Of a DNA stretch of 64,000 nucleotides, positions 1-64,000 are shown one piece after another. How positions within the stretch are numbered: the first letter of the stretch is position 1; every line of letters begins with the position of its first letter. Origin of the DNA: Thermus sp. (GTDB taxonomy: Bacteria; Deinococcota; Deinococci; Deinococcales; Thermaceae); NCBI RefSeq assembly GCF_040290245.1, contig NZ_PSMQ01000002.1, forward strand, positions 4,503 through 68,502, in the 5' to 3' direction. The notes beneath the pieces are model-generated. The model searched no databases, was not told the DNA's origin, and saw nothing but the letters and a program-made list of their open reading frames with translations. A program made the position numbers and the translations under genes.

Positions 1-81
1 GGGATCGTCCGGAAGATCCTGGTGCAAAACGGCGAGCCGGTGGAGTACGGCCAGCCCCTTTTCCTGATTGAGCCGGTATGA
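1..81 (+). CDS. accB: Acetyl-CoA carboxylase biotin carboxyl carrier protein, 3' end only
   Basis: Frame 1 reads GIVRKILVQNGEPVEYGQPLFLIEPV*, the typical BCCP C-terminus; stop overlaps the accC start (ATGA). Confidence 0.9.
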   Translation, partial: GIVRKILVQNGEPVEYGQPLFLIEPV

Positions 82-1415
82 AGAAGGTCCTCATCGCCAA
101 CCGGGGGGAGATCGCCTTACGGGTCATCCGGGCGGCCAAGGAGCTGGGCCTCAAGACCGTGGTCGTCCACTCCACGGCGGATGAGAGGAGCCTGCCCGTC
201 CTCATGGCCGACGAGGCCATCTGCATCGGCCCTCCCCCCTCGGGGCAGAGCTACCTGAACATCCCCAACATCCTCTCCGCAGCCATCGTGACCGGTGCGG
301 ACGCCATCCATCCCGGGTATGGGTTCCTCTCGGAAAATCCCACCTTCGCCGAGATGGTCCGGGAGCACGGCCTGGTCTTCATCGGCCCCACCCCGGAGAA
401 CATGCGGGCTTTGGGGGACAAGGCCACGGCCAGGCGGGTGGCCCGGGAGGCGGGGGTGCCCACCGTGCCCGGGACCGACGAGCTGAATAGCGTGGAGGAG
501 GCCAAGCAGGCGGCCCGGGAGATCGGCTACCCCGTGATCCTCAAGGCCTCCGCCGGGGGCGGGGGGCGGGGGATGCGCCTCGTCCACACGGAGGAGGATC
601 TGGAGCGCGCGGTCCAGCAGGCCCAGGAGGAGGCCCGGGCCGCCTTCGGCAACCCGGCCATCTACCTGGAAAAGTACATTGAGGAGCCCAAGCACATCGA
701 GATCCAGGTCCTAGGGGATGGGGAGGAGGTGGTCCACCTCTGGGAGCGGGACTGCTCCATCCAGCGCCGTCACCAGAAGCTTTTGGAAGAGGCGCCGAGC
801 GTCTTGCCCTTTGAGGTGCGCAAGGCCATCGCCGAGGCCGCGGTCCGCCTGGCCAAGCACGTGGGGTACGTCTCCGCGGGCACCTTGGAATTCTTGGTGG
901 ACAAGGAGGGAAACTTCTATTTCATAGAGATGAACACCCGCATCCAGGTGGAGCATCCCGTTACGGAGATGATCACCGGGGTGGATCTGGTCCAGGCCCA
1001 GTTCCGCATCGCCCTGGGGGAGAGGCTTTGGCTCAAGCAGGAGGAGATCCTTCCCCGGGGGCATGCCATTGAGGTGCGGGTGAACGCGGAGGACCCGGAA
1101 AAGGGCTTCAGGCCCGCCATCGGGAAGGTGGAGACCCTTCTTTTTCCCGGGGGGCCGGGGGTCCGGGTGGACTCCCACCTTTACGCGGGCTACCCGATCC
1201 CCCCCCATTACGACTCCCTCATCGCCAAGATCATCGCCTGGGCCCCGAGCCGGGAGGAGGCCATACGGCGGATGGAACGGGCCCTTTCCGAGACGGTGAT
1301 CGAGGGTCCAGGCCTCAAGACCACCATCCCTTTCCATCAGAGGGTTCTTCAGAACGCCTTCTTCCGCCGGGGGGCGGTCTACACCAACTTCGTGGCCCGA
1401 AGGATGGAGCTGTAG
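78..1415 (+). CDS. accC: Acetyl-CoA carboxylase biotin carboxylase subunit
   Basis: ANRGEIA, HPGYGFLSEN, GGGGRG, ERDCSIQRRHQK and EMNTRIQVEH motifs. Confidence 0.97.
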   Translation: MKKVLIANRGEIALRVIRAAKELGLKTVVVHSTADERSLPVLMADEAICIGPPPSGQSYLNIPNILSAAIVTGADAIHPGYGFLSENPTFAEMVREHGLVFIGPTPENMRALGDKATARRVAREAGVPTVPGTDELNSVEEAKQAAREIGYPVILKASAGGGGRGMRLVHTEEDLERAVQQAQEEARAAFGNPAIYLEKYIEEPKHIEIQVLGDGEEVVHLWERDCSIQRRHQKLLEEAPSVLPFEVRKAIAEAAVRLAKHVGYVSAGTLEFLVDKEGNFYFIEMNTRIQVEHPVTEMITGVDLVQAQFRIALGERLWLKQEEILPRGHAIEVRVNAEDPEKGFRPAIGKVETLLFPGGPGVRVDSHLYAGYPIPPHYDSLIAKIIAWAPSREEAIRRMERALSETVIEGPGLKTTIPFHQRVLQNAFFRRGAVYTNFVARRMEL

Positions 1416-1424
1416 ACTAAGGGC

Positions 1425-1757
1425 GTGATGGTGGACTACGAGATCACCGAGGGGGCTTTGGGGGCCATCGTGGCCCAGGCTTTGGAGGGCCTCGAGGGGG
1501 TGCGGCTCATCGCCCCCGGCGCCAAGACCCTGGGCGAGCTTTTCAAGCGCTCGAAGCCCGTCCGGGTGGAACGGGGGCCGGAGGGGCTTTTGGTGGACCT
1601 GGTCCTTTCTGTGGACTACGGCCGCCCCATTCCCGCCTTGGCCCAGGAGGTGCAAAAGGCCGTGGCGGAGGCCTTGTTCGTGGCCACAGGGGAGCGGGTG
1701 GGAGCGGTCAACCTTACCGTGGCCCAGGTGGAGTACCGCGAGGACCATGCTGCGTAG
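1425..1757 (+). CDS. Asp23/Gls24 family protein
   Basis: 110 aa with VDYG..IP..A..VQ..V..AL pattern; usual position between accC and nusB. Confidence 0.8.
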   Translation: MMVDYEITEGALGAIVAQALEGLEGVRLIAPGAKTLGELFKRSKPVRVERGPEGLLVDLVLSVDYGRPIPALAQEVQKAVAEALFVATGERVGAVNLTVAQVEYREDHAA

Positions 1758-2199
1758 GGCGCGGGAACTCGCCTTCAAAGCGCTTTTTGCCCACACCCAG
1801 GGAGGGGTTCCCCTCTGGGAGGCCTTCCAGCACGCCCTTTCGGAAAGCCAGGAGGAGGAGGCCTACGGCGAGGCGCTGGACGAGGAGGGGATCGCCTTCG
1901 CCAGGCGGCTTCTAGAGGGGTACACCCGGCGCCAAGGAGAGGTGGACCGCATCCTCGAGGAGACGGTCCAGGGATGGGACTTCGGCCAGATGGCCAAGAC
2001 CGACCTCACCGTCTTGCGCCTGGCCACCTACGAGATGCTCTTTGAGCCCACCCCTTTTGCTCCCCTTATCGAAGTGGCGGTAAAGATTGCCAAGCGGTAC
2101 GGGGGGGAGCATTCGGGCAGTTTTGTGAACGGTGTTTTGGCCCGTGTCCTCCGCCGGGTAGAGGCGGGGGAGCTCAGCGCCGCGCCCAAGGAGGAGTGA
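1747..2199 (+). CDS. nusB: Transcription antitermination factor NusB
   Basis: RRARELAFKALF N-terminus, LRLATYEM, AKRYGGEHSGSFVNGVL. Confidence 0.95.
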   Translation: MLRRARELAFKALFAHTQGGVPLWEAFQHALSESQEEEAYGEALDEEGIAFARRLLEGYTRRQGEVDRILEETVQGWDFGQMAKTDLTVLRLATYEMLFEPTPFAPLIEVAVKIAKRYGGEHSGSFVNGVLARVLRRVEAGELSAAPKEE

Positions 2200-3044
2200 T
2201 GGCCGAGATCTGGAAGGGCGGCCCCGTGGCGGAGGCGGTCTACCAGGAGATCCGCACGAGGCTTTCCGCCTTGGACTTCGTTCCCTATTTGAAAGTCATC
2301 CGTCTTGGAGAGGATCCTGCGAGCGTGTCCTATGTTCGCTTGAAGGCCAAAAAGGCGCGGGAGCTGGGCTTTAGAAGCGAGGTGGAGGTCTATCCCGAGG
2401 CCCTTCCCGAGGAGGTCCTTTTGGAGCGAATCCGGATTTTGAACGAGGAGAAGGAGCTGGATGGCCTACTGGTGCAGCTTCCCCTGCCTTCCCACATCCG
2501 GGCGGAGCGGGTCTTGGAGGCCATTCATCCTCTGAAGGACGTGGACGGCTTTCATCCGGTGAATGTGGGGCGGCTTTGGAGTGGAGGGGAGGGGCTTTTC
2601 CCCTGCACCCCCTTGGGGATCATCCGGCTTCTCAAGCACTACAAGGTGGATCTGAAAGGCAAGGAGGTGGTGATTCTCGGCCGCTCCAACATCGTGGGCA
2701 AGCCCCTGGCGGGCCTTCTTTTAAGGGAGGACGCCACGGTCACCGTGGCCCATTCCAAGACGGCCCGCCTCCCTGAGGTCACCCGCCGGGCGGAGATCCT
2801 CATCGCCGCCGTGGGCCGACCCCATTTCGTGCGTCCGGAGATGGTCCAAGAGGGGGCGGTGGTGGTGGACGTGGGGGTGACCCGGGTCGAGGATCGGCTT
2901 CTGGGGGATGTCCACCCCAAGGTGGCGGAGGTGGCCTCGGCCCTCACCCCGGTTCCCGGGGGGGTGGGGCCCATGACCGTGGCCATGCTCATGGCCAACA
3001 CCTTGAAAGCGGCCCTTCTGAGGCGGAATGGAGCTCCTCGCTAA
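2196..3044 (+). CDS. folD: Methylenetetrahydrofolate dehydrogenase/cyclohydrolase
   Basis: LVQLPLP, KDVDGFHP, PCTP, GRSNIVGKP, TPVPGGVGPMT (start GTG 2196 or ATG 2199). Confidence 0.97.
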   Translation: MMAEIWKGGPVAEAVYQEIRTRLSALDFVPYLKVIRLGEDPASVSYVRLKAKKARELGFRSEVEVYPEALPEEVLLERIRILNEEKELDGLLVQLPLPSHIRAERVLEAIHPLKDVDGFHPVNVGRLWSGGEGLFPCTPLGIIRLLKHYKVDLKGKEVVILGRSNIVGKPLAGLLLREDATVTVAHSKTARLPEVTRRAEILIAAVGRPHFVRPEMVQEGAVVVDVGVTRVEDRLLGDVHPKVAEVASALTPVPGGVGPMTVAMLMANTLKAALLRRNGAPR

Positions 3045-3474
3045 CCCCGTCTTCTGGACCGCCTTACTGGCGAACCTCTTGGCCCAGACCCTGAAGCTTT
3101 TTATCTACTACTTCCTCGAGGGCCGCCTCCAGTGGGAGCGGTTTTTGGAGACCGGAGGGATGCCCTCCTCCCACTCGGCCACAGTGAGCGCCCTGGCCGT
3201 GGCGGTGGGCATCCGGGAGGGGTTTGACTCCTCGGTTTTCGCCGTGGCGACGGTCTTCGCCCTCATCGTCATGTACGACGCCACGGGCATCCGCCGGGCT
3301 GCCGGGATGCACGCCAAGCTTTTGAACGAACTGGTGGAGGATCTTCAAGACCTTCTCAACAAGGGGCCAAGGCCCGAGCCTCTGAAGGTGCTCCTGGGGC
3401 ACACCTACCTCGAGGTGGCCGTGGGAGCCCTTCTGGGCGCGGCTTTCGCCTGGGGGGTCTCCCGCTTCTGGTGA
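3028..3474 (+). CDS. Divergent PAP2 family (DUF212) membrane protein
   Basis: GGMPSSHSA, YDATGIRRAAG and LGHT motifs. Confidence 0.88.
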   Translation: MELLANPVFWTALLANLLAQTLKLFIYYFLEGRLQWERFLETGGMPSSHSATVSALAVAVGIREGFDSSVFAVATVFALIVMYDATGIRRAAGMHAKLLNELVEDLQDLLNKGPRPEPLKVLLGHTYLEVAVGALLGAAFAWGVSRFW

Positions 3475-3492
3475 GGCCTGTACCCAGGCCTC

Positions 3493-3708
3493 CTACCCCC
3501 CCTTGCGGTAGGCTTTAAGGAGGAGGCCGCCTTCCAGCAGCCAAAAGGCCAGAAGCCCTAAGACGGGAGAGAGATGGTAAAGGACCAGGCTGAGGATCAG
3601 GCTCCCCCCCTGCCACGGGAGGAGGGCCCTTTGGTAGATCCAAAGGGCCCAGGTGTTGAGGAGGCCGAAGAAGAGGATGGCCGCGAGCCCCGCTGCTTCC
3701 ACTCCCAA
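3493..3708 (-). CDS. Small hydrophobic membrane protein
   Basis: 71-aa ORF with 2-3 hydrophobic stretches filling the gap between convergent/divergent neighbours. Confidence 0.55.
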   Translation of the reverse strand: MGVEAAGLAAILFFGLLNTWALWIYQRALLPWQGGSLILSLVLYHLSPVLGLLAFWLLEGGLLLKAYRKGG

Positions 3709-3752
3709 AGGCTACGCCCCCCTTGGGGGGCTTGGCAAGCCAGGAACAGCCC

Positions 3753-3767
3753 TTATACTGAGTATAA
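3753..3767. promoter_or_regulatory. Palindromic operator overlapping the -10 box; probable FadR (TetR family) site
   Basis: CTTATACT-G-AGTATAAG perfect inverted repeat at 3752-3768 covering TATACT; fits the Thermus FadR consensus TTRNACYNRGTNYAA as recalled. Confidence 0.7.
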
Positions 3768-3786
3768 GTTTATGTGAGGTGCGCCC

Positions 3787-5778
3787 ATGTTGAGCTTGTT
3801 CGAGAAGGTGCTCTTCTTTCTTTTGGCCCTGGCCTCCTTGTACCTTGGAGGCCAGGGGTTTTACCGGGTGTACCGGGCCATCCGGCGGGGGAAGCCGGAG
3901 AACCGGTTGGACCGCCTTCCTGTACGGGTGGGCCGGGCCCTCTGGCTGGTCCTTACCCAGAAGACGGTGTTCAAACGCCGCCCTTGGGTCTCCTTCCTCC
4001 ACGCCCTGGTCTTTTACGGCTTCGTCTATTACCTCCTGGTTAACCTCGTGGACCTTCTGGAAGGGTACTTCCCCCTTCACACCCAAGGGGGGCTTTGGGA
4101 CCCCTTTAACCTTTTGGCGGATCTCCTCACCTTCGGCATTTTGGTGGGCATTCTGGGCCTGATGGCCAGGCGGTACCTGATCGCGCCTAAGGACTTCACC
4201 TGGAACCCCAAGGTTCCTCTCCACGAGCGGGTCCGCAAGGGCATTCCCCGGGACTCGGCCATCGTGGGGGGGTTCATTACCTTCCACGTGGGAAGCCGCC
4301 TTCTCTCCAAGGCCAGCGCCTTGGCCCAGGAGGGCCCGGACCCCTTCCAACCCGTGGCGAGCGCCGTTTCGGTCTGGCTCTCCGGCCTTCCCCCAGAGAC
4401 CCTTGTGCGCTTGGAACACCTCTTCTGGTGGGGGGCGTTGGGGTCCATCCTCCTTTTCATCCCCTATTTCCCCCGGTCCAAGCACATCCACCTCTTCCTG
4501 GCCCCCATCAACCTGGCGCTTTACAAGGAGAAGCCGGGGGCACTCCTGCCCATTCGCTTTGAAGAGGTTGAGGAGGAGGCCGAACGCTTCGGGGCGGAGC
4601 GGCTGGAGGATCTCAGCTTCAAGCGCCTTTTGGATGCCTATAGCTGCATCATGTGCAACCGCTGCCAGGAGGCCTGCCCCGCCTACGTGACCGGAAAGGC
4701 CTTGAGCCCCGCCGCCATTTTGATCTCCGAGCGGTATGAGCTGAACGGGATCCTCCCGGGGTTTGCCCAAGGCCAACCAAGCCCCCGGCCCCTTATGGAC
4801 TTCGCCCTGAACGAGGAGGCGCTCTGGGCCTGCACCACCTGCATGGCCTGTGTGGAGGTCTGCCCCGTGGGGAACGAGCCTATGCTCCACATCCTGGACG
4901 TGCGCCGGGCCAGGGTGCTCATGGAGGGGGAGTTCCCCCAGGAGCTCAACAACGCTTTCCGGGGCATGGAGCGTTCCGGCAACCCCTGGGGGATCGGACA
5001 GGCCAAGCGGCTGGACTGGGCGGAGGGCCTCGAGGTTCCCACCGTGGCCGAGAAGCCGCATCCAGAGGTCCTCTACTGGGTGGGCTGCGCCCCGAGCTAT
5101 GACCCCCGGGCCCAGAGGATCGCCCGGGCCATGGCCGAGCTTCTGAACCGGGCTGGGGTAGACTGGGCGGTTTTGGGGACCAAGGAGAAGTGCACAGGGG
5201 ACGCTGCCCGGCGCGCAGGGAACGAGTACCTCTTCTTCCAGCTGGCCACGGAGAATGTAGAGACGCTGAACGCGGTGGCCCCCAAGCGGATCGTCACCAC
5301 CTGCCCCCACTGCTTCCATACCCTTGGCAACGAGTACAAGGACTTTGGCGGGGCGTACCGGGTGGTCCACCACACGGAGTTTCTGGCCGAGCTCATCCGC
5401 TCTGGACGGCTTAAGCTCCGCCCCGAGGCCAAGGCGGTGGTCTTCCACGACCCCTGTTACCTGGGCCGGCACAACGGGGTCTACGAGGCCCCGAGGGAGG
5501 TGCTCCGGGCGGGCTTCCAGCTCACCGAGCCCCCCAGGGCCCGGGAGAAGAGCTTTTGCTGTGGGGCCGGAGGGGCCCAGTTCTGGAAGGAGGAGGAACC
5601 GGGGGCGATGCGGGTTTCCGAAAACCGATACAAGGAGCTGCGGGCTACCGGGGCGGAGGTCATCGCCACAGGCTGCCCCTTCTGCATGGCCATGATGAAT
5701 GTGGAAGTGGTCCAGGACGAAAAGCCCCCGGAGGTTAAGGACGTGGCGGAGCTGGTCCTCGAGGCCCTGGAGGCCTGA
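3787..5778 (+). CDS. Membrane Fe-S oxidoreductase, FadF/HdrD-like
   Basis: N-terminal TM helices, CxxCxxCxxxCP twice (CIMCNRCQEACP, CTTCMACVEVCP), two CCG domains (CCGAGG, CPFC). Confidence 0.85.
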   Translation: MLSLFEKVLFFLLALASLYLGGQGFYRVYRAIRRGKPENRLDRLPVRVGRALWLVLTQKTVFKRRPWVSFLHALVFYGFVYYLLVNLVDLLEGYFPLHTQGGLWDPFNLLADLLTFGILVGILGLMARRYLIAPKDFTWNPKVPLHERVRKGIPRDSAIVGGFITFHVGSRLLSKASALAQEGPDPFQPVASAVSVWLSGLPPETLVRLEHLFWWGALGSILLFIPYFPRSKHIHLFLAPINLALYKEKPGALLPIRFEEVEEEAERFGAERLEDLSFKRLLDAYSCIMCNRCQEACPAYVTGKALSPAAILISERYELNGILPGFAQGQPSPRPLMDFALNEEALWACTTCMACVEVCPVGNEPMLHILDVRRARVLMEGEFPQELNNAFRGMERSGNPWGIGQAKRLDWAEGLEVPTVAEKPHPEVLYWVGCAPSYDPRAQRIARAMAELLNRAGVDWAVLGTKEKCTGDAARRAGNEYLFFQLATENVETLNAVAPKRIVTTCPHCFHTLGNEYKDFGGAYRVVHHTEFLAELIRSGRLKLRPEAKAVVFHDPCYLGRHNGVYEAPREVLRAGFQLTEPPRAREKSFCCGAGGAQFWKEEEPGAMRVSENRYKELRATGAEVIATGCPFCMAMMNVEVVQDEKPPEVKDVAELVLEALEA

Positions 5779-5784
5779 GCGCCT

Positions 5785-6327
5785 TCAGCCTGGTCTGGTG
5801 TAGACGGCCCAGGCCCGGTACCCCCCGGCCATCCACCCTTCCCCAAAGGCCCGGAGGCAAAGGCCTTTAGGCGGGGTTAGAACCTCCAGCTCCTCCCAGT
5901 AAAAGGGGCTTTCCCCCCTGCCCCGCCTTTGGGCCTCGAGGCGGGTGAACCCTTCCACCAAAAGAAGCCCCCCGGGGGCGAGAAGAGGGGGAAGGGCCTG
6001 GAGGAGGGGGCGGTTGACGTAGTAGCTCAAGACGATCCCCGCAAAGGGACCCCGGGGCAGGCGGGAAAGGGCCCCTTCCGCCTCGAGGTCCAGCTCCAGG
6101 AGGTCAAGCCCCGAAACCCCCGAAAGACGCCTGAGGGCCTCCCGGCTTTTTTCCACCAAGACCACCCGATGCCCCCTGGCCAGAAGGGGGCGGGCGTTTC
6201 GTCCCAGACCCCCCGCCAGGTCTAAGACCGCCCCCTTTGGAAGGAAGGGCGCGTAGGCCCGGACCACAAAGGCGGGTGGCCGGTCTTTTTGCGCCGCCTG
6301 GTAAACCATTTCCCAGTCTCTAGGCAT
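5785..6327 (-). CDS. Class I SAM-dependent methyltransferase (TehB-like)
   Basis: VLDLAGGLGRNA motif I. Confidence 0.75.
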   Translation of the reverse strand: MPRDWEMVYQAAQKDRPPAFVVRAYAPFLPKGAVLDLAGGLGRNARPLLARGHRVVLVEKSREALRRLSGVSGLDLLELDLEAEGALSRLPRGPFAGIVLSYYVNRPLLQALPPLLAPGGLLLVEGFTRLEAQRRGRGESPFYWEELEVLTPPKGLCLRAFGEGWMAGGYRAWAVYTRPG

Positions 6328-6985
6328 GCCTGCGCACTGCGAGGAGGCTTCCCAAAAGGAGGATCCCCAGCGTCACCCCCCAGAAGACGGCCTTGGGGAG
6401 GGAGAGGGCCCACTCGGGGTGGTGGCTGAGTTCGGAAAACGTGGCCCAGCCCTCCAGAAGAAGCTTCACCCCTGCCCAACCCACCAGGGCATAGGCCACC
6501 TTCTCCAAAGCAGGGTAGGCTTCCATGAGCCGGACCAGCCTCCCAGCGGCGAGGCGGATGAGAAGGATGCCCAGCGCCACCCCCAGGAAGACCAAGACCA
6601 GGTCCTTGGAAAAGGCCACCACCACCAGAATGGAGTCGATGGCAAAGGCCAGGTCCACCAGGTTGATGAGGATCACCAACCGGACAAAGTCCCGCGCGGT
6701 CAGGCTGGGGGCCTCCTTGCTTCCTCCTTGGAAGTGGCGGAGCATCAGGTAGACGAGGTAAACCCCTCCCAGGACCTCCATCCACCAGAGCTGCAGAAGC
6801 CAAAAGGCAAAGACCAACGCTAGACCCCTCAGGGCGTACGCCCCCACGAGGCCGTAAAGGAGGGCCCGCGCCCTCAGGTGGGGCGGGAGGGGTTTGACCA
6901 TGACCGCCAAGACCAAGGCGTTGTCCCCAGAAAGAAGGGCCTCCAGGGCCACGATGGACAGAATGACCAGAAGGGCCTCGCTCAT
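6320..6985 (-). CDS. TerC family membrane protein
   Basis: LEALLSGDNALVLA and DLAFAIDSILVV motifs; start set at MSEALL (ATG 6985), overlapping the upstream stop. Confidence 0.9.
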   Translation of the reverse strand: MSEALLVILSIVALEALLSGDNALVLAVMVKPLPPHLRARALLYGLVGAYALRGLALVFAFWLLQLWWMEVLGGVYLVYLMLRHFQGGSKEAPSLTARDFVRLVILINLVDLAFAIDSILVVVAFSKDLVLVFLGVALGILLIRLAAGRLVRLMEAYPALEKVAYALVGWAGVKLLLEGWATFSELSHHPEWALSLPKAVFWGVTLGILLLGSLLAVRRHA

Positions 6986-7917
6986 CGTCCCAGAAGAAAG
7001 CGGAGGCCGGGGGCTAGGGCCTGCTTCCAGGTGACCCAGTTGTGCCCCGAGGGCCTTTCCCGGTAGGCGTGGGGGGCTTTCTTGTCCGCCAGGACCGCGG
7101 CGAAGCGGCGGTTGGGAGCCAGAAGCCACTCCAACAGGCCCACCTCGAGGTAGATCCGGGGAAGCCTTTCCGCCTCCTGGTAGCGCTCTGTGAGCCACTC
7201 GGGGTCTTGGTAGGTGTCCCGACCGCCCGGCTGGGCCTTTAAGGCGGGGGAGAGGGCCAGGACCTTGGGGAAACGGTCTGGGTGCCTCAGGGCCTGCCAC
7301 AAGGAGAAAAGTCCGCCCAAAGAGGCCCCCGCCAAGACCGTCTCCCCAAGGGGGCCGTACGCCCTTTCCGCCTCGGCCAAGAGGCGGTGGAACTCCTCCT
7401 CGTAGCGCTCGGAGAACCGGTACTCCACGTTTCGGTCCAAGGGCTCCACGAAAAGAAGGCGCACGGGAGGGATCTCCCCTCTTTCCAGAAGGGCCTGAGC
7501 CACCTTGTGTAGCCCCGCGGTCCGGTAGAAGGCCACCCCGTCCTGGGCCACCACCGTGGCCTGAGGGCTTGGGCCGGTCTCGGCCACATAGAAGCGCCTT
7601 TCCCCCAAACGGTTCCGGTCCACCCTGGGTTCCTCCTTGGGCTCTGGGGGGGGCTCAAACCGATGGCCGGGAAGCCGGATGGCCCGGGGGTAAGTCCACC
7701 AGGGGTTATCCGCCCGCTCGGGGTTGTCCGGGTCAGGGAAGGGGCGGCCCTTCTCGTCCATGAAGGCGTATTCCACATAGGCCCCTTCCGGGAACTCAAG
7801 GGTGACAGGGCCTTTTAGGGGAATGGGGTTTCGCTCCCAGTCGGTGAAGTCGCCGATCAGATAAAGCGCCCCTTCCGGGGGGATAAAGGTGACATACCTT
7901 TTTTGGATATGGACCAT
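6982..7917 (-). CDS. Alpha/beta hydrolase (Fes-like esterase) with N-terminal CBM48-like domain
   Basis: LIGDFTDW beta-sandwich start, GASLGG nucleophile elbow, GHNW catalytic His; start at MVHIQK (7917). Confidence 0.75.
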   Translation of the reverse strand: MVHIQKRYVTFIPPEGALYLIGDFTDWERNPIPLKGPVTLEFPEGAYVEYAFMDEKGRPFPDPDNPERADNPWWTYPRAIRLPGHRFEPPPEPKEEPRVDRNRLGERRFYVAETGPSPQATVVAQDGVAFYRTAGLHKVAQALLERGEIPPVRLLFVEPLDRNVEYRFSERYEEEFHRLLAEAERAYGPLGETVLAGASLGGLFSLWQALRHPDRFPKVLALSPALKAQPGGRDTYQDPEWLTERYQEAERLPRIYLEVGLLEWLLAPNRRFAAVLADKKAPHAYRERPSGHNWVTWKQALAPGLRFLLGR

Positions 7918-7924
7918 ACTCCTC

Positions 7925-8737
7925 CTAGATGGGGTAAAGCCTTGGGTAGAGGGCAAGGAGCTCCTCTTCCGTCAGAGCCTCCCCCTCCTTCTCCGGGGTC
8001 CAGGCCAAATAGGCCCCGAGGAGGGTGGCCGAGGTGGTGGCGGCGAAGGCCAGGAGGCGTTCCTTGACCGCTTCCCGGGAAAGGGGGACAGGGGGTGGGA
8101 AGGCCCCGTAGCGGAGGGCGATCAGGCTCACCACCAGGTACCTTCCCCCGGCCTCGAGGCGGGGGGTGTAGGGCGCCTCGCTCCTCTCCCCCTGGAAGTG
8201 GCGGAAGGTCTCCTGGAAGAGGCTTCGCTCCTCCGCCATCCAGCTTTCGAAAGCCTCGGAGGCCCCTAAAGAGCGCGTCTCGTACTCCGCCCACCGCCAG
8301 GCGGGGGCCTCCCGCAGGAGGAGGACCACCGCTTCGTCCAAAAGGGCGGCCAGACCCTCCGGCGTGGTCGTGTCCGCCCCTTCGGCCAGGGTGCGTAGCC
8401 TCCGTTTGAGCTCCTCGCCCATGAGAAGAGCAAGCCTGAGCCGGGCCGCGCTGGTTTCCTCTTCGGGGGCGGCCTTCTTGAGGCCGTGGACCATGGCCAC
8501 CCCCACCGCCAGAAGCCCCAAGAAGACGAGGGCGGGCAGGAGGACGGACCCTCCCCCTCCTCCGCCCGGGAAGACGTAGACCGGGGGGTAGGGGGAGACG
8601 GGCAGGGGGAAGCTAGGGGCGGGGCTGGGATGGATGGGAGCCGGAACGGGCCTTGGGGCCACCCTGCCCCCAACCCCACCCCCGCTTTTTTGGGCCAGAC
8701 CAATGGAGAGAAGGAGAAGGAGAAGGATGAGGCGCAT
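7925..8737 (-). CDS. DUF1517-like protein with signal peptide
   Basis: Signal peptide, QKSGGGVGG, Pro-rich linker, TM helix, A..ADT.TPEGL..LL.EA..LLLR. Confidence 0.7.
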   Translation of the reverse strand: MRLILLLLLLSIGLAQKSGGGVGGRVAPRPVPAPIHPSPAPSFPLPVSPYPPVYVFPGGGGGGSVLLPALVFLGLLAVGVAMVHGLKKAAPEEETSAARLRLALLMGEELKRRLRTLAEGADTTTPEGLAALLDEAVVLLLREAPAWRWAEYETRSLGASEAFESWMAEERSLFQETFRHFQGERSEAPYTPRLEAGGRYLVVSLIALRYGAFPPPVPLSREAVKERLLAFAATTSATLLGAYLAWTPEKEGEALTEEELLALYPRLYPI

Positions 8738-8766
8738 CGGGCATAGGATACCATCTGAGGCCGGGG

Positions 8767-8795
8767 TTGATTTAAATGGAATTGTGCATTAAACT
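8767..8795 (+). promoter_or_regulatory. Sigma-A-like promoter of lon
   Basis: TTGATT-17bp-TAAACT in an AT-rich patch; a second -10-like TAGGCT lies at 8805-8810. Confidence 0.5.
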
Positions 8796-8858
8796 TGATA
8801 TAGATAGGCTAAGGCTATGGACGAAGGAACCCTGAACACAAGCCAAAGGAGGTCAGCC

Positions 8859-11276
<2,418 letters not shown>

Positions 11277-11281
11277 GGGCA

Positions 11282-12415
11282 TCAGGAGGCGGGCCTGTGT
11301 GGAAGCCTCTCGAGGGCTTCCTGGTAGACCTCCAGATAGGCTTTTGTAATCCGGTCAGGATGGAAGCGGGCGATGGCCAGCTGCCGCGCCCGCTTTTTCA
11401 TTTCCTGAAGCCGGGGGTGGAAAAGGAGGTCTAAAACCGCTTCCGCGAAGCCCTCGAGGTTGCCAAGTTCCACCAGCCTGCCCACCTCGGGGCTTATGAG
11501 TTCGGGCACCCCGCCCACCCGGGTGGCCACCACGGGGACGCCCGAGGCCAACGCCTCCAGGGCCGCCTGCCCGAAGGACTCCTCCTCCGAAGCCAGAAGG
11601 AAAAGGTCCGCTGCTCCTAGGACCTCCTCCGGATGGGGCGTGGGGGGATGGAAGGTGACCCAGGCCTCCACCTCGAGCTCCTTGGCCACCCGACGGACCT
11701 CGGGAAGCTCCGGCCCCTTGCCCAAAAGGAGGAGCCTGGCCTTCGCCCTCTTGCGCACCTTGGCAAAGGCCCGCACGAGGTCCGGCACCCGCTTGATGGG
11801 TCGGAAGTTGGAGGCGTGCACCAGAAGGAACTCCCCCTCCTCGGCATAAACCCCCTTCCGCTCCGGACGAGGGTAGAAGCGTTCCGGGTCCACGGCGTTG
11901 TGGATGACCCTGGGCCGCACCCCAAAGGCCCTCTCGGCCTGGCAGGCCAAGGCCTGGGAGACGGCGGTCGTCATCCCCTTCTGCAGTGCCCGGGCGGTGG
12001 GGGGGCGGAAGGCGGGGTCCATTCCCAGGAGGTTCACGTCCGTCCCATGGAGGGTGTGGACCAAAGGAAGCCGGTCCTCAAAGGCCAGGTATGCTGCCGC
12101 CGCATGGGGGACGGCGTAGTGGGTGTGGACCAGGTCCAGTCCGAGCCTTCCAGCCTCGCTTTCCAGCGTCCCTGCCAAGGAGAGGGTGTACAGAGGGGCG
12201 GGGAAGACCGGGTAGTAGGGGAGGGGGACTTCGATGAAGCGCACGGGGCTTTCCTTGGGAAGCCGGAAGGGGCGTTCCGTGGCGAAGAGGTAGACCTCAT
12301 GCCCCAGGCGGGCAAGCCTTTCCGCAAGCTCTGTGGCCACGATCCCACTTCCCCCGAGGCCGGGGTAGGCCACGAGGCCCAACTTCAAGCCGCCCTCCCA
12401 GCGCCATAAAGACAC
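11282..12415 (-). CDS. bshA: N-acetyl-alpha-D-glucosaminyl L-malate synthase (bacillithiol pathway)
   Basis: YPGLGGSGIVATEL, HYAVPHA, LHGTD, HASNFRPIKR, EESFG..ALEA GT-B motifs. Confidence 0.9.
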   Translation of the reverse strand: MSLWRWEGGLKLGLVAYPGLGGSGIVATELAERLARLGHEVYLFATERPFRLPKESPVRFIEVPLPYYPVFPAPLYTLSLAGTLESEAGRLGLDLVHTHYAVPHAAAAYLAFEDRLPLVHTLHGTDVNLLGMDPAFRPPTARALQKGMTTAVSQALACQAERAFGVRPRVIHNAVDPERFYPRPERKGVYAEEGEFLLVHASNFRPIKRVPDLVRAFAKVRKRAKARLLLLGKGPELPEVRRVAKELEVEAWVTFHPPTPHPEEVLGAADLFLLASEEESFGQAALEALASGVPVVATRVGGVPELISPEVGRLVELGNLEGFAEAVLDLLFHPRLQEMKKRARQLAIARFHPDRITKAYLEVYQEALERLPHRPAS

Positions 12416-12460
12416 CCCTTCAGTCTACCAGAGGGCCTCCTGGCCGTTTCCCCTGCTCCT

Positions 12461-12822
12461 GTGGAGCGGAGCCGGGACTGGATGGCCCAGGCTAGGCGGG
12501 ATCTCCTGCGCGCCCGGGGACCTCGAGGGGCTTTTACGAGGCCGCTTTCTCGGTCTAGCAGGCAGCGGAAAAGGCAGTGGAGGCGGTTTTCGCGCGCCCG
12601 AGGGGTGTGGGCCAGTTGCCGATCGGCTTCAGGGGCTCGAGCTCGTTTCGAAGGACCGGAAGCGCTTTTGGAAGGGGTCTTGGCCCTGGGTATCCGGATG
12701 CGCACCCCAGCGGGGCACCGTTTGGACGGTACGTCCGTAAGGAGGCGGAAGCTTTGGTTGGCTATGCAGAGGCCCTCCTTGAGTTCGATGAGGGTCTTCT
12801 ATCCAGGATGGATGCGGGATGA
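12461..12822 (+). pseudogene. HEPN-domain toxin remnant
   Basis: MERSRDWMAQARRDL, QAAEKAVEA and YPDAHPSGAP pieces lie in different frames with an in-frame stop. Confidence 0.75.
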
Positions 12823-13077
12823 GCTCATCCCCCTCCTTGAGGCTAGGCTTTCCGAGCCAGCCCGGTCTCGTTCAAGGGCGGTTCTCTTTGGATCCTCGGC
12901 CCAGGGTCGGGCTACCGCCTTCAGCAACGTGGACCTGTTCCTCCTCTAGGCCCCTGTGCCGGACGCCGAGGCCTACGCCCTAGCCTGGAGGGTTCTGGAG
13001 GTATTGGGCCTCGGGGTCCACGCCTCCACCGAGGAGGGGGCCCGTGCTGGGGGCCATGCGGGAGGGTGGGGTTGAGC
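12812..13077 (+). pseudogene. Minimal nucleotidyltransferase (MNT) antitoxin remnant
   Basis: VLFGSSAQGRATAFSNVDL (GS..DxD-like, first Asp lost), premature TAG at 12947-12949, C-terminal-like text continues downstream. Confidence 0.7.
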
Positions 13078-13084
13078 TTTGGCC

Positions 13085-13576
13085 CTAGGGCTTCCATCCG
13101 AAGGGTTTGACCGCTTTGATCCTGCCCTCTTCCAACTCGAGGCGTACCAAGCGGATGAGGGTAAGGCTGGCCCTGGGCTTCTTTTGCGCTTCGGAGAGGG
13201 CACGGCCTAAAAGGGTGTCCAGCTCATGGAAAAAGCCCCCGAGGCGAAGGGGCTCATAGGCCACCCCCGCTAGGGTAAAGCAGGGGAGGGTGGCCTTGGG
13301 GCAGTGGGGTTCGAAGCGGAGACTTCCCCCTAGGAAGTAGAGCCGCCACCGGCCGAGATCCACCCGGTGCCCCGCCCTAAGCAGGGCCTGGTACTGGCTG
13401 GATAGCTCCTCCCAAAGGGCCTTGGCTTCTTCTCCCACCGGGCTTAAGGTGTACCGCCAGGCGCTCCCTTCGTGCAGGGTGGTGGTGCGGATGGTGCTTT
13501 GGGACTGGGCGAGGCGCCAGGACTGGGCTAGGCCCAGCCCAAAAAGCCACGGGATGAGGAGCAGGATAAGCTGCAT
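13085..13576 (-). CDS. Secreted hypothetical protein
   Basis: Signal peptide ending GLGLAQ; CxxxxxxC pair. Confidence 0.65.
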   Translation of the reverse strand: MQLILLLIPWLFGLGLAQSWRLAQSQSTIRTTTLHEGSAWRYTLSPVGEEAKALWEELSSQYQALLRAGHRVDLGRWRLYFLGGSLRFEPHCPKATLPCFTLAGVAYEPLRLGGFFHELDTLLGRALSEAQKKPRASLTLIRLVRLELEEGRIKAVKPFGWKP

Positions 13577-13585
13577 GGCGCCATT

Positions 13586-13750
13586 CTATACCCCTTTTGT
13601 GCACCGGGCAGGGTGGTAGGCCACCTCGAGGCTCAGGGGCAGCTGGACCCCCTGGACCTTTCGCACCAGGGCGGGGGGAGGAGTGGGTAGAGTGGGCTTG
13701 ATCAGGCGAAAGAGGTGCTCCAGAATCAGGCTCATCCTAAGGGCGCGCAT
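13586..13750 (-). CDS. 54-aa ORF coupled to the VWA gene, possibly a truncated gene remnant
   Basis: ATG overlaps the VWA stop (TGATG); MRALRMSLILEHLF...CTKGV*. Confidence 0.35.
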   Translation of the reverse strand: MRALRMSLILEHLFRLIKPTLPTPPPALVRKVQGVQLPLSLEVAYHPARCTKGV

Positions 13751-14973
13751 CAGTTCCTCCGCACCTTGTTGTTCAGGAAGTCCAGAAGGAGGTACCTTCC
13801 GATGTTGCCGGGGTGGGTGAGGTAGGCCTTGCCCCGGGTGAGCTGGCTGAGCTTTTTCACAAAGGCCAGCAGTGCGGGCTCGCGGGCGAGCATGAAGGTG
13901 TGGATGGGAATCCTTTCCTTTCTGGCCTGGGTGGCCTCCTTCAGCGTTTCGGCCAGGATCAAGGGGTCCAGGCCCCAGGCGTTTTTGTAGACCTCCCCGC
14001 TGGGGAGGGTGATGGCGGAGGGTTTTCCGTCGGTGATGAGGATGATCTGGCGCATCTCTCCGCCCATCTTTCTCAGGAGCGTGCGGGCAAGCTCCAGCCC
14101 CGCCTTGGTGTTGGTGTGGTATGGCCCCACCTGGGCCATGGGAAGCCGGGCCAGAGGGATCTCTTCCGCAGTATCGTGAAAGAGGACGAAGCGCACCTGG
14201 TCCCCGGGGTACTGGGTGCGGATGAGGTGGGCCAGAGCCAAAGCCACCCTTTTGGCCGGGGTGAACCGGTCCTCCCCGTACAGGATCATGGAGTGGGAGC
14301 AGTCCAAGAGGACCACGGTGTTCATGGCGGCGGTGTACTCGGACAGCTCCACCACCAGATCCTCCTCGGTAAGGTTGGAAAGCCCCTTGGGGAGGGCTTT
14401 TTTCAGGGTCTCTACCGGGTTGAGCCTCGGCGTATCCCCCCATTCAAAGGGCTTGGTCTCCCCAGCGCTTTCCACCCCCGGGGCGTACTGGGGGGTGGGG
14501 TGGAGACCGGGGGCGTTCCGGCCCAAGGCCCCTAGGAGCTCCCGGAGGCTTCTCAGGCCGAGGAAGTCCGCGGCTTTTTCCGTCAGTTCAAACCGGGCTT
14601 CTTGGGCCTCCCCCTTGGATCCGCCTGGTGCGGGCTGGGTGGGGTCTTCCCCTGGGAGGCGGAGGTAGCCCGCCTCCTTGAGCCTCTCGATCATCTGCTG
14701 GATGGCCCGGTAGAGCCGGGTCTCCTCCTTCCGGTTTGCGAAGCGGGCCTCCCGGAGCCAGTCCTCGGGGACGAGGTCGTTTTTGAGCAGGGCCTGGAGG
14801 AGGGCATCGTAGAGATCTTCTAGGCTGGGTTGGCGATCCGGGTCCGGGTCGTGGCGCTGGAAGGGGTCGGAAAACCCCGAATCGAGGAGGAAGTCCTCCA
14901 GGAGGCTCAGGATCTCCTCCGGGGAGAGATCCTCCAGGCCGCCTTGGTACTGGCTATACCGTACAGCTTTCAC
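13750..14973 (-). CDS. VWA domain protein
   Basis: MIDAS motif DCSHSM...TNT...ITDG; N-terminal YSQYQGG region. Confidence 0.88.
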   Translation of the reverse strand: MKAVRYSQYQGGLEDLSPEEILSLLEDFLLDSGFSDPFQRHDPDPDRQPSLEDLYDALLQALLKNDLVPEDWLREARFANRKEETRLYRAIQQMIERLKEAGYLRLPGEDPTQPAPGGSKGEAQEARFELTEKAADFLGLRSLRELLGALGRNAPGLHPTPQYAPGVESAGETKPFEWGDTPRLNPVETLKKALPKGLSNLTEEDLVVELSEYTAAMNTVVLLDCSHSMILYGEDRFTPAKRVALALAHLIRTQYPGDQVRFVLFHDTAEEIPLARLPMAQVGPYHTNTKAGLELARTLLRKMGGEMRQIILITDGKPSAITLPSGEVYKNAWGLDPLILAETLKEATQARKERIPIHTFMLAREPALLAFVKKLSQLTRGKAYLTHPGNIGRYLLLDFLNNKVRRN

Positions 14974-15032
14974 GCACCCACCCCCTTTGGAGGACCCCTT
15001 TGGCCTGCGAACCCAAAGAGGCCCGCGTAAGG

Positions 15033-16424
15033 CTAGTTGCCATACCCCCTCGTGCGCTCCGCAGCCTGGTAGCTCGCCTCCCCCCGGGCGAGCTTTCTCC
15101 GGCCCACCAGGCCCTCCAGGATGAACTCCGCCGCAGGGACGAGTTCCGCCTCGGTCTGGGCCAGCTTCCGCGCCTCGCCCAGAAGCCCAGGAACCCGCCC
15201 GGCCTCCTCCAGGGCCAGCTGGGGGTCTTCGGGAAGGGTGAGGAGGTTGCCCTCTTCAAAGTAGGACAGAATAGGGGCGGTGTTGAGCGTCTTCAGGTAC
15301 TCCCCAAGGGCCAGGCCGAAGGCCTTTTGCACCAGGTCTCTGGCCACCTTCTCGGCGCCTTGGAGCTCGCCCTCGTATTCCAGTTCCAGCTTCCCCGTGA
15401 TGGCGGGAAGGGCCCCGTAGAGGTCCAAAGGCCGGGCTACCTTGGGGGCATTGAGCCTCAGGCCGCGGGCCTCCGCGCTTGCGGCCACCAGCTCGAGGAG
15501 GCTGATGGAAAGCCGCTGGGAAACCCCGGCGGTCTGGTCCACCCGACGGTCCTCCCGGGCGGCAAAGGCCACCCCTTCCACCGCTTTGAGGATGAACTCG
15601 GGCACCCGCACCCCCTCAGGGGTGAAGGCCTCCTGGCGGGTGATCCGCACCCCCTCTTCCAGCGTCCTTGGGTAGTGGGTGCGGATCTCGCTTCCGATGC
15701 GGTCCTTTAGGGGCGTGACGATCTTTCCCCGGGCGGTGTAGTCCTGGGGGTTGGCGGTGAAGACGAGCCAGACGTCCAGCTCCATCCGCACCGGGTAGCC
15801 CCGGATCTGGACATCCCCCTCCTGGAGGATGTTGAAAAGGGCCACCTGGACCTTGGGGGCCAGGTCGGGCAGCTCGTTCACCGCGAAGATCCCCCGGTTC
15901 GCCCGGGGTAAGAGGCCGAAGTGAATGGCCTCGAGGTCGGAAAGGGCAGTGCCCCTCCGGGCCGCCTTGATGGGGTCCATATCCCCCAGGAGGTCCGCCA
16001 CCGTGGTGTCGGGGGTGGCGAGCTTCTCGATGTACCGCTCCTCCCGGTCCACCCAGACGATGGGGGTGTCCTCGCCCGCCTCCTCCAGAAGCCTTTTTCC
16101 TTCTTCGGAGATGGGCCTTAAGGGGTTGTCGCGAAGCTCGGTGGGGAGGGCGGGGATCTCCTCGTCCAGGAGGTTTACGAGGCCCCTAAGGATGCGGCTT
16201 TTCGCCTGGCCCCGGGTGCCCAGGAGGATGAAGTTGTGCCGGGCGAGGATGGCGTGGATGAGGGCGGGGAGGACGGTTTCCTCGTAACCGTGGATTCCGG
16301 GGAAGAGGGGCCTCCCCTCCTTGAGCTTCCGGATGAGGTTCTCCCGGGCCTCGTCCTTCACGCTTCTTCTGAGTTTGTCCAGGGGGTAGGTCCGCTTAAG
16401 TTCGCCCAAGGTCTTGGCCCGCAT
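15033..16424 (-). CDS. MoxR/Mg-chelatase-like AAA+ ATPase
   Basis: Walker A variant GTRGQAKS, Walker B variant FAVNE, FTANP..YT.RG, LKDRIG. Confidence 0.85.
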
Positions 16425-16515
16425 GGCCTCAGTTTAGGCTTTTTCGCTCGGTTGGGTGTGGCGTAAATTAGGTTTTGCCACACGCGGCTCTCATGCCTTT
16501 GCGATAGGCTAAGCG

Positions 16516-17058
16516 GTGATGCATGGGACGACCATCGTGGCGGTGCGAAAAAGCGGCATGACCGCCATCGCCGGGGATGGCCAGGTGACCTTCGGCCAGA
16601 CCATTTTGAAGACGAGGGCGGTCAAGGTGCGAAGGCTCGAGGTGGGCCAGGGGGTCCTGGTGGGTTTCGCGGGGAGCGTGGCGGATTCCATCACCCTCTT
16701 GGACAAGTTTGAGGCGGCGCTCAAGGAGGCCAAGGGGCAGCTTTTGAGGGCGGCGGTGGAAACGGCCAAGCTCTGGCGTACGGACCGCGTCCTCCGCCAC
16801 CTCGAGGCCCTCCTCATCGCCGCGGACCAGGAAACCCTCCTTTTGATCTCGGGAAACGGCGAGGTCATCGCCCCGGACGAGCCCGTGTTGGCGGTGGGCT
16901 CGGGGGGGGGCTACGCCTTGGCCGCGGCCAAGGCGCTTCTTCGCCACACCGACCTTTCCGCTCGGGAGATCGCGGAGGAGGCCTTGCGCATTGCTGCCGA
17001 GATCGACCTCTACACCTCCGGCACCGCCACCGTCCTCACCCTGGGAGGTGGTGCGTGA
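16516..17058 (+). CDS. hslV: HslV protease subunit
   Basis: TTIVAV (catalytic Thr after short propeptide), AGDGQVT, GSGG.YA.AAA. Confidence 0.96.
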   Translation: MMHGTTIVAVRKSGMTAIAGDGQVTFGQTILKTRAVKVRRLEVGQGVLVGFAGSVADSITLLDKFEAALKEAKGQLLRAAVETAKLWRTDRVLRHLEALLIAADQETLLLISGNGEVIAPDEPVLAVGSGGGYALAAAKALLRHTDLSAREIAEEALRIAAEIDLYTSGTATVLTLGGGA

Positions 17059-18305
17059 ACCTGACCCCAGGCGAGATCGTCCGTGAGCTCTCCAAGCACA
17101 TCGTGGGCCAGGAGGAGGCCAAGCGGGCGGTGGCCGTGGCCCTCCGCAACCGTTACCGCAGGAAGCGCCTTCCCCCCGAGGTGGCCCGGGAGGTGGTGCC
17201 CAAGAACATCCTCATGATCGGGCCCACAGGGGTGGGGAAGACGGAGATCGCCCGCCGCCTGGCCCGGCTGGCCGGGGCGCCTTTCGTCAAGGTGGAGGCC
17301 ACCAAGTTCACCGAGGTGGGGTATGTGGGCCGGGACGTGGACAGCATCGTCCGGGACCTGGCGGAGGCGAGCCACCAGCTGGTCCTCGAGGAGATGAAGA
17401 AGAAGGTCGAGGAGAAGGCCACCCGCTTGGCGGAGGAGGAGCTCGCCACCTTGCTTCGGGTCTCCCCCTTCGAAGTCGCCTCCGGCCGCCTGGATGGGGC
17501 TTTTGTGGAGGTCCAGGTGGAGGAGGAGGCCCAGGTGCCCTTCATGGGGGTCCTGGGGGGGGAACAGTTTTCGGGTATGGCCGAGATGCTCAAGGGCCTC
17601 CTTCCCAAAAGGCCCGTCCGGAAGCGGATGACGGTCCGGGAGGCCCGGGAGGTCCTGCGAAACCAGCACGCGGAGCGCCTCATCGACAAGGAGGAGCTCA
17701 AGGAGGAGGCCCGGCGGAGGGCCCAGGAGGAGGGGATCGTCTTCATCGATGAGATCGACAAGATCGCCCGCCGCCAGGGCGGGGTGGGCCCCGACGTCTC
17801 GGGGGAAGGGGTGCAGCGGGACCTCCTGCCCATCGTGGAAGGGACGGTGGTCTCCACCCGCTTAGGCCCCATCTCCACCGAGCACGTCCTCTTCATCGCC
17901 GCAGGGGCTTTCCACGTGGCCAAACCCTCGGATCTCATCCCCGAGCTCCAGGGCCGGTTTCCCATCCGGGTGGAGCTTTCCCCTTTGGGCCCGGAGGACT
18001 TTTTCCGCATCCTCACCGAGCCGGAAAACTCCCTCCTCAAGCAGTACACCGAGCTCCTCCGGGTGGATGGGACGGAGCTCGTCTTTCACGAGGACGCCAT
18101 AAAGGCCATTGCCGAGGCCGCCCACCGGGCCAACCAGGAGCTCGAGGACATCGGGGCTAGACGGCTTTCCACGGTTTTGGAGCGGGTTCTGGAGGAGGTG
18201 AGCTTCCAAACGGAGCTCGGACGGGTGGAGATCACCCGGGCTTACGTAGAGGAAAGGCTGAAAGGCGTGCTTTCCTCGCCGGACCTTTCCCGGTATATCC
18301 TGTAA
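17055..18305 (+). CDS. hslU: HslU ATPase subunit with short I-domain
   Basis: GPTGVGKT, KFTEVGYVG, FIDEIDK, GVQRDLLP, C-terminal DLSRYIL. Confidence 0.97.
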   Translation: MNLTPGEIVRELSKHIVGQEEAKRAVAVALRNRYRRKRLPPEVAREVVPKNILMIGPTGVGKTEIARRLARLAGAPFVKVEATKFTEVGYVGRDVDSIVRDLAEASHQLVLEEMKKKVEEKATRLAEEELATLLRVSPFEVASGRLDGAFVEVQVEEEAQVPFMGVLGGEQFSGMAEMLKGLLPKRPVRKRMTVREAREVLRNQHAERLIDKEELKEEARRRAQEEGIVFIDEIDKIARRQGGVGPDVSGEGVQRDLLPIVEGTVVSTRLGPISTEHVLFIAAGAFHVAKPSDLIPELQGRFPIRVELSPLGPEDFFRILTEPENSLLKQYTELLRVDGTELVFHEDAIKAIAEAAHRANQELEDIGARRLSTVLERVLEEVSFQTELGRVEITRAYVEERLKGVLSSPDLSRYIL

Positions 18306-18316
18306 AGGAGGCAAAG

Positions 18317-19375
18317 ATGCGGAGCATATTCCTTTTGGTGGCGGTTTGGATGGGGGCGCTTGGTCTGGCCCAGACCCCGCCCCCCAAGGCTTCCGATCCC
18401 GTACAGGTGGGGGTCCAGCTCTACCGGCTAGGGCTTTACGACAAGGCCTTACCCAAGTTTGAAGAGGCGCTGAAGAGAAACCCCAGCAGCCCCGAGGCCC
18501 TCTACTGGCTGGCCCGGACCCAGCTTAAGCTCGGGCTTTTGAACCCCGCCTTGGAGAACGCCAAAACCCTGGTGGCGCGCAACGCCACCTACATTGGGGG
18601 GTATATGGTCCTGGCCGAGGCCTATGTGGCCTTGGCCCGCGCCACCGAGGACAGGGCGCGGGCGCAGGGCTATCTGGAGATGGCCCTGACCGCCTTGAAG
18701 GACGGGGAGAAGGTCAATCCCAAGTATCCCCCCCTCCACGCCCAGCGGGGGGTGGTCTACGCCTTCTTGGGCCAGTACGACAAGGCGGTGGAGAGCCTGA
18801 AGCTGAGCCTGGTTTTGGAGGATGCCCCCGAGGTCCGTTCCACTTTAGCCGAGGTGTACCTGGCCCAGGGGAAGGCGGATGAAGCCCTTCAGGAGTATAA
18901 GAAGGCCCTGGCCAAGGCCCCCCAGGATGTCTCCTTGCGGGTGCGGTACGCCTCCTTGCTCCTTTTAAAGAACCAGGCGGAGGAGGCGGCCAAGGTCCTC
19001 GAGGAAGCGGTTCAGATGAGGCCGGGGAACGCCGAGGCCTGGTACACCCTGGGCCAGGCCTACTTTGCCTTAAGGCGGTGGAAGGAGGCGGGGGTGGCCT
19101 TCGAACAGACCATTGCCCTGGCCCCGGTGCGCTACCCCGCCGCCTACGCCTACGCAGGCCGGGTCTATATGGAGCTCGGGGAGGCTCAGAAGGCCAGAAG
19201 CCGACTCACGGTCGCGGTCCAGATGGAAAAGCAAAACCCCGAGTACCGCTTCTACCTTGGCCTGGCCAACGAGCGCCTTGGGGATAAGGCGGGGGCGCGG
19301 TATCAGTGCCAGGAGGCCCTGAAGTTGAAACCGGGCTTCAAGGAGGCGGAAGACTGTGTAAACCGAAACCTCTAG
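18317..19375 (+). CDS. Exported tetratricopeptide repeat protein
   Basis: Signal peptide (GLAQ) and repeated A...LG..Y...G....A....F..A helical pairs. Confidence 0.88.
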   Translation: MRSIFLLVAVWMGALGLAQTPPPKASDPVQVGVQLYRLGLYDKALPKFEEALKRNPSSPEALYWLARTQLKLGLLNPALENAKTLVARNATYIGGYMVLAEAYVALARATEDRARAQGYLEMALTALKDGEKVNPKYPPLHAQRGVVYAFLGQYDKAVESLKLSLVLEDAPEVRSTLAEVYLAQGKADEALQEYKKALAKAPQDVSLRVRYASLLLLKNQAEEAAKVLEEAVQMRPGNAEAWYTLGQAYFALRRWKEAGVAFEQTIALAPVRYPAAYAYAGRVYMELGEAQKARSRLTVAVQMEKQNPEYRFYLGLANERLGDKAGARYQCQEALKLKPGFKEAEDCVNRNL

Positions 19376-19440
19376 GAGCTTGTGCGCTGCTTCCTGGACT
19401 TTAGCCCAGGGAACGGCGTTTTAAAAAAACGGGGGAGCGC

Positions 19441-19461
19441 GAGGGGGCTGTAATCCCCCTC
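19441..19461. terminator. Hairpin between convergent TPR gene and tatA
   Basis: GAGGGGG-CTGTAAT-CCCCCTC inverted repeat. Confidence 0.55.
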
Positions 19462-19469
19462 AAATTATG

Positions 19470-19634
19470 CTAGGCCTTGGGCTCCTCCTTTTTTTCCTCC
19501 CCCTCGGAGAGGCCCTTCTTGAACTCCCGGGCCGACTGCCCGATCCCGCGGGCCAGCTCGGGCAGCTTCCTCGCTCCGAAAAGGAGGAGGATAACCAGAA
19601 CAATCAGAAGAAGCTCCAGCGGTCCTAGGCGCAT
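19470..19634 (-). CDS. tatA: Twin-arginine translocase TatA/TatE subunit (too short for the ORF track)
   Basis: Hand translation MRLGPLELLLIVLVILLLFGARKLPELARGIGQSAREFKKGLSEGEEKKEEPKA*; FG..KLP motif. Confidence 0.93.
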   Translation of the reverse strand: MRLGPLELLLIVLVILLLFGARKLPELARGIGQSAREFKKGLSEGEEKKEEPKA

Positions 19635-19662
19635 GGCTAGAGTATACACTAAGCCTGCCAGG

Positions 19663-19692
19663 TTGACCCTTCCTTATCCGGCGTGGTAGTTT
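19663..19692 (+). promoter_or_regulatory. tRNA operon promoter
   Basis: TTGACC-18bp-TAGTTT with extended TG, followed by a GC-rich stretch. Confidence 0.55.
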
Positions 19693-19716
19693 AGCTTCTG
19701 GGCCTGCCCGTGGCCC

Positions 19717-19793
<77 letters not shown>

Positions 19794-19797
19794 TCTC

Positions 19798-19873
19798 GCG
19801 GGAGTAGCTCAGTTGGTAGAGCATCGGCCTTCCAAGCCGAGGGTCGCGGGTTCGAGTCCCGTCTCCCGCTCCA
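19798..19873 (+). tRNA. tRNA-Gly(TCC)
   Basis: GCGGGAG acceptor stem, TCGGC-CTTCCAA-GCCGA anticodon arm, TTCGAG, CCA. Confidence 0.95.
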
Positions 19874-19907
19874 ACCCCGGGGCGGCCTCGGCCGCCCCCT
19901 TCTGTTT

Positions 19908-19983
19908 GGGCCCGTAGCTCAGTGGACAGAGCAGCCGCCTTCTAAGCGGTAGGTCGGGGGTTCGAATCCCTCCGGGCCCGCCA
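19908..19983 (+). tRNA. tRNA-Arg(TCT)
   Basis: GGGCCCG acceptor stem, GCCGC-CTTCTAA-GCGGT anticodon arm, TTCGAAT, CCA. Confidence 0.95.
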
Positions 19984-20000
19984 GATTTTTTGAATCTGCT

Positions 20001-21491
20001 ATGGGGATACGGATTCGCGGCTTGGAAAAGCGCTTCGAGCAGGTCCAGGCCCTCAAGGGGGTGGACTTGTGGATCCGGTATGGGGAGGTCCATGCCCTTT
20101 TAGGGGAGAACGGGGCGGGCAAAACCACCCTGATCAACATCCTGTATGGGTTTTACACGCCCGACGGGGGGGAGATAGAGGTGGACGGCCAGCCGGTGCG
20201 GATCCTTTCCCCGCGGAGGGCGCAAGCGCTTGGCCTGGCCCTTGTTCCCCAGCATCCCGAGCTGGTGGAAAGCCACACGGTGGCGGAGAACCTGGCCCTT
20301 GGCCTCCGCCTTCCCTTTTGGCTTCCGAGGCGACGGCTTTTCACCCTTTTAAAGGAGCGACTTCAGGAAAGCCCCTTTCCCCTAGACCTCGAGGCCCCCG
20401 TTCACGCGCTTTCCGCAGGGGAGAAGCAGCGGGTGGAGATCGTGCGCGCCCTTTTGCAAAGGGCCAGAGTCCTCCTTTTGGATGAGCCCACGAGCGTCCT
20501 CACCCCCAGGGAGGCCCAGGAGCTTTTCGAAAAGCTCCAGCTTTTAAAGGCCCAGGGCTTAGGGGTGGTCTTCATCAGCCACAAGTTGGAGGAGGTCCTC
20601 CAGGTGGCGGATCGGATCACCCTTCTGCGTCAGGGGGAGGTGGTGGCCCGGCTGGACCGGGAGGAGATGGCCCGTCTCCCCCGGGAGGAGCTGAAACAAA
20701 GCCTGGTCCGGGCCATGGTGGGCCGGGAGGTAAAACCCCTTCCCGCGGCCGCTCCTCCGGGGGAAAGGGTCCTCCTTCGGGTGGAGGCGCTGAGGGTTCC
20801 CCGGTTCGGTTTTCCCCTCGAGGGGGTCTCCTTTGTCTTGAAGGAGGGGGAGATCCTAGGCGTGGCAGGGGTTTCGGGGAGCGGGCAGAAGGAGCTGGTG
20901 GAGGCCTTGGCAGGGCTTAGGCCCTTTAAGGGTCGGGTGGAGGTCTTCGGGGAGCCCCTGGTCATGGACCCCATGGCCCTTTTCGCCCGGGGGGTGGCCC
21001 ATGTTCCGGAGGAGCGGGTGGAGGGCATTGTGCCCGGGATGAGCCTGGTGGAAAACCTTGCCCTGAGGAGCTACCGGCGCTTTGCCCGCTTGGGCCTTCT
21101 GGACCGAAGGGCCCTCGAGGCCTGGGCGCGGGAAAAGGTCCAGGCCTACACCATCCGGGCCCCCGGGCTTTGGGCCCCCATCCGCCTCCTTTCCGGGGGG
21201 AATATCCAAAAAGCCATCCTGGCCCGGGAGCTGGAGGGGGCGAGGATTCTTTTGGCCCTTCACCCCACGTACGGCCTGGACGCTGCGGCCACGGGGGAGG
21301 TCCACCGTCTTCTTTTGCAAAGGGCCAAGGCGGGGCTGGCCGTCCTCCTTTTTAGCGAGGACCTGGACGAGATCCTGGCCCTTTCCCACCGCGTGGCCGC
21401 CTTGTTCCACGGACGGCTGGTGGGGCCTTTGCCCCGGGCGGAAGTCACGGTGGAGCGGATCGGCCGGATGATGACCGAGGGGGTGGCATGA
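20001..21491 (+). CDS. ABC transporter ATPase, two NBDs (nucleoside/CUT2 type)
   Basis: GENGAGKT, LSAGE, LLLDEPT; second NBD with LSGGNIQK. Confidence 0.92.
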   Translation: MGIRIRGLEKRFEQVQALKGVDLWIRYGEVHALLGENGAGKTTLINILYGFYTPDGGEIEVDGQPVRILSPRRAQALGLALVPQHPELVESHTVAENLALGLRLPFWLPRRRLFTLLKERLQESPFPLDLEAPVHALSAGEKQRVEIVRALLQRARVLLLDEPTSVLTPREAQELFEKLQLLKAQGLGVVFISHKLEEVLQVADRITLLRQGEVVARLDREEMARLPREELKQSLVRAMVGREVKPLPAAAPPGERVLLRVEALRVPRFGFPLEGVSFVLKEGEILGVAGVSGSGQKELVEALAGLRPFKGRVEVFGEPLVMDPMALFARGVAHVPEERVEGIVPGMSLVENLALRSYRRFARLGLLDRRALEAWAREKVQAYTIRAPGLWAPIRLLSGGNIQKAILARELEGARILLALHPTYGLDAAATGEVHRLLLQRAKAGLAVLLFSEDLDEILALSHRVAALFHGRLVGPLPRAEVTVERIGRMMTEGVA

Positions 21492-22531
21492 GGATCGAAA
21501 AGGACCCCAACCCCCCTCCCTTGAAGCAGGTCCTATTCCTTCTTCTGGGGCTCCTTGGGGCCCTGAGCCTCCTCTGGCCCATCCTTCTTCTTTATGGACT
21601 GGGTCCGGACCAAGCCCTAAAAGCGGTTTTGGAAACGCTGGAAGAACCTATAGGCCGGGCTGAGGTCCTGCGCCGGACCATCCCTTTCCTCCTGGTCGGT
21701 AGTGGTCTAACCTTGGCCTTCCGTACAGGGTTTTTCAACATAGGGGCCGAGGGCCAGCTCCTTCTGGGGGCGGTGGGAGCAGGGGCGGTGGCCCTTTTCC
21801 TCCCCCCGGGGCCCTGGACTCTGCCCCTGATGTTCCTCCTGGGGGGTCTTCTGGGAGGGGTCTGGGCCTTCCTGGCCGCCTGGCTCCGGGCGAGAAGGGG
21901 GGTGAACGAGGTCCTGACCACGTTGATGCTGAACTACTTGGCCCAGTACCTGGTCCTCTACCTCGTCTCGGGTCCTTGGAAGGGGCAGACGGTCCGGGGC
22001 TTTCTCTACACTGATCCTTTCCCCCCTTGGGCGGAGCTGCCCACCCTGGCCGGAGGCCTCGTTCACTGGCCCACGCTGCTTCTGGGGGTGGTTCTTGCCT
22101 TGGGGCTTCAGATCCTGCTCTTTTTCACCCCTTTGGGGTTTGAGCTCCGCATCCTGGGTGGGAACCCCTTGGCTGCCCGCTACCTGGGGCTCAAAGAGGG
22201 GCGGCTTCTTTTCGTTTTGGCCCTGGTTTCCGGTGGGCTTGCCGGGATGGCCGGGGTGGGGGAGGTGGCGGGCATCCACCACCGCCTGATGGAGCCCGCC
22301 CAGATCTCCTTGGGCTATGGGTTTACCGCGGTCATCGTGGCCTGGCTTGCCCGGGGCCACCCGGCCTTGACCCTCTTCACCGCCCCCCTGATGGGCTTGA
22401 TCCTGGCTACCGGGGACACCCTTAAGCTGGCTTACTCGGTGCCCTTTAGGCTGGTGGACGTGGTGGCGGGGCTCACCCTTCTCGCTTTGGTGGTTGCAGA
22501 CCGGCTGAGCCAGTACCGGTGGAGGCGATGA
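21488..22531 (+). CDS. ABC permease (nucleoside type)
   Basis: FNIGAEGQ, NEVLTTLMLN, GYGFTAVIVA. Confidence 0.9.
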   Translation: MRIEKDPNPPPLKQVLFLLLGLLGALSLLWPILLLYGLGPDQALKAVLETLEEPIGRAEVLRRTIPFLLVGSGLTLAFRTGFFNIGAEGQLLLGAVGAGAVALFLPPGPWTLPLMFLLGGLLGGVWAFLAAWLRARRGVNEVLTTLMLNYLAQYLVLYLVSGPWKGQTVRGFLYTDPFPPWAELPTLAGGLVHWPTLLLGVVLALGLQILLFFTPLGFELRILGGNPLAARYLGLKEGRLLFVLALVSGGLAGMAGVGEVAGIHHRLMEPAQISLGYGFTAVIVAWLARGHPALTLFTAPLMGLILATGDTLKLAYSVPFRLVDVVAGLTLLALVVADRLSQYRWRR

Positions 22532-23367
22532 TGGAGGAGGTCTTCCTGCGGTCGGTCTACTTCGGAACCCCCTTGCTTTTGGCCACCCTGGGTGCGCTTC
22601 TGGGCGAGCGGGCGGGGGTGGTGAACCTGGGGGTGGAGGGGATGATGGCCCTTTCCGCCCTGGCCGCCTTTGCCGTGGCCCAGGCCACGGGAAGCCCCTT
22701 TGTGGCGGCCTTGGTCGCCGTGGGCGTGGGGGTGGCCATGGGGCTTTTCCTCGGTTTGGTCACCGTGACCCTCCGGGCCAACGCCTTTGTGGCCGGCCTG
22801 GCCTTGGCCATGGCCGGGGTGGGGGCGGCGGGGCTTATTGGCAAACGCTACGAAGGGTTGCCCCTTCTTTCCCCTGCGCGGGAGGAGGGTTTTGCCCTTC
22901 TTGCCGTGGCGTTGGCGGGGTTTCTTTACCTCCTCTTATACAAGACCCGGCTTGGCCTTTACCTGAGAAGCGTAGGGGAGAACCCCAAGGCGGTGGACCT
23001 TTTTGGCGGGAGCGTGACGGGGCTGAGGTACCTGGCCCTGGGCCTGGGGGGTGGGCTCATTGGCCTGGCGGGGGCGGACCTTTCCTTGGCCTACCGCCCT
23101 TCCTGGGCGGATGGGCTCACCGCTGGGCTGGGCTGGGTGGCGGTGGCCCTGGTCATCTTCGTGGGGTGGCACCCCTTGCGGGCGGTTTTGGGGGCTTGGT
23201 TTTTTGGCCTCCTCTTCTTCCTCCAGTTCCGTTTCCAGGGGAGCGTGCCTATCCCTTCTGAGGCATTTGCCGCCATGCCCTATGCGCTTGTTATCCTGGT
23301 TTTGGCCTTGTCAGGCCGGGGGCGGGCTCCTAGGGCTCTGGGCCTACCTTACGAGAGGGGGAGGTGA
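22528..23367 (+). CDS. ABC permease (nucleoside type)
   Basis: ERAGVVNLGVEG, GENP, G.GWVAVAL. Confidence 0.9.
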   Translation: MMEEVFLRSVYFGTPLLLATLGALLGERAGVVNLGVEGMMALSALAAFAVAQATGSPFVAALVAVGVGVAMGLFLGLVTVTLRANAFVAGLALAMAGVGAAGLIGKRYEGLPLLSPAREEGFALLAVALAGFLYLLLYKTRLGLYLRSVGENPKAVDLFGGSVTGLRYLALGLGGGLIGLAGADLSLAYRPSWADGLTAGLGWVAVALVIFVGWHPLRAVLGAWFFGLLFFLQFRFQGSVPIPSEAFAAMPYALVILVLALSGRGRAPRALGLPYERGR

Positions 23368-23371
23368 GGGA

Positions 23372-24511
23372 ATGAAAAAGATCGTTTTCGGACTCCTGTT
23401 GGTTCTTGGACTGGGGTTTGCCCAGACGGATAAGCTTAAGGCCTGCTTCATCTACATAGGCCCCATTGGGGATATCGGATGGACCCATGCCCACGACCAG
23501 GCGCGGAAGAAGGCGGAGGCCGCTTTACCGTGGCTCGAGACCAAGTATGTGGAAAGCGTCCCCGAGGCGCAGGTGGTCCCGGTCATCGACCGGTTGGTGG
23601 GGGAGGGGTGCCGGGTGATCTTCGCCACCAGCTTCGGGTATATGGACGGGGTTTTGGAGGCGGCTAAAAAGCACCCGGATGTCCTCTTTGGCCACGCCTC
23701 TGGGTTTAAGCGCGCCCCCAACGTCATGACCTACATGGCGGACTTCTACCAGGTCTACTACCTGAACGGCCTGATGGCCGGGGCCTTGACCAAGACCGGA
23801 AAGGTGGGGTACGTGGGGGCCTTCCCCATCCCTGAGGTGAAGCGGCACATCAACGCCTTTGCCCTGGGGGTCCGGGCGGTAAACCCCAAGGCCGAGGTCT
23901 ATGTAAAGTGGATCAACGCCTGGTTTGACCCGGCCAAGGCCCGAGAGGCCACAGAAGCCCTGATGAGCCAGGGGGCGGATGTCTTCGCCTTCACCGAGGA
24001 CACGCCCACCGTGGTTCAGACCGCGGCCCGCAAGGGGAAGGATTCCTTCAGCCACTACTCCCCTATGCTCAAGTTCGCGCCCGACCACGTGGTCTCGGGA
24101 CAGCTGGTCCACTGGGAGGCCATCTACATCGATTTCCTTAAGAAGGTTAAAGAAGGGGTCTACACCAGTAAGAACCTGCAGAACGTGGACTACTTCTGGC
24201 TTCTTAGGGAGAAGGCGGTGGAGATGGGGGCGGACTATGGTGTCCCCATCAACCCTAAGCACCTTCCCCTCCTGAAGCAAGCGAGGATGCGGGTGGGGGG
24301 GAAGGAGGTGCCGGTCTACGACCGGGTCATGGCCCTTCTGAAGGACATGAGCGCAAAGAACCCCACCTTTGACCCCTTCACCGGGCCCCTCAAGGACCGG
24401 AAGGGGGTGGTCCGGGTTCCCGCAGGGAAGAAGGCAAGCCTCCAGGACCTCCTCACCATGGAATGGGCCGCGCCCGGGGTGGTGGGGGACTGGCCAGGGG
24501 AGCCCAGGTAA
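23372..24511 (+). CDS. BMP family ABC substrate-binding protein
   Basis: SD GGAGG, signal peptide, GDIGWT.AHD, FATSFGY, INAFALG, W.DP. Confidence 0.9.
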   Translation: MKKIVFGLLLVLGLGFAQTDKLKACFIYIGPIGDIGWTHAHDQARKKAEAALPWLETKYVESVPEAQVVPVIDRLVGEGCRVIFATSFGYMDGVLEAAKKHPDVLFGHASGFKRAPNVMTYMADFYQVYYLNGLMAGALTKTGKVGYVGAFPIPEVKRHINAFALGVRAVNPKAEVYVKWINAWFDPAKAREATEALMSQGADVFAFTEDTPTVVQTAARKGKDSFSHYSPMLKFAPDHVVSGQLVHWEAIYIDFLKKVKEGVYTSKNLQNVDYFWLLREKAVEMGADYGVPINPKHLPLLKQARMRVGGKEVPVYDRVMALLKDMSAKNPTFDPFTGPLKDRKGVVRVPAGKKASLQDLLTMEWAAPGVVGDWPGEPR

Positions 24512-24530
24512 GGAAGGACCCTTGGGGGCT

Positions 24531-25832
24531 TTAAAGGGCTTTAAAGACTTCCTCCAGGATGGAAAGCCCGATCCCCGCTTCCTCCTTCGTTAGGATAAGG
24601 GGTGGAGCGATGCGCAAGGTGCTTGGCCCCGCGGGGAGGGTGAGGAGCCCCTTTTGGAAGGCAAGGGCGACGGCCTTGTCCCTGAGGTCCGGCCGTTCCT
24701 CCTCGGGACTCCCAAAGTCCAGCCCGATCATCAGGCCCCTTCCCCGCACGTCCCCCAGGAAGGGGAAGCGGGCCTGCATCCCTTTGAGTTCCTCGAGGAG
24801 GAAGGCCCCCACCCCAGCGGCGTTTTCCATCAGGCCGCTTTCCAAAAGGTCCAAGGTGGCGCAAGCGGCGGCGGCGGAGACCGCCTGCCCCCCGAAGGTG
24901 GACCCATGGGCCCCGGGGGGCCAGCTGGCGATCTCTTCCCGGAACAAGACCGCGCTCAAAGGGTAGCCGGAGGCCAGACCCTTGGCCAGGATGTAGATGT
25001 CCGCCTCGAGGTCCTCGTGCTCGAGGGCGAAGAACCGGCCCGTCCGCCCAGCTCCGGTCTGAACCTCGTCCGCCACCAGGAGGATGCCATGCCGCCTGGC
25101 CATGCGCCAGAGTTCTGGCCAAAAACCGCGAGGGGGAAGGACGTATCCCCCCTCTCCTTGTATTGGCTCCAGGAAAATTGCGCCTACCTCCTCAGGGGGC
25201 AAGGTGGTGCGGAAGAGGTGATCGAGGTACTCCAGGACCCTTTCCCCCACCTCTTCCCGCCTTGCCCCCAGGGGAGGGCGGAAGGGGTTGGGGAAGGGGA
25301 TGTGGACCACCCCGGGAAGGAGGGGGGCGAAGCCCTTCCGATACTTGGCCTGGCTCGAGGTGAGGGATAGGCTTCCCAGGCTCCTTCCGTGGAAGGAGCC
25401 GGTGAAGGCTAGGACGTAAGGCCGCCGGGTGTGGTAGCGGACGAGTTTCAGCGCGGCTTCCACCCCTTCTGTCCCCGAGTTTCCAAAGAAGACCCGGTAC
25501 CGGCCCCCGAGCCGTCCCACGAGCCTTTCCGCCAGGCTCAAGGTGGGCTCGTGGGTGAAGTCCGAGAAGCAGACGTGGGCGAAGCGCCGGGCCTGGGCCT
25601 CCACCGCTTCCACCACCTTGGGGTGGGCGTACCCGGTGGTGTTCACCGCGATTCCGGCCATGAAGTCCAGAAAGACATTTCCGTCCACATCCTCCAAATA
25701 GACCCCGTGCCCCTGGGCGGGAACCAAGGGGTAGGGCCGGAGGTAAGAAGGGGAGAGGACCCCCTCCTGGCGGGCCAAAGCCGCCTGGGCCTTGGGGCCA
25801 GGCAGGGAGGTGCGGATAAAGGGTTGACGCAT
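24531..25832 (-). CDS. Class III PLP aminotransferase (GabT/ArgD-like)
   Basis: SGTEGVE, FHGRS, EPIQGEGG, DEVQTG.GRTG, AKGLASG, HGSTFGG. Confidence 0.9.
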   Translation of the reverse strand: MRQPFIRTSLPGPKAQAALARQEGVLSPSYLRPYPLVPAQGHGVYLEDVDGNVFLDFMAGIAVNTTGYAHPKVVEAVEAQARRFAHVCFSDFTHEPTLSLAERLVGRLGGRYRVFFGNSGTEGVEAALKLVRYHTRRPYVLAFTGSFHGRSLGSLSLTSSQAKYRKGFAPLLPGVVHIPFPNPFRPPLGARREEVGERVLEYLDHLFRTTLPPEEVGAIFLEPIQGEGGYVLPPRGFWPELWRMARRHGILLVADEVQTGAGRTGRFFALEHEDLEADIYILAKGLASGYPLSAVLFREEIASWPPGAHGSTFGGQAVSAAAACATLDLLESGLMENAAGVGAFLLEELKGMQARFPFLGDVRGRGLMIGLDFGSPEEERPDLRDKAVALAFQKGLLTLPAGPSTLRIAPPLILTKEEAGIGLSILEEVFKAL

Positions 25833-25910
25833 GCCGCCTCCTTTGCGTCCTAAAGTATACCAAAGGGAAGAATTACGCCAAGAAGGGGAATATTTATTCC
25901 TAGCCCCCGT

Positions 25911-26564
25911 TTAAAGCTCCAGGTCTAAAGCGTACCGGAGAAACCCGGGGACCTCGAGCCAGAGCTCCAGCCGTCTTCCCCGTTCCAGCCCCGGGCGGAA
26001 GCCCAAAAGCTGTAGCCGGGCCTCGCCCAGGGCGGGAAGATCGGCCCGGACCTCTAGGCTCTGGCCCAAAAGGGCCAACCGCCCCTCGGCTTTCAAGGGG
26101 ATGGGGTTGGGGTTTTTGAGAACAAGGTTCACCCCTTTCAGTTCCACTTCCGGAGGGCGTAAGGGGAAGGCGACCCGGGTGTCTAGGAGGACAACCGGCT
26201 GGAGGAGCCGGGCTTTGACCTGAAGCCGCGCCCCTCCTTTCAGGAGGGCCCTCCCCGCTTCCAAGGCCCGGGAGGCGGGCAGGTCTAAAGGGAGGGTGGC
26301 GGTGCTCTGTCCTGGGGGGAGGGTAAGCGGCAAGGGCACCTCCAGCCCTTCCAAAACCAGGCTGGCCCCCACCGCCTCGAGGGGCAGGGGATAGGGGTTG
26401 GGGTTTTGGAAGCGAAGGCCTACGCGTAGGTGCAGCGTGGGCTCCGTTAAAAGGGAGAGGCCGAGGACCTCCACCCCTTCCAGGCCCACCTCCGGAGGGC
26501 GGGGCAGCTGAAAAACGCAGGCGGAAAGAAGGAGGGTAAGAGGGAAGGCCCTTAAAGCACCCAT
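25911..26564 (-). CDS. LEA_2-like lipoprotein
   Basis: Lipobox LSAC; NPNPYPL and NPNPIPL repeats typical of LEA_2/WHy. Confidence 0.7.
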   Translation of the reverse strand: MGALRAFPLTLLLSACVFQLPRPPEVGLEGVEVLGLSLLTEPTLHLRVGLRFQNPNPYPLPLEAVGASLVLEGLEVPLPLTLPPGQSTATLPLDLPASRALEAGRALLKGGARLQVKARLLQPVVLLDTRVAFPLRPPEVELKGVNLVLKNPNPIPLKAEGRLALLGQSLEVRADLPALGEARLQLLGFRPGLERGRRLELWLEVPGFLRYALDLEL

Positions 26565-27403
26565 CCCTCCTCCTTAAGCCCTTCTAGAACCGGAAGGAAC
26601 CTCGGCCACAAGGGGCTTTCCGCGGGATAAGGGGGGCGGGGGTAGCCCGCAGGGAGGCCGAGGTGGCGCAGGGCCTGCTTAAGAAGGGGCACCCCCCCTT
26701 GGGCGAGAAGGCTACCCAGGGGGTAGAGGCTTTTCTGCCGGGCCTGGGCCTCTGTGAACCGCCCCTCACGGAAGGCTTGGAGGAGGGCTCGGTAGGCCCT
26801 GGGGGCGAGGTTGGCCGCGGCCAGAATGCCCCCTTCCGCTCCCAAGGCCAAGGCCCCCAAAAAGGTGGGGGCGTGTCCGGTGTAGACCCTAAGGGCGAGG
26901 CCTTCTGCCTGGTAGAAGGCGAAGCGGCTTAAGTCCCCGCTCGAGTCCTTGACCCCCACCACCCCCTTGTGGACGGCCAGGGCCTTCACCGCGGCAAGGG
27001 GGAGGTCCACTTTGGTGTTTTGGGGGACATGGTAAAGCCAGATGGGCATCCGCTGGGCCAAGGCCTCGTAGTAGGCGATTAGCCTTTCCCCGAGGCTCGC
27101 ATGGTAGTACCGGGGCGGGGTGACCAGAAGGCCCATGGCTCCCCGTTCCCTGGCTTCCTCCAGCGCCCTTTCCGCCTGGGGGAGGGTTTCCTCCATCAGG
27201 CCCACGAGAAAGGGTTTTTGGGGGTTTAAAGCGGAAAGGCCCAGCCGCCTTTCCTCAGGAAAGAGGTGGACCCCCTCTCCGTTGGAACCGTAGATGAGAA
27301 GACCGTCCACCAGGGGTTCCAAAGCCCCGGCCAGCTCCCGGAAGGCCCCGGTATCCAGCCGGCCTTTCCGGTCGAATGGGGTGGGGATGGGAGGCAGGAT
27401 CAT
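26552..27403 (-). CDS. DHDPS/NAL-family aldolase (HOGA-like)
   Basis: PIPTPF, GSNGE, LYHVP, KDSSG Schiff-base Lys. Confidence 0.8.
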   Translation of the reverse strand: MILPPIPTPFDRKGRLDTGAFRELAGALEPLVDGLLIYGSNGEGVHLFPEERRLGLSALNPQKPFLVGLMEETLPQAERALEEARERGAMGLLVTPPRYYHASLGERLIAYYEALAQRMPIWLYHVPQNTKVDLPLAAVKALAVHKGVVGVKDSSGDLSRFAFYQAEGLALRVYTGHAPTFLGALALGAEGGILAAANLAPRAYRALLQAFREGRFTEAQARQKSLYPLGSLLAQGGVPLLKQALRHLGLPAGYPRPPYPAESPLWPRFLPVLEGLKEEGWVL

Positions 27404-29301
27404 CCGCCCCTCCGGCTGAAAAGAAGGCTTAGGGCGTGAAGGGCGTAGGCCGCAAGGAGGGGCCAGGGGGTCTGGGAAAAGACCAAGGCCCCGTAGGCGG
27501 CCAGCAAAAGAAGCACCACCCCCCAGCCGGAGGCGAAGGCCAGGCTTCCCGGGACAAGGACCTTGAGGAGGAAGGGTGGAAAGAAGGGCCCTTTAGGCCT
27601 TGGGAGGAAGAAGGTGAAAAGGTGATAGAGGAGAAGGAGGAAGACCGCAAGGCCCAAAAGGACCCGGCCTAAAGGGGAAAAAGGAAGGGGAAGCGCCGCG
27701 AAGCTTTTAAGGAAGTCGTCCTGGAAGGAAAAGAGTTCGGCCAGGAGCAAGATCCCGTAGAGGGTCCGCTGGCTGGGGGCCGGCTCCCGGGCCCCCCAGG
27801 CGTCCTCCCCCAGGTGGAGGCTCGAGCGCACCGGCCCCATCAGAGGGGCTTTCCGGTAGGCCTCGGCCAGGCTTTCCCCAGAGCCCAAGGCGAGGACGAA
27901 GGGAAAGGGAGGGGCCTCTTGGAGAAGGCGGCTGGCCTCCTTGGGGTTTTCCGGAAGGAGACTGTAGCCGAGGAGGGCTGCGGTGAAGGGGGTTTTGGGC
28001 CGGGTGGCGAGCCAGTCCCTCACCTCCTCGCTCCTTAAGGTGCCCTGGGCCAGGGGGCCTTCGGTGAGGAGGGGGCGGAGCTTGGCGTCCAGGCTGTACA
28101 GAACCAGCCCCGAAAGGCCTAAGAGGAAAAGAAGGAAAATCAGCAGCTTCTCCCCAAAGGTGGCGTAGGCCAGGTGGAGGTGGCGAAGCCGGATCAGGGG
28201 ATGGCGGAAAAACCCCAGGAAGAACCCTCCAATGGGGGCGAGGTGGGCCTTTTGTGCAGGAAGATAGGCCAGGAAGAGGTAGAGAAAGAGCACGCCGTAG
28301 CTTAGAAAGAGGACCTTTGTCCAGAACAGAAGGCCCTCGAGGCTGGGCAGCCCCCAGGTCTTCACCATCTTGGTCCGTTCCCGGATGCTTAGGGCGAGGT
28401 CAGGCCGCCCTTGGGCCTCCAGCGTCCGGGCCACGGTTTTAAAAAAGGTGAGGGAGCCGGGGAAAAGGGGGGTGTAGCGGAGGAGGGCCTCGGTCAGGCG
28501 GATGGCCGCCTCGGGTCGGTCCTTGAGGTGGGTCAAGGCCGCCTCCTTCCAGGCCTGAATGGGCTTCTGGCTAAAGAAAAGCTCCGGCCGGTGGCCCCGC
28601 CGGTAGAGGTCCTCCCCGTAGGCCTTGAGGTCCTCTTCGCTGAGGTCGAGGGGGTCCTGGGTCCAGTAGGCCCAGTAGGGCCAGGGCCTCGGGGGGTTCA
28701 GGGCCATAAGGAGGGGTTTGAGCGCCTCGAGGTCCTTCTCCTCCCCGGAAAAGGGGATAAAGGGCAGGGGGATGGGAAGGACCCGGTCGCCTGGCAGGAC
28801 CACCTCCCCCGGCCTCAGGGCCTGGACTGGGCCTGGGGCGAAGTGGTAGCGCACCTCGCCCGTGGGGAGGACCTCCAAGACCAGGCTTCCCGCGGCCAAA
28901 AGGACCTTGTCCCCCCAGAGGACGGGCCCTTTCCACTCCGCCTTGGGCAGGCTCAGGTGCAGACCGCGGTAGACCAGGCCTTCCTCGGTCAGTTGGGGCT
29001 CCGGGGGAGGGCCGGGTTGGACGACGTCAAAACGGCCCTCCAGCGCCCCTACGGGCAGAAGGAGCCGGACCCGGTACGACCCCGGGGCCTCCGGGGTAAA
29101 GGGGATGCGGAAGCCCCCTTCCTGGGTCCGCACGGTGGTCTGAAGCCCCTTGGGGCCTTCCACCACCAAAGGGTACTCCCCCGCGGGAAGCCCCTTTCCT
29201 TCCAGGAAGACCTCCTGGCCCACCTGGGCCTCCTTGGGGAGGAGGAGGGTCTGGGCGAAGCCAAGGGCGTAAAAGGCCAGAAGCAAAAGCAAAAGCCGCA
29301 T
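27400..29301 (-). CDS. Large exported/membrane hypothetical protein
   Basis: Signal peptide, beta-rich N-terminus, helical middle, several TM helices in the C-terminal half. Confidence 0.65.
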   Translation of the reverse strand: MRLLLLLLAFYALGFAQTLLLPKEAQVGQEVFLEGKGLPAGEYPLVVEGPKGLQTTVRTQEGGFRIPFTPEAPGSYRVRLLLPVGALEGRFDVVQPGPPPEPQLTEEGLVYRGLHLSLPKAEWKGPVLWGDKVLLAAGSLVLEVLPTGEVRYHFAPGPVQALRPGEVVLPGDRVLPIPLPFIPFSGEEKDLEALKPLLMALNPPRPWPYWAYWTQDPLDLSEEDLKAYGEDLYRRGHRPELFFSQKPIQAWKEAALTHLKDRPEAAIRLTEALLRYTPLFPGSLTFFKTVARTLEAQGRPDLALSIRERTKMVKTWGLPSLEGLLFWTKVLFLSYGVLFLYLFLAYLPAQKAHLAPIGGFFLGFFRHPLIRLRHLHLAYATFGEKLLIFLLFLLGLSGLVLYSLDAKLRPLLTEGPLAQGTLRSEEVRDWLATRPKTPFTAALLGYSLLPENPKEASRLLQEAPPFPFVLALGSGESLAEAYRKAPLMGPVRSSLHLGEDAWGAREPAPSQRTLYGILLLAELFSFQDDFLKSFAALPLPFSPLGRVLLGLAVFLLLLYHLFTFFLPRPKGPFFPPFLLKVLVPGSLAFASGWGVVLLLLAAYGALVFSQTPWPLLAAYALHALSLLFSRRGG

Positions 29302-29318
29302 GGGCTTATTCTAGTACC

Positions 29319-29984
29319 ATGGGTCTTTTGGACATCATTGGACCGGTCATGATAGGGCCCTCCTCCAGCCACACCGCCGGGGCCTGCCGCATCGCCCTTC
29401 TGGCCCGGCATCTTCTCGGGGAGAAGCCCTTGAAGGCGGAGTTCGGCCTCCATGGCTCCTTCGCCAAGACGGGGGCGGGGCACGGGACCCACCTGGCCCT
29501 GGTGGCAGGGGTCTTGGGCTTCAAGCCCGACGATCCAAGGCTAAAGGAGAGCCTGAGGTACGCACAGGAGGAGGGCCTCGAGGTGGCCTTCAAGGACGTG
29601 GAGCTGGGGGAGGTCCACCCCAACACCGTGCGCATTGCCTTGGAGGGGGAGAAGGAGCGGGTGGTGGTCACGGGGAGCTCCCTAGGGGGTGGGGTGGTCC
29701 GGGTCTTTGACCTGGAGGGGTTTGAGGTCCGGATTACCGGACAGGCCCCCACCCTGGTGGTGAAGAACGTGGACACCCCGGGGGTGGTGGCCCGGGTGGC
29801 CCGGGTCATCGCGGACGACGAGGTCAACATCGCCTACCTCACCGTCAGCCGCAAGAAACGGGGTGCGGAGGCCATGATGAGCATTGAGCTGGACCGGGCC
29901 CTTTCCAAACCCGCTTTGGACTACCTGGCCTACCTCTCCTACATCCTTTGGGTGCGGATGCTTCCCCCGGTCATGGAGGGATAA
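29319..29984 (+). CDS. sdaAB: L-serine dehydratase Fe-S type, beta subunit
   Basis: GPVMIGPSSSHTAGA, HGSFAKTG.GHGT, HPNT, GSS.GGG, C-terminal ACT domain. Confidence 0.93.
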   Translation: MGLLDIIGPVMIGPSSSHTAGACRIALLARHLLGEKPLKAEFGLHGSFAKTGAGHGTHLALVAGVLGFKPDDPRLKESLRYAQEEGLEVAFKDVELGEVHPNTVRIALEGEKERVVVTGSSLGGGVVRVFDLEGFEVRITGQAPTLVVKNVDTPGVVARVARVIADDEVNIAYLTVSRKKRGAEAMMSIELDRALSKPALDYLAYLSYILWVRMLPPVMEG

Positions 29985-30913
29985 CAAGCCGGAAGCAGGC
30001 TCCACCCAGGCTTCCGCGGCAGGCTTCCAGCCTGCCCCCGTGGGCCTGGGCCACCTGGGCCACGGTGTAGAGGCCGAGCCCCGCCTGGCCCCGATGGGCG
30101 CCGATGGAAAGAAAGGGCTGGACCAGGGCTTCCAGGGGGGCCTCGAGGCCGGGCCCGTCGTCCTCCACCTCCACCCGCCCTGGGAGGAGGCGGACCTCCA
30201 CCAGGCTTCTTGCATGTCGGAGGGCGTTTTCCAAGAGGTTCACCAGGGCCCTTTCCAGAAGCCACCGATCCGCCCGGGCCGTTCCCGAGCCGGAAAGGAT
30301 GAGGCTCAGGCCTCGCTTCCGGATCTGATCCTGGTAGCGGAGGGAGAGGTCCTCCAAAAGGGGCCGGAGGTTGACGGTCTCCGTCCTTACCGAGCGGGCC
30401 TCGAGGCGGCTTAAGGCGAGGAGGTTTTCCAGAAGCCCCAAGGCCCGGGAAAGCTCCTTTTCCAGCTCCATAAGGAGGGTTAGCCGGCCCTCCTTCCCAA
30501 GCGCATCGGTCTTTTGGAGATAGGCCAGGACCCGGATGGCGGAAAGAAGAGGGGTCTTGAGGTCGTGGGCCAAGGCGGCGTAGAAGGCCTCCCGTTCCCG
30601 GTCGTGGGCTTTGAGCCTTTCTAAAAGGGCCTCTATCTGCTTCCTCAAAAGCTGGATCTCCCCTGGGACCTCTGCCTTGGGCCGGGGGAGGGAAAGCTCT
30701 GCGGGGGGACGGCCCTTGAGGTGGGCCACCGCCCGGGTGAGTTCCTCGAGGGGGTGAAGGAGGGCCTGGGCGAGAAAGATCCCCACCAAAGCGGAAAGAA
30801 GGGCCAGAAGGAGGAGCCAGGTCCAAAAGGCCGTGGAGGCCGCCCCCACAAAGAGGGCCAGAACCAGGTTGGGGAGGAAGGCGAGCAGGGCGATGACCAG
30901 GGCCAGCCTTGCC

Positions 30914-30924
<11 letters not shown>
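29971..30924 (-). CDS. Sensor histidine kinase (HAMP-HisKA-HATPase)
   Basis: AHDLKTPL H-box, [10 protein letters not shown]-box, DDGPG, GLGL. Confidence 0.9.
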
Positions 30925-32725
<1,801 letters not shown>

Positions 32726-32865
32726 GCCTTGTACTAGGGTACCCGGTTTTGGCGCGGATGGGGGAGGGGGGCGGGCGCGGCCTGCTTTATTAACATATGC
32801 TTTATGCTCACGCCTGAAGGAGCGCATTGAACTTAATAAATCCACCCCTTACCCTGGAGTAGGGC

Positions 32866-33585
32866 GTGATGGGTGGAGACCGCATCCTAAAAGACCGGGT
32901 TTTTCGCGTGGACCCCCTTCCTAAAGGACCGTACGAGGGGGTGGCGGTGGTCATCGATGTCATCCGGGCCACCACCACCGCAGGGGCCTTCCTCGAGGCC
33001 GGGGCCTTGGACCTCGTCCTTGCAAAGAGCCTGGACCAGGCCCGGGCCCTCCGCCTTCCGGGAGAGGTGCTGGCCGGGGAGAGGGGGGGGCTCAGGCCCG
33101 AAGGGTTTGACCTGGGAAACTCCCCTCAAGAGGCTTTCCGGGTCCGGGGCCGGCGGGTGGTCATGGCCACCACCAACGGCACCCGGGCCGTCCACGCGGC
33201 CCGGACGGCCCAGGCGCTCCTTCTGGGTTCCTTGCAAAACGCCCGGGCGGTGGCGGAGAAGGCCGCCCTTTTGGGGGAGGAGGTGACCCTGGTCTGCGCG
33301 GGCAAGGAAGGGGAGATGGGGCTGGACGACCTCTACACCGCGGGGGTCATCGGAAGGCGGCTTATGGAGCTGGGTTTCCGGGCGGAAGGGGAGACCGCCC
33401 ACCTCGCCCTCTTTCTTGCCGAAAACGACCCCCTGGCGGTTCTCCAGGCCTCAGAGGCGGCAAAGGCTTTGGACAGGGTGGGCCTCGGGGAGGATGTAGT
33501 CCTTTGCGCCCAGGTGGACGTTCACAAGGCGGTTCCGGTGCGCACCGGGTACCGGGACGGGGGTGTGGTCTTCGGGAGGGGGTGA
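32866..33585 (+). CDS. comB: 2-phosphosulfolactate phosphatase family
   Basis: VIDVIRATT, GERGG, FDLGNSP, TTNGT, DDLYTAG. Confidence 0.9.
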   Translation: MMGGDRILKDRVFRVDPLPKGPYEGVAVVIDVIRATTTAGAFLEAGALDLVLAKSLDQARALRLPGEVLAGERGGLRPEGFDLGNSPQEAFRVRGRRVVMATTNGTRAVHAARTAQALLLGSLQNARAVAEKAALLGEEVTLVCAGKEGEMGLDDLYTAGVIGRRLMELGFRAEGETAHLALFLAENDPLAVLQASEAAKALDRVGLGEDVVLCAQVDVHKAVPVRTGYRDGGVVFGRG

Positions 33586-34394
33586 TGCTGAAGCCGCTTC
33601 AGGAGGTGCTTCCCCCCAAAGGGCGCGCGGTGGGGGCGTTTGACGTGGTAGGCCTGGAGTGGGCCGAGGCGGTCTTAGAGGCGGCGGAGGGCCTAGACCT
33701 TCCGGTGATCCTGAGCGTTGCCCCCCATCTGGGGGGGCCTCCCATGGGGGCCCTGGCCCCGGGGCTTCGCCACCTGGCCGACTCGGTCCGCGTTCCCGTG
33801 GCCCTCCACCTGGACCATGGGGAGAGCCTCGAGGAGGTGGCCCGGGCCCTCCGCTTGAGCTTTACCGGGGTGATGCTGGACGGAAGCCACTTGCCCCTGG
33901 AGGAGAACATACGGCTTACCCAGCTCACCGTCCAGCTGGCCCGGGCCTATGGAGCGGGGGTGGAGGGGGAGGTGGGGGTAGTGCCTGGCCAGTACGGCCC
34001 GGGCAAAGGGGGAGAGGAGGCCCCCCAGTACACCGACCCCCAGGAGGCCCAGCGGTTTTACGAGGCCACAGGGGTGGATGCTTTAGCGGTGAGCATCGGG
34101 ACCCGGCACGGCCTTTACAAGGGGCCCGTCCGGCTTAACCTTCTGCTACTGAAGGAGCTTTCCCAAATCCCCGTCCCTCTGGTCCTTCACGGGGCCTCGG
34201 GGCTTAGGCCAGAGGAATACCGGGCCCTGATCGCGGGGGGCATTCGCAAGATCAACCTCTATGCCGAGCTGGCCCTCGAGGCGGCCCGGGCGCTCCGAGG
34301 GGGGGCAGGGGAGGATTACCTGGGTCTTATGGCAGGGGTCAAGGAGGCGCTCAAACGCCTGGCGGCCTCGAGGATGAGGTTATGGTGGGGCTGA
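33585..34394 (+). CDS. Class II fructose/tagatose-bisphosphate aldolase family, short second copy
   Basis: HLDHG, VMLDGS, VEGEVG, AVSIGTRHG, LVLHGASG, KIN; ATG overlaps comB TGA. Confidence 0.85.
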   Translation: MLKPLQEVLPPKGRAVGAFDVVGLEWAEAVLEAAEGLDLPVILSVAPHLGGPPMGALAPGLRHLADSVRVPVALHLDHGESLEEVARALRLSFTGVMLDGSHLPLEENIRLTQLTVQLARAYGAGVEGEVGVVPGQYGPGKGGEEAPQYTDPQEAQRFYEATGVDALAVSIGTRHGLYKGPVRLNLLLLKELSQIPVPLVLHGASGLRPEEYRALIAGGIRKINLYAELALEAARALRGGAGEDYLGLMAGVKEALKRLAASRMRLWWG

Positions 34395-35131
34395 GGGCGC
34401 TCCTTTTCGACCTGGACGGCACCCTGGCGGAGACGGAGGAGGCCCACCGGGCGGCCTTCAACCAGGCCTTTTTGGAGGCGGGCCTTCCCTTCTTCTGGGA
34501 CCAGCCCACCTACAAGGAACTCCTCTGGGTCACAGGAGGTAGGGAGCGGATCCGGCACTTCCTGGAAACCTGTCCCCCCTGCCCACGGCTTTCGGATGAA
34601 GAGATCGCCCGCATCCACCGGCGCAAAAACGAGCTCTTCGCCCAGTTCGTGCGGGAGGGTCTGCCCCTCCGGCCAGGGGTCCTAAGGCTTCTTAGGGAGG
34701 CGGAGGAGGCAGGGCTCACTTTGGGCCTTGCCACCACTACCAGTCCGGAGAACGTGGAGGCCTTCCTCGAGGGCCTGGGCTGGAGCCTCCGATTTAACCT
34801 GATCCTGGCAGGGGGCATCGTGCCCAGGAAGAAGCCCGATCCCGCCATCTACCGCCTGGCCCTGGAGCGGCTAAGCCTTTCCCCAGAGGAGGTCCTGGCG
34901 GTGGAGGACTCCCGAAACGGCCTTCTTTCCGCCCGGGGTGTGGGCATACCCACCCTCATCACCCCCAGCCTTTACACCCTGGATCAGGACTTCTCTGAGG
35001 CCCAGGCGGTTTTGGAGCACCTAGGTGAGCCCGAGGCCCCTGCTTTGGTCTACAGGGGGCCCGGACAGGGGGAAAGGAAGGTGGTGGACCTCGCCTATCT
35101 GGAGGAGGTGAGAGGATGGTCCAGCATCTGA
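34382..35131 (+). CDS. cbbY: CbbY-type HAD phosphatase (xylulose-1,5-bisphosphate phosphatase-like)
   Basis: DLDGTLAETE..HR.AFN.AF, LL.VTGGRERI cap motif, KKPDPAIY, EDSRNG. Confidence 0.82.
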   Translation: MVGLRALLFDLDGTLAETEEAHRAAFNQAFLEAGLPFFWDQPTYKELLWVTGGRERIRHFLETCPPCPRLSDEEIARIHRRKNELFAQFVREGLPLRPGVLRLLREAEEAGLTLGLATTTSPENVEAFLEGLGWSLRFNLILAGGIVPRKKPDPAIYRLALERLSLSPEEVLAVEDSRNGLLSARGVGIPTLITPSLYTLDQDFSEAQAVLEHLGEPEAPALVYRGPGQGERKVVDLAYLEEVRGWSSI

Positions 35132-35415
35132 TCCTCTTCAATGCGGAGGCAAGCCCTGAGGAGGTCAGGAGGATGGTGGAGGAGGCCCGCTCCGTTCTCC
35201 TCAAGATCCCGGGGGTCAGGGGGCTTTGCTTTGGGGAGGCCCTTTCCCCGAACGCCCGGTACCGGTACTGGCTTTCGGTTGCTTTTTCCGGCCCTGAGGT
35301 GGTGGAGGTCTACCGGGAGCATCCCCTGCACGTGGAGTTTGCCAACCGGGTCTTCCGGCCCATGGCCCAGGACCGGCTGACCACGGACTTTTTGGTGGAG
35401 GTGGAGGGGTGCTGA
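35116..35415 (+). CDS. Dabb (stress-responsive A/B barrel) protein
   Basis: VQHLILF, IPGV, Y..HP.H, D..TTDF pattern; 99 aa. Confidence 0.8.
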   Translation: MVQHLILFNAEASPEEVRRMVEEARSVLLKIPGVRGLCFGEALSPNARYRYWLSVAFSGPEVVEVYREHPLHVEFANRVFRPMAQDRLTTDFLVEVEGC

Positions 35416-35672
35416 GCTATAAGGAGGCGGAGGAAAAGGCGGAGCGGATTTTAGTGGACGGAATGGGGGAGGCTTTGATCCTGAAGCGGGAAGAGGGGTA
35501 TTATGCCCTGTACTTCTTCTTCGGCCTTTACGGGCGGAAGGCCCCAGACCCCGAGGAGGAGCCCGATTTCGTGGAGGGGCCCAAGGCCGAGCCGGACTTC
35601 CGGGACCCCTTTGACCAGGTGAAATGGCTGGAGCGGAACGGGTATACCGTATTCATCAACGAGTCCAAGTGA
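35409..35672 (+). CDS. Hypothetical protein, paralog A
   Basis: 87 aa, GTG start overlapping the Dabb stop; clearly similar to the next ORF. Confidence 0.75.
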   Translation: MLSYKEAEEKAERILVDGMGEALILKREEGYYALYFFFGLYGRKAPDPEEEPDFVEGPKAEPDFRDPFDQVKWLERNGYTVFINESK

Positions 35673-35683
35673 GGAGGTGGAGG

Positions 35684-35953
35684 ATGGAGTACGACGAGAT
35701 GCCCTACCAGGAGGCGCGGAAGATGGCGGTCAGGGTCTTGGAGGACGGGTATGGGGATGCGGTCATTCTCCAGGATGAGCACGGCTACTGGGCGCTCTAC
35801 TACTTTTACTGGGCCCAGACCCCACCCCCCCAGGCCCAGCCCCACTGGATGGAGGGCCCCGTGGCGGAAGCCTCTGCCCTTCGTACGCCTTACGAGATGA
35901 AGAAGTTCCTGGAGGAAAACGGGGAGTTTGACTTTGTCAACGACGTGGACTAG
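35684..35953 (+). CDS. Hypothetical protein, paralog B
   Basis: 89 aa from MEYDEMP with SD GGAGG; aligns with paralog A. Confidence 0.78.
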   Translation: MEYDEMPYQEARKMAVRVLEDGYGDAVILQDEHGYWALYYFYWAQTPPPQAQPHWMEGPVAEASALRTPYEMKKFLEENGEFDFVNDVD

Positions 35954-35974
35954 CTTTGCGGGTAGACTGACCCC

Positions 35975-36408
35975 ATGCGGCGGAATACATACCGAATACT
36001 CCAAGCCACGGAAACGGCGATCTATCTCTTTGCGGGGTTCCTCATCGCCTTGGGGGCGGTTCTTCTTCTAGGATCCACCCTGTGGGACGGGGTACGGGCT
36101 CTTCTACAAAGAGGGTATGTGGCTGCCGCGGTGGGGCTTCTGGACCGGATTCTTCTGGCCTTGATGCTGGCCGAGATCCTCTATACCCTGGTCCGTTTCG
36201 CCCGGGAGGGGGGCTTGCAGGCCGAGCCCTTTCTCCTGATCGGTATCATCGCGGCCGTGCGGCGGATGCTGGTCATCACCGCGGAGTCGGTGCACAAGGT
36301 CGACCTCAAGGACCCGGCCTTTTTAAACGTTTGGCTGAGCTTTTCGTCCTAGCCGTAAGCGTTTTGGCCTTTGCCTGGGCCATCCGGCTGGTCCGGGCTA
36401 GAGCATGA
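35975..36408 (+). pseudogene. PsiE-family membrane protein split by a -1 frameshift
   Basis: EPFL.IGIIA.VRR.L motif in 35975-36352; last TM helix LAELFVLAVSVLAFAWAIRL is in the -1 frame ending 36408. Confidence 0.7.
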
Positions 36409-37282
36409 GTTGGACCAGGGCCTCCGCGGCGGGGTTGGAAAGCGTCTTGGGATGGGTGAGCCAGAAGTAGCGCCGCAACTCTCCCACCGGGGGGCCGAGG
36501 CGGAGGGCTTTGAGGTTGCCCACCTTCAGGTTGGGCTGGATGACCACCCGGCTCACGATCCCGACCCCTGCGCCCGCCATGACCAGGCGCTTGGTCACCT
36601 CATTGTTGTCCGTGTAGAAGGCGGGGGTGATCTCTAAACCCGCCTGCTCAAAGGCTCGTTCCAGAACCCGCCAGGTCATGGATCCGGGTTTGCGCACCAC
36701 AAGGCTTTCCCGGGCCAGCCATTCCGGAGGGATCTCCTCCCAGGACGCCCAGGGGTGGTCCGGGGGGACGATAAGGACCAGCTCATCCTCGTAGAAGAGG
36801 TGCCGCACATACCCCTCCCAGTGCTCCACCCCTTCCAGAACGGCAAGTTCCAGCTCCCCGAGCCGGAGCCGTTCGGCCAGGCGTTCTGAGCTCCCGCTTT
36901 CCAAGTGCACCCTCACCCCAGGGTGGGCCTGGTGAAACTGGGCGAGGAAGGTGGGCACCACGTAGGTGGCCATGGTGGTGGCCGCCCCCAGCATCACCTG
37001 GCCGGTTTCCAGGCGGTCCCAGGCCCGGGCCACCAGCTGGAACTCCTCCAGGGCCTGTACCACCCGCCTGGCCTCCGGAAGAAGGGCTTCGCCCACCCGG
37101 GAAAGGACCAGGCTCCGCCCCCGGCGCTCAAAAAGGGGATGGCCCACCTGTTCCTCTAAAGCCCGGATGTACTGGCTTACCGCGGGCTGGGTGATGCCCA
37201 GGCTCAGCGCCGCCCGGCCCACCCCACCTTCTTCCACCACCGCCACAAAGACCCGGAGCGCAGCCGGATTAGGAAGCCGCAT
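36398..37282 (-). CDS. cbbR: LysR-family regulator, CbbR by position
   Basis: HTH TQPAVSQYIRALE, LysR substrate domain; divergent from the cbb operon. Confidence 0.8.
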   Translation of the reverse strand: MRLPNPAALRVFVAVVEEGGVGRAALSLGITQPAVSQYIRALEEQVGHPLFERRGRSLVLSRVGEALLPEARRVVQALEEFQLVARAWDRLETGQVMLGAATTMATYVVPTFLAQFHQAHPGVRVHLESGSSERLAERLRLGELELAVLEGVEHWEGYVRHLFYEDELVLIVPPDHPWASWEEIPPEWLARESLVVRKPGSMTWRVLERAFEQAGLEITPAFYTDNNEVTKRLVMAGAGVGIVSRVVIQPNLKVGNLKALRLGPPVGELRRYFWLTHPKTLSNPAAEALVQLML

Positions 37283-37364
37283 CCGTCCCTCTTTAAACAT
37301 GAACTTATGATACATGCCTACCCATATGATTGCAATAATGGGTTATCCCCCCTACCCTCGAGGC
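37283..37364. promoter_or_regulatory. cbbR/glpX divergent control region
   Basis: AT-rich intergenic with palindrome ATTGCAAT; CbbR boxes not individually resolved. Confidence 0.5.
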
Positions 37365-38348
37365 ATGCCTACGGTACCGCCCACGCGCAACCTGGCTTTG
37401 GACCTGATGCGGGCCACCGAAGCCGCCGCTTTGGCGGCGGCCCGCTGGGTGGGGCTGGGCAACAAGGAGGAGGGGGACCGGGCGGCGGTGGAGGCCATGC
37501 GCCTCCTTCTGAACACCGTGCCCTTCCGGGGCCGGGTGGTCATTGGAGAGGGGGAAAAGGACCAGGCCCCCATGCTCTACAACGGTGAGGAGGTGGGAAC
37601 GGGAGGGGTGGAGATGGACCTGGCGGTGGACCCGGTGGAAGGGACCCGGCTTCTGGCCTTAGGCCGGCCCGGGGCCATCAGCGTGATCGCCGCTGCCCCC
37701 AAAGGCACCCTTTTTAACCCGGGGCCGGGCTTTTATGCGGCCAAGCTGGTGGTGCCCCCTGAGGCCAAGGAGGCGATTGATCTTGCCCGTAGCCCCACGG
37801 AAAACTTAAAGGAAATCGCTAAGGCCTTGAGGAAGCCGGTGCGTGAGCTGACGGTCTTTGTCTTGGATAAGCCCCGCCATCAGGCGCTTATCGAGGAGAT
37901 CCGTGCCGCCGGGGCCCGCATTACGCTCCAAACGGATGGGGACGTGGCGGGTGCCTTGGCCGCGGTCCTGCCCGGCACCGGCGTGGATGTGCTCATGGGC
38001 ACCGGGGGGACCCCAGAGGGGGTGATCGCGGCGGTGGCGGTCCGGGCCCTGGGGGGTGGGATGCAGATGCGCCTGGACCCCCAGGGTGAGGAGGAGAAGT
38101 GGAATCTGATCCACGCGGGGTACAGCCTCGAAAGGGTCTATACCCTCGAGGAGCTCTGCGCCTGGGACGATACCCATTTTGCGGCGACCGGCATCACGGA
38201 TGGCCCCTTTTTAAAGGGGGTCCGGTACGAGGGAGGGCTGGCCAGAACGGAAAGCCTTCTCCTCCGGGGCGAGACCCGCACCTTGCGGCGGGTGGAGGCC
38301 TGGCACCGGATGGAGAAGCTTAGGGCCATCAGCGCGGTGCCCTACTAG
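37365..38348 (+). CDS. glpX: Class II fructose-1,6-/sedoheptulose-1,7-bisphosphatase
   Basis: RATEAAA, VVIGEGEKD.APML, AVDPVEGT, DGDV, GGTPEGV. Confidence 0.93.
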   Translation: MPTVPPTRNLALDLMRATEAAALAAARWVGLGNKEEGDRAAVEAMRLLLNTVPFRGRVVIGEGEKDQAPMLYNGEEVGTGGVEMDLAVDPVEGTRLLALGRPGAISVIAAAPKGTLFNPGPGFYAAKLVVPPEAKEAIDLARSPTENLKEIAKALRKPVRELTVFVLDKPRHQALIEEIRAAGARITLQTDGDVAGALAAVLPGTGVDVLMGTGGTPEGVIAAVAVRALGGGMQMRLDPQGEEEKWNLIHAGYSLERVYTLEELCAWDDTHFAATGITDGPFLKGVRYEGGLARTESLLLRGETRTLRRVEAWHRMEKLRAISAVPY

Positions 38349-39806
<1,458 letters not shown>

Positions 39807-39819
39807 AAGGAGGTCTAAG

Positions 39820-40251
39820 ATGCGGATTACCCAAGGGACCTTTTCCTACCTTCCTGACCTAACGGACGAGGAGATTCGGCTTCAGATCGAGTACATCATT
39901 AAGAACGGCTGGGCGGTTTCTATCGAGTATACGGACGACCCGAGCCCCTACAACGTCTACTGGAACATGTGGGGCCTGCCCATGTTTGACCTGGAAGACC
40001 CCGCGCCCGCCATGTACGAGTTCCAGAAGTGCCGGGAGGCCTTCCCCAACCACTACATCAAGATCAACGGCTACGACCCCTCGCCCATGTGGCAGGCCCA
40101 ACGGGTCTCCTTCATCGCCCACCGGCCCAAGGCCGAGGAGCCCGGTTTCCGGCTCCACCGCCAGCTCTACTCGGACGGCCGGAGGCTCAGGTACACCCTC
40201 GAGCCCTACGTGACCATGAGGCCTTCCGGACGACGCTACCAGGAGGAGTAG
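39820..40251 (+). CDS. cbbS: Rubisco small subunit, red-type
   Basis: MRITQGTFSYLPDLTD, YW.MWGLPMFD, C-terminal EPGF.L.RQ...GR..RYT hairpin extension; SD AAGGAGG. Confidence 0.97.
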   Translation: MRITQGTFSYLPDLTDEEIRLQIEYIIKNGWAVSIEYTDDPSPYNVYWNMWGLPMFDLEDPAPAMYEFQKCREAFPNHYIKINGYDPSPMWQAQRVSFIAHRPKAEEPGFRLHRQLYSDGRRLRYTLEPYVTMRPSGRRYQEE

Positions 40252-40254
40252 TCC

Positions 40255-41157
40255 ATGACCCCGCCCGTGGCCGACCTCAGCCAGCTCATGCAGGAAAGCC
40301 AGGTCACCGAGGTCCTGGACCGGCTGGACCGGGAGCTTGTGGGGCTTAGGCCGGTAAAACAGCGCATCCGGGAGATCGCTGCCTACCTGGTCGTCTCGAG
40401 GCTGCGCCAAACCCTGGGTCTGGTGGCGGAGAGGCCCGTCCTCCACATGGCTTTCACCGGTTCTCCGGGTACCGGGAAGACCACCGTGGCCATGCGCATG
40501 GCTACCATTTTGCACCGCCTGGGGTACATCCGGAGGGAGCACCTGGTGGTGGCCAGCCGGGATGACCTGGTGGGGCAGTACATCGGCCACACCGCTCCCA
40601 AGACCAAGGAGGTGTTGAAGCGGGCCATGGGCGGGGTTTTATTCATTGACGAGGCCTACAGCCTCTACCGGGCGGAGAACGAGCGGGACTACGGCCAGGA
40701 GACGATCGAGATCCTCCTCCAGGTCATGGAGAACCAAAGGGAGGACCTGGTGGTGATCCTGGCCGGGTACAAGGACCGGATGGATCAGTTCTTCCAGCTC
40801 AATCCAGGGATGCGCTCCCGGATCGCCCATCACATCGAGTTTCCCGACTACACCCTGGAGGAACTCATCGAAATCGCCAAACTCATGCTCCAGGCTCAGA
40901 ACTACGAGATGGACGAGGCGGCGCTCCAGGCTTTCCGGGAGTATTTGCAAAGGAGGATGCGCCTGCCTGGTTTTGCCAACGCTCGGAGCGTCCGCAACGC
41001 GATAGACCGGTTCAAGCTCCGGCAGGCCTACCGGCTTTTTACCAAGGGGGGCCAGGTTTCAGCGGAGGACCTAAGGCGCATTGCCGCGGACGACATCTAC
41101 CAAAGCAGCGTCTTCCGCACCCCCTTGCCGGAGGAAGGAGGAAAGCATGCCCAATAG
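40255..41157 (+). CDS. cbbX: Red-type Rubisco activase CbbX
   Basis: [48 protein letters not shown]. Confidence 0.96.
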
Positions 41158-42112
41158 GCCGTTTATGCTGGGCATCGCCGGGGACTCGGGAGCAGGGAAG
41201 ACCACCATCTCCAGTGGGATCGCCCGGCTTTTGGGTGTGGAAAGGACCACGCAGATCTGCGTGGACGACTACCATAAGTACGACCGGAAGCAGCGGGCCG
41301 CCTTAGGCATTACCCCTTTGAATCCGGAGTGCAACTACCTGGACATCCTGGAGCAGCACGTCCGGCTTCTGGCCCAGGGAGAGCCCATTCTGAAACCCGT
41401 TTACAACCATTCCACGGGCACTTTTGACCCTCCAGTCTACATTCCCCCACCCAAAGCGGTGGAGGAGATGGGCCGTCTGATCCCTCGAGTGGTGATTCTG
41501 GAGGGCCTCCTGACCCTGTATACCCTCGAGCTCAGGAGCCGTTACCACCTTAAGGTTTACCTGGACCCTGAGGAGGAGCTGAGGCGGGAGTGGAAGATCA
41601 GGCGGGACGTGGCCAAACGGGGCTACACACCGGAGCAAGTGGTGGCGGACATCGAGCGCCGTATGCCCGACTCCCAGGCGTTCATCTGGCCCCAGAAGGA
41701 GCATGCGGACATCGTGGTCCGCTTCTACCGCCCACCAGGGTATGATCCGGAAAACCCCAGTACCCTCAACGTTCGCATCGCCCTTCGGCGCACCCTGCCC
41801 AAGCTCGACCTTACGGAGGTCCTCCACCTGGCGGACGAGGAGGAGGCTCTTCTCCGTCTCGAGGCCCGCAAAAACGCGGATGTTTTGGACATCACTGGGA
41901 ATGTGAGTGCGGAGAAGGCCCAGGCCCTGGAGCGGGTCATCTGGGAACACCTGGGGCCTCACGCGGAGCAGTTCAACCCAGAGTACATCGGCACCTTCTG
42001 GGACAAGGCCGGGCAGAGTTACCCCCTGGCCCTCACCCAGCTCATCATCGCGTATTATTTGGTCAAGATGCGGGAGCTGGCCATCCAGAAGGGAGTGCTT
42101 CACTATGCCTAA
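41147..42112 (+). CDS. prk: Phosphoribulokinase
   Basis: [35 protein letters not shown]; position within the cbb operon. Confidence 0.93.
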
Positions 42113-42779
42113 ACCCCTCTTCGCCCCCTCCGTCCTCACCGTGGACTTTGCCCGTCTGGGCGAGGCTATCCGCGAGGCGGAGGAGGCGGGGGTGGACTGG
42201 ATCCACCTGGACGTGATGGATGGGCGGTTTGTTCCCAACCTCACCTTCGGCCCTCTGGTGGTGGAGGCGGTGCGCCGGGTGACCTCCTTGCCCCTGGACG
42301 TCCACCTGATGATCGTGGAGCCTGAGCGGTACCTCAAGGACTTCGCCATGGCGGGGGCGGACTGGATTACCATCCACGTGGAGGCCACCTACCACCCCCA
42401 CCGGGGGGTTCAGCAGGTCAGGGAGCTGGGGAAGAAGGCGGGGCTGGCCGTTAACCCTGGGACACCCCTGGAGGCTTTTGAGCCCCTCCTGCCTGAGTTG
42501 GACCTGGCCCTTCTCATGAGCGTGAACCCGGGGTTCGGAGGGCAGAGGTACATCCCCTCTTCCACCGCGCGACTCAAGGCGCTTAAAGAGATGCGGGACC
42601 GGCTGAACCCGGCCTGCCTGGTGGAGGTGGACGGGGGGGTGAACGAGAAGACCCTCCCTTTGGTCCTCCAGGGGGGGGCGGACGTGGTGGTGGCGGGCAG
42701 TGCGCTGTTCAACGAGCGACCGGTGGCCGAAAACCTGAAGCGGCTTAAGGAGGTGGTCCATGCCTTTGGTCGTGGGTAA
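42105..42779 (+). CDS. rpe: Ribulose-phosphate 3-epimerase
   Basis: APSVL, HLDVMDGRFVPNLTFG, DVHLMI, MSVNPGFGGQ, VDGG. Confidence 0.96.
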   Translation: MPKPLFAPSVLTVDFARLGEAIREAEEAGVDWIHLDVMDGRFVPNLTFGPLVVEAVRRVTSLPLDVHLMIVEPERYLKDFAMAGADWITIHVEATYHPHRGVQQVRELGKKAGLAVNPGTPLEAFEPLLPELDLALLMSVNPGFGGQRYIPSSTARLKALKEMRDRLNPACLVEVDGGVNEKTLPLVLQGGADVVVAGSALFNERPVAENLKRLKEVVHAFGRG

Positions 42780-43683
42780 GGAAATCCTGGACAAGGCGAG
42801 GCGGGAAGGGTATGCCGTTCCCAGTTTCAATACGAACAACCTCGAGATCACCCAGGCCATCCTCGAGGTGGCGGAGGAGATGCGGGCCCCGGTCTTCATC
42901 CAGATCTCGGATGGGGCGAGGAAGTATGCGGGGATGGAAAACCTGGCCAACTTGGTCAAGGACATGGCGAGCCGGGTCAGGGTGCCCGTGGCCCTCCACC
43001 TGGACCACGGGGCCGACTTCAAGATGGTGATGCAGGCCATCCGGGCGGGCTTCACCAGCGTAATGATCGATGCCTCCCACCACCCCTTTGAGGAGAACGT
43101 GGCCGAGACGAAAAGGTGCGTGGAGGCCGCCCACGCGGTAGGGGTGAGCGTGGAGGCGGAGCTGGGCCGGCTCCAGGGCATCGAGGACAACATCCAGGTT
43201 TCCGAAGCGGAGGCGTTTCTGACCGACCCTGGTGAGGCCGAGCGGTTTGTGGAGCTTACAGGAGTCGACTACCTGGCCATCGCCATCGGAACGAGCCACG
43301 GCGCCTACAAGGGGAAGGGAAGGCCGTATATAGACCATAAACGCCTGGAGGAGATCGCCAGACGGGTCCATATCCCCCTGGTCCTCCACGGGGCGAGTGG
43401 GGTGCCCGGATGGCTTAAGGAAAGGCTTCTGGCCACGGGGGCCGAGCTCAAAGAGGCCACGGGCATTCACGACGAGGACATCAAAAAGGCCATTCCCAAC
43501 GGCATCGCTAAGATCAACATCGACACCGACCTCCGCCTGGCCATGACCTTGGGCATCCGGGAGGTGGTGACGCAAAACCCCAAGGAGTTTGACCCTCGGA
43601 AGATCATCGGAAAGGGGCGGGAATACCTCAAAGAGGTCATCCGGGAAAAGTTCCTCCTCATGGGGACGGCGGGCCGGGCCTGA
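42760..43683 (+). CDS. fba: Class II fructose-bisphosphate aldolase
   Basis: FNTNN, HLDHG, MIDAS, VEAELG, AIGTSHGAYK, VLHGASG, KINIDTD. Confidence 0.95.
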   Translation: MPLVVGKEILDKARREGYAVPSFNTNNLEITQAILEVAEEMRAPVFIQISDGARKYAGMENLANLVKDMASRVRVPVALHLDHGADFKMVMQAIRAGFTSVMIDASHHPFEENVAETKRCVEAAHAVGVSVEAELGRLQGIEDNIQVSEAEAFLTDPGEAERFVELTGVDYLAIAIGTSHGAYKGKGRPYIDHKRLEEIARRVHIPLVLHGASGVPGWLKERLLATGAELKEATGIHDEDIKKAIPNGIAKINIDTDLRLAMTLGIREVVTQNPKEFDPRKIIGKGREYLKEVIREKFLLMGTAGRA

Positions 43684-43718
43684 GGCGTTTTCCCCTCTGG
43701 GAGCAAGGCGGCCCCTCC

Positions 43719-44822
43719 TTAACCCAGGGCTTTCTCGAGTTCTGTCCAAAGGTCCTCCGGAGCCTCCAGGCCCACGCTCAGGCGGAGGAGGCCAGGAGGA
43801 AGGTGCTCCTGGCCGGGCACGCTGGCCCGGCGCTCCATGGTAGACTCCACCCCGCCCAGGCTGGTGGCGTGGCGGATGAGCCGGAGCCGGGCGAGGGCCT
43901 CTTCGGCCTGTCCTGCTCCCCCTCGCACCACAAAGGAGACCACCGTGCCGTAGCCCTTAAGAAGACGGCGGGCCACCTCGTGGCTAGGATGACTTGGAAG
44001 CCCAGGGTAGAAAACCCGCTCCACCTGAGGATGGGCGGCCAGTTTTTCCGCCAAGAAGGCTGCGGTGCGCTCCGCTCGTTCTAGGCGTACCGCCAGGGTG
44101 CGGAGGCCCCTTAGGGCCAAAAAGGCTTCCAGAACCCCTGGGGTGGCCCCGTGGAGCGTTCGGGCTTTTTTCAGCCGGGTCCAAACCCCCGCATCCCTCG
44201 CCACCAAGGCCCCGAGGAGCAGGTCGGAATGCCCCCCCAGGAGTTTGGTGGCGGAGTGGAGCACGAGGTCAGCCCCAAGCTCGAGGGGTCGGAGGTTCAA
44301 AGGGGTGGCCAGGGTGTTGTCCACAGCGAGAAGCCCCCCGGCCTTCCTAGGGGCCTGAGCGATGGCCACGAGGTCGGTGACCTGCAAAAGGGGGTTGGAG
44401 ATGCTCTCGAGCCAGAGGAGGTCCGCTTGGCGGGCTGCCCTTTGCCAGGCGGCCGTGTCTTCTAAAGGAAGCCTTACAAGCCGCCACCGTCCCCTCGAGG
44501 CCCCCTCCTTGGCCAGACTCACCACCCCTTGGTAGCAGTCTGTGGGAAGGACCACCAGGGAACCCTCGGGCAGAAGGCCGAAGACTGCGGCCGCCGCCGC
44601 CATGCCGGAGGAAAAGGCCAGGGCCCGGCCGCCTTCTAACCCTCCCACCACAGTCTCAAAGGCCTCCCAGGTAGGGTTACCCTCTTCCCGGGCGTAGGTC
44701 CGCCCCGCTCCCCGGAGGAAGTTGGAGGCGGGAACAATGGGAGGGTTTAAGGGGCTCCCCGCCTCCTCGGGTCTGCCCGCCACAACCAGCCAGGTTTCGA
44801 GCTTCACAGGGGGTTTGGCCAT
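43719..44822 (-). CDS. Cys/Met metabolism PLP enzyme (cystathionine gamma-synthase/lyase family)
   Basis: GNPTW, FSSGMAA, ESISNP, VDNT.ATP, HSATKLLGGHSD, SLGGVES, RLSVGLE. Confidence 0.88.
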   Translation of the reverse strand: MAKPPVKLETWLVVAGRPEEAGSPLNPPIVPASNFLRGAGRTYAREEGNPTWEAFETVVGGLEGGRALAFSSGMAAAAAVFGLLPEGSLVVLPTDCYQGVVSLAKEGASRGRWRLVRLPLEDTAAWQRAARQADLLWLESISNPLLQVTDLVAIAQAPRKAGGLLAVDNTLATPLNLRPLELGADLVLHSATKLLGGHSDLLLGALVARDAGVWTRLKKARTLHGATPGVLEAFLALRGLRTLAVRLERAERTAAFLAEKLAAHPQVERVFYPGLPSHPSHEVARRLLKGYGTVVSFVVRGGAGQAEEALARLRLIRHATSLGGVESTMERRASVPGQEHLPPGLLRLSVGLEAPEDLWTELEKALG

Positions 44823-44973
44823 GGATGAATTCTACATAGCGTGGGCCAGCCCAAAGAGGGCGAACCGTCCTGGGGCCGTGGGCGGGGGATCCAATCGGGG
44901 GGTGGAGCAGGACCCCAGGTGGCGTGGGGTCCGGCTTGTCAGAGGAGACCCAGGGCGATAGACTGAGCGCGGT

Positions 44974-45843
44974 ATGCGGAAGCCTCTGTTTTTTGTCCTG
45001 GCCCTTCTGGGCCTATCCCTTGGTTTGGCACAGGCCCCCATCAAGGTGCGCATCGGCTTTAACCCCACCCAGAACTCCGACCAGCTCCGTCCGGCTGCCC
45101 AGGCGATCGCGGACTATATAGAAAAGGAGTTCAAGGGGACGATAGAGGTGGAGGTCTTCATCCCCACGGAGTATCGGGGCCTGATCGAGGCCATGCGGGG
45201 AGGAAACCTGGACTTTGCTTTCTTCCCCCCGGATGGGTATGTCATCGCCCATCAGGATGTAGGGGCCGAGGTGCTCCTTAAGAGCGTCCGGGGCAACAGC
45301 CCCTACTACTGGTCTGCCATCATCGTACGCAAAGACTCGGGGATCAGGCGCATCGAGCAGCTCGAGGGCAAGACCATCGCCTGGGTGGATAAAAATTCAG
45401 CGGCGGGCTATGTCTTTCCACGGGCTGCACTGATCTCCCGCGGGATCAACCCCGATAAGTTCTTCTCCAAGCAGATCTTCGCCGGGAAGCACGATGCGGC
45501 GGTTCTAGCCGTCCTCAATCGCTCTGTAGACGCCGCGGCCACCTTCGCCAACGACGACCGGAACAAGTCGGGGGCGTGGACCCAGTTCTTGAAGCCAGAG
45601 GAGGCCGCTCAGATTACCGCCATTTTCTACACCAGGCCCATTCCCGGGGATACGTTTACCGTATCCAAACAATTCCTGACCAAGTACCCCAACCTGACCA
45701 AGGGCATTGCCGCAGCCATCCGGCGCATCCGCACCCCTGAGAGCAAGCTGCTTTTCAACCTGTATCGAATAGACTACATGGTCCCCGCGAAGGATTCCGA
45801 CTACGATGTGGTGCGGGAAGCCCGTAGAATCGCGGGCCAGTAG
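44974..45843 (+). CDS. phnD: Phosphonate/phosphite ABC substrate-binding protein
   Basis: Signal peptide, Y..LIEAMR.G.LD.A, SAAGY..P, GKHDA. Confidence 0.88.
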   Translation: MRKPLFFVLALLGLSLGLAQAPIKVRIGFNPTQNSDQLRPAAQAIADYIEKEFKGTIEVEVFIPTEYRGLIEAMRGGNLDFAFFPPDGYVIAHQDVGAEVLLKSVRGNSPYYWSAIIVRKDSGIRRIEQLEGKTIAWVDKNSAAGYVFPRAALISRGINPDKFFSKQIFAGKHDAAVLAVLNRSVDAAATFANDDRNKSGAWTQFLKPEEAAQITAIFYTRPIPGDTFTVSKQFLTKYPNLTKGIAAAIRRIRTPESKLLFNLYRIDYMVPAKDSDYDVVREARRIAGQ

Positions 45844-45856
45844 GCCTGGAGGCCAC

Positions 45857-45883
45857 CCGGTCCCCTGGAATCCAGGGGGCCGG
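45857..45883 (+). terminator. Stem-loop between phnD and phnC
   Basis: CCGGTCCCCTGGA-A-TCCAGGGGGCCGG; no U tract, so probably a stabilising or attenuating hairpin. Confidence 0.5.
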
Positions 45884-45897
45884 CGTTGTGAGGCGCC

Positions 45898-46656
45898 ATG
45901 ATCGAGGTGCGCAACCTCTCCCATGTGTTCCAGACCCCGCGAGGCCCCTTTCAGGCCCTGGCCGAGGTCAGCCTGGTCATTCCGGAGGGGGATTTCGTAG
46001 CCATCATCGGGCGTTCAGGCGCGGGAAAGAGCACGTTTTTGCGCACGCTGAATGGCCTTCTCATCCCTAGCCGGGGCCATGTGCTGGTTCGCGGAACCGA
46101 TATCACCCGCCTTCCCAAACGGGAGCTCCAAAAGTACCGCCGCCGGGTGGGCTTCATTTTCCAACAGTTTAACCTGGTTCCCCGGCTGAGCGTCTTGGAC
46201 AATGTCCTGCACGGTCGGCTGGGGTATCTACCCGCCTGGCGGGGGCTTCTTGGCCTTTACACGGATCAGGACTACCAGATTGCCCGCAGGGAGATCGCCC
46301 GGCTGGACCTTTCCTCTAAAGAGACCGCGAGGGTGGATACCCTTTCCGGCGGGCAGCAGCAGCGGGTGGCCATCGCCCGGGCCATGGCCCAGGAGCCGGA
46401 GCTGATCCTGGCCGATGAGCCCGCGGCCAACCTGGACCCTGTGCTCTCAGAGGAAGTGATGCGGGTGCTCAAGAGGTTCAACGAGACCCTGGGCGTTACG
46501 GTGGTGATCAACATTCACACCCTCGAGCTGGCCTGCAGGTATGCCCGGCGGATTGTGGCTTTCCGTAAAGGCCGGATCGTTTTTGACGGCAGGCCGGAGG
46601 AGCTTACCGAGGAGATGGTGGACGAGGTGTACGAACGCAAGGAGACGTGGGCATGA
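45898..46656 (+). CDS. phnC: Phosphonate ABC ATPase
   Basis: GRSGAGKST, IFQQFNLV.RLSVL.NVL.GRL, LSGGQQQRV, ADEP.ANLDP. Confidence 0.92.
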   Translation: MIEVRNLSHVFQTPRGPFQALAEVSLVIPEGDFVAIIGRSGAGKSTFLRTLNGLLIPSRGHVLVRGTDITRLPKRELQKYRRRVGFIFQQFNLVPRLSVLDNVLHGRLGYLPAWRGLLGLYTDQDYQIARREIARLDLSSKETARVDTLSGGQQQRVAIARAMAQEPELILADEPAANLDPVLSEEVMRVLKRFNETLGVTVVINIHTLELACRYARRIVAFRKGRIVFDGRPEELTEEMVDEVYERKETWA

Positions 46657-48266
46657 CCCCCCTGGGCGTTTTTTTCCTGAGCATAGGGTTGGCGGTCCTC
46701 CTGGGGACGGCCAGGGGCTCCATGCGCCGACTGGTCCTGGGGGGAGGTCTCAGCCTTGGGGTGGCCTTCTTCGCCTTTCCCTTTAGCCGTGCTTTGGGGT
46801 TCCTTAGCCGGGATGCCTTGGATCCCACCCTCCTGGCCCTTGTCCCCGTTTTCCCTTGGCTTGCCCTGGTGCCCGTTTTGGGGGGGCTGGTTTGGCTTTT
46901 GGCCCTTCGGCCCCAGTGGGCGGCCTGGTCGGGGATCCTGGGAGGAGGGGGCCTTGCCCTTCTGGGCCTCCTGGCCCAGGCCCAACCCACCCAGCTGGTG
47001 CGGCTGGTTCCCCTTTATGGCCTGATGGAAGGGGTAACCGCCGTAGGGGTAGGCCTGGGGGTTTTCCTCCTTAGGCCTTTCCAAAGGGGGTGGTGGTCCT
47101 TGGTCTTGGCGGTAGGGCTGGGGGGTCTGGCTTTTTCCTGGCTGAATACCCAAGGCCACCTTTACCTGCCCAAGATGGTCGGGTATTATAAACTTCTTCT
47201 GCCCGCTCCCCCAGGGGCAGAGGAAAAGCTGGTGGCCGAATACAATGCCTCTCTTCCCGAGAAAAACGCTGTCCTCAAGGAGCTAGGCCAGCCCCTGTTA
47301 AGGCCTATTGCTTCGTTGCGGGACCTCGAGGGCGGCCTTCCCCAGGAAGCCGCCGAGGCCGGGTACCGCCTTCTTCAACCCAGCCAGCTGCAGTACGGTG
47401 CCTTGGCCATCTTCGCCCTTTCGGGCCTGATGCTGGGGGGGGGCTTGGTCCTCTTGCGCCGCCCCTCCCTTTGGGAGATGGGCGATCCCAAGGCCGCCCT
47501 GATCCTGACGGGGGTGCTTTCCACCCTTTTGCCCGCTTTCGAGGCCACAGAGTTCAAACTTCAGAAGCTGGCCAAGGGTTGGCCCTTTTTGGTCCAGTTT
47601 GTGGACAAGGCTTGGCCTCCCAACTTGGCCAATCCTGAGGCGGGGATATTCCCCTTGCAAAGCGTTCTTTCCGAGATGCTTCTGACGGTGGAGATCGCTT
47701 TAGTGGGCACGTTTTTGGCCGCGGTCTGCGCCGTGCCCACCAGCTTCCTGGCCGCCCGGAATCTCACACGGGGAAGCGCTCCAATGCGCGTGGTTTTCGC
47801 AATAATGCGGGCTTTTTACAATGTGGACCGGGGGGTGGATACCCTTATCCTGGCCTTGGTCTTTGTGGCTGCGGTCGGGCTTGGGCCGTTTGCGGGGGTC
47901 CTGGCCATGGCGATTCATTCCCTTGCGGATCTGGGTAAACTGTACTCCGAGGCCATCGAAAACGCAGATAGGGGTCCCATAGAGGCGCTGGAGGCTACAG
48001 GGGCCGCCGGGGTCAATGTGCTCCGATGGGCCATCTTGCCACAGGTTTTGCCCCTTTTCGTCTCCTATACCCTGTACAGATTTGAGATCAATTTCCGGGT
48101 CTCCGTGGTGCTGGGCCTGGTGGGTGCTGGGGGCATCGGCTATTTTATCAAGGGGGCAATGGACGCTGGGCATTACGACCAGATGATCATCGGGGTCATC
48201 GCCATCGTTGTGGTGGTTAATTTGATTGACTTTGCCTCCTCCTGGCTTCGTAGCCGGATGGTCTAA
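46653..48266 (+). CDS. phnE: Phosphonate ABC permease with long N-terminal extension
   Basis: C-terminal PhnE core (LGKLYSEAIE, E.TGA, YRFEINFR.S.VLG.VGAGGIG). Confidence 0.88.
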   Translation: MTPLGVFFLSIGLAVLLGTARGSMRRLVLGGGLSLGVAFFAFPFSRALGFLSRDALDPTLLALVPVFPWLALVPVLGGLVWLLALRPQWAAWSGILGGGGLALLGLLAQAQPTQLVRLVPLYGLMEGVTAVGVGLGVFLLRPFQRGWWSLVLAVGLGGLAFSWLNTQGHLYLPKMVGYYKLLLPAPPGAEEKLVAEYNASLPEKNAVLKELGQPLLRPIASLRDLEGGLPQEAAEAGYRLLQPSQLQYGALAIFALSGLMLGGGLVLLRRPSLWEMGDPKAALILTGVLSTLLPAFEATEFKLQKLAKGWPFLVQFVDKAWPPNLANPEAGIFPLQSVLSEMLLTVEIALVGTFLAAVCAVPTSFLAARNLTRGSAPMRVVFAIMRAFYNVDRGVDTLILALVFVAAVGLGPFAGVLAMAIHSLADLGKLYSEAIENADRGPIEALEATGAAGVNVLRWAILPQVLPLFVSYTLYRFEINFRVSVVLGLVGAGGIGYFIKGAMDAGHYDQMIIGVIAIVVVVNLIDFASSWLRSRMV

Positions 48267-48321
48267 GCGCCCTGGCCCCCTTTTTGCGCTTGTTTGACCA
48301 TCTGTGGCAACCCCGGCGGCG

Positions 48322-49300
48322 TCAGGGAGAGAGAGGTCCAGCATTCCCGTTCCCACTGCATTCGAGGAATAGGGTAGTGGCCTGGCCGTGGACTTGAGCT
48401 TGGCCTCCAGCTGGACTGGGTCCAGGCTGGGATCGGCCGAGAGCCAGACCGCCATCGCCCCTGCCACCAAGGGGGTGGCGAAGGAGGTCCCGGTGCAGCT
48501 GCCCATCCCCCCTCCGGGGGTGAGGCAGGTGAGGTTGGTGCCTGGGGCGGATAGGTCCAGATGGGCGCCCTGGGTGCTATAGAGGGCTGGGGCCCAGCCA
48601 GAGGGGGTGGCAGGTGCGGGGTCAAGGGCCCCCACCGCCACCAGCCCGGCCAAGGGGAAGGCGGCAGGGTAGTGGGCTGGGCTTCCGTACTGTCCCTGCT
48701 TCCCCGCTGCCGCAGCCACAGGGTACCCTTTGACGAGGGCTAGCCCCAGGACGCTTTCCAGGAGCGCCACTGGGGTGTCTCCGCCCAGGCTGAGATTGAG
48801 GACGGTGGGCGGGGGGCGTGGTCCAATACCCAGCATGCCCCCCCACCACCCAGCTGGCGCGGCAGGTGCCGGTCTGGTCGCAAACCCGTAGGGGAAGGAT
48901 CTGCGCGTCTGGGGCCACCCCCAGGACCAGCCCTGCTACACCGGTCCCGTGGCCGCCTGGGAAGGCGTCCTGAGGGAGCGTATCGTTCTCCACGAAATCG
49001 TACCCGGGGATCTGGGGGAGGGCCGGGTCCATCCCGGTGTCCAAAACGGCCACTTTGACCCCCCGTCCTGTATGGCCCCGGCCGTGGGCCCAGGGGGCCC
49101 CCACCTCCTTGGGGCCGTCCAGGCCATCGAAGGACCAGAGAGTTTCCAGGTCGGCTTTGTACGCGGGGTCTAGGGCCTCGAGCTCGACCAGGGCCTGGCC
49201 TAAAGGTCGGTCAAACCCCACCTTGACGAGCTCGAGGCCGCAGGTGCGGCCAAGGTCGTACCCCTCCCGGATCTGGAACCCCGCGGTTTTTAGCGCGGCT
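48322..49300 (-). pseudogene. S8 (subtilisin-like) peptidase remnant
   Basis: VAVLDTG, GHGTGVAG, NLSLGG and GTSFATP split by frameshifts near 48835; no start or signal peptide; likely stop now out of frame after a CT run; bounds approximate. Confidence 0.8.
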
Positions 49301-49350
49301 GGCCTAATGCGAGGTAGGAATTTGCCCTATAGGCACCTTAGGGGGAGGGT

Positions 49351-50703
49351 TTACCGGGTGCTCGGCCGTTTTAGCCCCAGGTACTCGAGTGCCCTTTGGG
49401 CCGCGGTCTGCCCGGACTCGGCCACCTCGGGAAGCCCCACGCCCCTCAGATAGTTTCCCGCCAGGAAAAGCCCCTCCGTAAGGGCCACCTCCAGCCGCCG
49501 GATGCGGTCCAGATGCCCTAGGCCGTAGACGGGCATCCCCTCGGGGAAGCGGAAGGCGTAGGCCCGCTCGGGCCTTAGGGAGGCACCAAGGAACCGATTT
49601 AGGTCCTCCAGCGCGGTGCGGATGAGCTCGGCCTCGGAGAGCAGGGCCACCTCCCCTGAGAGGTAGGCCCGCACCAGCCGGTAGGCCTCCGGAGCCCGGC
49701 CCGCCCACTTCTGGTCCGTCCAGGTGAAGCCCCTTACCCGGTACCCCTCCCCTTTGGCGATGAGGAGGCCGTGCCCTTGGACCTCGGGGAGGGCCTCCTT
49801 CCTAAAGGCCAAGCTGACCGTGGCGGACGGGGTGTGGGGAATGGCGTTCAAAAGGGCGGTGGCCTGGGGGAGGAAGGGCCTTAGGAGCCGGGCCGTCACC
49901 GGGGCAGGGGTGGCGAGGATGACCGCCTCGGCCTCCAGGGCCCCTTGCGGGGTGTGGAGGCGGAAGCCGCCCCTCAGGGCCTCGAGGCCAAGAACCGGCG
50001 TGCCAAGCCGGAGGGGAACCCCTTCCGAAAGGCGCCGGATGAGCTCGAAAAGCCCTTCCTGGAAGGAGAAGAATAGGCCCCCCCCTTCCCGGCTTCCCCG
50101 GGCCTTTTGCGCCTTTAGGGCGCTTCGCAAAAGACCCCCCTTCCTCTCCATCTCCCAGAGCTGGGGAAAGGCTGCCCGCACGGAAAGCGCCTCCGGTTCC
50201 CCGCCGTAGACCCCTCCGGCCAAGGGGGCGACCAGGGCCTGGAAGACCTCCTCGCCGAAGCGGCGGGCGATGAACGTCCCCAGGGCCTCGTCCTCATGGG
50301 GGCTGGGGGGGATCAAGGGCTCAAGAAGGGCCCGGAGTTTTCCGCCCAAAGACAGAAGAGGGGTCCGGACCAAGGCCTTGAGGTCCCCCGGAACGAAGAC
50401 CATAAGCCCCTCCGGGAGGGGGTGGGGGCGGCCTTTCCGGAGGATATAGGCGGCGGGCTTGGCGGGCAGGGTGCCCACGGGTTCCAGGCCCACCTCCTTG
50501 CCCAGGGCCAAAAGGGCGGGCTTGTAGCGGACGCTTGCGTCGGGACCCCCCTCCACCAAAAACCCCCCTTGGCGGACGGTCCGGATCTTTCCCCCGAGCC
50601 TGGGGGCGGCCTCGAGGAGGAGGAGGTCCACGCCCTCCTTCTTCAGGCGGTAAGCCGCCGCCACCCCCGCCATACCCCCGCCCACGATTACGACCTCTGC
50701 CAC
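49351..50703 (-). CDS. hemG: HemY-type protoporphyrinogen/coproporphyrinogen oxidase
   Basis: GGGMAG FAD motif, RLGGKI, GIY-like GVYGG, AGNYLRGVG. Confidence 0.92.
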   Translation of the reverse strand: MAEVVIVGGGMAGVAAAYRLKKEGVDLLLLEAAPRLGGKIRTVRQGGFLVEGGPDASVRYKPALLALGKEVGLEPVGTLPAKPAAYILRKGRPHPLPEGLMVFVPGDLKALVRTPLLSLGGKLRALLEPLIPPSPHEDEALGTFIARRFGEEVFQALVAPLAGGVYGGEPEALSVRAAFPQLWEMERKGGLLRSALKAQKARGSREGGGLFFSFQEGLFELIRRLSEGVPLRLGTPVLGLEALRGGFRLHTPQGALEAEAVILATPAPVTARLLRPFLPQATALLNAIPHTPSATVSLAFRKEALPEVQGHGLLIAKGEGYRVRGFTWTDQKWAGRAPEAYRLVRAYLSGEVALLSEAELIRTALEDLNRFLGASLRPERAYAFRFPEGMPVYGLGHLDRIRRLEVALTEGLFLAGNYLRGVGLPEVAESGQTAAQRALEYLGLKRPSTR

Positions 50704-51644
50704 GCCGCCTCCACCAGGTCCTTAAGCACCTGGATATAGTCCAGGTCAGCGTTCAGGCCCCGGGCCCTGAGAAGCCTAAGGCCCAACCGCTCCGCCGTGG
50801 CCTGGGCCTCCAGGTCCAGGTCGTAAAAGACCTCGAGGTGGTCAGCGGGGAAGCCCACCGCCTGGACCACCACCTCCTCCACCCCTTCCTCCTTGAGGGT
50901 TTGCAAAAGCTCGTTGATGTCCGGGCCGAGCCAGGGCTCGGGGGTGCGCCCCGCGGACTGGTAGGCCACCTGGAACCGGGGAAGGTTGAGCCGCAGGGCG
51001 ATCCGTTCCGCCGTCCCCTCCACCTGCCTTGGGTAAGGGTCGCCCCGCTCCACCGCCGAGAGGGGGATGGAGTGGGCGGTGAAGACGTAGGCCGCCCGCC
51101 TGGGGTCCTTGAGCCTCCAGATGGCCTCCTCCAGCCTGCGGGCGTAGGCGGCGATGAGACCCGGGTGGTCGTAGTAGCTTTCCACCCAGACGAACTCCAT
51201 GGGCTGGGGCAGGGCCCGGGCCGCTTCTTGGACCTTCTCCTGGTATTCCGCCACGCTCCTTAGGGAGTAGTGGGGCGCGGCCACGATGGCCACGGCCTTC
51301 CGCACGCCGTCCTCGTGCATGGCGGCTATGGCTTCGCCGATCAGGGGGTGCCAGTGCTTGGTCCCGATATAGACCCGGGCCGGTCCTTGGGGGGTGCGGG
51401 GTGGGAAAGGCCCCAGGAGGCGCTTGGGGTAGGCGGGGGCCTCGAGGTTCAAAAGGGCCTGGAGCCGAATGCCCTGGGCCAGCGTGATCTCGTTCAGGGG
51501 GCTTTTGCCGATGGCCGCGTAGCGCTCGGAAAGCTCCTTGAGGAGCTCCTCAGGGGGCTTTCTTCCCCGGCGGATGTCCGTGTAGTAGGGCTCGATCTCC
51601 TCGGGGCTGTAAGGGGTTCCATAGGCCATCAGGAGTACGTTCAT
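50688..51644 (-). CDS. hemH: Ferrochelatase (HemH/CpfC type)
   Basis: LLMAYGTP, APHYS, FTAHS, QSAG, WLGPD, DHLEV.YDLD. Confidence 0.95.
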   Translation of the reverse strand: MNVLLMAYGTPYSPEEIEPYYTDIRRGRKPPEELLKELSERYAAIGKSPLNEITLAQGIRLQALLNLEAPAYPKRLLGPFPPRTPQGPARVYIGTKHWHPLIGEAIAAMHEDGVRKAVAIVAAPHYSLRSVAEYQEKVQEAARALPQPMEFVWVESYYDHPGLIAAYARRLEEAIWRLKDPRRAAYVFTAHSIPLSAVERGDPYPRQVEGTAERIALRLNLPRFQVAYQSAGRTPEPWLGPDINELLQTLKEEGVEEVVVQAVGFPADHLEVFYDLDLEAQATAERLGLRLLRARGLNADLDYIQVLKDLVEAAWQRS

Positions 51645-52657
51645 CCGGACACCTCTTTAATTAGATCTACCACATACCGCACATGGGTTTCCGGGGTTTC
51701 CGGCAGAAGGCCGTGGCCGAGGTTGAAGATGTGGCCAGGCCGGCCCGCGTTTTCCTGCAAAATCCTCTGGACCTCCCGCCGGATCACCCCTTTGGGAGCG
51801 AGGAGGACCGCGGGGTCCAGATTCCCCTGGACGGGGGTTGTGCCCAAGACCTCCCGGGCCCAGGGAAGGGGGGTGTGGTGGTCCAGGCCCAGGACATCCC
51901 CCCCCGCCTTTTTCATTTCCCAAAGAAGCCCCATGGTCTGGACCCCAAAGTGGATCACGGGCACGCCCAGGGGCTGCAAGAGGGCGAAGAGCCTTGCCAT
52001 GTGGGGCTGGACGTACCGCTGGTAGTCTGCGGGGGAGAGGGTTCCCACCCAGGAGTCGAAGACCTGGACCAGGTCCGCCCCCGCCCGGATCTGGGCCTGG
52101 AGGTAGTGGGCCATGTTTTCCGTCAAAAGCTCCATCAACCGGTGGAAGAGGGCCTCTTCCTTGTACATCAAGGTCTTCACCTGCAAGAAGCGCCGGCTTG
52201 GCCCCCCCTCCACCAGGTAGGCGGCCAAGGTAAAGGGGGCCCCTGCAAAGCCGATAAGGGGCACCTCGAGCTGCTCCTTAAGCATCCGGATCGCTTCCAG
52301 AATGAAGGGGACGTCCCGTTCCGCTTCCAAAGGCCTTAGGGCCTTGAGGTCCTCCACGCTCCGGATGGGCCTGGCGAAGACGGGGCCCTTCCCTTCCACG
52401 ATCTCCAGTTCGACCCCCATCCCGTAAAGAGGGGTGGTGATGTCTGCGAAGAGGATGGCCGCATCCACCCCCAGCTCCCGCACGGGGGCCAGGGTGACCT
52501 CCGCCGCCACCTCGGGGTGGCGGACCATCTCGGGGAGGGTGTACCTTTCCCGAAGCTTCCGGTAGGAGGCCTGGTACCGGCCCGCTTGGCGCATGAACCA
52601 GACGGGGGGCCTGGGGGTGGGGAGGCCTCGAGCGGCCCGGAGGATGAGGTCATTCAC
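51641..52657 (-). CDS. hemE: Uroporphyrinogen decarboxylase
   Basis: PVWFMRQAGRY, AILFADI, GFAGAPFT, FNLGHG. Confidence 0.97.
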   Translation of the reverse strand: MNDLILRAARGLPTPRPPVWFMRQAGRYQASYRKLRERYTLPEMVRHPEVAAEVTLAPVRELGVDAAILFADITTPLYGMGVELEIVEGKGPVFARPIRSVEDLKALRPLEAERDVPFILEAIRMLKEQLEVPLIGFAGAPFTLAAYLVEGGPSRRFLQVKTLMYKEEALFHRLMELLTENMAHYLQAQIRAGADLVQVFDSWVGTLSPADYQRYVQPHMARLFALLQPLGVPVIHFGVQTMGLLWEMKKAGGDVLGLDHHTPLPWAREVLGTTPVQGNLDPAVLLAPKGVIRREVQRILQENAGRPGHIFNLGHGLLPETPETHVRYVVDLIKEVSG

Positions 52658-52726
52658 GAGGTGCCATTCTACGGCTTAAGGCTTCCTCGGTAATAGGCTT
52701 GGGGCACAGGTTTTTTCCTAATCCGA

Positions 52727-53605
52727 TTATTCCCAGAAAACCTTTAAAAAGTCGTCCCCTCGAGGTGATCCGGCCAGTTTGGGGGGCTGTCCTTGGGTGT
52801 AGATGCCGCTTTGCCCCTCGAAGACGAGGCCCAAAAAGCGGCCATTCAGCATAGGGTTCAGGAGAAGGCGGAGGTTTTCCCGCCCCAAGAGCCGATTGGC
52901 CATCGCCTCCACCCAGACTTCCCCCTCCTTCCGGGCCGGATTCTTGGGCCAGGGCCGGTCCCAGGGGGCGGGGTTGGCCGAGGGGACGAGGAGGAGTTCG
53001 GCCCCCTGGGCGTCCAGCCGCTCCACGTGGCTTTGAAAAAAGGCATCCAGGCAGATCAGGACCCCCATCCGGCCGTACCGGGTCTGGACCAGGTGGGGGC
53101 CGAAGGACCCCCGGTTTAAAAACCCCTCCGCCGAACTGAGGCGCATCTTGGGAATACGGGCCAGGACCTGGCCTTGGGGATTGAGGAAGAGGGCCAGGTT
53201 GTAAAACCCCACCCCCCTCATGAACCGGCCTAGGGAGAGCTCCTCATCGTAGAAGGGCGTGAGGAGGCTACCCGCTAGGAGGTAGGCGTTGAAAGCCCGG
53301 GCGGCCTCGCAGAAGACCTCCTTCCACAGGTGGAAGGCCTTCTTTGCCCGCTTCCAAGGGAAGAGGGGCCCCTCCCTGTGCAGGTGGTAAAGAAGCGCCC
53401 GCGAGAGGGTCGGGGCCTCCAGGACGGGTTCGGCCTCGAGGTAAAAGAGAAGGGGAAGGGCGAAGGCCTCGGGGAAAGCCGCCAAGCGGGGGGTATCCTC
53501 GCCCCGAAACCCCTCTTCCAGGAGGCTGAAGACCCTTTTTCTAAAGGTTTCCTGGTTCAGGTAGTCCTGGGGGTGGATCTCCGTCTGGAGGACGAGAAGG
53601 GTCAC
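52727..53605 (-). CDS. Carbon-nitrogen hydrolase (nitrilase) family
   Basis: Catalytic E-K-C: FPE, PKMRL, ICLD. Confidence 0.82.
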   Translation of the reverse strand: MTLLVLQTEIHPQDYLNQETFRKRVFSLLEEGFRGEDTPRLAAFPEAFALPLLFYLEAEPVLEAPTLSRALLYHLHREGPLFPWKRAKKAFHLWKEVFCEAARAFNAYLLAGSLLTPFYDEELSLGRFMRGVGFYNLALFLNPQGQVLARIPKMRLSSAEGFLNRGSFGPHLVQTRYGRMGVLICLDAFFQSHVERLDAQGAELLLVPSANPAPWDRPWPKNPARKEGEVWVEAMANRLLGRENLRLLLNPMLNGRFLGLVFEGQSGIYTQGQPPKLAGSPRGDDFLKVFWE

Positions 53606-53988
53606 GCCCCCAGTCTACTCATCGCCTGCTGGAGGCGGCTTAAGGCTTCCTGGGCCGCACCTTCCGGAAGACCCGGAAGAAGAGGAAAGAAGGCCAAGGG
53701 GTTTTGGAGAAGGATCTCCACCTCTTCCCCCACCTGTCTTAAGACCACGTTGCAGGGCATGAGAACCCCCACCTGCCGGTTTTTCTCCAGCGCTTCCTTG
53801 GCCAGATGGGGGTTGCAGGCCCCCAGGATGAGGTAGGGCTCCATCGTTGCCCCTATCTTGGCCTTCAGGACCTCCGAGACCGGGATCTCGCTCAGGATGC
53901 CGAAGCCTTCCTCCTGAAGCGCCTCCACCACCCTGGTTCTGACTGCCTCGAGGCTTCCTCTAATCCGGTATGTGAGCGCCGCTTCCAT
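53602..53988 (-). CDS. DUF302 protein
   Basis: GFGILSEI, Y.ILGACNP, G..MPCNV. Confidence 0.88.
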   Translation of the reverse strand: MEAALTYRIRGSLEAVRTRVVEALQEEGFGILSEIPVSEVLKAKIGATMEPYLILGACNPHLAKEALEKNRQVGVLMPCNVVLRQVGEEVEILLQNPLAFFPLLPGLPEGAAQEALSRLQQAMSRLGA

Positions 53989-53998
53989 GTTTCGCCTC

Positions 53999-54700
53999 CT
54001 ATAGGTTTTTCACCCCGATATACACGCCGATGGCCAACAGGAAAAGGACGAAGCCCTGCCGGAGCCGCTCCTGGGGCAGGTGGAGGGAAAGCCTTCCCCC
54101 GAGGAGGCTCCCTAGTATCCCCACCAGGGTGAGGGAGAGGACAAGCCCCCAGTGGATGGAGTCTTGCTGGGCAAGGGAGGCGGTGTGCTTGTAGCCCCCT
54201 ACGACGGCGTTAAGGGTGACAATGGCCAGGCTTGTCCCCACCGCCCGGTGCATGGGAAGGCCCCCCAGAAGGACCAAGGCGGGCACGATCAAAAACCCGC
54301 CCCCCACGCCCACGAACCCGGTGAGGGCCCCCACCATCGTTCCCTCTAAAGCCGCCTTCCAGAAAGCCCTTCTCCCCTGGGGCCTCAGCCTGGGGGGGCG
54401 GGCCATGAGGTAGGCGGCGAACAGCATCACGCCCGCGAAGACCAGAAGCTGGACCTGGCCTGTGACAAAGCTGGGCAGGCCGAACCCGAGGAGGCTCTTC
54501 CAGTCCACCAGGCCCCTTAGGGCGTAGGGCAGCACCCCCACCAGGCTGATCCCTCCCACGATGAGGAGGCTTTCCGCGATGGCCAGCTTCGGAGGCTCTC
54601 CCAGGAGGTAGACTAAGATCGGTACGGTGAGAATAGAGCCTCCTGAGCCCAGAAGGCCCAGGGAGAGGCCAATGAGAAGGGCGCCTAGCCAAGCCAGCAT
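53999..54700 (-). CDS. TauE/SafE (TSUP) sulfite-exporter family, possibly with an internal deletion
   Basis: GLLGSGGSILTVP, GFVGVGGGFLIVP, AVGTSL; 233 aa from MLAWLG. Confidence 0.85.
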   Translation of the reverse strand: MLAWLGALLIGLSLGLLGSGGSILTVPILVYLLGEPPKLAIAESLLIVGGISLVGVLPYALRGLVDWKSLLGFGLPSFVTGQVQLLVFAGVMLFAAYLMARPPRLRPQGRRAFWKAALEGTMVGALTGFVGVGGGFLIVPALVLLGGLPMHRAVGTSLAIVTLNAVVGGYKHTASLAQQDSIHWGLVLSLTLVGILGSLLGGRLSLHLPQERLRQGFVLFLLAIGVYIGVKNL

Positions 54701-55350
54701 TACTTTTCCACCGGTAGCCCCGCCCCCAGCCAGGCGTAGGTGCCGCCCTCGAGGTTCACCACCTTTTCCGGATCGAACCCCTGGTTGACCAGAAACTCCG
54801 CGGCCAGGCCTGAGCGGTTGCCCGAGTTGCAGACGAGGAGGAGTATACGGTCCTTGGGGAGCTCGGAAAGCCTTTGGGGAAGGGCGGAAAGGGGGATGTT
54901 CACCGCCCCTGGGATGTGTCCTCCCGGGTACTCCCACGTCTCCCGAACGTCCACCACAAGGGCCCCTTCTTCCATCAAGCGCGAGGCCTCCTGAGGGCCC
55001 ACCTCCTTGAAGGAGGTGGCAGCATACACCTCCTCCACTGGGGTTGTGTCCACAGGAAGGCCCGTCCGGTACCAGCGAACGAGGCCGCCCTCCAGGTTCA
55101 GGAGGTTGGTGTAGCCCTGCTGGGCGAGCCAGGCCGCGGCCTGCTCGCTGCGGTTCCCCGTGCGGCAGTAGAGGACCACTGGGGTGTCCTTGGGAAGCTC
55201 CTGGTAGCGGGCCAAAAACTCGGAGAGGGGGAGTAGCTTTGCGCCAGGGATGCGGGCCTGGGCGTACTCCTCTACCTCCCGGACGTCCACGAAGGGTACA
55301 CCCTGGTCGTAAAGGGTCTTCGCCTCTTCTGGGGTTAGGTTCTTGACCAT
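54700..55350 (-). CDS. Tandem-domain rhodanese (sulfurtransferase)
   Basis: Two domains with active loops CRTGNRS and CNSGNRS; DVRE and HIPGA. Confidence 0.9.
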   Translation of the reverse strand: MVKNLTPEEAKTLYDQGVPFVDVREVEEYAQARIPGAKLLPLSEFLARYQELPKDTPVVLYCRTGNRSEQAAAWLAQQGYTNLLNLEGGLVRWYRTGLPVDTTPVEEVYAATSFKEVGPQEASRLMEEGALVVDVRETWEYPGGHIPGAVNIPLSALPQRLSELPKDRILLLVCNSGNRSGLAAEFLVNQGFDPEKVVNLEGGTYAWLGAGLPVEK

Positions 55351-56777
55351 CAGGCCGTCACCTCCAGCGCCTTGTCCACTGGGAAGCCCCGTTCCATCCA
55401 GGCCTTGATCCCGCCGGTGAGATTGTACACGTTCCTAAAGCCGTGGGCGAGCAGGGCGCTGATGGCGGTGCTGGAACGGTCTCCACCCAGGCAGTGGACG
55501 AGGATGGGCTTGTCCTTGGGGAGGCGGTGCAGGTTGGCCACCACCCGGCCCGCGTGGATGTTGACCGCGTTCGGGATGTGGCCCGCGAGGTACTCGTCCC
55601 GGCCCCGCACGTCCAGCACGAAGGCCCCCTGCTCCCACATCTTCCTGGCCTCTTCCGCGGTCACCTGGGGGACCACCTCCAGCTCCCCTTCCGCATACCC
55701 CTCGAGGCTCGGGATATACCCCACCACCTGGTCCAGGCCGATGCGGACCAGGCCCCGGGTGAGTTCCTCCACCCGGTGGGGCTCGGCAAGGAGGACAAGG
55801 GGCCGGTCGTAGGGGAGAAGCCACCCAGCCCAGGTGGAGAAGTTCTTCCCCGCGGGGATACTGAGGGCCCCCGGGAGGTGCCCCCCGGCGAAGGCGAACT
55901 TGTCCCGGGTGTCCACGAGCACCGCGCCCTCCTCTATGGCCTTTTGGAACTGGAACCGGGTGAGCCGAGCAGGGTGGGGCACCCCGCCCAGAAGGGGCAT
56001 CCCGTCGCGGTTCATCCGCTTCATCTCTTTGAAGTAGGTGGGGGCTTCGGGCTGGCCCTGGAGGAGGGCCTTTACGAACCCTTCCTCATCCTCCTTTTCC
56101 AGGTACTCCGCCCACCAGGCGTGTCGGCGTTCGTACCCCAAGGTGGTGGCGGGAAGGGCCCCCAAGGCCTTGCCGCAGGCCGACCCTGCCCCGTGGCCAG
56201 GCCAGATCTGCAGGTGGTCGGGAAGGGTGAGGAAGCGCTTCAGGCTCTGGAACAGGGCCTTTGCTCCCGGCTTTGCCGTACCCTTGAACCCCGCGGCCTC
56301 CTCCAAAAGGTCGGGCCGCCCCACCTCCCCCACGAAGAGGAAGTCCCCTGTGAGGGCGAGAAGGGGCTCCTCCGTCACCGCCCCGTCCGCCACCAGGAAG
56401 GCGATGTGCTCCGGAGTGTGGCCGGGGGTATGCAGGACCTTCACCCGGATGTTCCCGACCCGGAACTCGTCGTTGTCCTTGACCAGGACGTACTTAAACC
56501 CCTCGAGGCCCTTGTACTTCCAGTTCTCATCCCCCTCGTCCGAGAGGTACAAGGTGGCCCCCGTCTGGGCCGCAAGCTCCCGGGCCCCGGAGAGGTAGTC
56601 CGCGTGGATGTGGGTCTACGCCACGGCCACGATGCGGAGCCCCAACGTTTCCGCAAGCTCTAGATAGGTGTCCACGTCCCGCTTGGGATCCACCACCAGT
56701 GCCTCTTTCGTGGCGGGGCAGCCCAGGAAGTAGCTCATCTGCGCGAGGCCTTCCTCGTAGATTTGTCGGAATACCAT
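55350..56777 (-). pseudogene. MBL-fold persulfide dioxygenase-rhodanese fusion (CstB/Blh-like) with in-frame TAG
   Basis: MVFRQIYEEGLAQMSY...VAVA*THIHADYLSG; TAG at 56616-56618; remainder intact (HTPGHTPEH, PGHGAGSACG, HCLGGDRS). Confidence 0.88.
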
Positions 56778-56819
56778 GGCTTCCCTCCTGTTCGGGGTCG
56801 ATGCCCCTGAGTTCCATGA

Positions 56820-56834
56820 TACCCTACCAGGGTA
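56820..56834. promoter_or_regulatory. Second CsoR/CstR-like operator
   Basis: TACCC-TACCA-GGGTA inverted repeat upstream of the MBL gene. Confidence 0.45.
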
Positions 56835-56908
56835 GTGTGCGTCAAGGCCCGGGTTTGTTCCATAGATCGCTAGTCATTCCATGGCGGGTATGGTATAGTA
56901 TCCCGTAG

Positions 56909-56930
56909 ATATACCCTCTTGGGGGTATAT
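56909..56930. promoter_or_regulatory. CsoR/RcnR/CstR-family-like operator
   Basis: ATATACCC-TCTTGG-GGGTATAT inverted repeat in the divergent intergenic region. Confidence 0.6.
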
Positions 56931-56970
56931 CGCGGTTGCTTCCCCACCGGGGGAACAACGGGAGGAGGCC

Positions 56971-57660
56971 ATGGCGCTACTGGGACCAAAGGAGCAAGAG
57001 ATCGTCCGGCAGAGGCTTTCTACTCTGGAGAAGGATGTGGAGGCGGTGCTTTTCACCGACTCCTCCACCCTGATCGCCCCGGGCAAGGAGCCCTGCCTCT
57101 ACTGCAAGGAGACCAAGCAGCTTATGGAGGAGCTCACGGCCCTTTCCGACAAACTCCACCTCGTGGTTTACGACCTCTCCACACCGGAAGGGCAGAGGCA
57201 GGCCCAGGCCATGCGGGTGGAGGCGGCCCCCACCCTCATCCTTAGGGAGAAGGGCCTGGACCGGGTGAACCTCCGTTACCGGGGCATCCCCGCAGGGTAC
57301 GAGTTCGCAAGTCTTCTCGAGGACATCGAGATGATCGGCCGGGATGGCCACGGCCTCCCCGAGGAGACGGTGGAGTTCCTCCAGGGCCTCCCCGAGGAGG
57401 TCGTCCTCCAGGTCTTCGTCACCCCCACCTGTCCCTACTGCCCCCAGGCGGTCCGCACCGCCCACCGCTTTGCCTACGCCTCGGACAAGGTCTTTGGGGA
57501 GATGGTGGAAGCCAACGAGTTTCCCGCCCTTTCCGAGAAGTACCACATCCACGGGGTGCCGGACACCATCGTCAACCACGGCAAGGCCAGGGTCCTAGGG
57601 GCCCAGCCGGTGGCGGCCTTCCTGCAGGCGATTAGGGAGGCGGTGGGCGTAAGGGTATGA
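56971..57660 (+). CDS. Protein disulfide oxidoreductase (two thioredoxin folds)
   Basis: CLYC and CPYC motifs, GIPAGYEF, GVP. Confidence 0.88.
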   Translation: MALLGPKEQEIVRQRLSTLEKDVEAVLFTDSSTLIAPGKEPCLYCKETKQLMEELTALSDKLHLVVYDLSTPEGQRQAQAMRVEAAPTLILREKGLDRVNLRYRGIPAGYEFASLLEDIEMIGRDGHGLPEETVEFLQGLPEEVVLQVFVTPTCPYCPQAVRTAHRFAYASDKVFGEMVEANEFPALSEKYHIHGVPDTIVNHGKARVLGAQPVAAFLQAIREAVGVRV

Positions 57661-57973
57661 GCTGCCGCATGACTGGGCACGCCCTTTTGGGCCTGCTCTT
57701 CCCAGTCTCCTTTCCGCCTGTGGGGCTAGGGGGCGGTACCAGGAGGTGGGCCCGGAGGACCTTTACGCCCATCTATCTGGGGAGGTTTTGGTGGTGGATG
57801 TCCGTACCCCCATGGAGTTTGCCCAGGGGCATGTTCCCGGGGCCAAGAACTATCCTCTGCAGTCCATAGACGCCTGGTGGCGCGAGCTGCCTAAGGACAA
57901 ACCGGTCTACCTTTACAATGTCCAGGGGGGTGTTCTGGCGATTGAGCGAATGGACTACCCCCTCGTCCGATGA
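57657..57973 (+). pseudogene. Rhodanese lipoprotein remnant
   Basis: Lipobox LSAC is out of frame with the ATG; VDVRTP.EF..GHVPGA present; PVYLY runs directly into NVQGG with no catalytic Cys loop. Confidence 0.78.
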
Positions 57974-58756
57974 TGGATGCGGTTCAGATTGGCCCCATCG
58001 CCCTTTCCTGGGCCAGGGTTCAGGTGGCCCTGGCCCTTTTGGGCATGGTCCTTCTCCGAAGTGTATGCCCGAAAGGTGGACCGGAGGCTTTCCAGCTGGG
58101 CCTGGAACGTCATTCTCGTGGGGCTTCTTGCCGCCCGGCTAGCCTTTGTCCTTCGCCACGCCGCCACCTACGCCCAGGACCCCCTTTCCGCCCTTTATGT
58201 ATGGCAGGGGGGATTCGACGCCTGGGCTGGGGTGGTGGCCGGGGGGGTGTATACGCTTATGGCCTTACCCAAGAACCTCTGGAAGTATGCGCTTTTGGCT
58301 GCGGGGGTGGCGGGGCTCTTCTATGGCCTTTTGAGCCATAGGCGGCCCCAGGAGGCCCGGTTGCCGAACCTTACCCTCGAGCGCCTAGGCGGGGAGCCGG
58401 TGGAGCTCAGGGCCTTTCTGGGGAAGCCCCTGGTGGTGAACGCCTGGGCCACCTGGTGCCCCCCCTGCCGGAGGGAACTCCCCATGCTCCTCGAGGTGGC
58501 CAAAAGGACCCCCGAGGTCCGGTTTGTCTTTGTAAGCCAGGGGGAGGGCCCGGAGGTGGTGCGGCGCTTTCTTGAGGAACGGAACCTGAGCATGGAGTGG
58601 GCCCTTCTGGACCCCTCTACCCGGTTGTCCGAGGCCTTGAACATCCAGGGCCTGCCCACCACGTTCTTCTTTGACCGGGAAGGACGGCTCATCCTCCGGC
58701 ACATGGGGGAGCTTTCCGAGGCCCTCCTTACGGATTACCTCCGGGCTTTGCGCTAG
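57970..58756 (+). pseudogene. TlpA-family disulfide reductase with membrane N-terminus, frameshifted
   Basis: Start frame MMDAVQIGP shifts near 58050 into the frame carrying WATWCPPC and GLPTTFF. Confidence 0.72.
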
Positions 58757-60165
58757 GGGGTTCCGATCCGGTGCTCGCCGTCGTAGGTGAGGAGGACGGG
58801 CTTTTCCTTTAAAACGCTCCTCAGGTGGACCGGCCGGCCCCAGAGGCGGTGGAGGTTGGCCAAAACCGCCTGGGTCCGCCTGAGGTCCAGCCCTACCCCC
58901 TCGTAGGCGTGCTCCAGAAGGAGCTCGCCCCGGTTCTTGTGGTTGGCGTCCACGAGCCAGATGGTGGGGTAGCCCCCGTTGGTGAGGCGGAAGAGGAGGC
59001 GGCGCTTCGCCTCTTCAAATTTGTCCAGGTCCTTGGGGGCCTGGTTGCGCCGGAGGGCGAACTCAGGGGTGAGAAACTCCTCGAGGAAGCCCAGATCGGT
59101 GTACACGGTCCGCACCTGGAAGATTTTCTCCCGCCCCCTGGACGTGGGGCGTTCATAGTTGAGCTTCTCTCCCAGGGGGAGGCGCTCGTACTCCTCCCCA
59201 AACCGCCCCTTGTCCCAGCGTTCCTCGATCTCCTGGAATAGGTGATAGCCCAGCCGGTAGGGGTTGAACCCCTGGGGGGTAAGAAGCCCCGCCTGGAGCT
59301 CCGCAAACTCCAAGGCCTCCTCGGGGCTTAGGAGAGGGAGAAGAATGCGGGTATGCCAGAAGGTGGCCCAGCCCTCGTTCATGACCTTGGTGGCTGCCTG
59401 TGGAGCGAAGTAGAGGCTTTCCTCCCGGATGATCTCCAGGATGCTTCGCTGCCAGGGGGCAAGGGGGGCGTGCCGGGCCAGGAAACCCAGGATGTCCCGT
59501 GTGGGTCTGGGGGGGAGGGGTTTCTGGCTTGCCCCCTCCTCCGCTTCCTTGGGGGGTTCGGCGGGGGGGTTGACATAGGGGTCCAGGTAGGGGCGGACCC
59601 GGAGGCGGCCTTGGGGTAGGGGGGTTTCCTCAAGGTGTTCCCCCGACGGGGAAGCAGCCTCCTCTAAGCGGCGGATATAGGGGGCGTGAGGGTCGATGAG
59701 GTTTTCCAGGGAGAGGGCCAGGTCCAAAAACTCCTCCACCGCCCGTGCCCCGTGCCTGTCCATGGCCCTGGCCACGTAGGCTGCGTGGTGGGCCATCTCG
59801 TTCAGCATGTCCTTGGGGATGGGCCGGAAGGCCAGGTTGTTCTTGAAGAAGTCCGCGTGGGCAAAGACGTGGGCCATGACCAGCTTCTGGACCAGGGGGG
59901 TGTTGCCCTTTAGGAGGTAGGCGTAGACGGGTTCGGTGTTGACCACCAGCTCGTGGATCCGGCCCAGGCCGTAGCGGTAAAGCTCCCGGTAGCGGAGGTA
60001 CTCGCTTCCGAAGCGCCAGTGGGGGTAGCGGCGGGGAAACCCCCCGTAGGCGGCCAGCATGGCCATCTCCTCCGCGTCCACCTCCTCAAAGACCACCGGG
60101 GCAAAGGAAAGGCCCATCTCCTCTGCCTTGGCTTGCAAGATTCCGGCCCAGTCTTTGAGGTTCAT
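58753..60165 (-). CDS. spoVR: SpoVR family protein
   Basis: GGFP.RYPHWRFG, HELV.N, HVFAHADFF, KVMNEGWA. Confidence 0.92.
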   Translation of the reverse strand: MNLKDWAGILQAKAEEMGLSFAPVVFEEVDAEEMAMLAAYGGFPRRYPHWRFGSEYLRYRELYRYGLGRIHELVVNTEPVYAYLLKGNTPLVQKLVMAHVFAHADFFKNNLAFRPIPKDMLNEMAHHAAYVARAMDRHGARAVEEFLDLALSLENLIDPHAPYIRRLEEAASPSGEHLEETPLPQGRLRVRPYLDPYVNPPAEPPKEAEEGASQKPLPPRPTRDILGFLARHAPLAPWQRSILEIIREESLYFAPQAATKVMNEGWATFWHTRILLPLLSPEEALEFAELQAGLLTPQGFNPYRLGYHLFQEIEERWDKGRFGEEYERLPLGEKLNYERPTSRGREKIFQVRTVYTDLGFLEEFLTPEFALRRNQAPKDLDKFEEAKRRLLFRLTNGGYPTIWLVDANHKNRGELLLEHAYEGVGLDLRRTQAVLANLHRLWGRPVHLRSVLKEKPVLLTYDGEHRIGTP

Positions 60166-61243
60166 TCTTCCCCTCCCAGAAGCCGCCTGAGCGCGCGGGG
60201 CAGGCTCTCTTGGCCCGTGAGCTCCGCGGTGGCCAGGGCCTCGAGGTACGCTGACGCGTGACCGAGGCCGGGAGAGCTCCTTTGGAGGGCCTCCAGATCG
60301 TAGAGAAAACCCCCCTCCCCTCCGCGGGTTTGGACCTGGGCGTACCCGTAGAGGGCAAGGCTAGGGAGGAGGCGGCCCAGGGCCTCCAGGGCCTTTTCCG
60401 TATCCCCCGGCCAGTTCTCCCCATCGGAGAAGTGGTAGAGGTAGCGGTTGTAAAAGGCCTCGGGGTAGGCCTTCAGGATCTTCTCCGCCAGGAGGATGGC
60501 GCTGGAAAGCCGTGTCCCCCCGCCTTCCTTAGCCCGGAAGAACTCCTCTTCCCCAACTTCCCAGGCCTCCGCGTCGTGGAGGATGTAGCGGCGCTCGAGG
60601 CGGGGAAAATGTCTCCGGATCCAGGCGGTAATCCAGTAGGCCAGGGTCTTGACCAGCCGGAGCTCCTCCTCCCGCATGCTCCCCGAGACGTCCAGGGCAA
60701 AGACCACCACCGCCTGGGCGTGGGGGCGGGGCCTGGCCTTAGGGGCCTTGTACCGGAAGTCCTCCCGCTCGGGGATGAGCCGGGGGGCCTTGTCCACCTC
60801 CGGCCGGTACTCCCCCGAAAGAAGGCCCCGCTTAAGGGCTTCCTTAAGCGTCCGTCGCACGTGCCTTAGACCCCTGGGACCTTTGCGGGCGATGGTGGTG
60901 TAGCGGAAGGCCTCCTCCGTCACCTCCCCTTCCCCCTTGGGGCGGAGCCGGGGGAGCTTGAGGGCTTCTCCCATAAGGTCTAAGAACTCCTCCAGCTCGA
61001 GCTCCGCCACCGGGATATGTCCCCCGGGCCCGAGCCCCTCACCCCCCGGCCCCAGGCCGAGGCCTTCTCCCACTTCCTCCCCGTAGACGATCTTGGGCAG
61101 CTCCAGCTGGGGAAGAGGAATGGAGACCAGGCGGCCTTCCAGCTGGCCTAAAAATTCCTCCCGGGTGAGGAACTCCCGGGCCCTTTTCTGGATCTCCCCC
61201 CGGACGATGGCCTTAAACCGCTCCAGGTCCCGCTCAATCGGCC

Positions 61244-61247
<4 letters not shown>
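60162..61247 (-). CDS. YeaH/YhbH (DUF444) protein
   Basis: DVSGSM VWA-like motif, [14 protein letters not shown]. Confidence 0.9.
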
Positions 61248-63256
<2,009 letters not shown>

Positions 63257-63330
63257 CTTGCCCTCCTTGATACGGGCGGTTTATAGACTTCAAGGTTATT
63301 TTATCACGAGGGGAAAGAAAAAGTGTAGCC

Positions 63331-63915
63331 CTACGCCCGGGGCTTTGGGCGGGGGGTTTGCCGAGCTGAGGCGGAAAGGAGTTCAGCAAAGCTGCGGGCG
63401 TTGTGCAGGAAATGGGCCAGGATCCCGGGGACCAGGCTTCCCGTGAAGAGGAAGGAAAGCCCGAGCAACCCCCCCGCCACCCCGGTGAAAAGGGGATAGG
63501 CGAAGGCGGACCTGGGGGCGGGATGGAGGAGGGCAAAAAGCAAGGCCTGGACCCCCACCCCCCAACCCCCCAGTTGGCGGAGGAGGAGGCCTTGCACGGC
63601 CCCCCGGAAGAAGACCTCCTCCGCCACCGCGGAAAGGAGGGAGAGGAGAAGCGCCTCCTTGGGGCCCAGGCCTGTGCGAACGAGGGCTTCGCCCAGCTCC
63701 CGGTGGAAGGCCTCGGCCATCCGGAAGCTTCTGGGAAAAACTCGGCTGAAAAGGGCCTCGAGACCCTGCAAAAGAAGGAAAAGCCCCAGGCCAAAGGCAC
63801 CGTCCCTAAAGGGGTTGGGGGTGGCCAGGGGCTCCAGACCCAGGTGGGCCATGAGCACCCCCCCTAGGAGGAAGAGGCCCAGCTGGATCCCGGTGAGGAG
63901 GGCCAAAGGGTTCAA
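63331..63915 (-). CDS. CPBP family intramembrane glutamic endopeptidase
   Basis: AEEVFFRG, FALLH, AHFLHN. Confidence 0.88.
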   Translation of the reverse strand: MNPLALLTGIQLGLFLLGGVLMAHLGLEPLATPNPFRDGAFGLGLFLLLQGLEALFSRVFPRSFRMAEAFHRELGEALVRTGLGPKEALLLSLLSAVAEEVFFRGAVQGLLLRQLGGWGVGVQALLFALLHPAPRSAFAYPLFTGVAGGLLGLSFLFTGSLVPGILAHFLHNARSFAELLSASARQTPRPKPRA

Positions 63916-64000
63916 GGGGCGGCACCCAGGCTGAAGCCCTGGTCCAGGAGCTTCCGGGGGTAGGTCCTGAAGGCCAGATGGGTCTCTGTTTTCTCCACGC
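63912..64000 (-). CDS. 3' end of an upstream gene, partial and unidentified
   Basis: Frame VEKTETHLAFRTYPRKLLDQGFSLGAAP* with its stop overlapping the CPBP start. Confidence 0.5.
   Translation of the reverse strand, partial: VEKTETHLAFRTYPRKLLDQGFSLGAAP

Follow-up and report, generated by a model that had tools for sequence, protein, structure and literature searches.

The analysed 64-kb stretch of DNA (the window) carries, at 36398-43683, a cluster of eight Calvin-Benson-Bassham (CBB) genes. On the minus strand lies cbbR (36398-37300; LysR-family regulator, 300 aa), divergent from seven plus-strand genes: glpX (37365-38348; class II fructose-1,6-/sedoheptulose-1,7-bisphosphatase, 327 aa), cbbL (38367-39806; large subunit of a form I red-type Rubisco of the Thermaceae clade, 479 aa), cbbS (39820-40251; red-type small subunit with a C-terminal extension, 143 aa), cbbX (40255-41157; red-type Rubisco activase, an AAA+ ATPase, 300 aa), prk (41147-42112; phosphoribulokinase [PRK] of a 9QKO-like subfamily, 321 aa), rpe (42105-42779; ribulose-phosphate 3-epimerase, 224 aa), and fba (42760-43683; class II fructose-/sedoheptulose-bisphosphate aldolase, 307 aa). 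The boundaries of cbbS, prk, and rpe were taken from gene calls on contigs with identical RbcL. Pfam and NCBIfam profile matches located all eight genes on the strands, and essentially at the coordinates, of the initial annotation, and each protein matched its family along the whole profile length. Curated cut-offs were exceeded by seven of the eight proteins, including GlpX (TIGR00330, 355 bits, cut-off 259), Rpe (TIGR01163, 283 bits, cut-off 213), and Fba (TIGR01859, 387 bits, cut-off 343); the exception was CbbR, which stayed under its equivalog cut-off. Reading of the translations revealed no internal stop or frameshift in any ORF of the cluster. The initial annotation of an intact core CBB operon with a divergent LysR-type regulator was therefore borne out by domain and family matches, as was its claim of catalytic motifs, which are intact in the RbcL translation and kept in CbbX.

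The genes are separated by gaps of 3-18 nt or overlap by 8-20 nt. The cbbX stop and prk start overlap by 11 nt, the rpe end and fba start by 20 nt, and the junction of the prk stop and rpe start reads ATGCCTAA. Strong ribosome-binding sites precede cbbL (GGGAGGAG), cbbS, cbbX, prk, and fba; rpe has none, and its start overlaps the prk stop. Comparison with T. filiformis gave dN/dS values of 0.07-0.13 in all eight genes (0.10 in glpX) at dS of 0.37-0.62, which indicates strong purifying selection. These data bear on the idea that the cluster is a silent relic about to disappear, comparable to truncated cbb remnants reported from some strains of T. scotoductus. Cluster loss and reacquisition are frequent in Thermaceae (PMC13019369), and one assembly with an identical RbcL lacks a glpX call and has a split upstream aldolase gene. 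However, full-length ORFs with intact motifs in all eight genes of the window, the low dN/dS, and the conserved regulatory region make such decay very improbable.

The cbbR product consists of HTH_1 and LysR_substrate domains. It scored 140 bits with the CbbR model NF045990 against an equivalog cut-off of 450, with other LysR models equal or better, so that an equivalog-level match to characterized CbbR was not obtained. We use the name cbbR only because the divergent position is conserved, being kept in every Thermaceae locus examined, and because the orthologue in T. brevis PS18 is induced under autotrophy (PMC13019369). The protein is 95% identical to its T. filiformis counterpart, with dN/dS of 0.07. 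The starts of the longest ORFs (glpX at 37314, cbbR at 37315) would make the two genes overlap head to head and were rejected as unlikely to be real. Judging from conservation across five Thermaceae, glpX most likely starts at ATG 37365; cbbR most likely starts at ATG 37300 (300 aa), with ATG 37282 (294 aa) as the alternative.

The resulting divergent promoter/operator region (37301-37364) was analyzed by a promoter scan and an alignment of five Thermaceae. A palindrome, ATGATTGCAATAAT, at 37326-37339 holds the hexamer TTGCAA (37330-37335), which is usable as a -35 element on both strands. The predicted -10 elements in the cbbR-glpX intergenic region are TACCCT (37353-37358) on the plus strand and, from the minus-strand match of the promoter scan, TATCAT (37312-37307). 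Conservation of the palindrome and of a -10 element, CTAnnnT, extends over all five aligned sequences, from the window, PS18, T. filiformis, A. silvanus, and a Thermaceae MAG. We infer that the palindrome is a CbbR operator overlapping a shared -35 hexamer; the promoters and leaderless starts are likewise predicted from the sequence.

RbcL matched NF003252 with 763 bits (cut-off 438), and both RbcL domains are present. The active-site residues, including the position of the carbamylated Lys, are intact in the translation and in the alignment to 5NV3, 1BXN, and 1BWV, and cbbS, whose product matched PF00101 with 129 bits, begins 14 nt past the cbbL stop. Active-site residues together with an adjoining downstream small-subunit gene identify a form I Rubisco. 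A Rubisco-like protein (form IV) was rejected on motifs, with the RLP and MtnW models far under cut-off. The top solved-structure matches of RbcL were form IC (5NV3, 1BXN) and form ID (1BWV), with 760-777 bits for IC/ID structures versus 650-684 bits for cyanobacterial, plant, and IA structures, namely about 100 bits lower for the green type. RbcS aligned over residues 1-140, C-terminal extension included, to 1BXN_I (chain I) and 25HN_B, whereas green-type small subunits aligned only up to about residue 105. These similarities and the downstream CbbX activase support the red type assigned in the initial annotation.

The RbcL phylogeny proposed there as a check was run by neighbor joining, a distance method, on 62 sequences (100 bootstrap replicates), with form ID as the only root and without a green-type outgroup. 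A Thermaceae clade including the RbcL of the window received 100% bootstrap support, and so did the split between IE-like Terrabacteria plus Thermaceae and proteobacterial IC plus ID. Thus, the protein belongs to the recognized Thermaceae clade and groups with the actinobacterial (IE) lineage, not with proteobacterial IC. IE-like RbcL excluding Thermaceae was monophyletic in just 9% of replicates, so that the tree singles out no exact sister group of Thermaceae. The lineage is named the 'Thermus group' in the literature (PMC12999727), and the relatives of this RbcL at 89-99% identity are Thermus without exception.

The cbbX gene directly follows cbbS, and its product exceeded the equivalog-level cut-off of TIGR02880 (472.5 versus 459.25 bits). 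It shares 67% identity with the R. sphaeroides CbbX structures 3SYK and 3SYL, and its Walker A and B motifs and pore-loop region are kept. Such an activase would be a RuBP-stimulated ATPase that frees inhibited Rubisco by gripping the C-terminus of RbcL; when aligned with 1BXN, RbcL comes to within 2-3 residues of that C-terminus. PRK matched NF005655 over its full length with 404 bits (cut-off 236) and the proteobacterial model PRK15453 with only 46 bits, and it is 48% identical to PDB 9QKO over residues 1-307. On these matches, it is assigned to the subfamily of 9QKO and not to the proteobacterial type. Its P-loop is GDSGAGKTT and its sole cysteines are at positions 38 and 62; the P-loop lacks Cys at the position that carries the regulatory Cys in plant PRK. 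As a separate observation, 9QKO was deposited as 'cyanobacteria specific'; a search of the available literature for a description of this structure found nothing relevant.

No tkt, gap, pgk, tpi, or rpi turned up when Pfam was searched with essentially all plausible ORFs of the window, nor did genes for carbonic anhydrase, carboxysomes, sox, or hydrogenase. This agrees with the initial annotation, which had listed the cycle enzymes, carbonic anhydrase, and carboxysome as missing and had seen no electron source in the window. Two ORFs of transketolase size (663 and 670 aa) encode a CCG/Fe-S oxidoreductase and a PrkA kinase instead. A tkt gene heads the accessory module described below in PS18, T. 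oshimai, and A. silvanus, and it is absent from the locus in the window and in T. filiformis.

The Thermus-like character of the genome was confirmed by both flanks, which are syntenic with T. filiformis, and by the RbcL relatives. DNA identity to T. filiformis is about 85% over 18 colinear kb; because it is only this high, the host is a species other than T. filiformis. On sequence comparison, the host is an uncultured hot-spring Thermus with T. filiformis as its nearest named relative. The locus occurs in DNA runs of hot-spring metagenomes, whereas the single RNA run that had words in common with cbbL (9%) gave matches of only 18-21 nt, which were spurious. Since the window comes from metagenome-derived contigs, the cluster could be foreign to the Thermus genome, its place there an artifact of mis-assembly or metagenome binning. 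We consider this highly improbable: GC content is uniform across the window (62-67%), the flanks and cluster are colinear with an isolate genome, that of T. filiformis, the same junctions occur in independent NCBI, ENA, and JGI assemblies, and hot-spring metagenome contigs span the whole region at even depth. A plasmid origin was also rejected. A megablast search of 33-47 kb against PLSDB returned short Rubisco or ABC-transporter matches only, with a match to an A. silvanus plasmid of at most 56 nt, and the locus resembles chromosomal DNA, with the synteny to T. filiformis noted above.

We conclude, with a probability of roughly 0.85, that the region is a functional CbbR-regulated CBB operon of an uncultured hot-spring Thermus. 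Gene content, intactness, protein families, red-type features, phylogeny, synteny, and purifying selection were observed directly; expression under autotrophy and CO2 fixation would follow from the literature on orthologues, and operon transcription and an electron donor are presumed. During lithoautotrophic growth, CbbR probably binds the conserved palindrome and turns on glpX-cbbL-cbbS-cbbX-prk-rpe-fba. PRK would then supply ribulose-1,5-bisphosphate for carboxylation by the red-type L8S8 Rubisco, and CbbX is predicted to remodel Rubisco to which inhibitory sugar phosphates have bound tightly. The cycle-specific regeneration steps would fall to GlpX, Fba, and Rpe, and Pgk, Gap, Tpi, Rpi, and Tkt would be drawn from housekeeping genes elsewhere in the genome. 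With a functional operon of this kind, the organism would most likely be a facultative chemolithoautotroph, by analogy with T. brevis PS18.

In T. brevis PS18, growth on thiosulfate, 14C fixation, and proteomic induction were demonstrated (PMC13019369). RbcL, RbcS, PRK, CbbX, and GlpX ranked 22-105 in its autotrophic proteomes; under heterotrophy, RbcL, RbcS, and GlpX ranked 1239-1362, and PRK and CbbX were undetected (PMC13019369). Four Thermus strains, namely PS18, T. caldilimi, T. oshimai Uz8, and T. scotoductus Uz79, are documented to grow autotrophically with CO2 fixation (PMC13019369). For some other strains with Rubisco, autotrophic growth has never been demonstrated (PMC12999727). The cluster might instead be expressed in heterotrophic or lithoheterotrophic growth without supporting autotrophy, serving as a CO2-dependent electron sink, a mixotrophic carbon supplement, or a route for pentose phosphate recycling. 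Most Rubisco-carrying Thermus strains are described as heterotrophs only (PMC12999727), and the locus has neither its own tkt nor, within the window, electron-donor genes, which would fit such a role. We nevertheless consider it unlikely, as PRK, CbbX, and regeneration enzymes in one regulated operon are the architecture of autotrophy, orthologues sustain autotrophic growth in four Thermus strains (PMC13019369), and the operon is under strong purifying selection.

Directly upstream of cbbR, family matches and synteny revealed an accessory module of seven plus-strand genes (32866-36352), which had not been picked up in the initial annotation. Family matches assigned five of its products: a ComB-like 2-phosphosulfolactate-phosphatase-family protein (32866-33585), a second class II aldolase paralogue (33585-34394), an HAD-IA phosphatase (34382-35131), a Dabb protein (35116-35415), and a PsiE-like membrane protein (35975-36352). 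The other two genes are paralogous small ORFs of 87-89 aa (35409-35672 and 35684-35953) without a known fold. Beside cbbR, the module has the same order in four named species, T. filiformis, T. brevis (PS18), T. oshimai, and A. silvanus, and in a Thermaceae MAG; all five loci also match the window in the gene order of the cbb cluster. This synteny suggests that the module may be functionally tied to the CBB system. The aldolase paralogue of PS18 has a higher proteome rank under autotrophy (PMC13019369), and it was the only one of the accessory genes to appear among the proteome values examined.

The small ORFs had no match in Pfam or NCBIfam and were absent from all 79 non-Thermaceae loci compared, and their database homologues formed only 16 clusters, all annotated as 'hypothetical protein' in Thermaceae. 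An AlphaFold model of the small protein was confident (pLDDT 89), and a Foldseek search with it against PDB gave no hit at E<0.001. A ComB-like phosphatase gene recurs beside Rubisco in Actinomycetota; a search of the available literature for a link between ComB-type phosphatases and Rubisco found nothing relevant. We tentatively suggest, as a rather speculative reading, that the module encodes unrecognized auxiliary factors of a thermophilic CBB cycle. One conceivable role is metabolite repair by phosphatases of 2-phosphoglycolate or misfire sugar bisphosphates, and Rubisco-associated functions are possible for the two small proteins.

The Calvin-cycle cluster of this kind in Thermus is already known, real but ordinary. 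The same LysR gene and seven-gene cluster were reported in 24 Thermaceae species, 18 of Thermus and 6 others (Sokolova, 2026, PMC13019369). The initial annotation had called the pathway rare rather than new; it is indeed not new, but its extent was understated, given these 24 species and the autotrophy demonstrated among them (PMC13019369). The locus adds one further uncultured Thermus lineage to the likely facultative chemolithoautotrophs and supports the recent view of Thermaceae as possible hot-spring primary producers, and its red-type Rubisco, CbbX, and PRK are thermostable candidates for biochemistry. New biology could come only from the side observations, that is, the accessory module with its small proteins, the ComB-like phosphatase, the palindrome, and the PRK subfamily.

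Its seven-gene order, its divergent LysR gene, and its host family place the locus among the Thermaceae cbb clusters. The Thermaceae loci used for comparison were retrieved through exact protein matches. T. filiformis (JPSL02000037, GCA_000771745.2) is closest, with the same genes and flanks from a 633-aa ORF/LepA to a phosphonate-type ABC transporter and likewise without tkt at the locus; RbcL is 97% identical and the remaining cbb proteins are 90-95% identical. Unlike the window, T. filiformis has a further ORF of 389 aa, together with genes associated with transposases, in the interval from fba to the gene for a Cys/Met PLP enzyme. T. brevis PS18 shares the LysR gene, the glpX-cbbL-cbbS-cbbX-prk-rpe-fba order (proteins 76-92% identical), and the upstream module from ComB-like, aldolase, HAD, and Dabb genes through the two small ORFs to PsiE, but there a transketolase gene heads the module, a place occupied in the window by LepA, encoded on the other strand, and the downstream neighbors differ. 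Thermus sp. NMX2.A1, whose cluster was the first described in Thermus (Muller et al., 2016, PMC5015936), has the same cluster with a 92% identical RbcL; its PRK could not be annotated, and a gene annotated as an epimerase was argued to be PRK (PMC5015936), whereas the PRK of the window is well over the NF005655 cut-off.

Outside Thermaceae, the closest RbcL among the matches listed is form IE of Actinobacteria/Terrabacteria (71-78% identity). These clusters share the cbbL-cbbS-cbbX-prk core order and the same PRK subfamily (40-49% identity, full length), and several, among the matches listed, have a ComB-like gene adjoining cbbL, but glpX, rpe, and fba are mostly elsewhere or reordered, and the two small ORFs are lacking. 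The form IC systems of Cupriavidus necator and Rhodobacter sphaeroides share the red-type L8S8 enzyme, CbbX, and a divergent CbbR with the window, and RbcL, RbcS, and CbbX find their best solved-structure matches among them. In the proteobacterial IC loci compared, however, PRK belongs to class I and is 25-31% identical across 0.7 of the length, prk lies upstream of cbbL in a different gene order, and RbcL falls on the opposite side of the fully supported split from the RbcL of the window.

The eight genes that the initial annotation placed at 36398-43683 are real. A LysR-family gene (cbbR) on the minus strand is divergent from glpX, cbbL, cbbS, cbbX, prk, rpe, and fba on the plus strand, and the genes match their families over whole profiles: glpX (TIGR00330, 355 bits vs a cut-off of 259), cbbL (NF003252, 763 vs 438), cbbS (PF00101, 129 vs 27), cbbX (TIGR02880, 472.5 vs 459), prk (NF005655, 404 vs 236), rpe (TIGR01163, 283 vs 213), and fba (TIGR01859, 387 vs 343). 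The translations are free of frameshifts, as claimed, and of internal stops, and all RbcL active-site motifs are present, including the carbamylated-lysine motif and QFGGGT; in alignment, they match those of solved IC and ID enzymes (subclasses of red-type form I Rubisco) residue for residue. Intergenic spacing is 3-18 nt where genes do not overlap, the overlaps are 11 nt (cbbX/prk), 8 nt (prk/rpe), and 20 nt (rpe/fba), and a GGAGG-type ribosome-binding site stands before each of cbbL, cbbS, cbbX, prk, and fba. Together, these features are characteristic of a single operon with translational coupling. Against the T. filiformis orthologues, dN/dS was 0.07-0.13 at dS of 0.37-0.62 for all eight genes, indicating that selection maintains the cluster and that its ORFs are not a chance assemblage. 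We consider it most likely, with a probability of about 85%, that this is a CbbR-controlled Calvin-cycle (CBB) operon conferring facultative chemolithoautotrophy. A non-autotrophic role, a silent relic, and an assembly artefact together share the remainder.

The Rubisco is form I and of the red type. The best solved structures for RbcL were those of R. sphaeroides (5NV3) and C. necator (1BXN; IC), followed by Galdieria (1BWV; ID), at 760-777 bits, whereas cyanobacterial, plant, and IA enzymes scored 650-684 bits. RbcS begins with MRITQGTFSYLPDLTDEEI and aligns with red-type small subunits up to residue 140, including the C-terminal extension, whereas its alignment with green-type small subunits ends at about residue 105. 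CbbX shares 67% identity with the R. sphaeroides activase and retains its Walker A, Walker B, and pore-loop segments. The initial reading of a core Calvin-cycle operon with red-type Rubisco is thus supported by both gene content and red-type features. The RbcL phylogeny that it proposed was constructed by neighbor joining from 62 sequences (100 bootstraps) covering Thermaceae, their closest relatives from genomes and metagenomes, and four references from the PDB. Thermaceae were monophyletic at 100% and lay on the Actinomycetota/Terrabacteria ('IE-like') side of a split, also supported at 100%, that separated IE-like Terrabacteria and Thermaceae from proteobacterial IC and ID; in this distance tree, rooted on ID only and without a green-type outgroup, the placement is to the IE-like side with no single sister group fixed. 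The window RbcL shared 83-97% identity with other Thermaceae, 71-78% with IE-like, 71-75% with IC, and about 70% with ID sequences. This placement agrees with the form I 'Thermus group' named in the literature (PMC12999727).

The phosphoribulokinase (PRK; 41147-42112, plus strand) is not of proteobacterial class I, for which the PRK15453 model gave only 46 bits, and canonical cyanobacterial and plant PRKs matched only its N-terminal ~210 residues. Its best solved relative, with 48% identity over the full length, is 9QKO/9QKN, entered in the PDB as a 'cyanobacteria specific' phosphoribulokinase. Members of the 9QKO subfamily (40-49% identity) follow cbbX in many loci of Actinomycetota, Thermoleophilia, and Acidobacteriota, so the subfamily is not confined to cyanobacteria; Nocardia loci and the proteobacterial IC loci with a nearby PRK carry a type of 25-31% identity. 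The P-loop, GDSGAGKTT, lacks a cysteine where plant PRK carries its regulatory Cys.

When the longest ORFs are taken, cbbR (to 37315) and glpX (from 37314) run into each other at their 5' ends, and these starts are unlikely to be real. We aligned the intergenic regions of five loci (the window, T. filiformis, T. brevis PS18, a Thermaceae MAG, and Allomeiothermus silvanus). The glpX start codon conserved among them is ATG 37365, and the resulting 327-aa product has the length annotated for T. filiformis and for one metagenome contig with an identical RbcL. There is a near-perfect palindrome, ATGATTGCAATAAT, at 37326-37339, which is identical in the three Thermus sequences and recognizable in the other two. 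A -10-like CTAnnnT lies 6 nt ahead of the glpX ATG and is invariant across all five regions, its window version being TACCCT (37353-37358). The palindrome core TTGCAA (37330-37335) reads the same on either strand; 17 nt downstream of it lie TACCCT on the plus strand and TATCAT (37312-37307) on the minus strand, and this latter pairing was found independently by a consensus scan. We infer from this layout a predicted divergent promoter pair with a common palindromic -35 element, overlapped by a LysR-type T-N11-A dyad. The layout also suggests that the palindrome is a putative shared CbbR operator. The predicted transcription starts would coincide with or adjoin the ATGs at 37365 (glpX) and 37300 (cbbR), which suggests leaderless mRNAs for both genes.

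Directly upstream of cbbR is a conserved plus-strand module (32866-36352) that the initial annotation missed. Within 32866-35415 it encodes a ComB-like protein of the 2-phosphosulfolactate phosphatase family, a second, divergent class II aldolase, a HAD-IA phosphatase whose similarity to phosphoglycolate phosphatase and beta-phosphoglucomutase is weak (all below cut-off), and a Dabb protein; two small ORFs (35409-35672 and 35684-35953) and a PsiE-like protein gene complete the module. It also adjoins cbbR in T. filiformis, PS18, T. oshimai, and a Thermaceae MAG, and it is present on the A. silvanus plasmid with the ComB-like gene relocated to after fba. Transketolase (tkt) heads the module in PS18, T. 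oshimai, and A. silvanus, whereas in the window and T. filiformis it is missing there and LepA occupies the site on the opposite strand. A ComB-like gene stands directly beside cbbL in at least six Solirubrobacterales/Thermoleophilia-type loci (L021, L030, L038, L063, L067, and L071), suggesting a recurrent functional link. Archaeal ComB also hydrolyzes 2-phosphoglycolate, which makes a role in disposal of phosphoglycolate or inhibitors a lead rather than a result; the ComB-like and HAD-IA proteins may be phosphoglycolate or sugar-bisphosphate phosphatases. The small ORFs are tandem paralogues (87 and 89 aa, 44% mutual identity) with no Pfam or NCBIfam family; a database search found homologues only in Thermaceae (16 clusters, all 'hypothetical protein'). 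Their dN/dS of 0.09 and 0.21 indicates purifying selection. A confident AlphaFold model shows a small alpha/beta domain (pLDDT 89, pTM 0.81), for which a PDB fold search returned zero matches at E<0.001. A MAG contig (L090) carries tkt-ComB-HAD-Dabb-orf-orf-DeoC without Rubisco within 7 kb, so its link to the cbb operon is not a strict one. The module is a modest possible gain beyond the known cluster.

A Pfam scan of the window, covering virtually every plausible ORF, found none of the genes listed as absent in the initial annotation (tkt, gap, pgk, tpi, rpi, carbonic anhydrase, and carboxysome genes) and no sox or hydrogenase genes. That the operon must borrow core enzymes therefore holds for the window and, as regards tkt, holds more strongly than in other Thermaceae, which retain it at the locus. 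A sulfur-handling cluster that is not Sox lies at 53602-56552 on the minus strand. Besides a DUF302 protein and a TauE/SafE sulfite exporter, it encodes a protein with tandem rhodanese domains (54700-55350) and one of 400 aa in which a metallo-beta-lactamase (persulfide-dioxygenase-like) domain is fused to rhodanese. The cluster hints that the organism metabolizes reduced sulfur. Elsewhere in the window, a subtilisin-type S8 peptidase gene (48267-49221, minus strand) is split over two frames (Pfam positions 1-98 vs 113-288), with the frame change between ~48622 and 48836; the gene is either a pseudogene or misassembled. This non-sporulating Thermus also has a trio of PrkA serine kinase, DUF444 (YeaH-like), and SpoVR-like genes (58753-63256, minus strand), which is a conserved stress/starvation operon, and three tRNA genes (Pro-TGG, Gly-TCC, and Arg-TCT) cluster at 19717-19983 on the plus strand.

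The host is an uncultured hot-spring Thermus. An identical RbcL occurs on NCBI MAG, ENA, and JGI metagenome contigs, and a 97%-identical variant reaches high depth in hot-spring metagenomes. In one locus with an identical RbcL (L081; GCA_040290375.1, PSMZ01000007), glpX was uncalled and the upstream aldolase was split into 76 and 139 aa, unlike in the window, where both are intact; these defects are probably MAG assembly error rather than biology. GC content is uniform across the window (62-67%), and the cbb locus had no plasmid match in PLSDB. Among named species, T. filiformis is the closest (RbcL 97% and LepA 90% identical, both flanks colinear). DNA identity over 18 kb is only ~85%, so the species differs. 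T. filiformis also carries an insertion (15404-19705 of its locus, L086) between fba and the Cys/Met PLP-enzyme/phosphonate-type ABC transporter genes, containing a 389-aa ORF and a transposase-associated protein.

A cbb cluster was described in Thermus sp. NMX2.A1 (Muller et al., 2016; PMC5015936), and exactly the same LysR and seven-gene 'cbb gene cluster' was reported in 18 Thermus, 4 Meiothermus, 1 Calidithermus, and 1 Allomeiothermus species (Sokolova et al., 2026; PMC13019369). In that report, T. brevis PS18 showed sustained autotrophic growth on thiosulfate with 14C fixation, and three further strains were also autotrophic. Proteome ranks in PS18 under autotrophic aerobic vs heterotrophic growth were 31 vs 1239 for RbcL, 22 vs 1362 for RbcS, 105 vs 1333 for GlpX, 295 vs 1365 for LysR, and 543 vs 1422 for the upstream aldolase paralogue, whereas PRK (47) and CbbX (88) were not detected under heterotrophic growth (PMC13019369). 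Expression and CO2 incorporation, whose lack the initial annotation named as grounds for refutation, have been answered positively for orthologues rather than for this organism; the one RNA run with any cbbL words yielded only spurious matches of 18-21 nt. The window proteins are 76-92% identical to their PS18 counterparts, and the cluster is thus one more example of a system that has already been described. The PRK, ComB-like, and small-ORF details that go beyond the published description are all minor.
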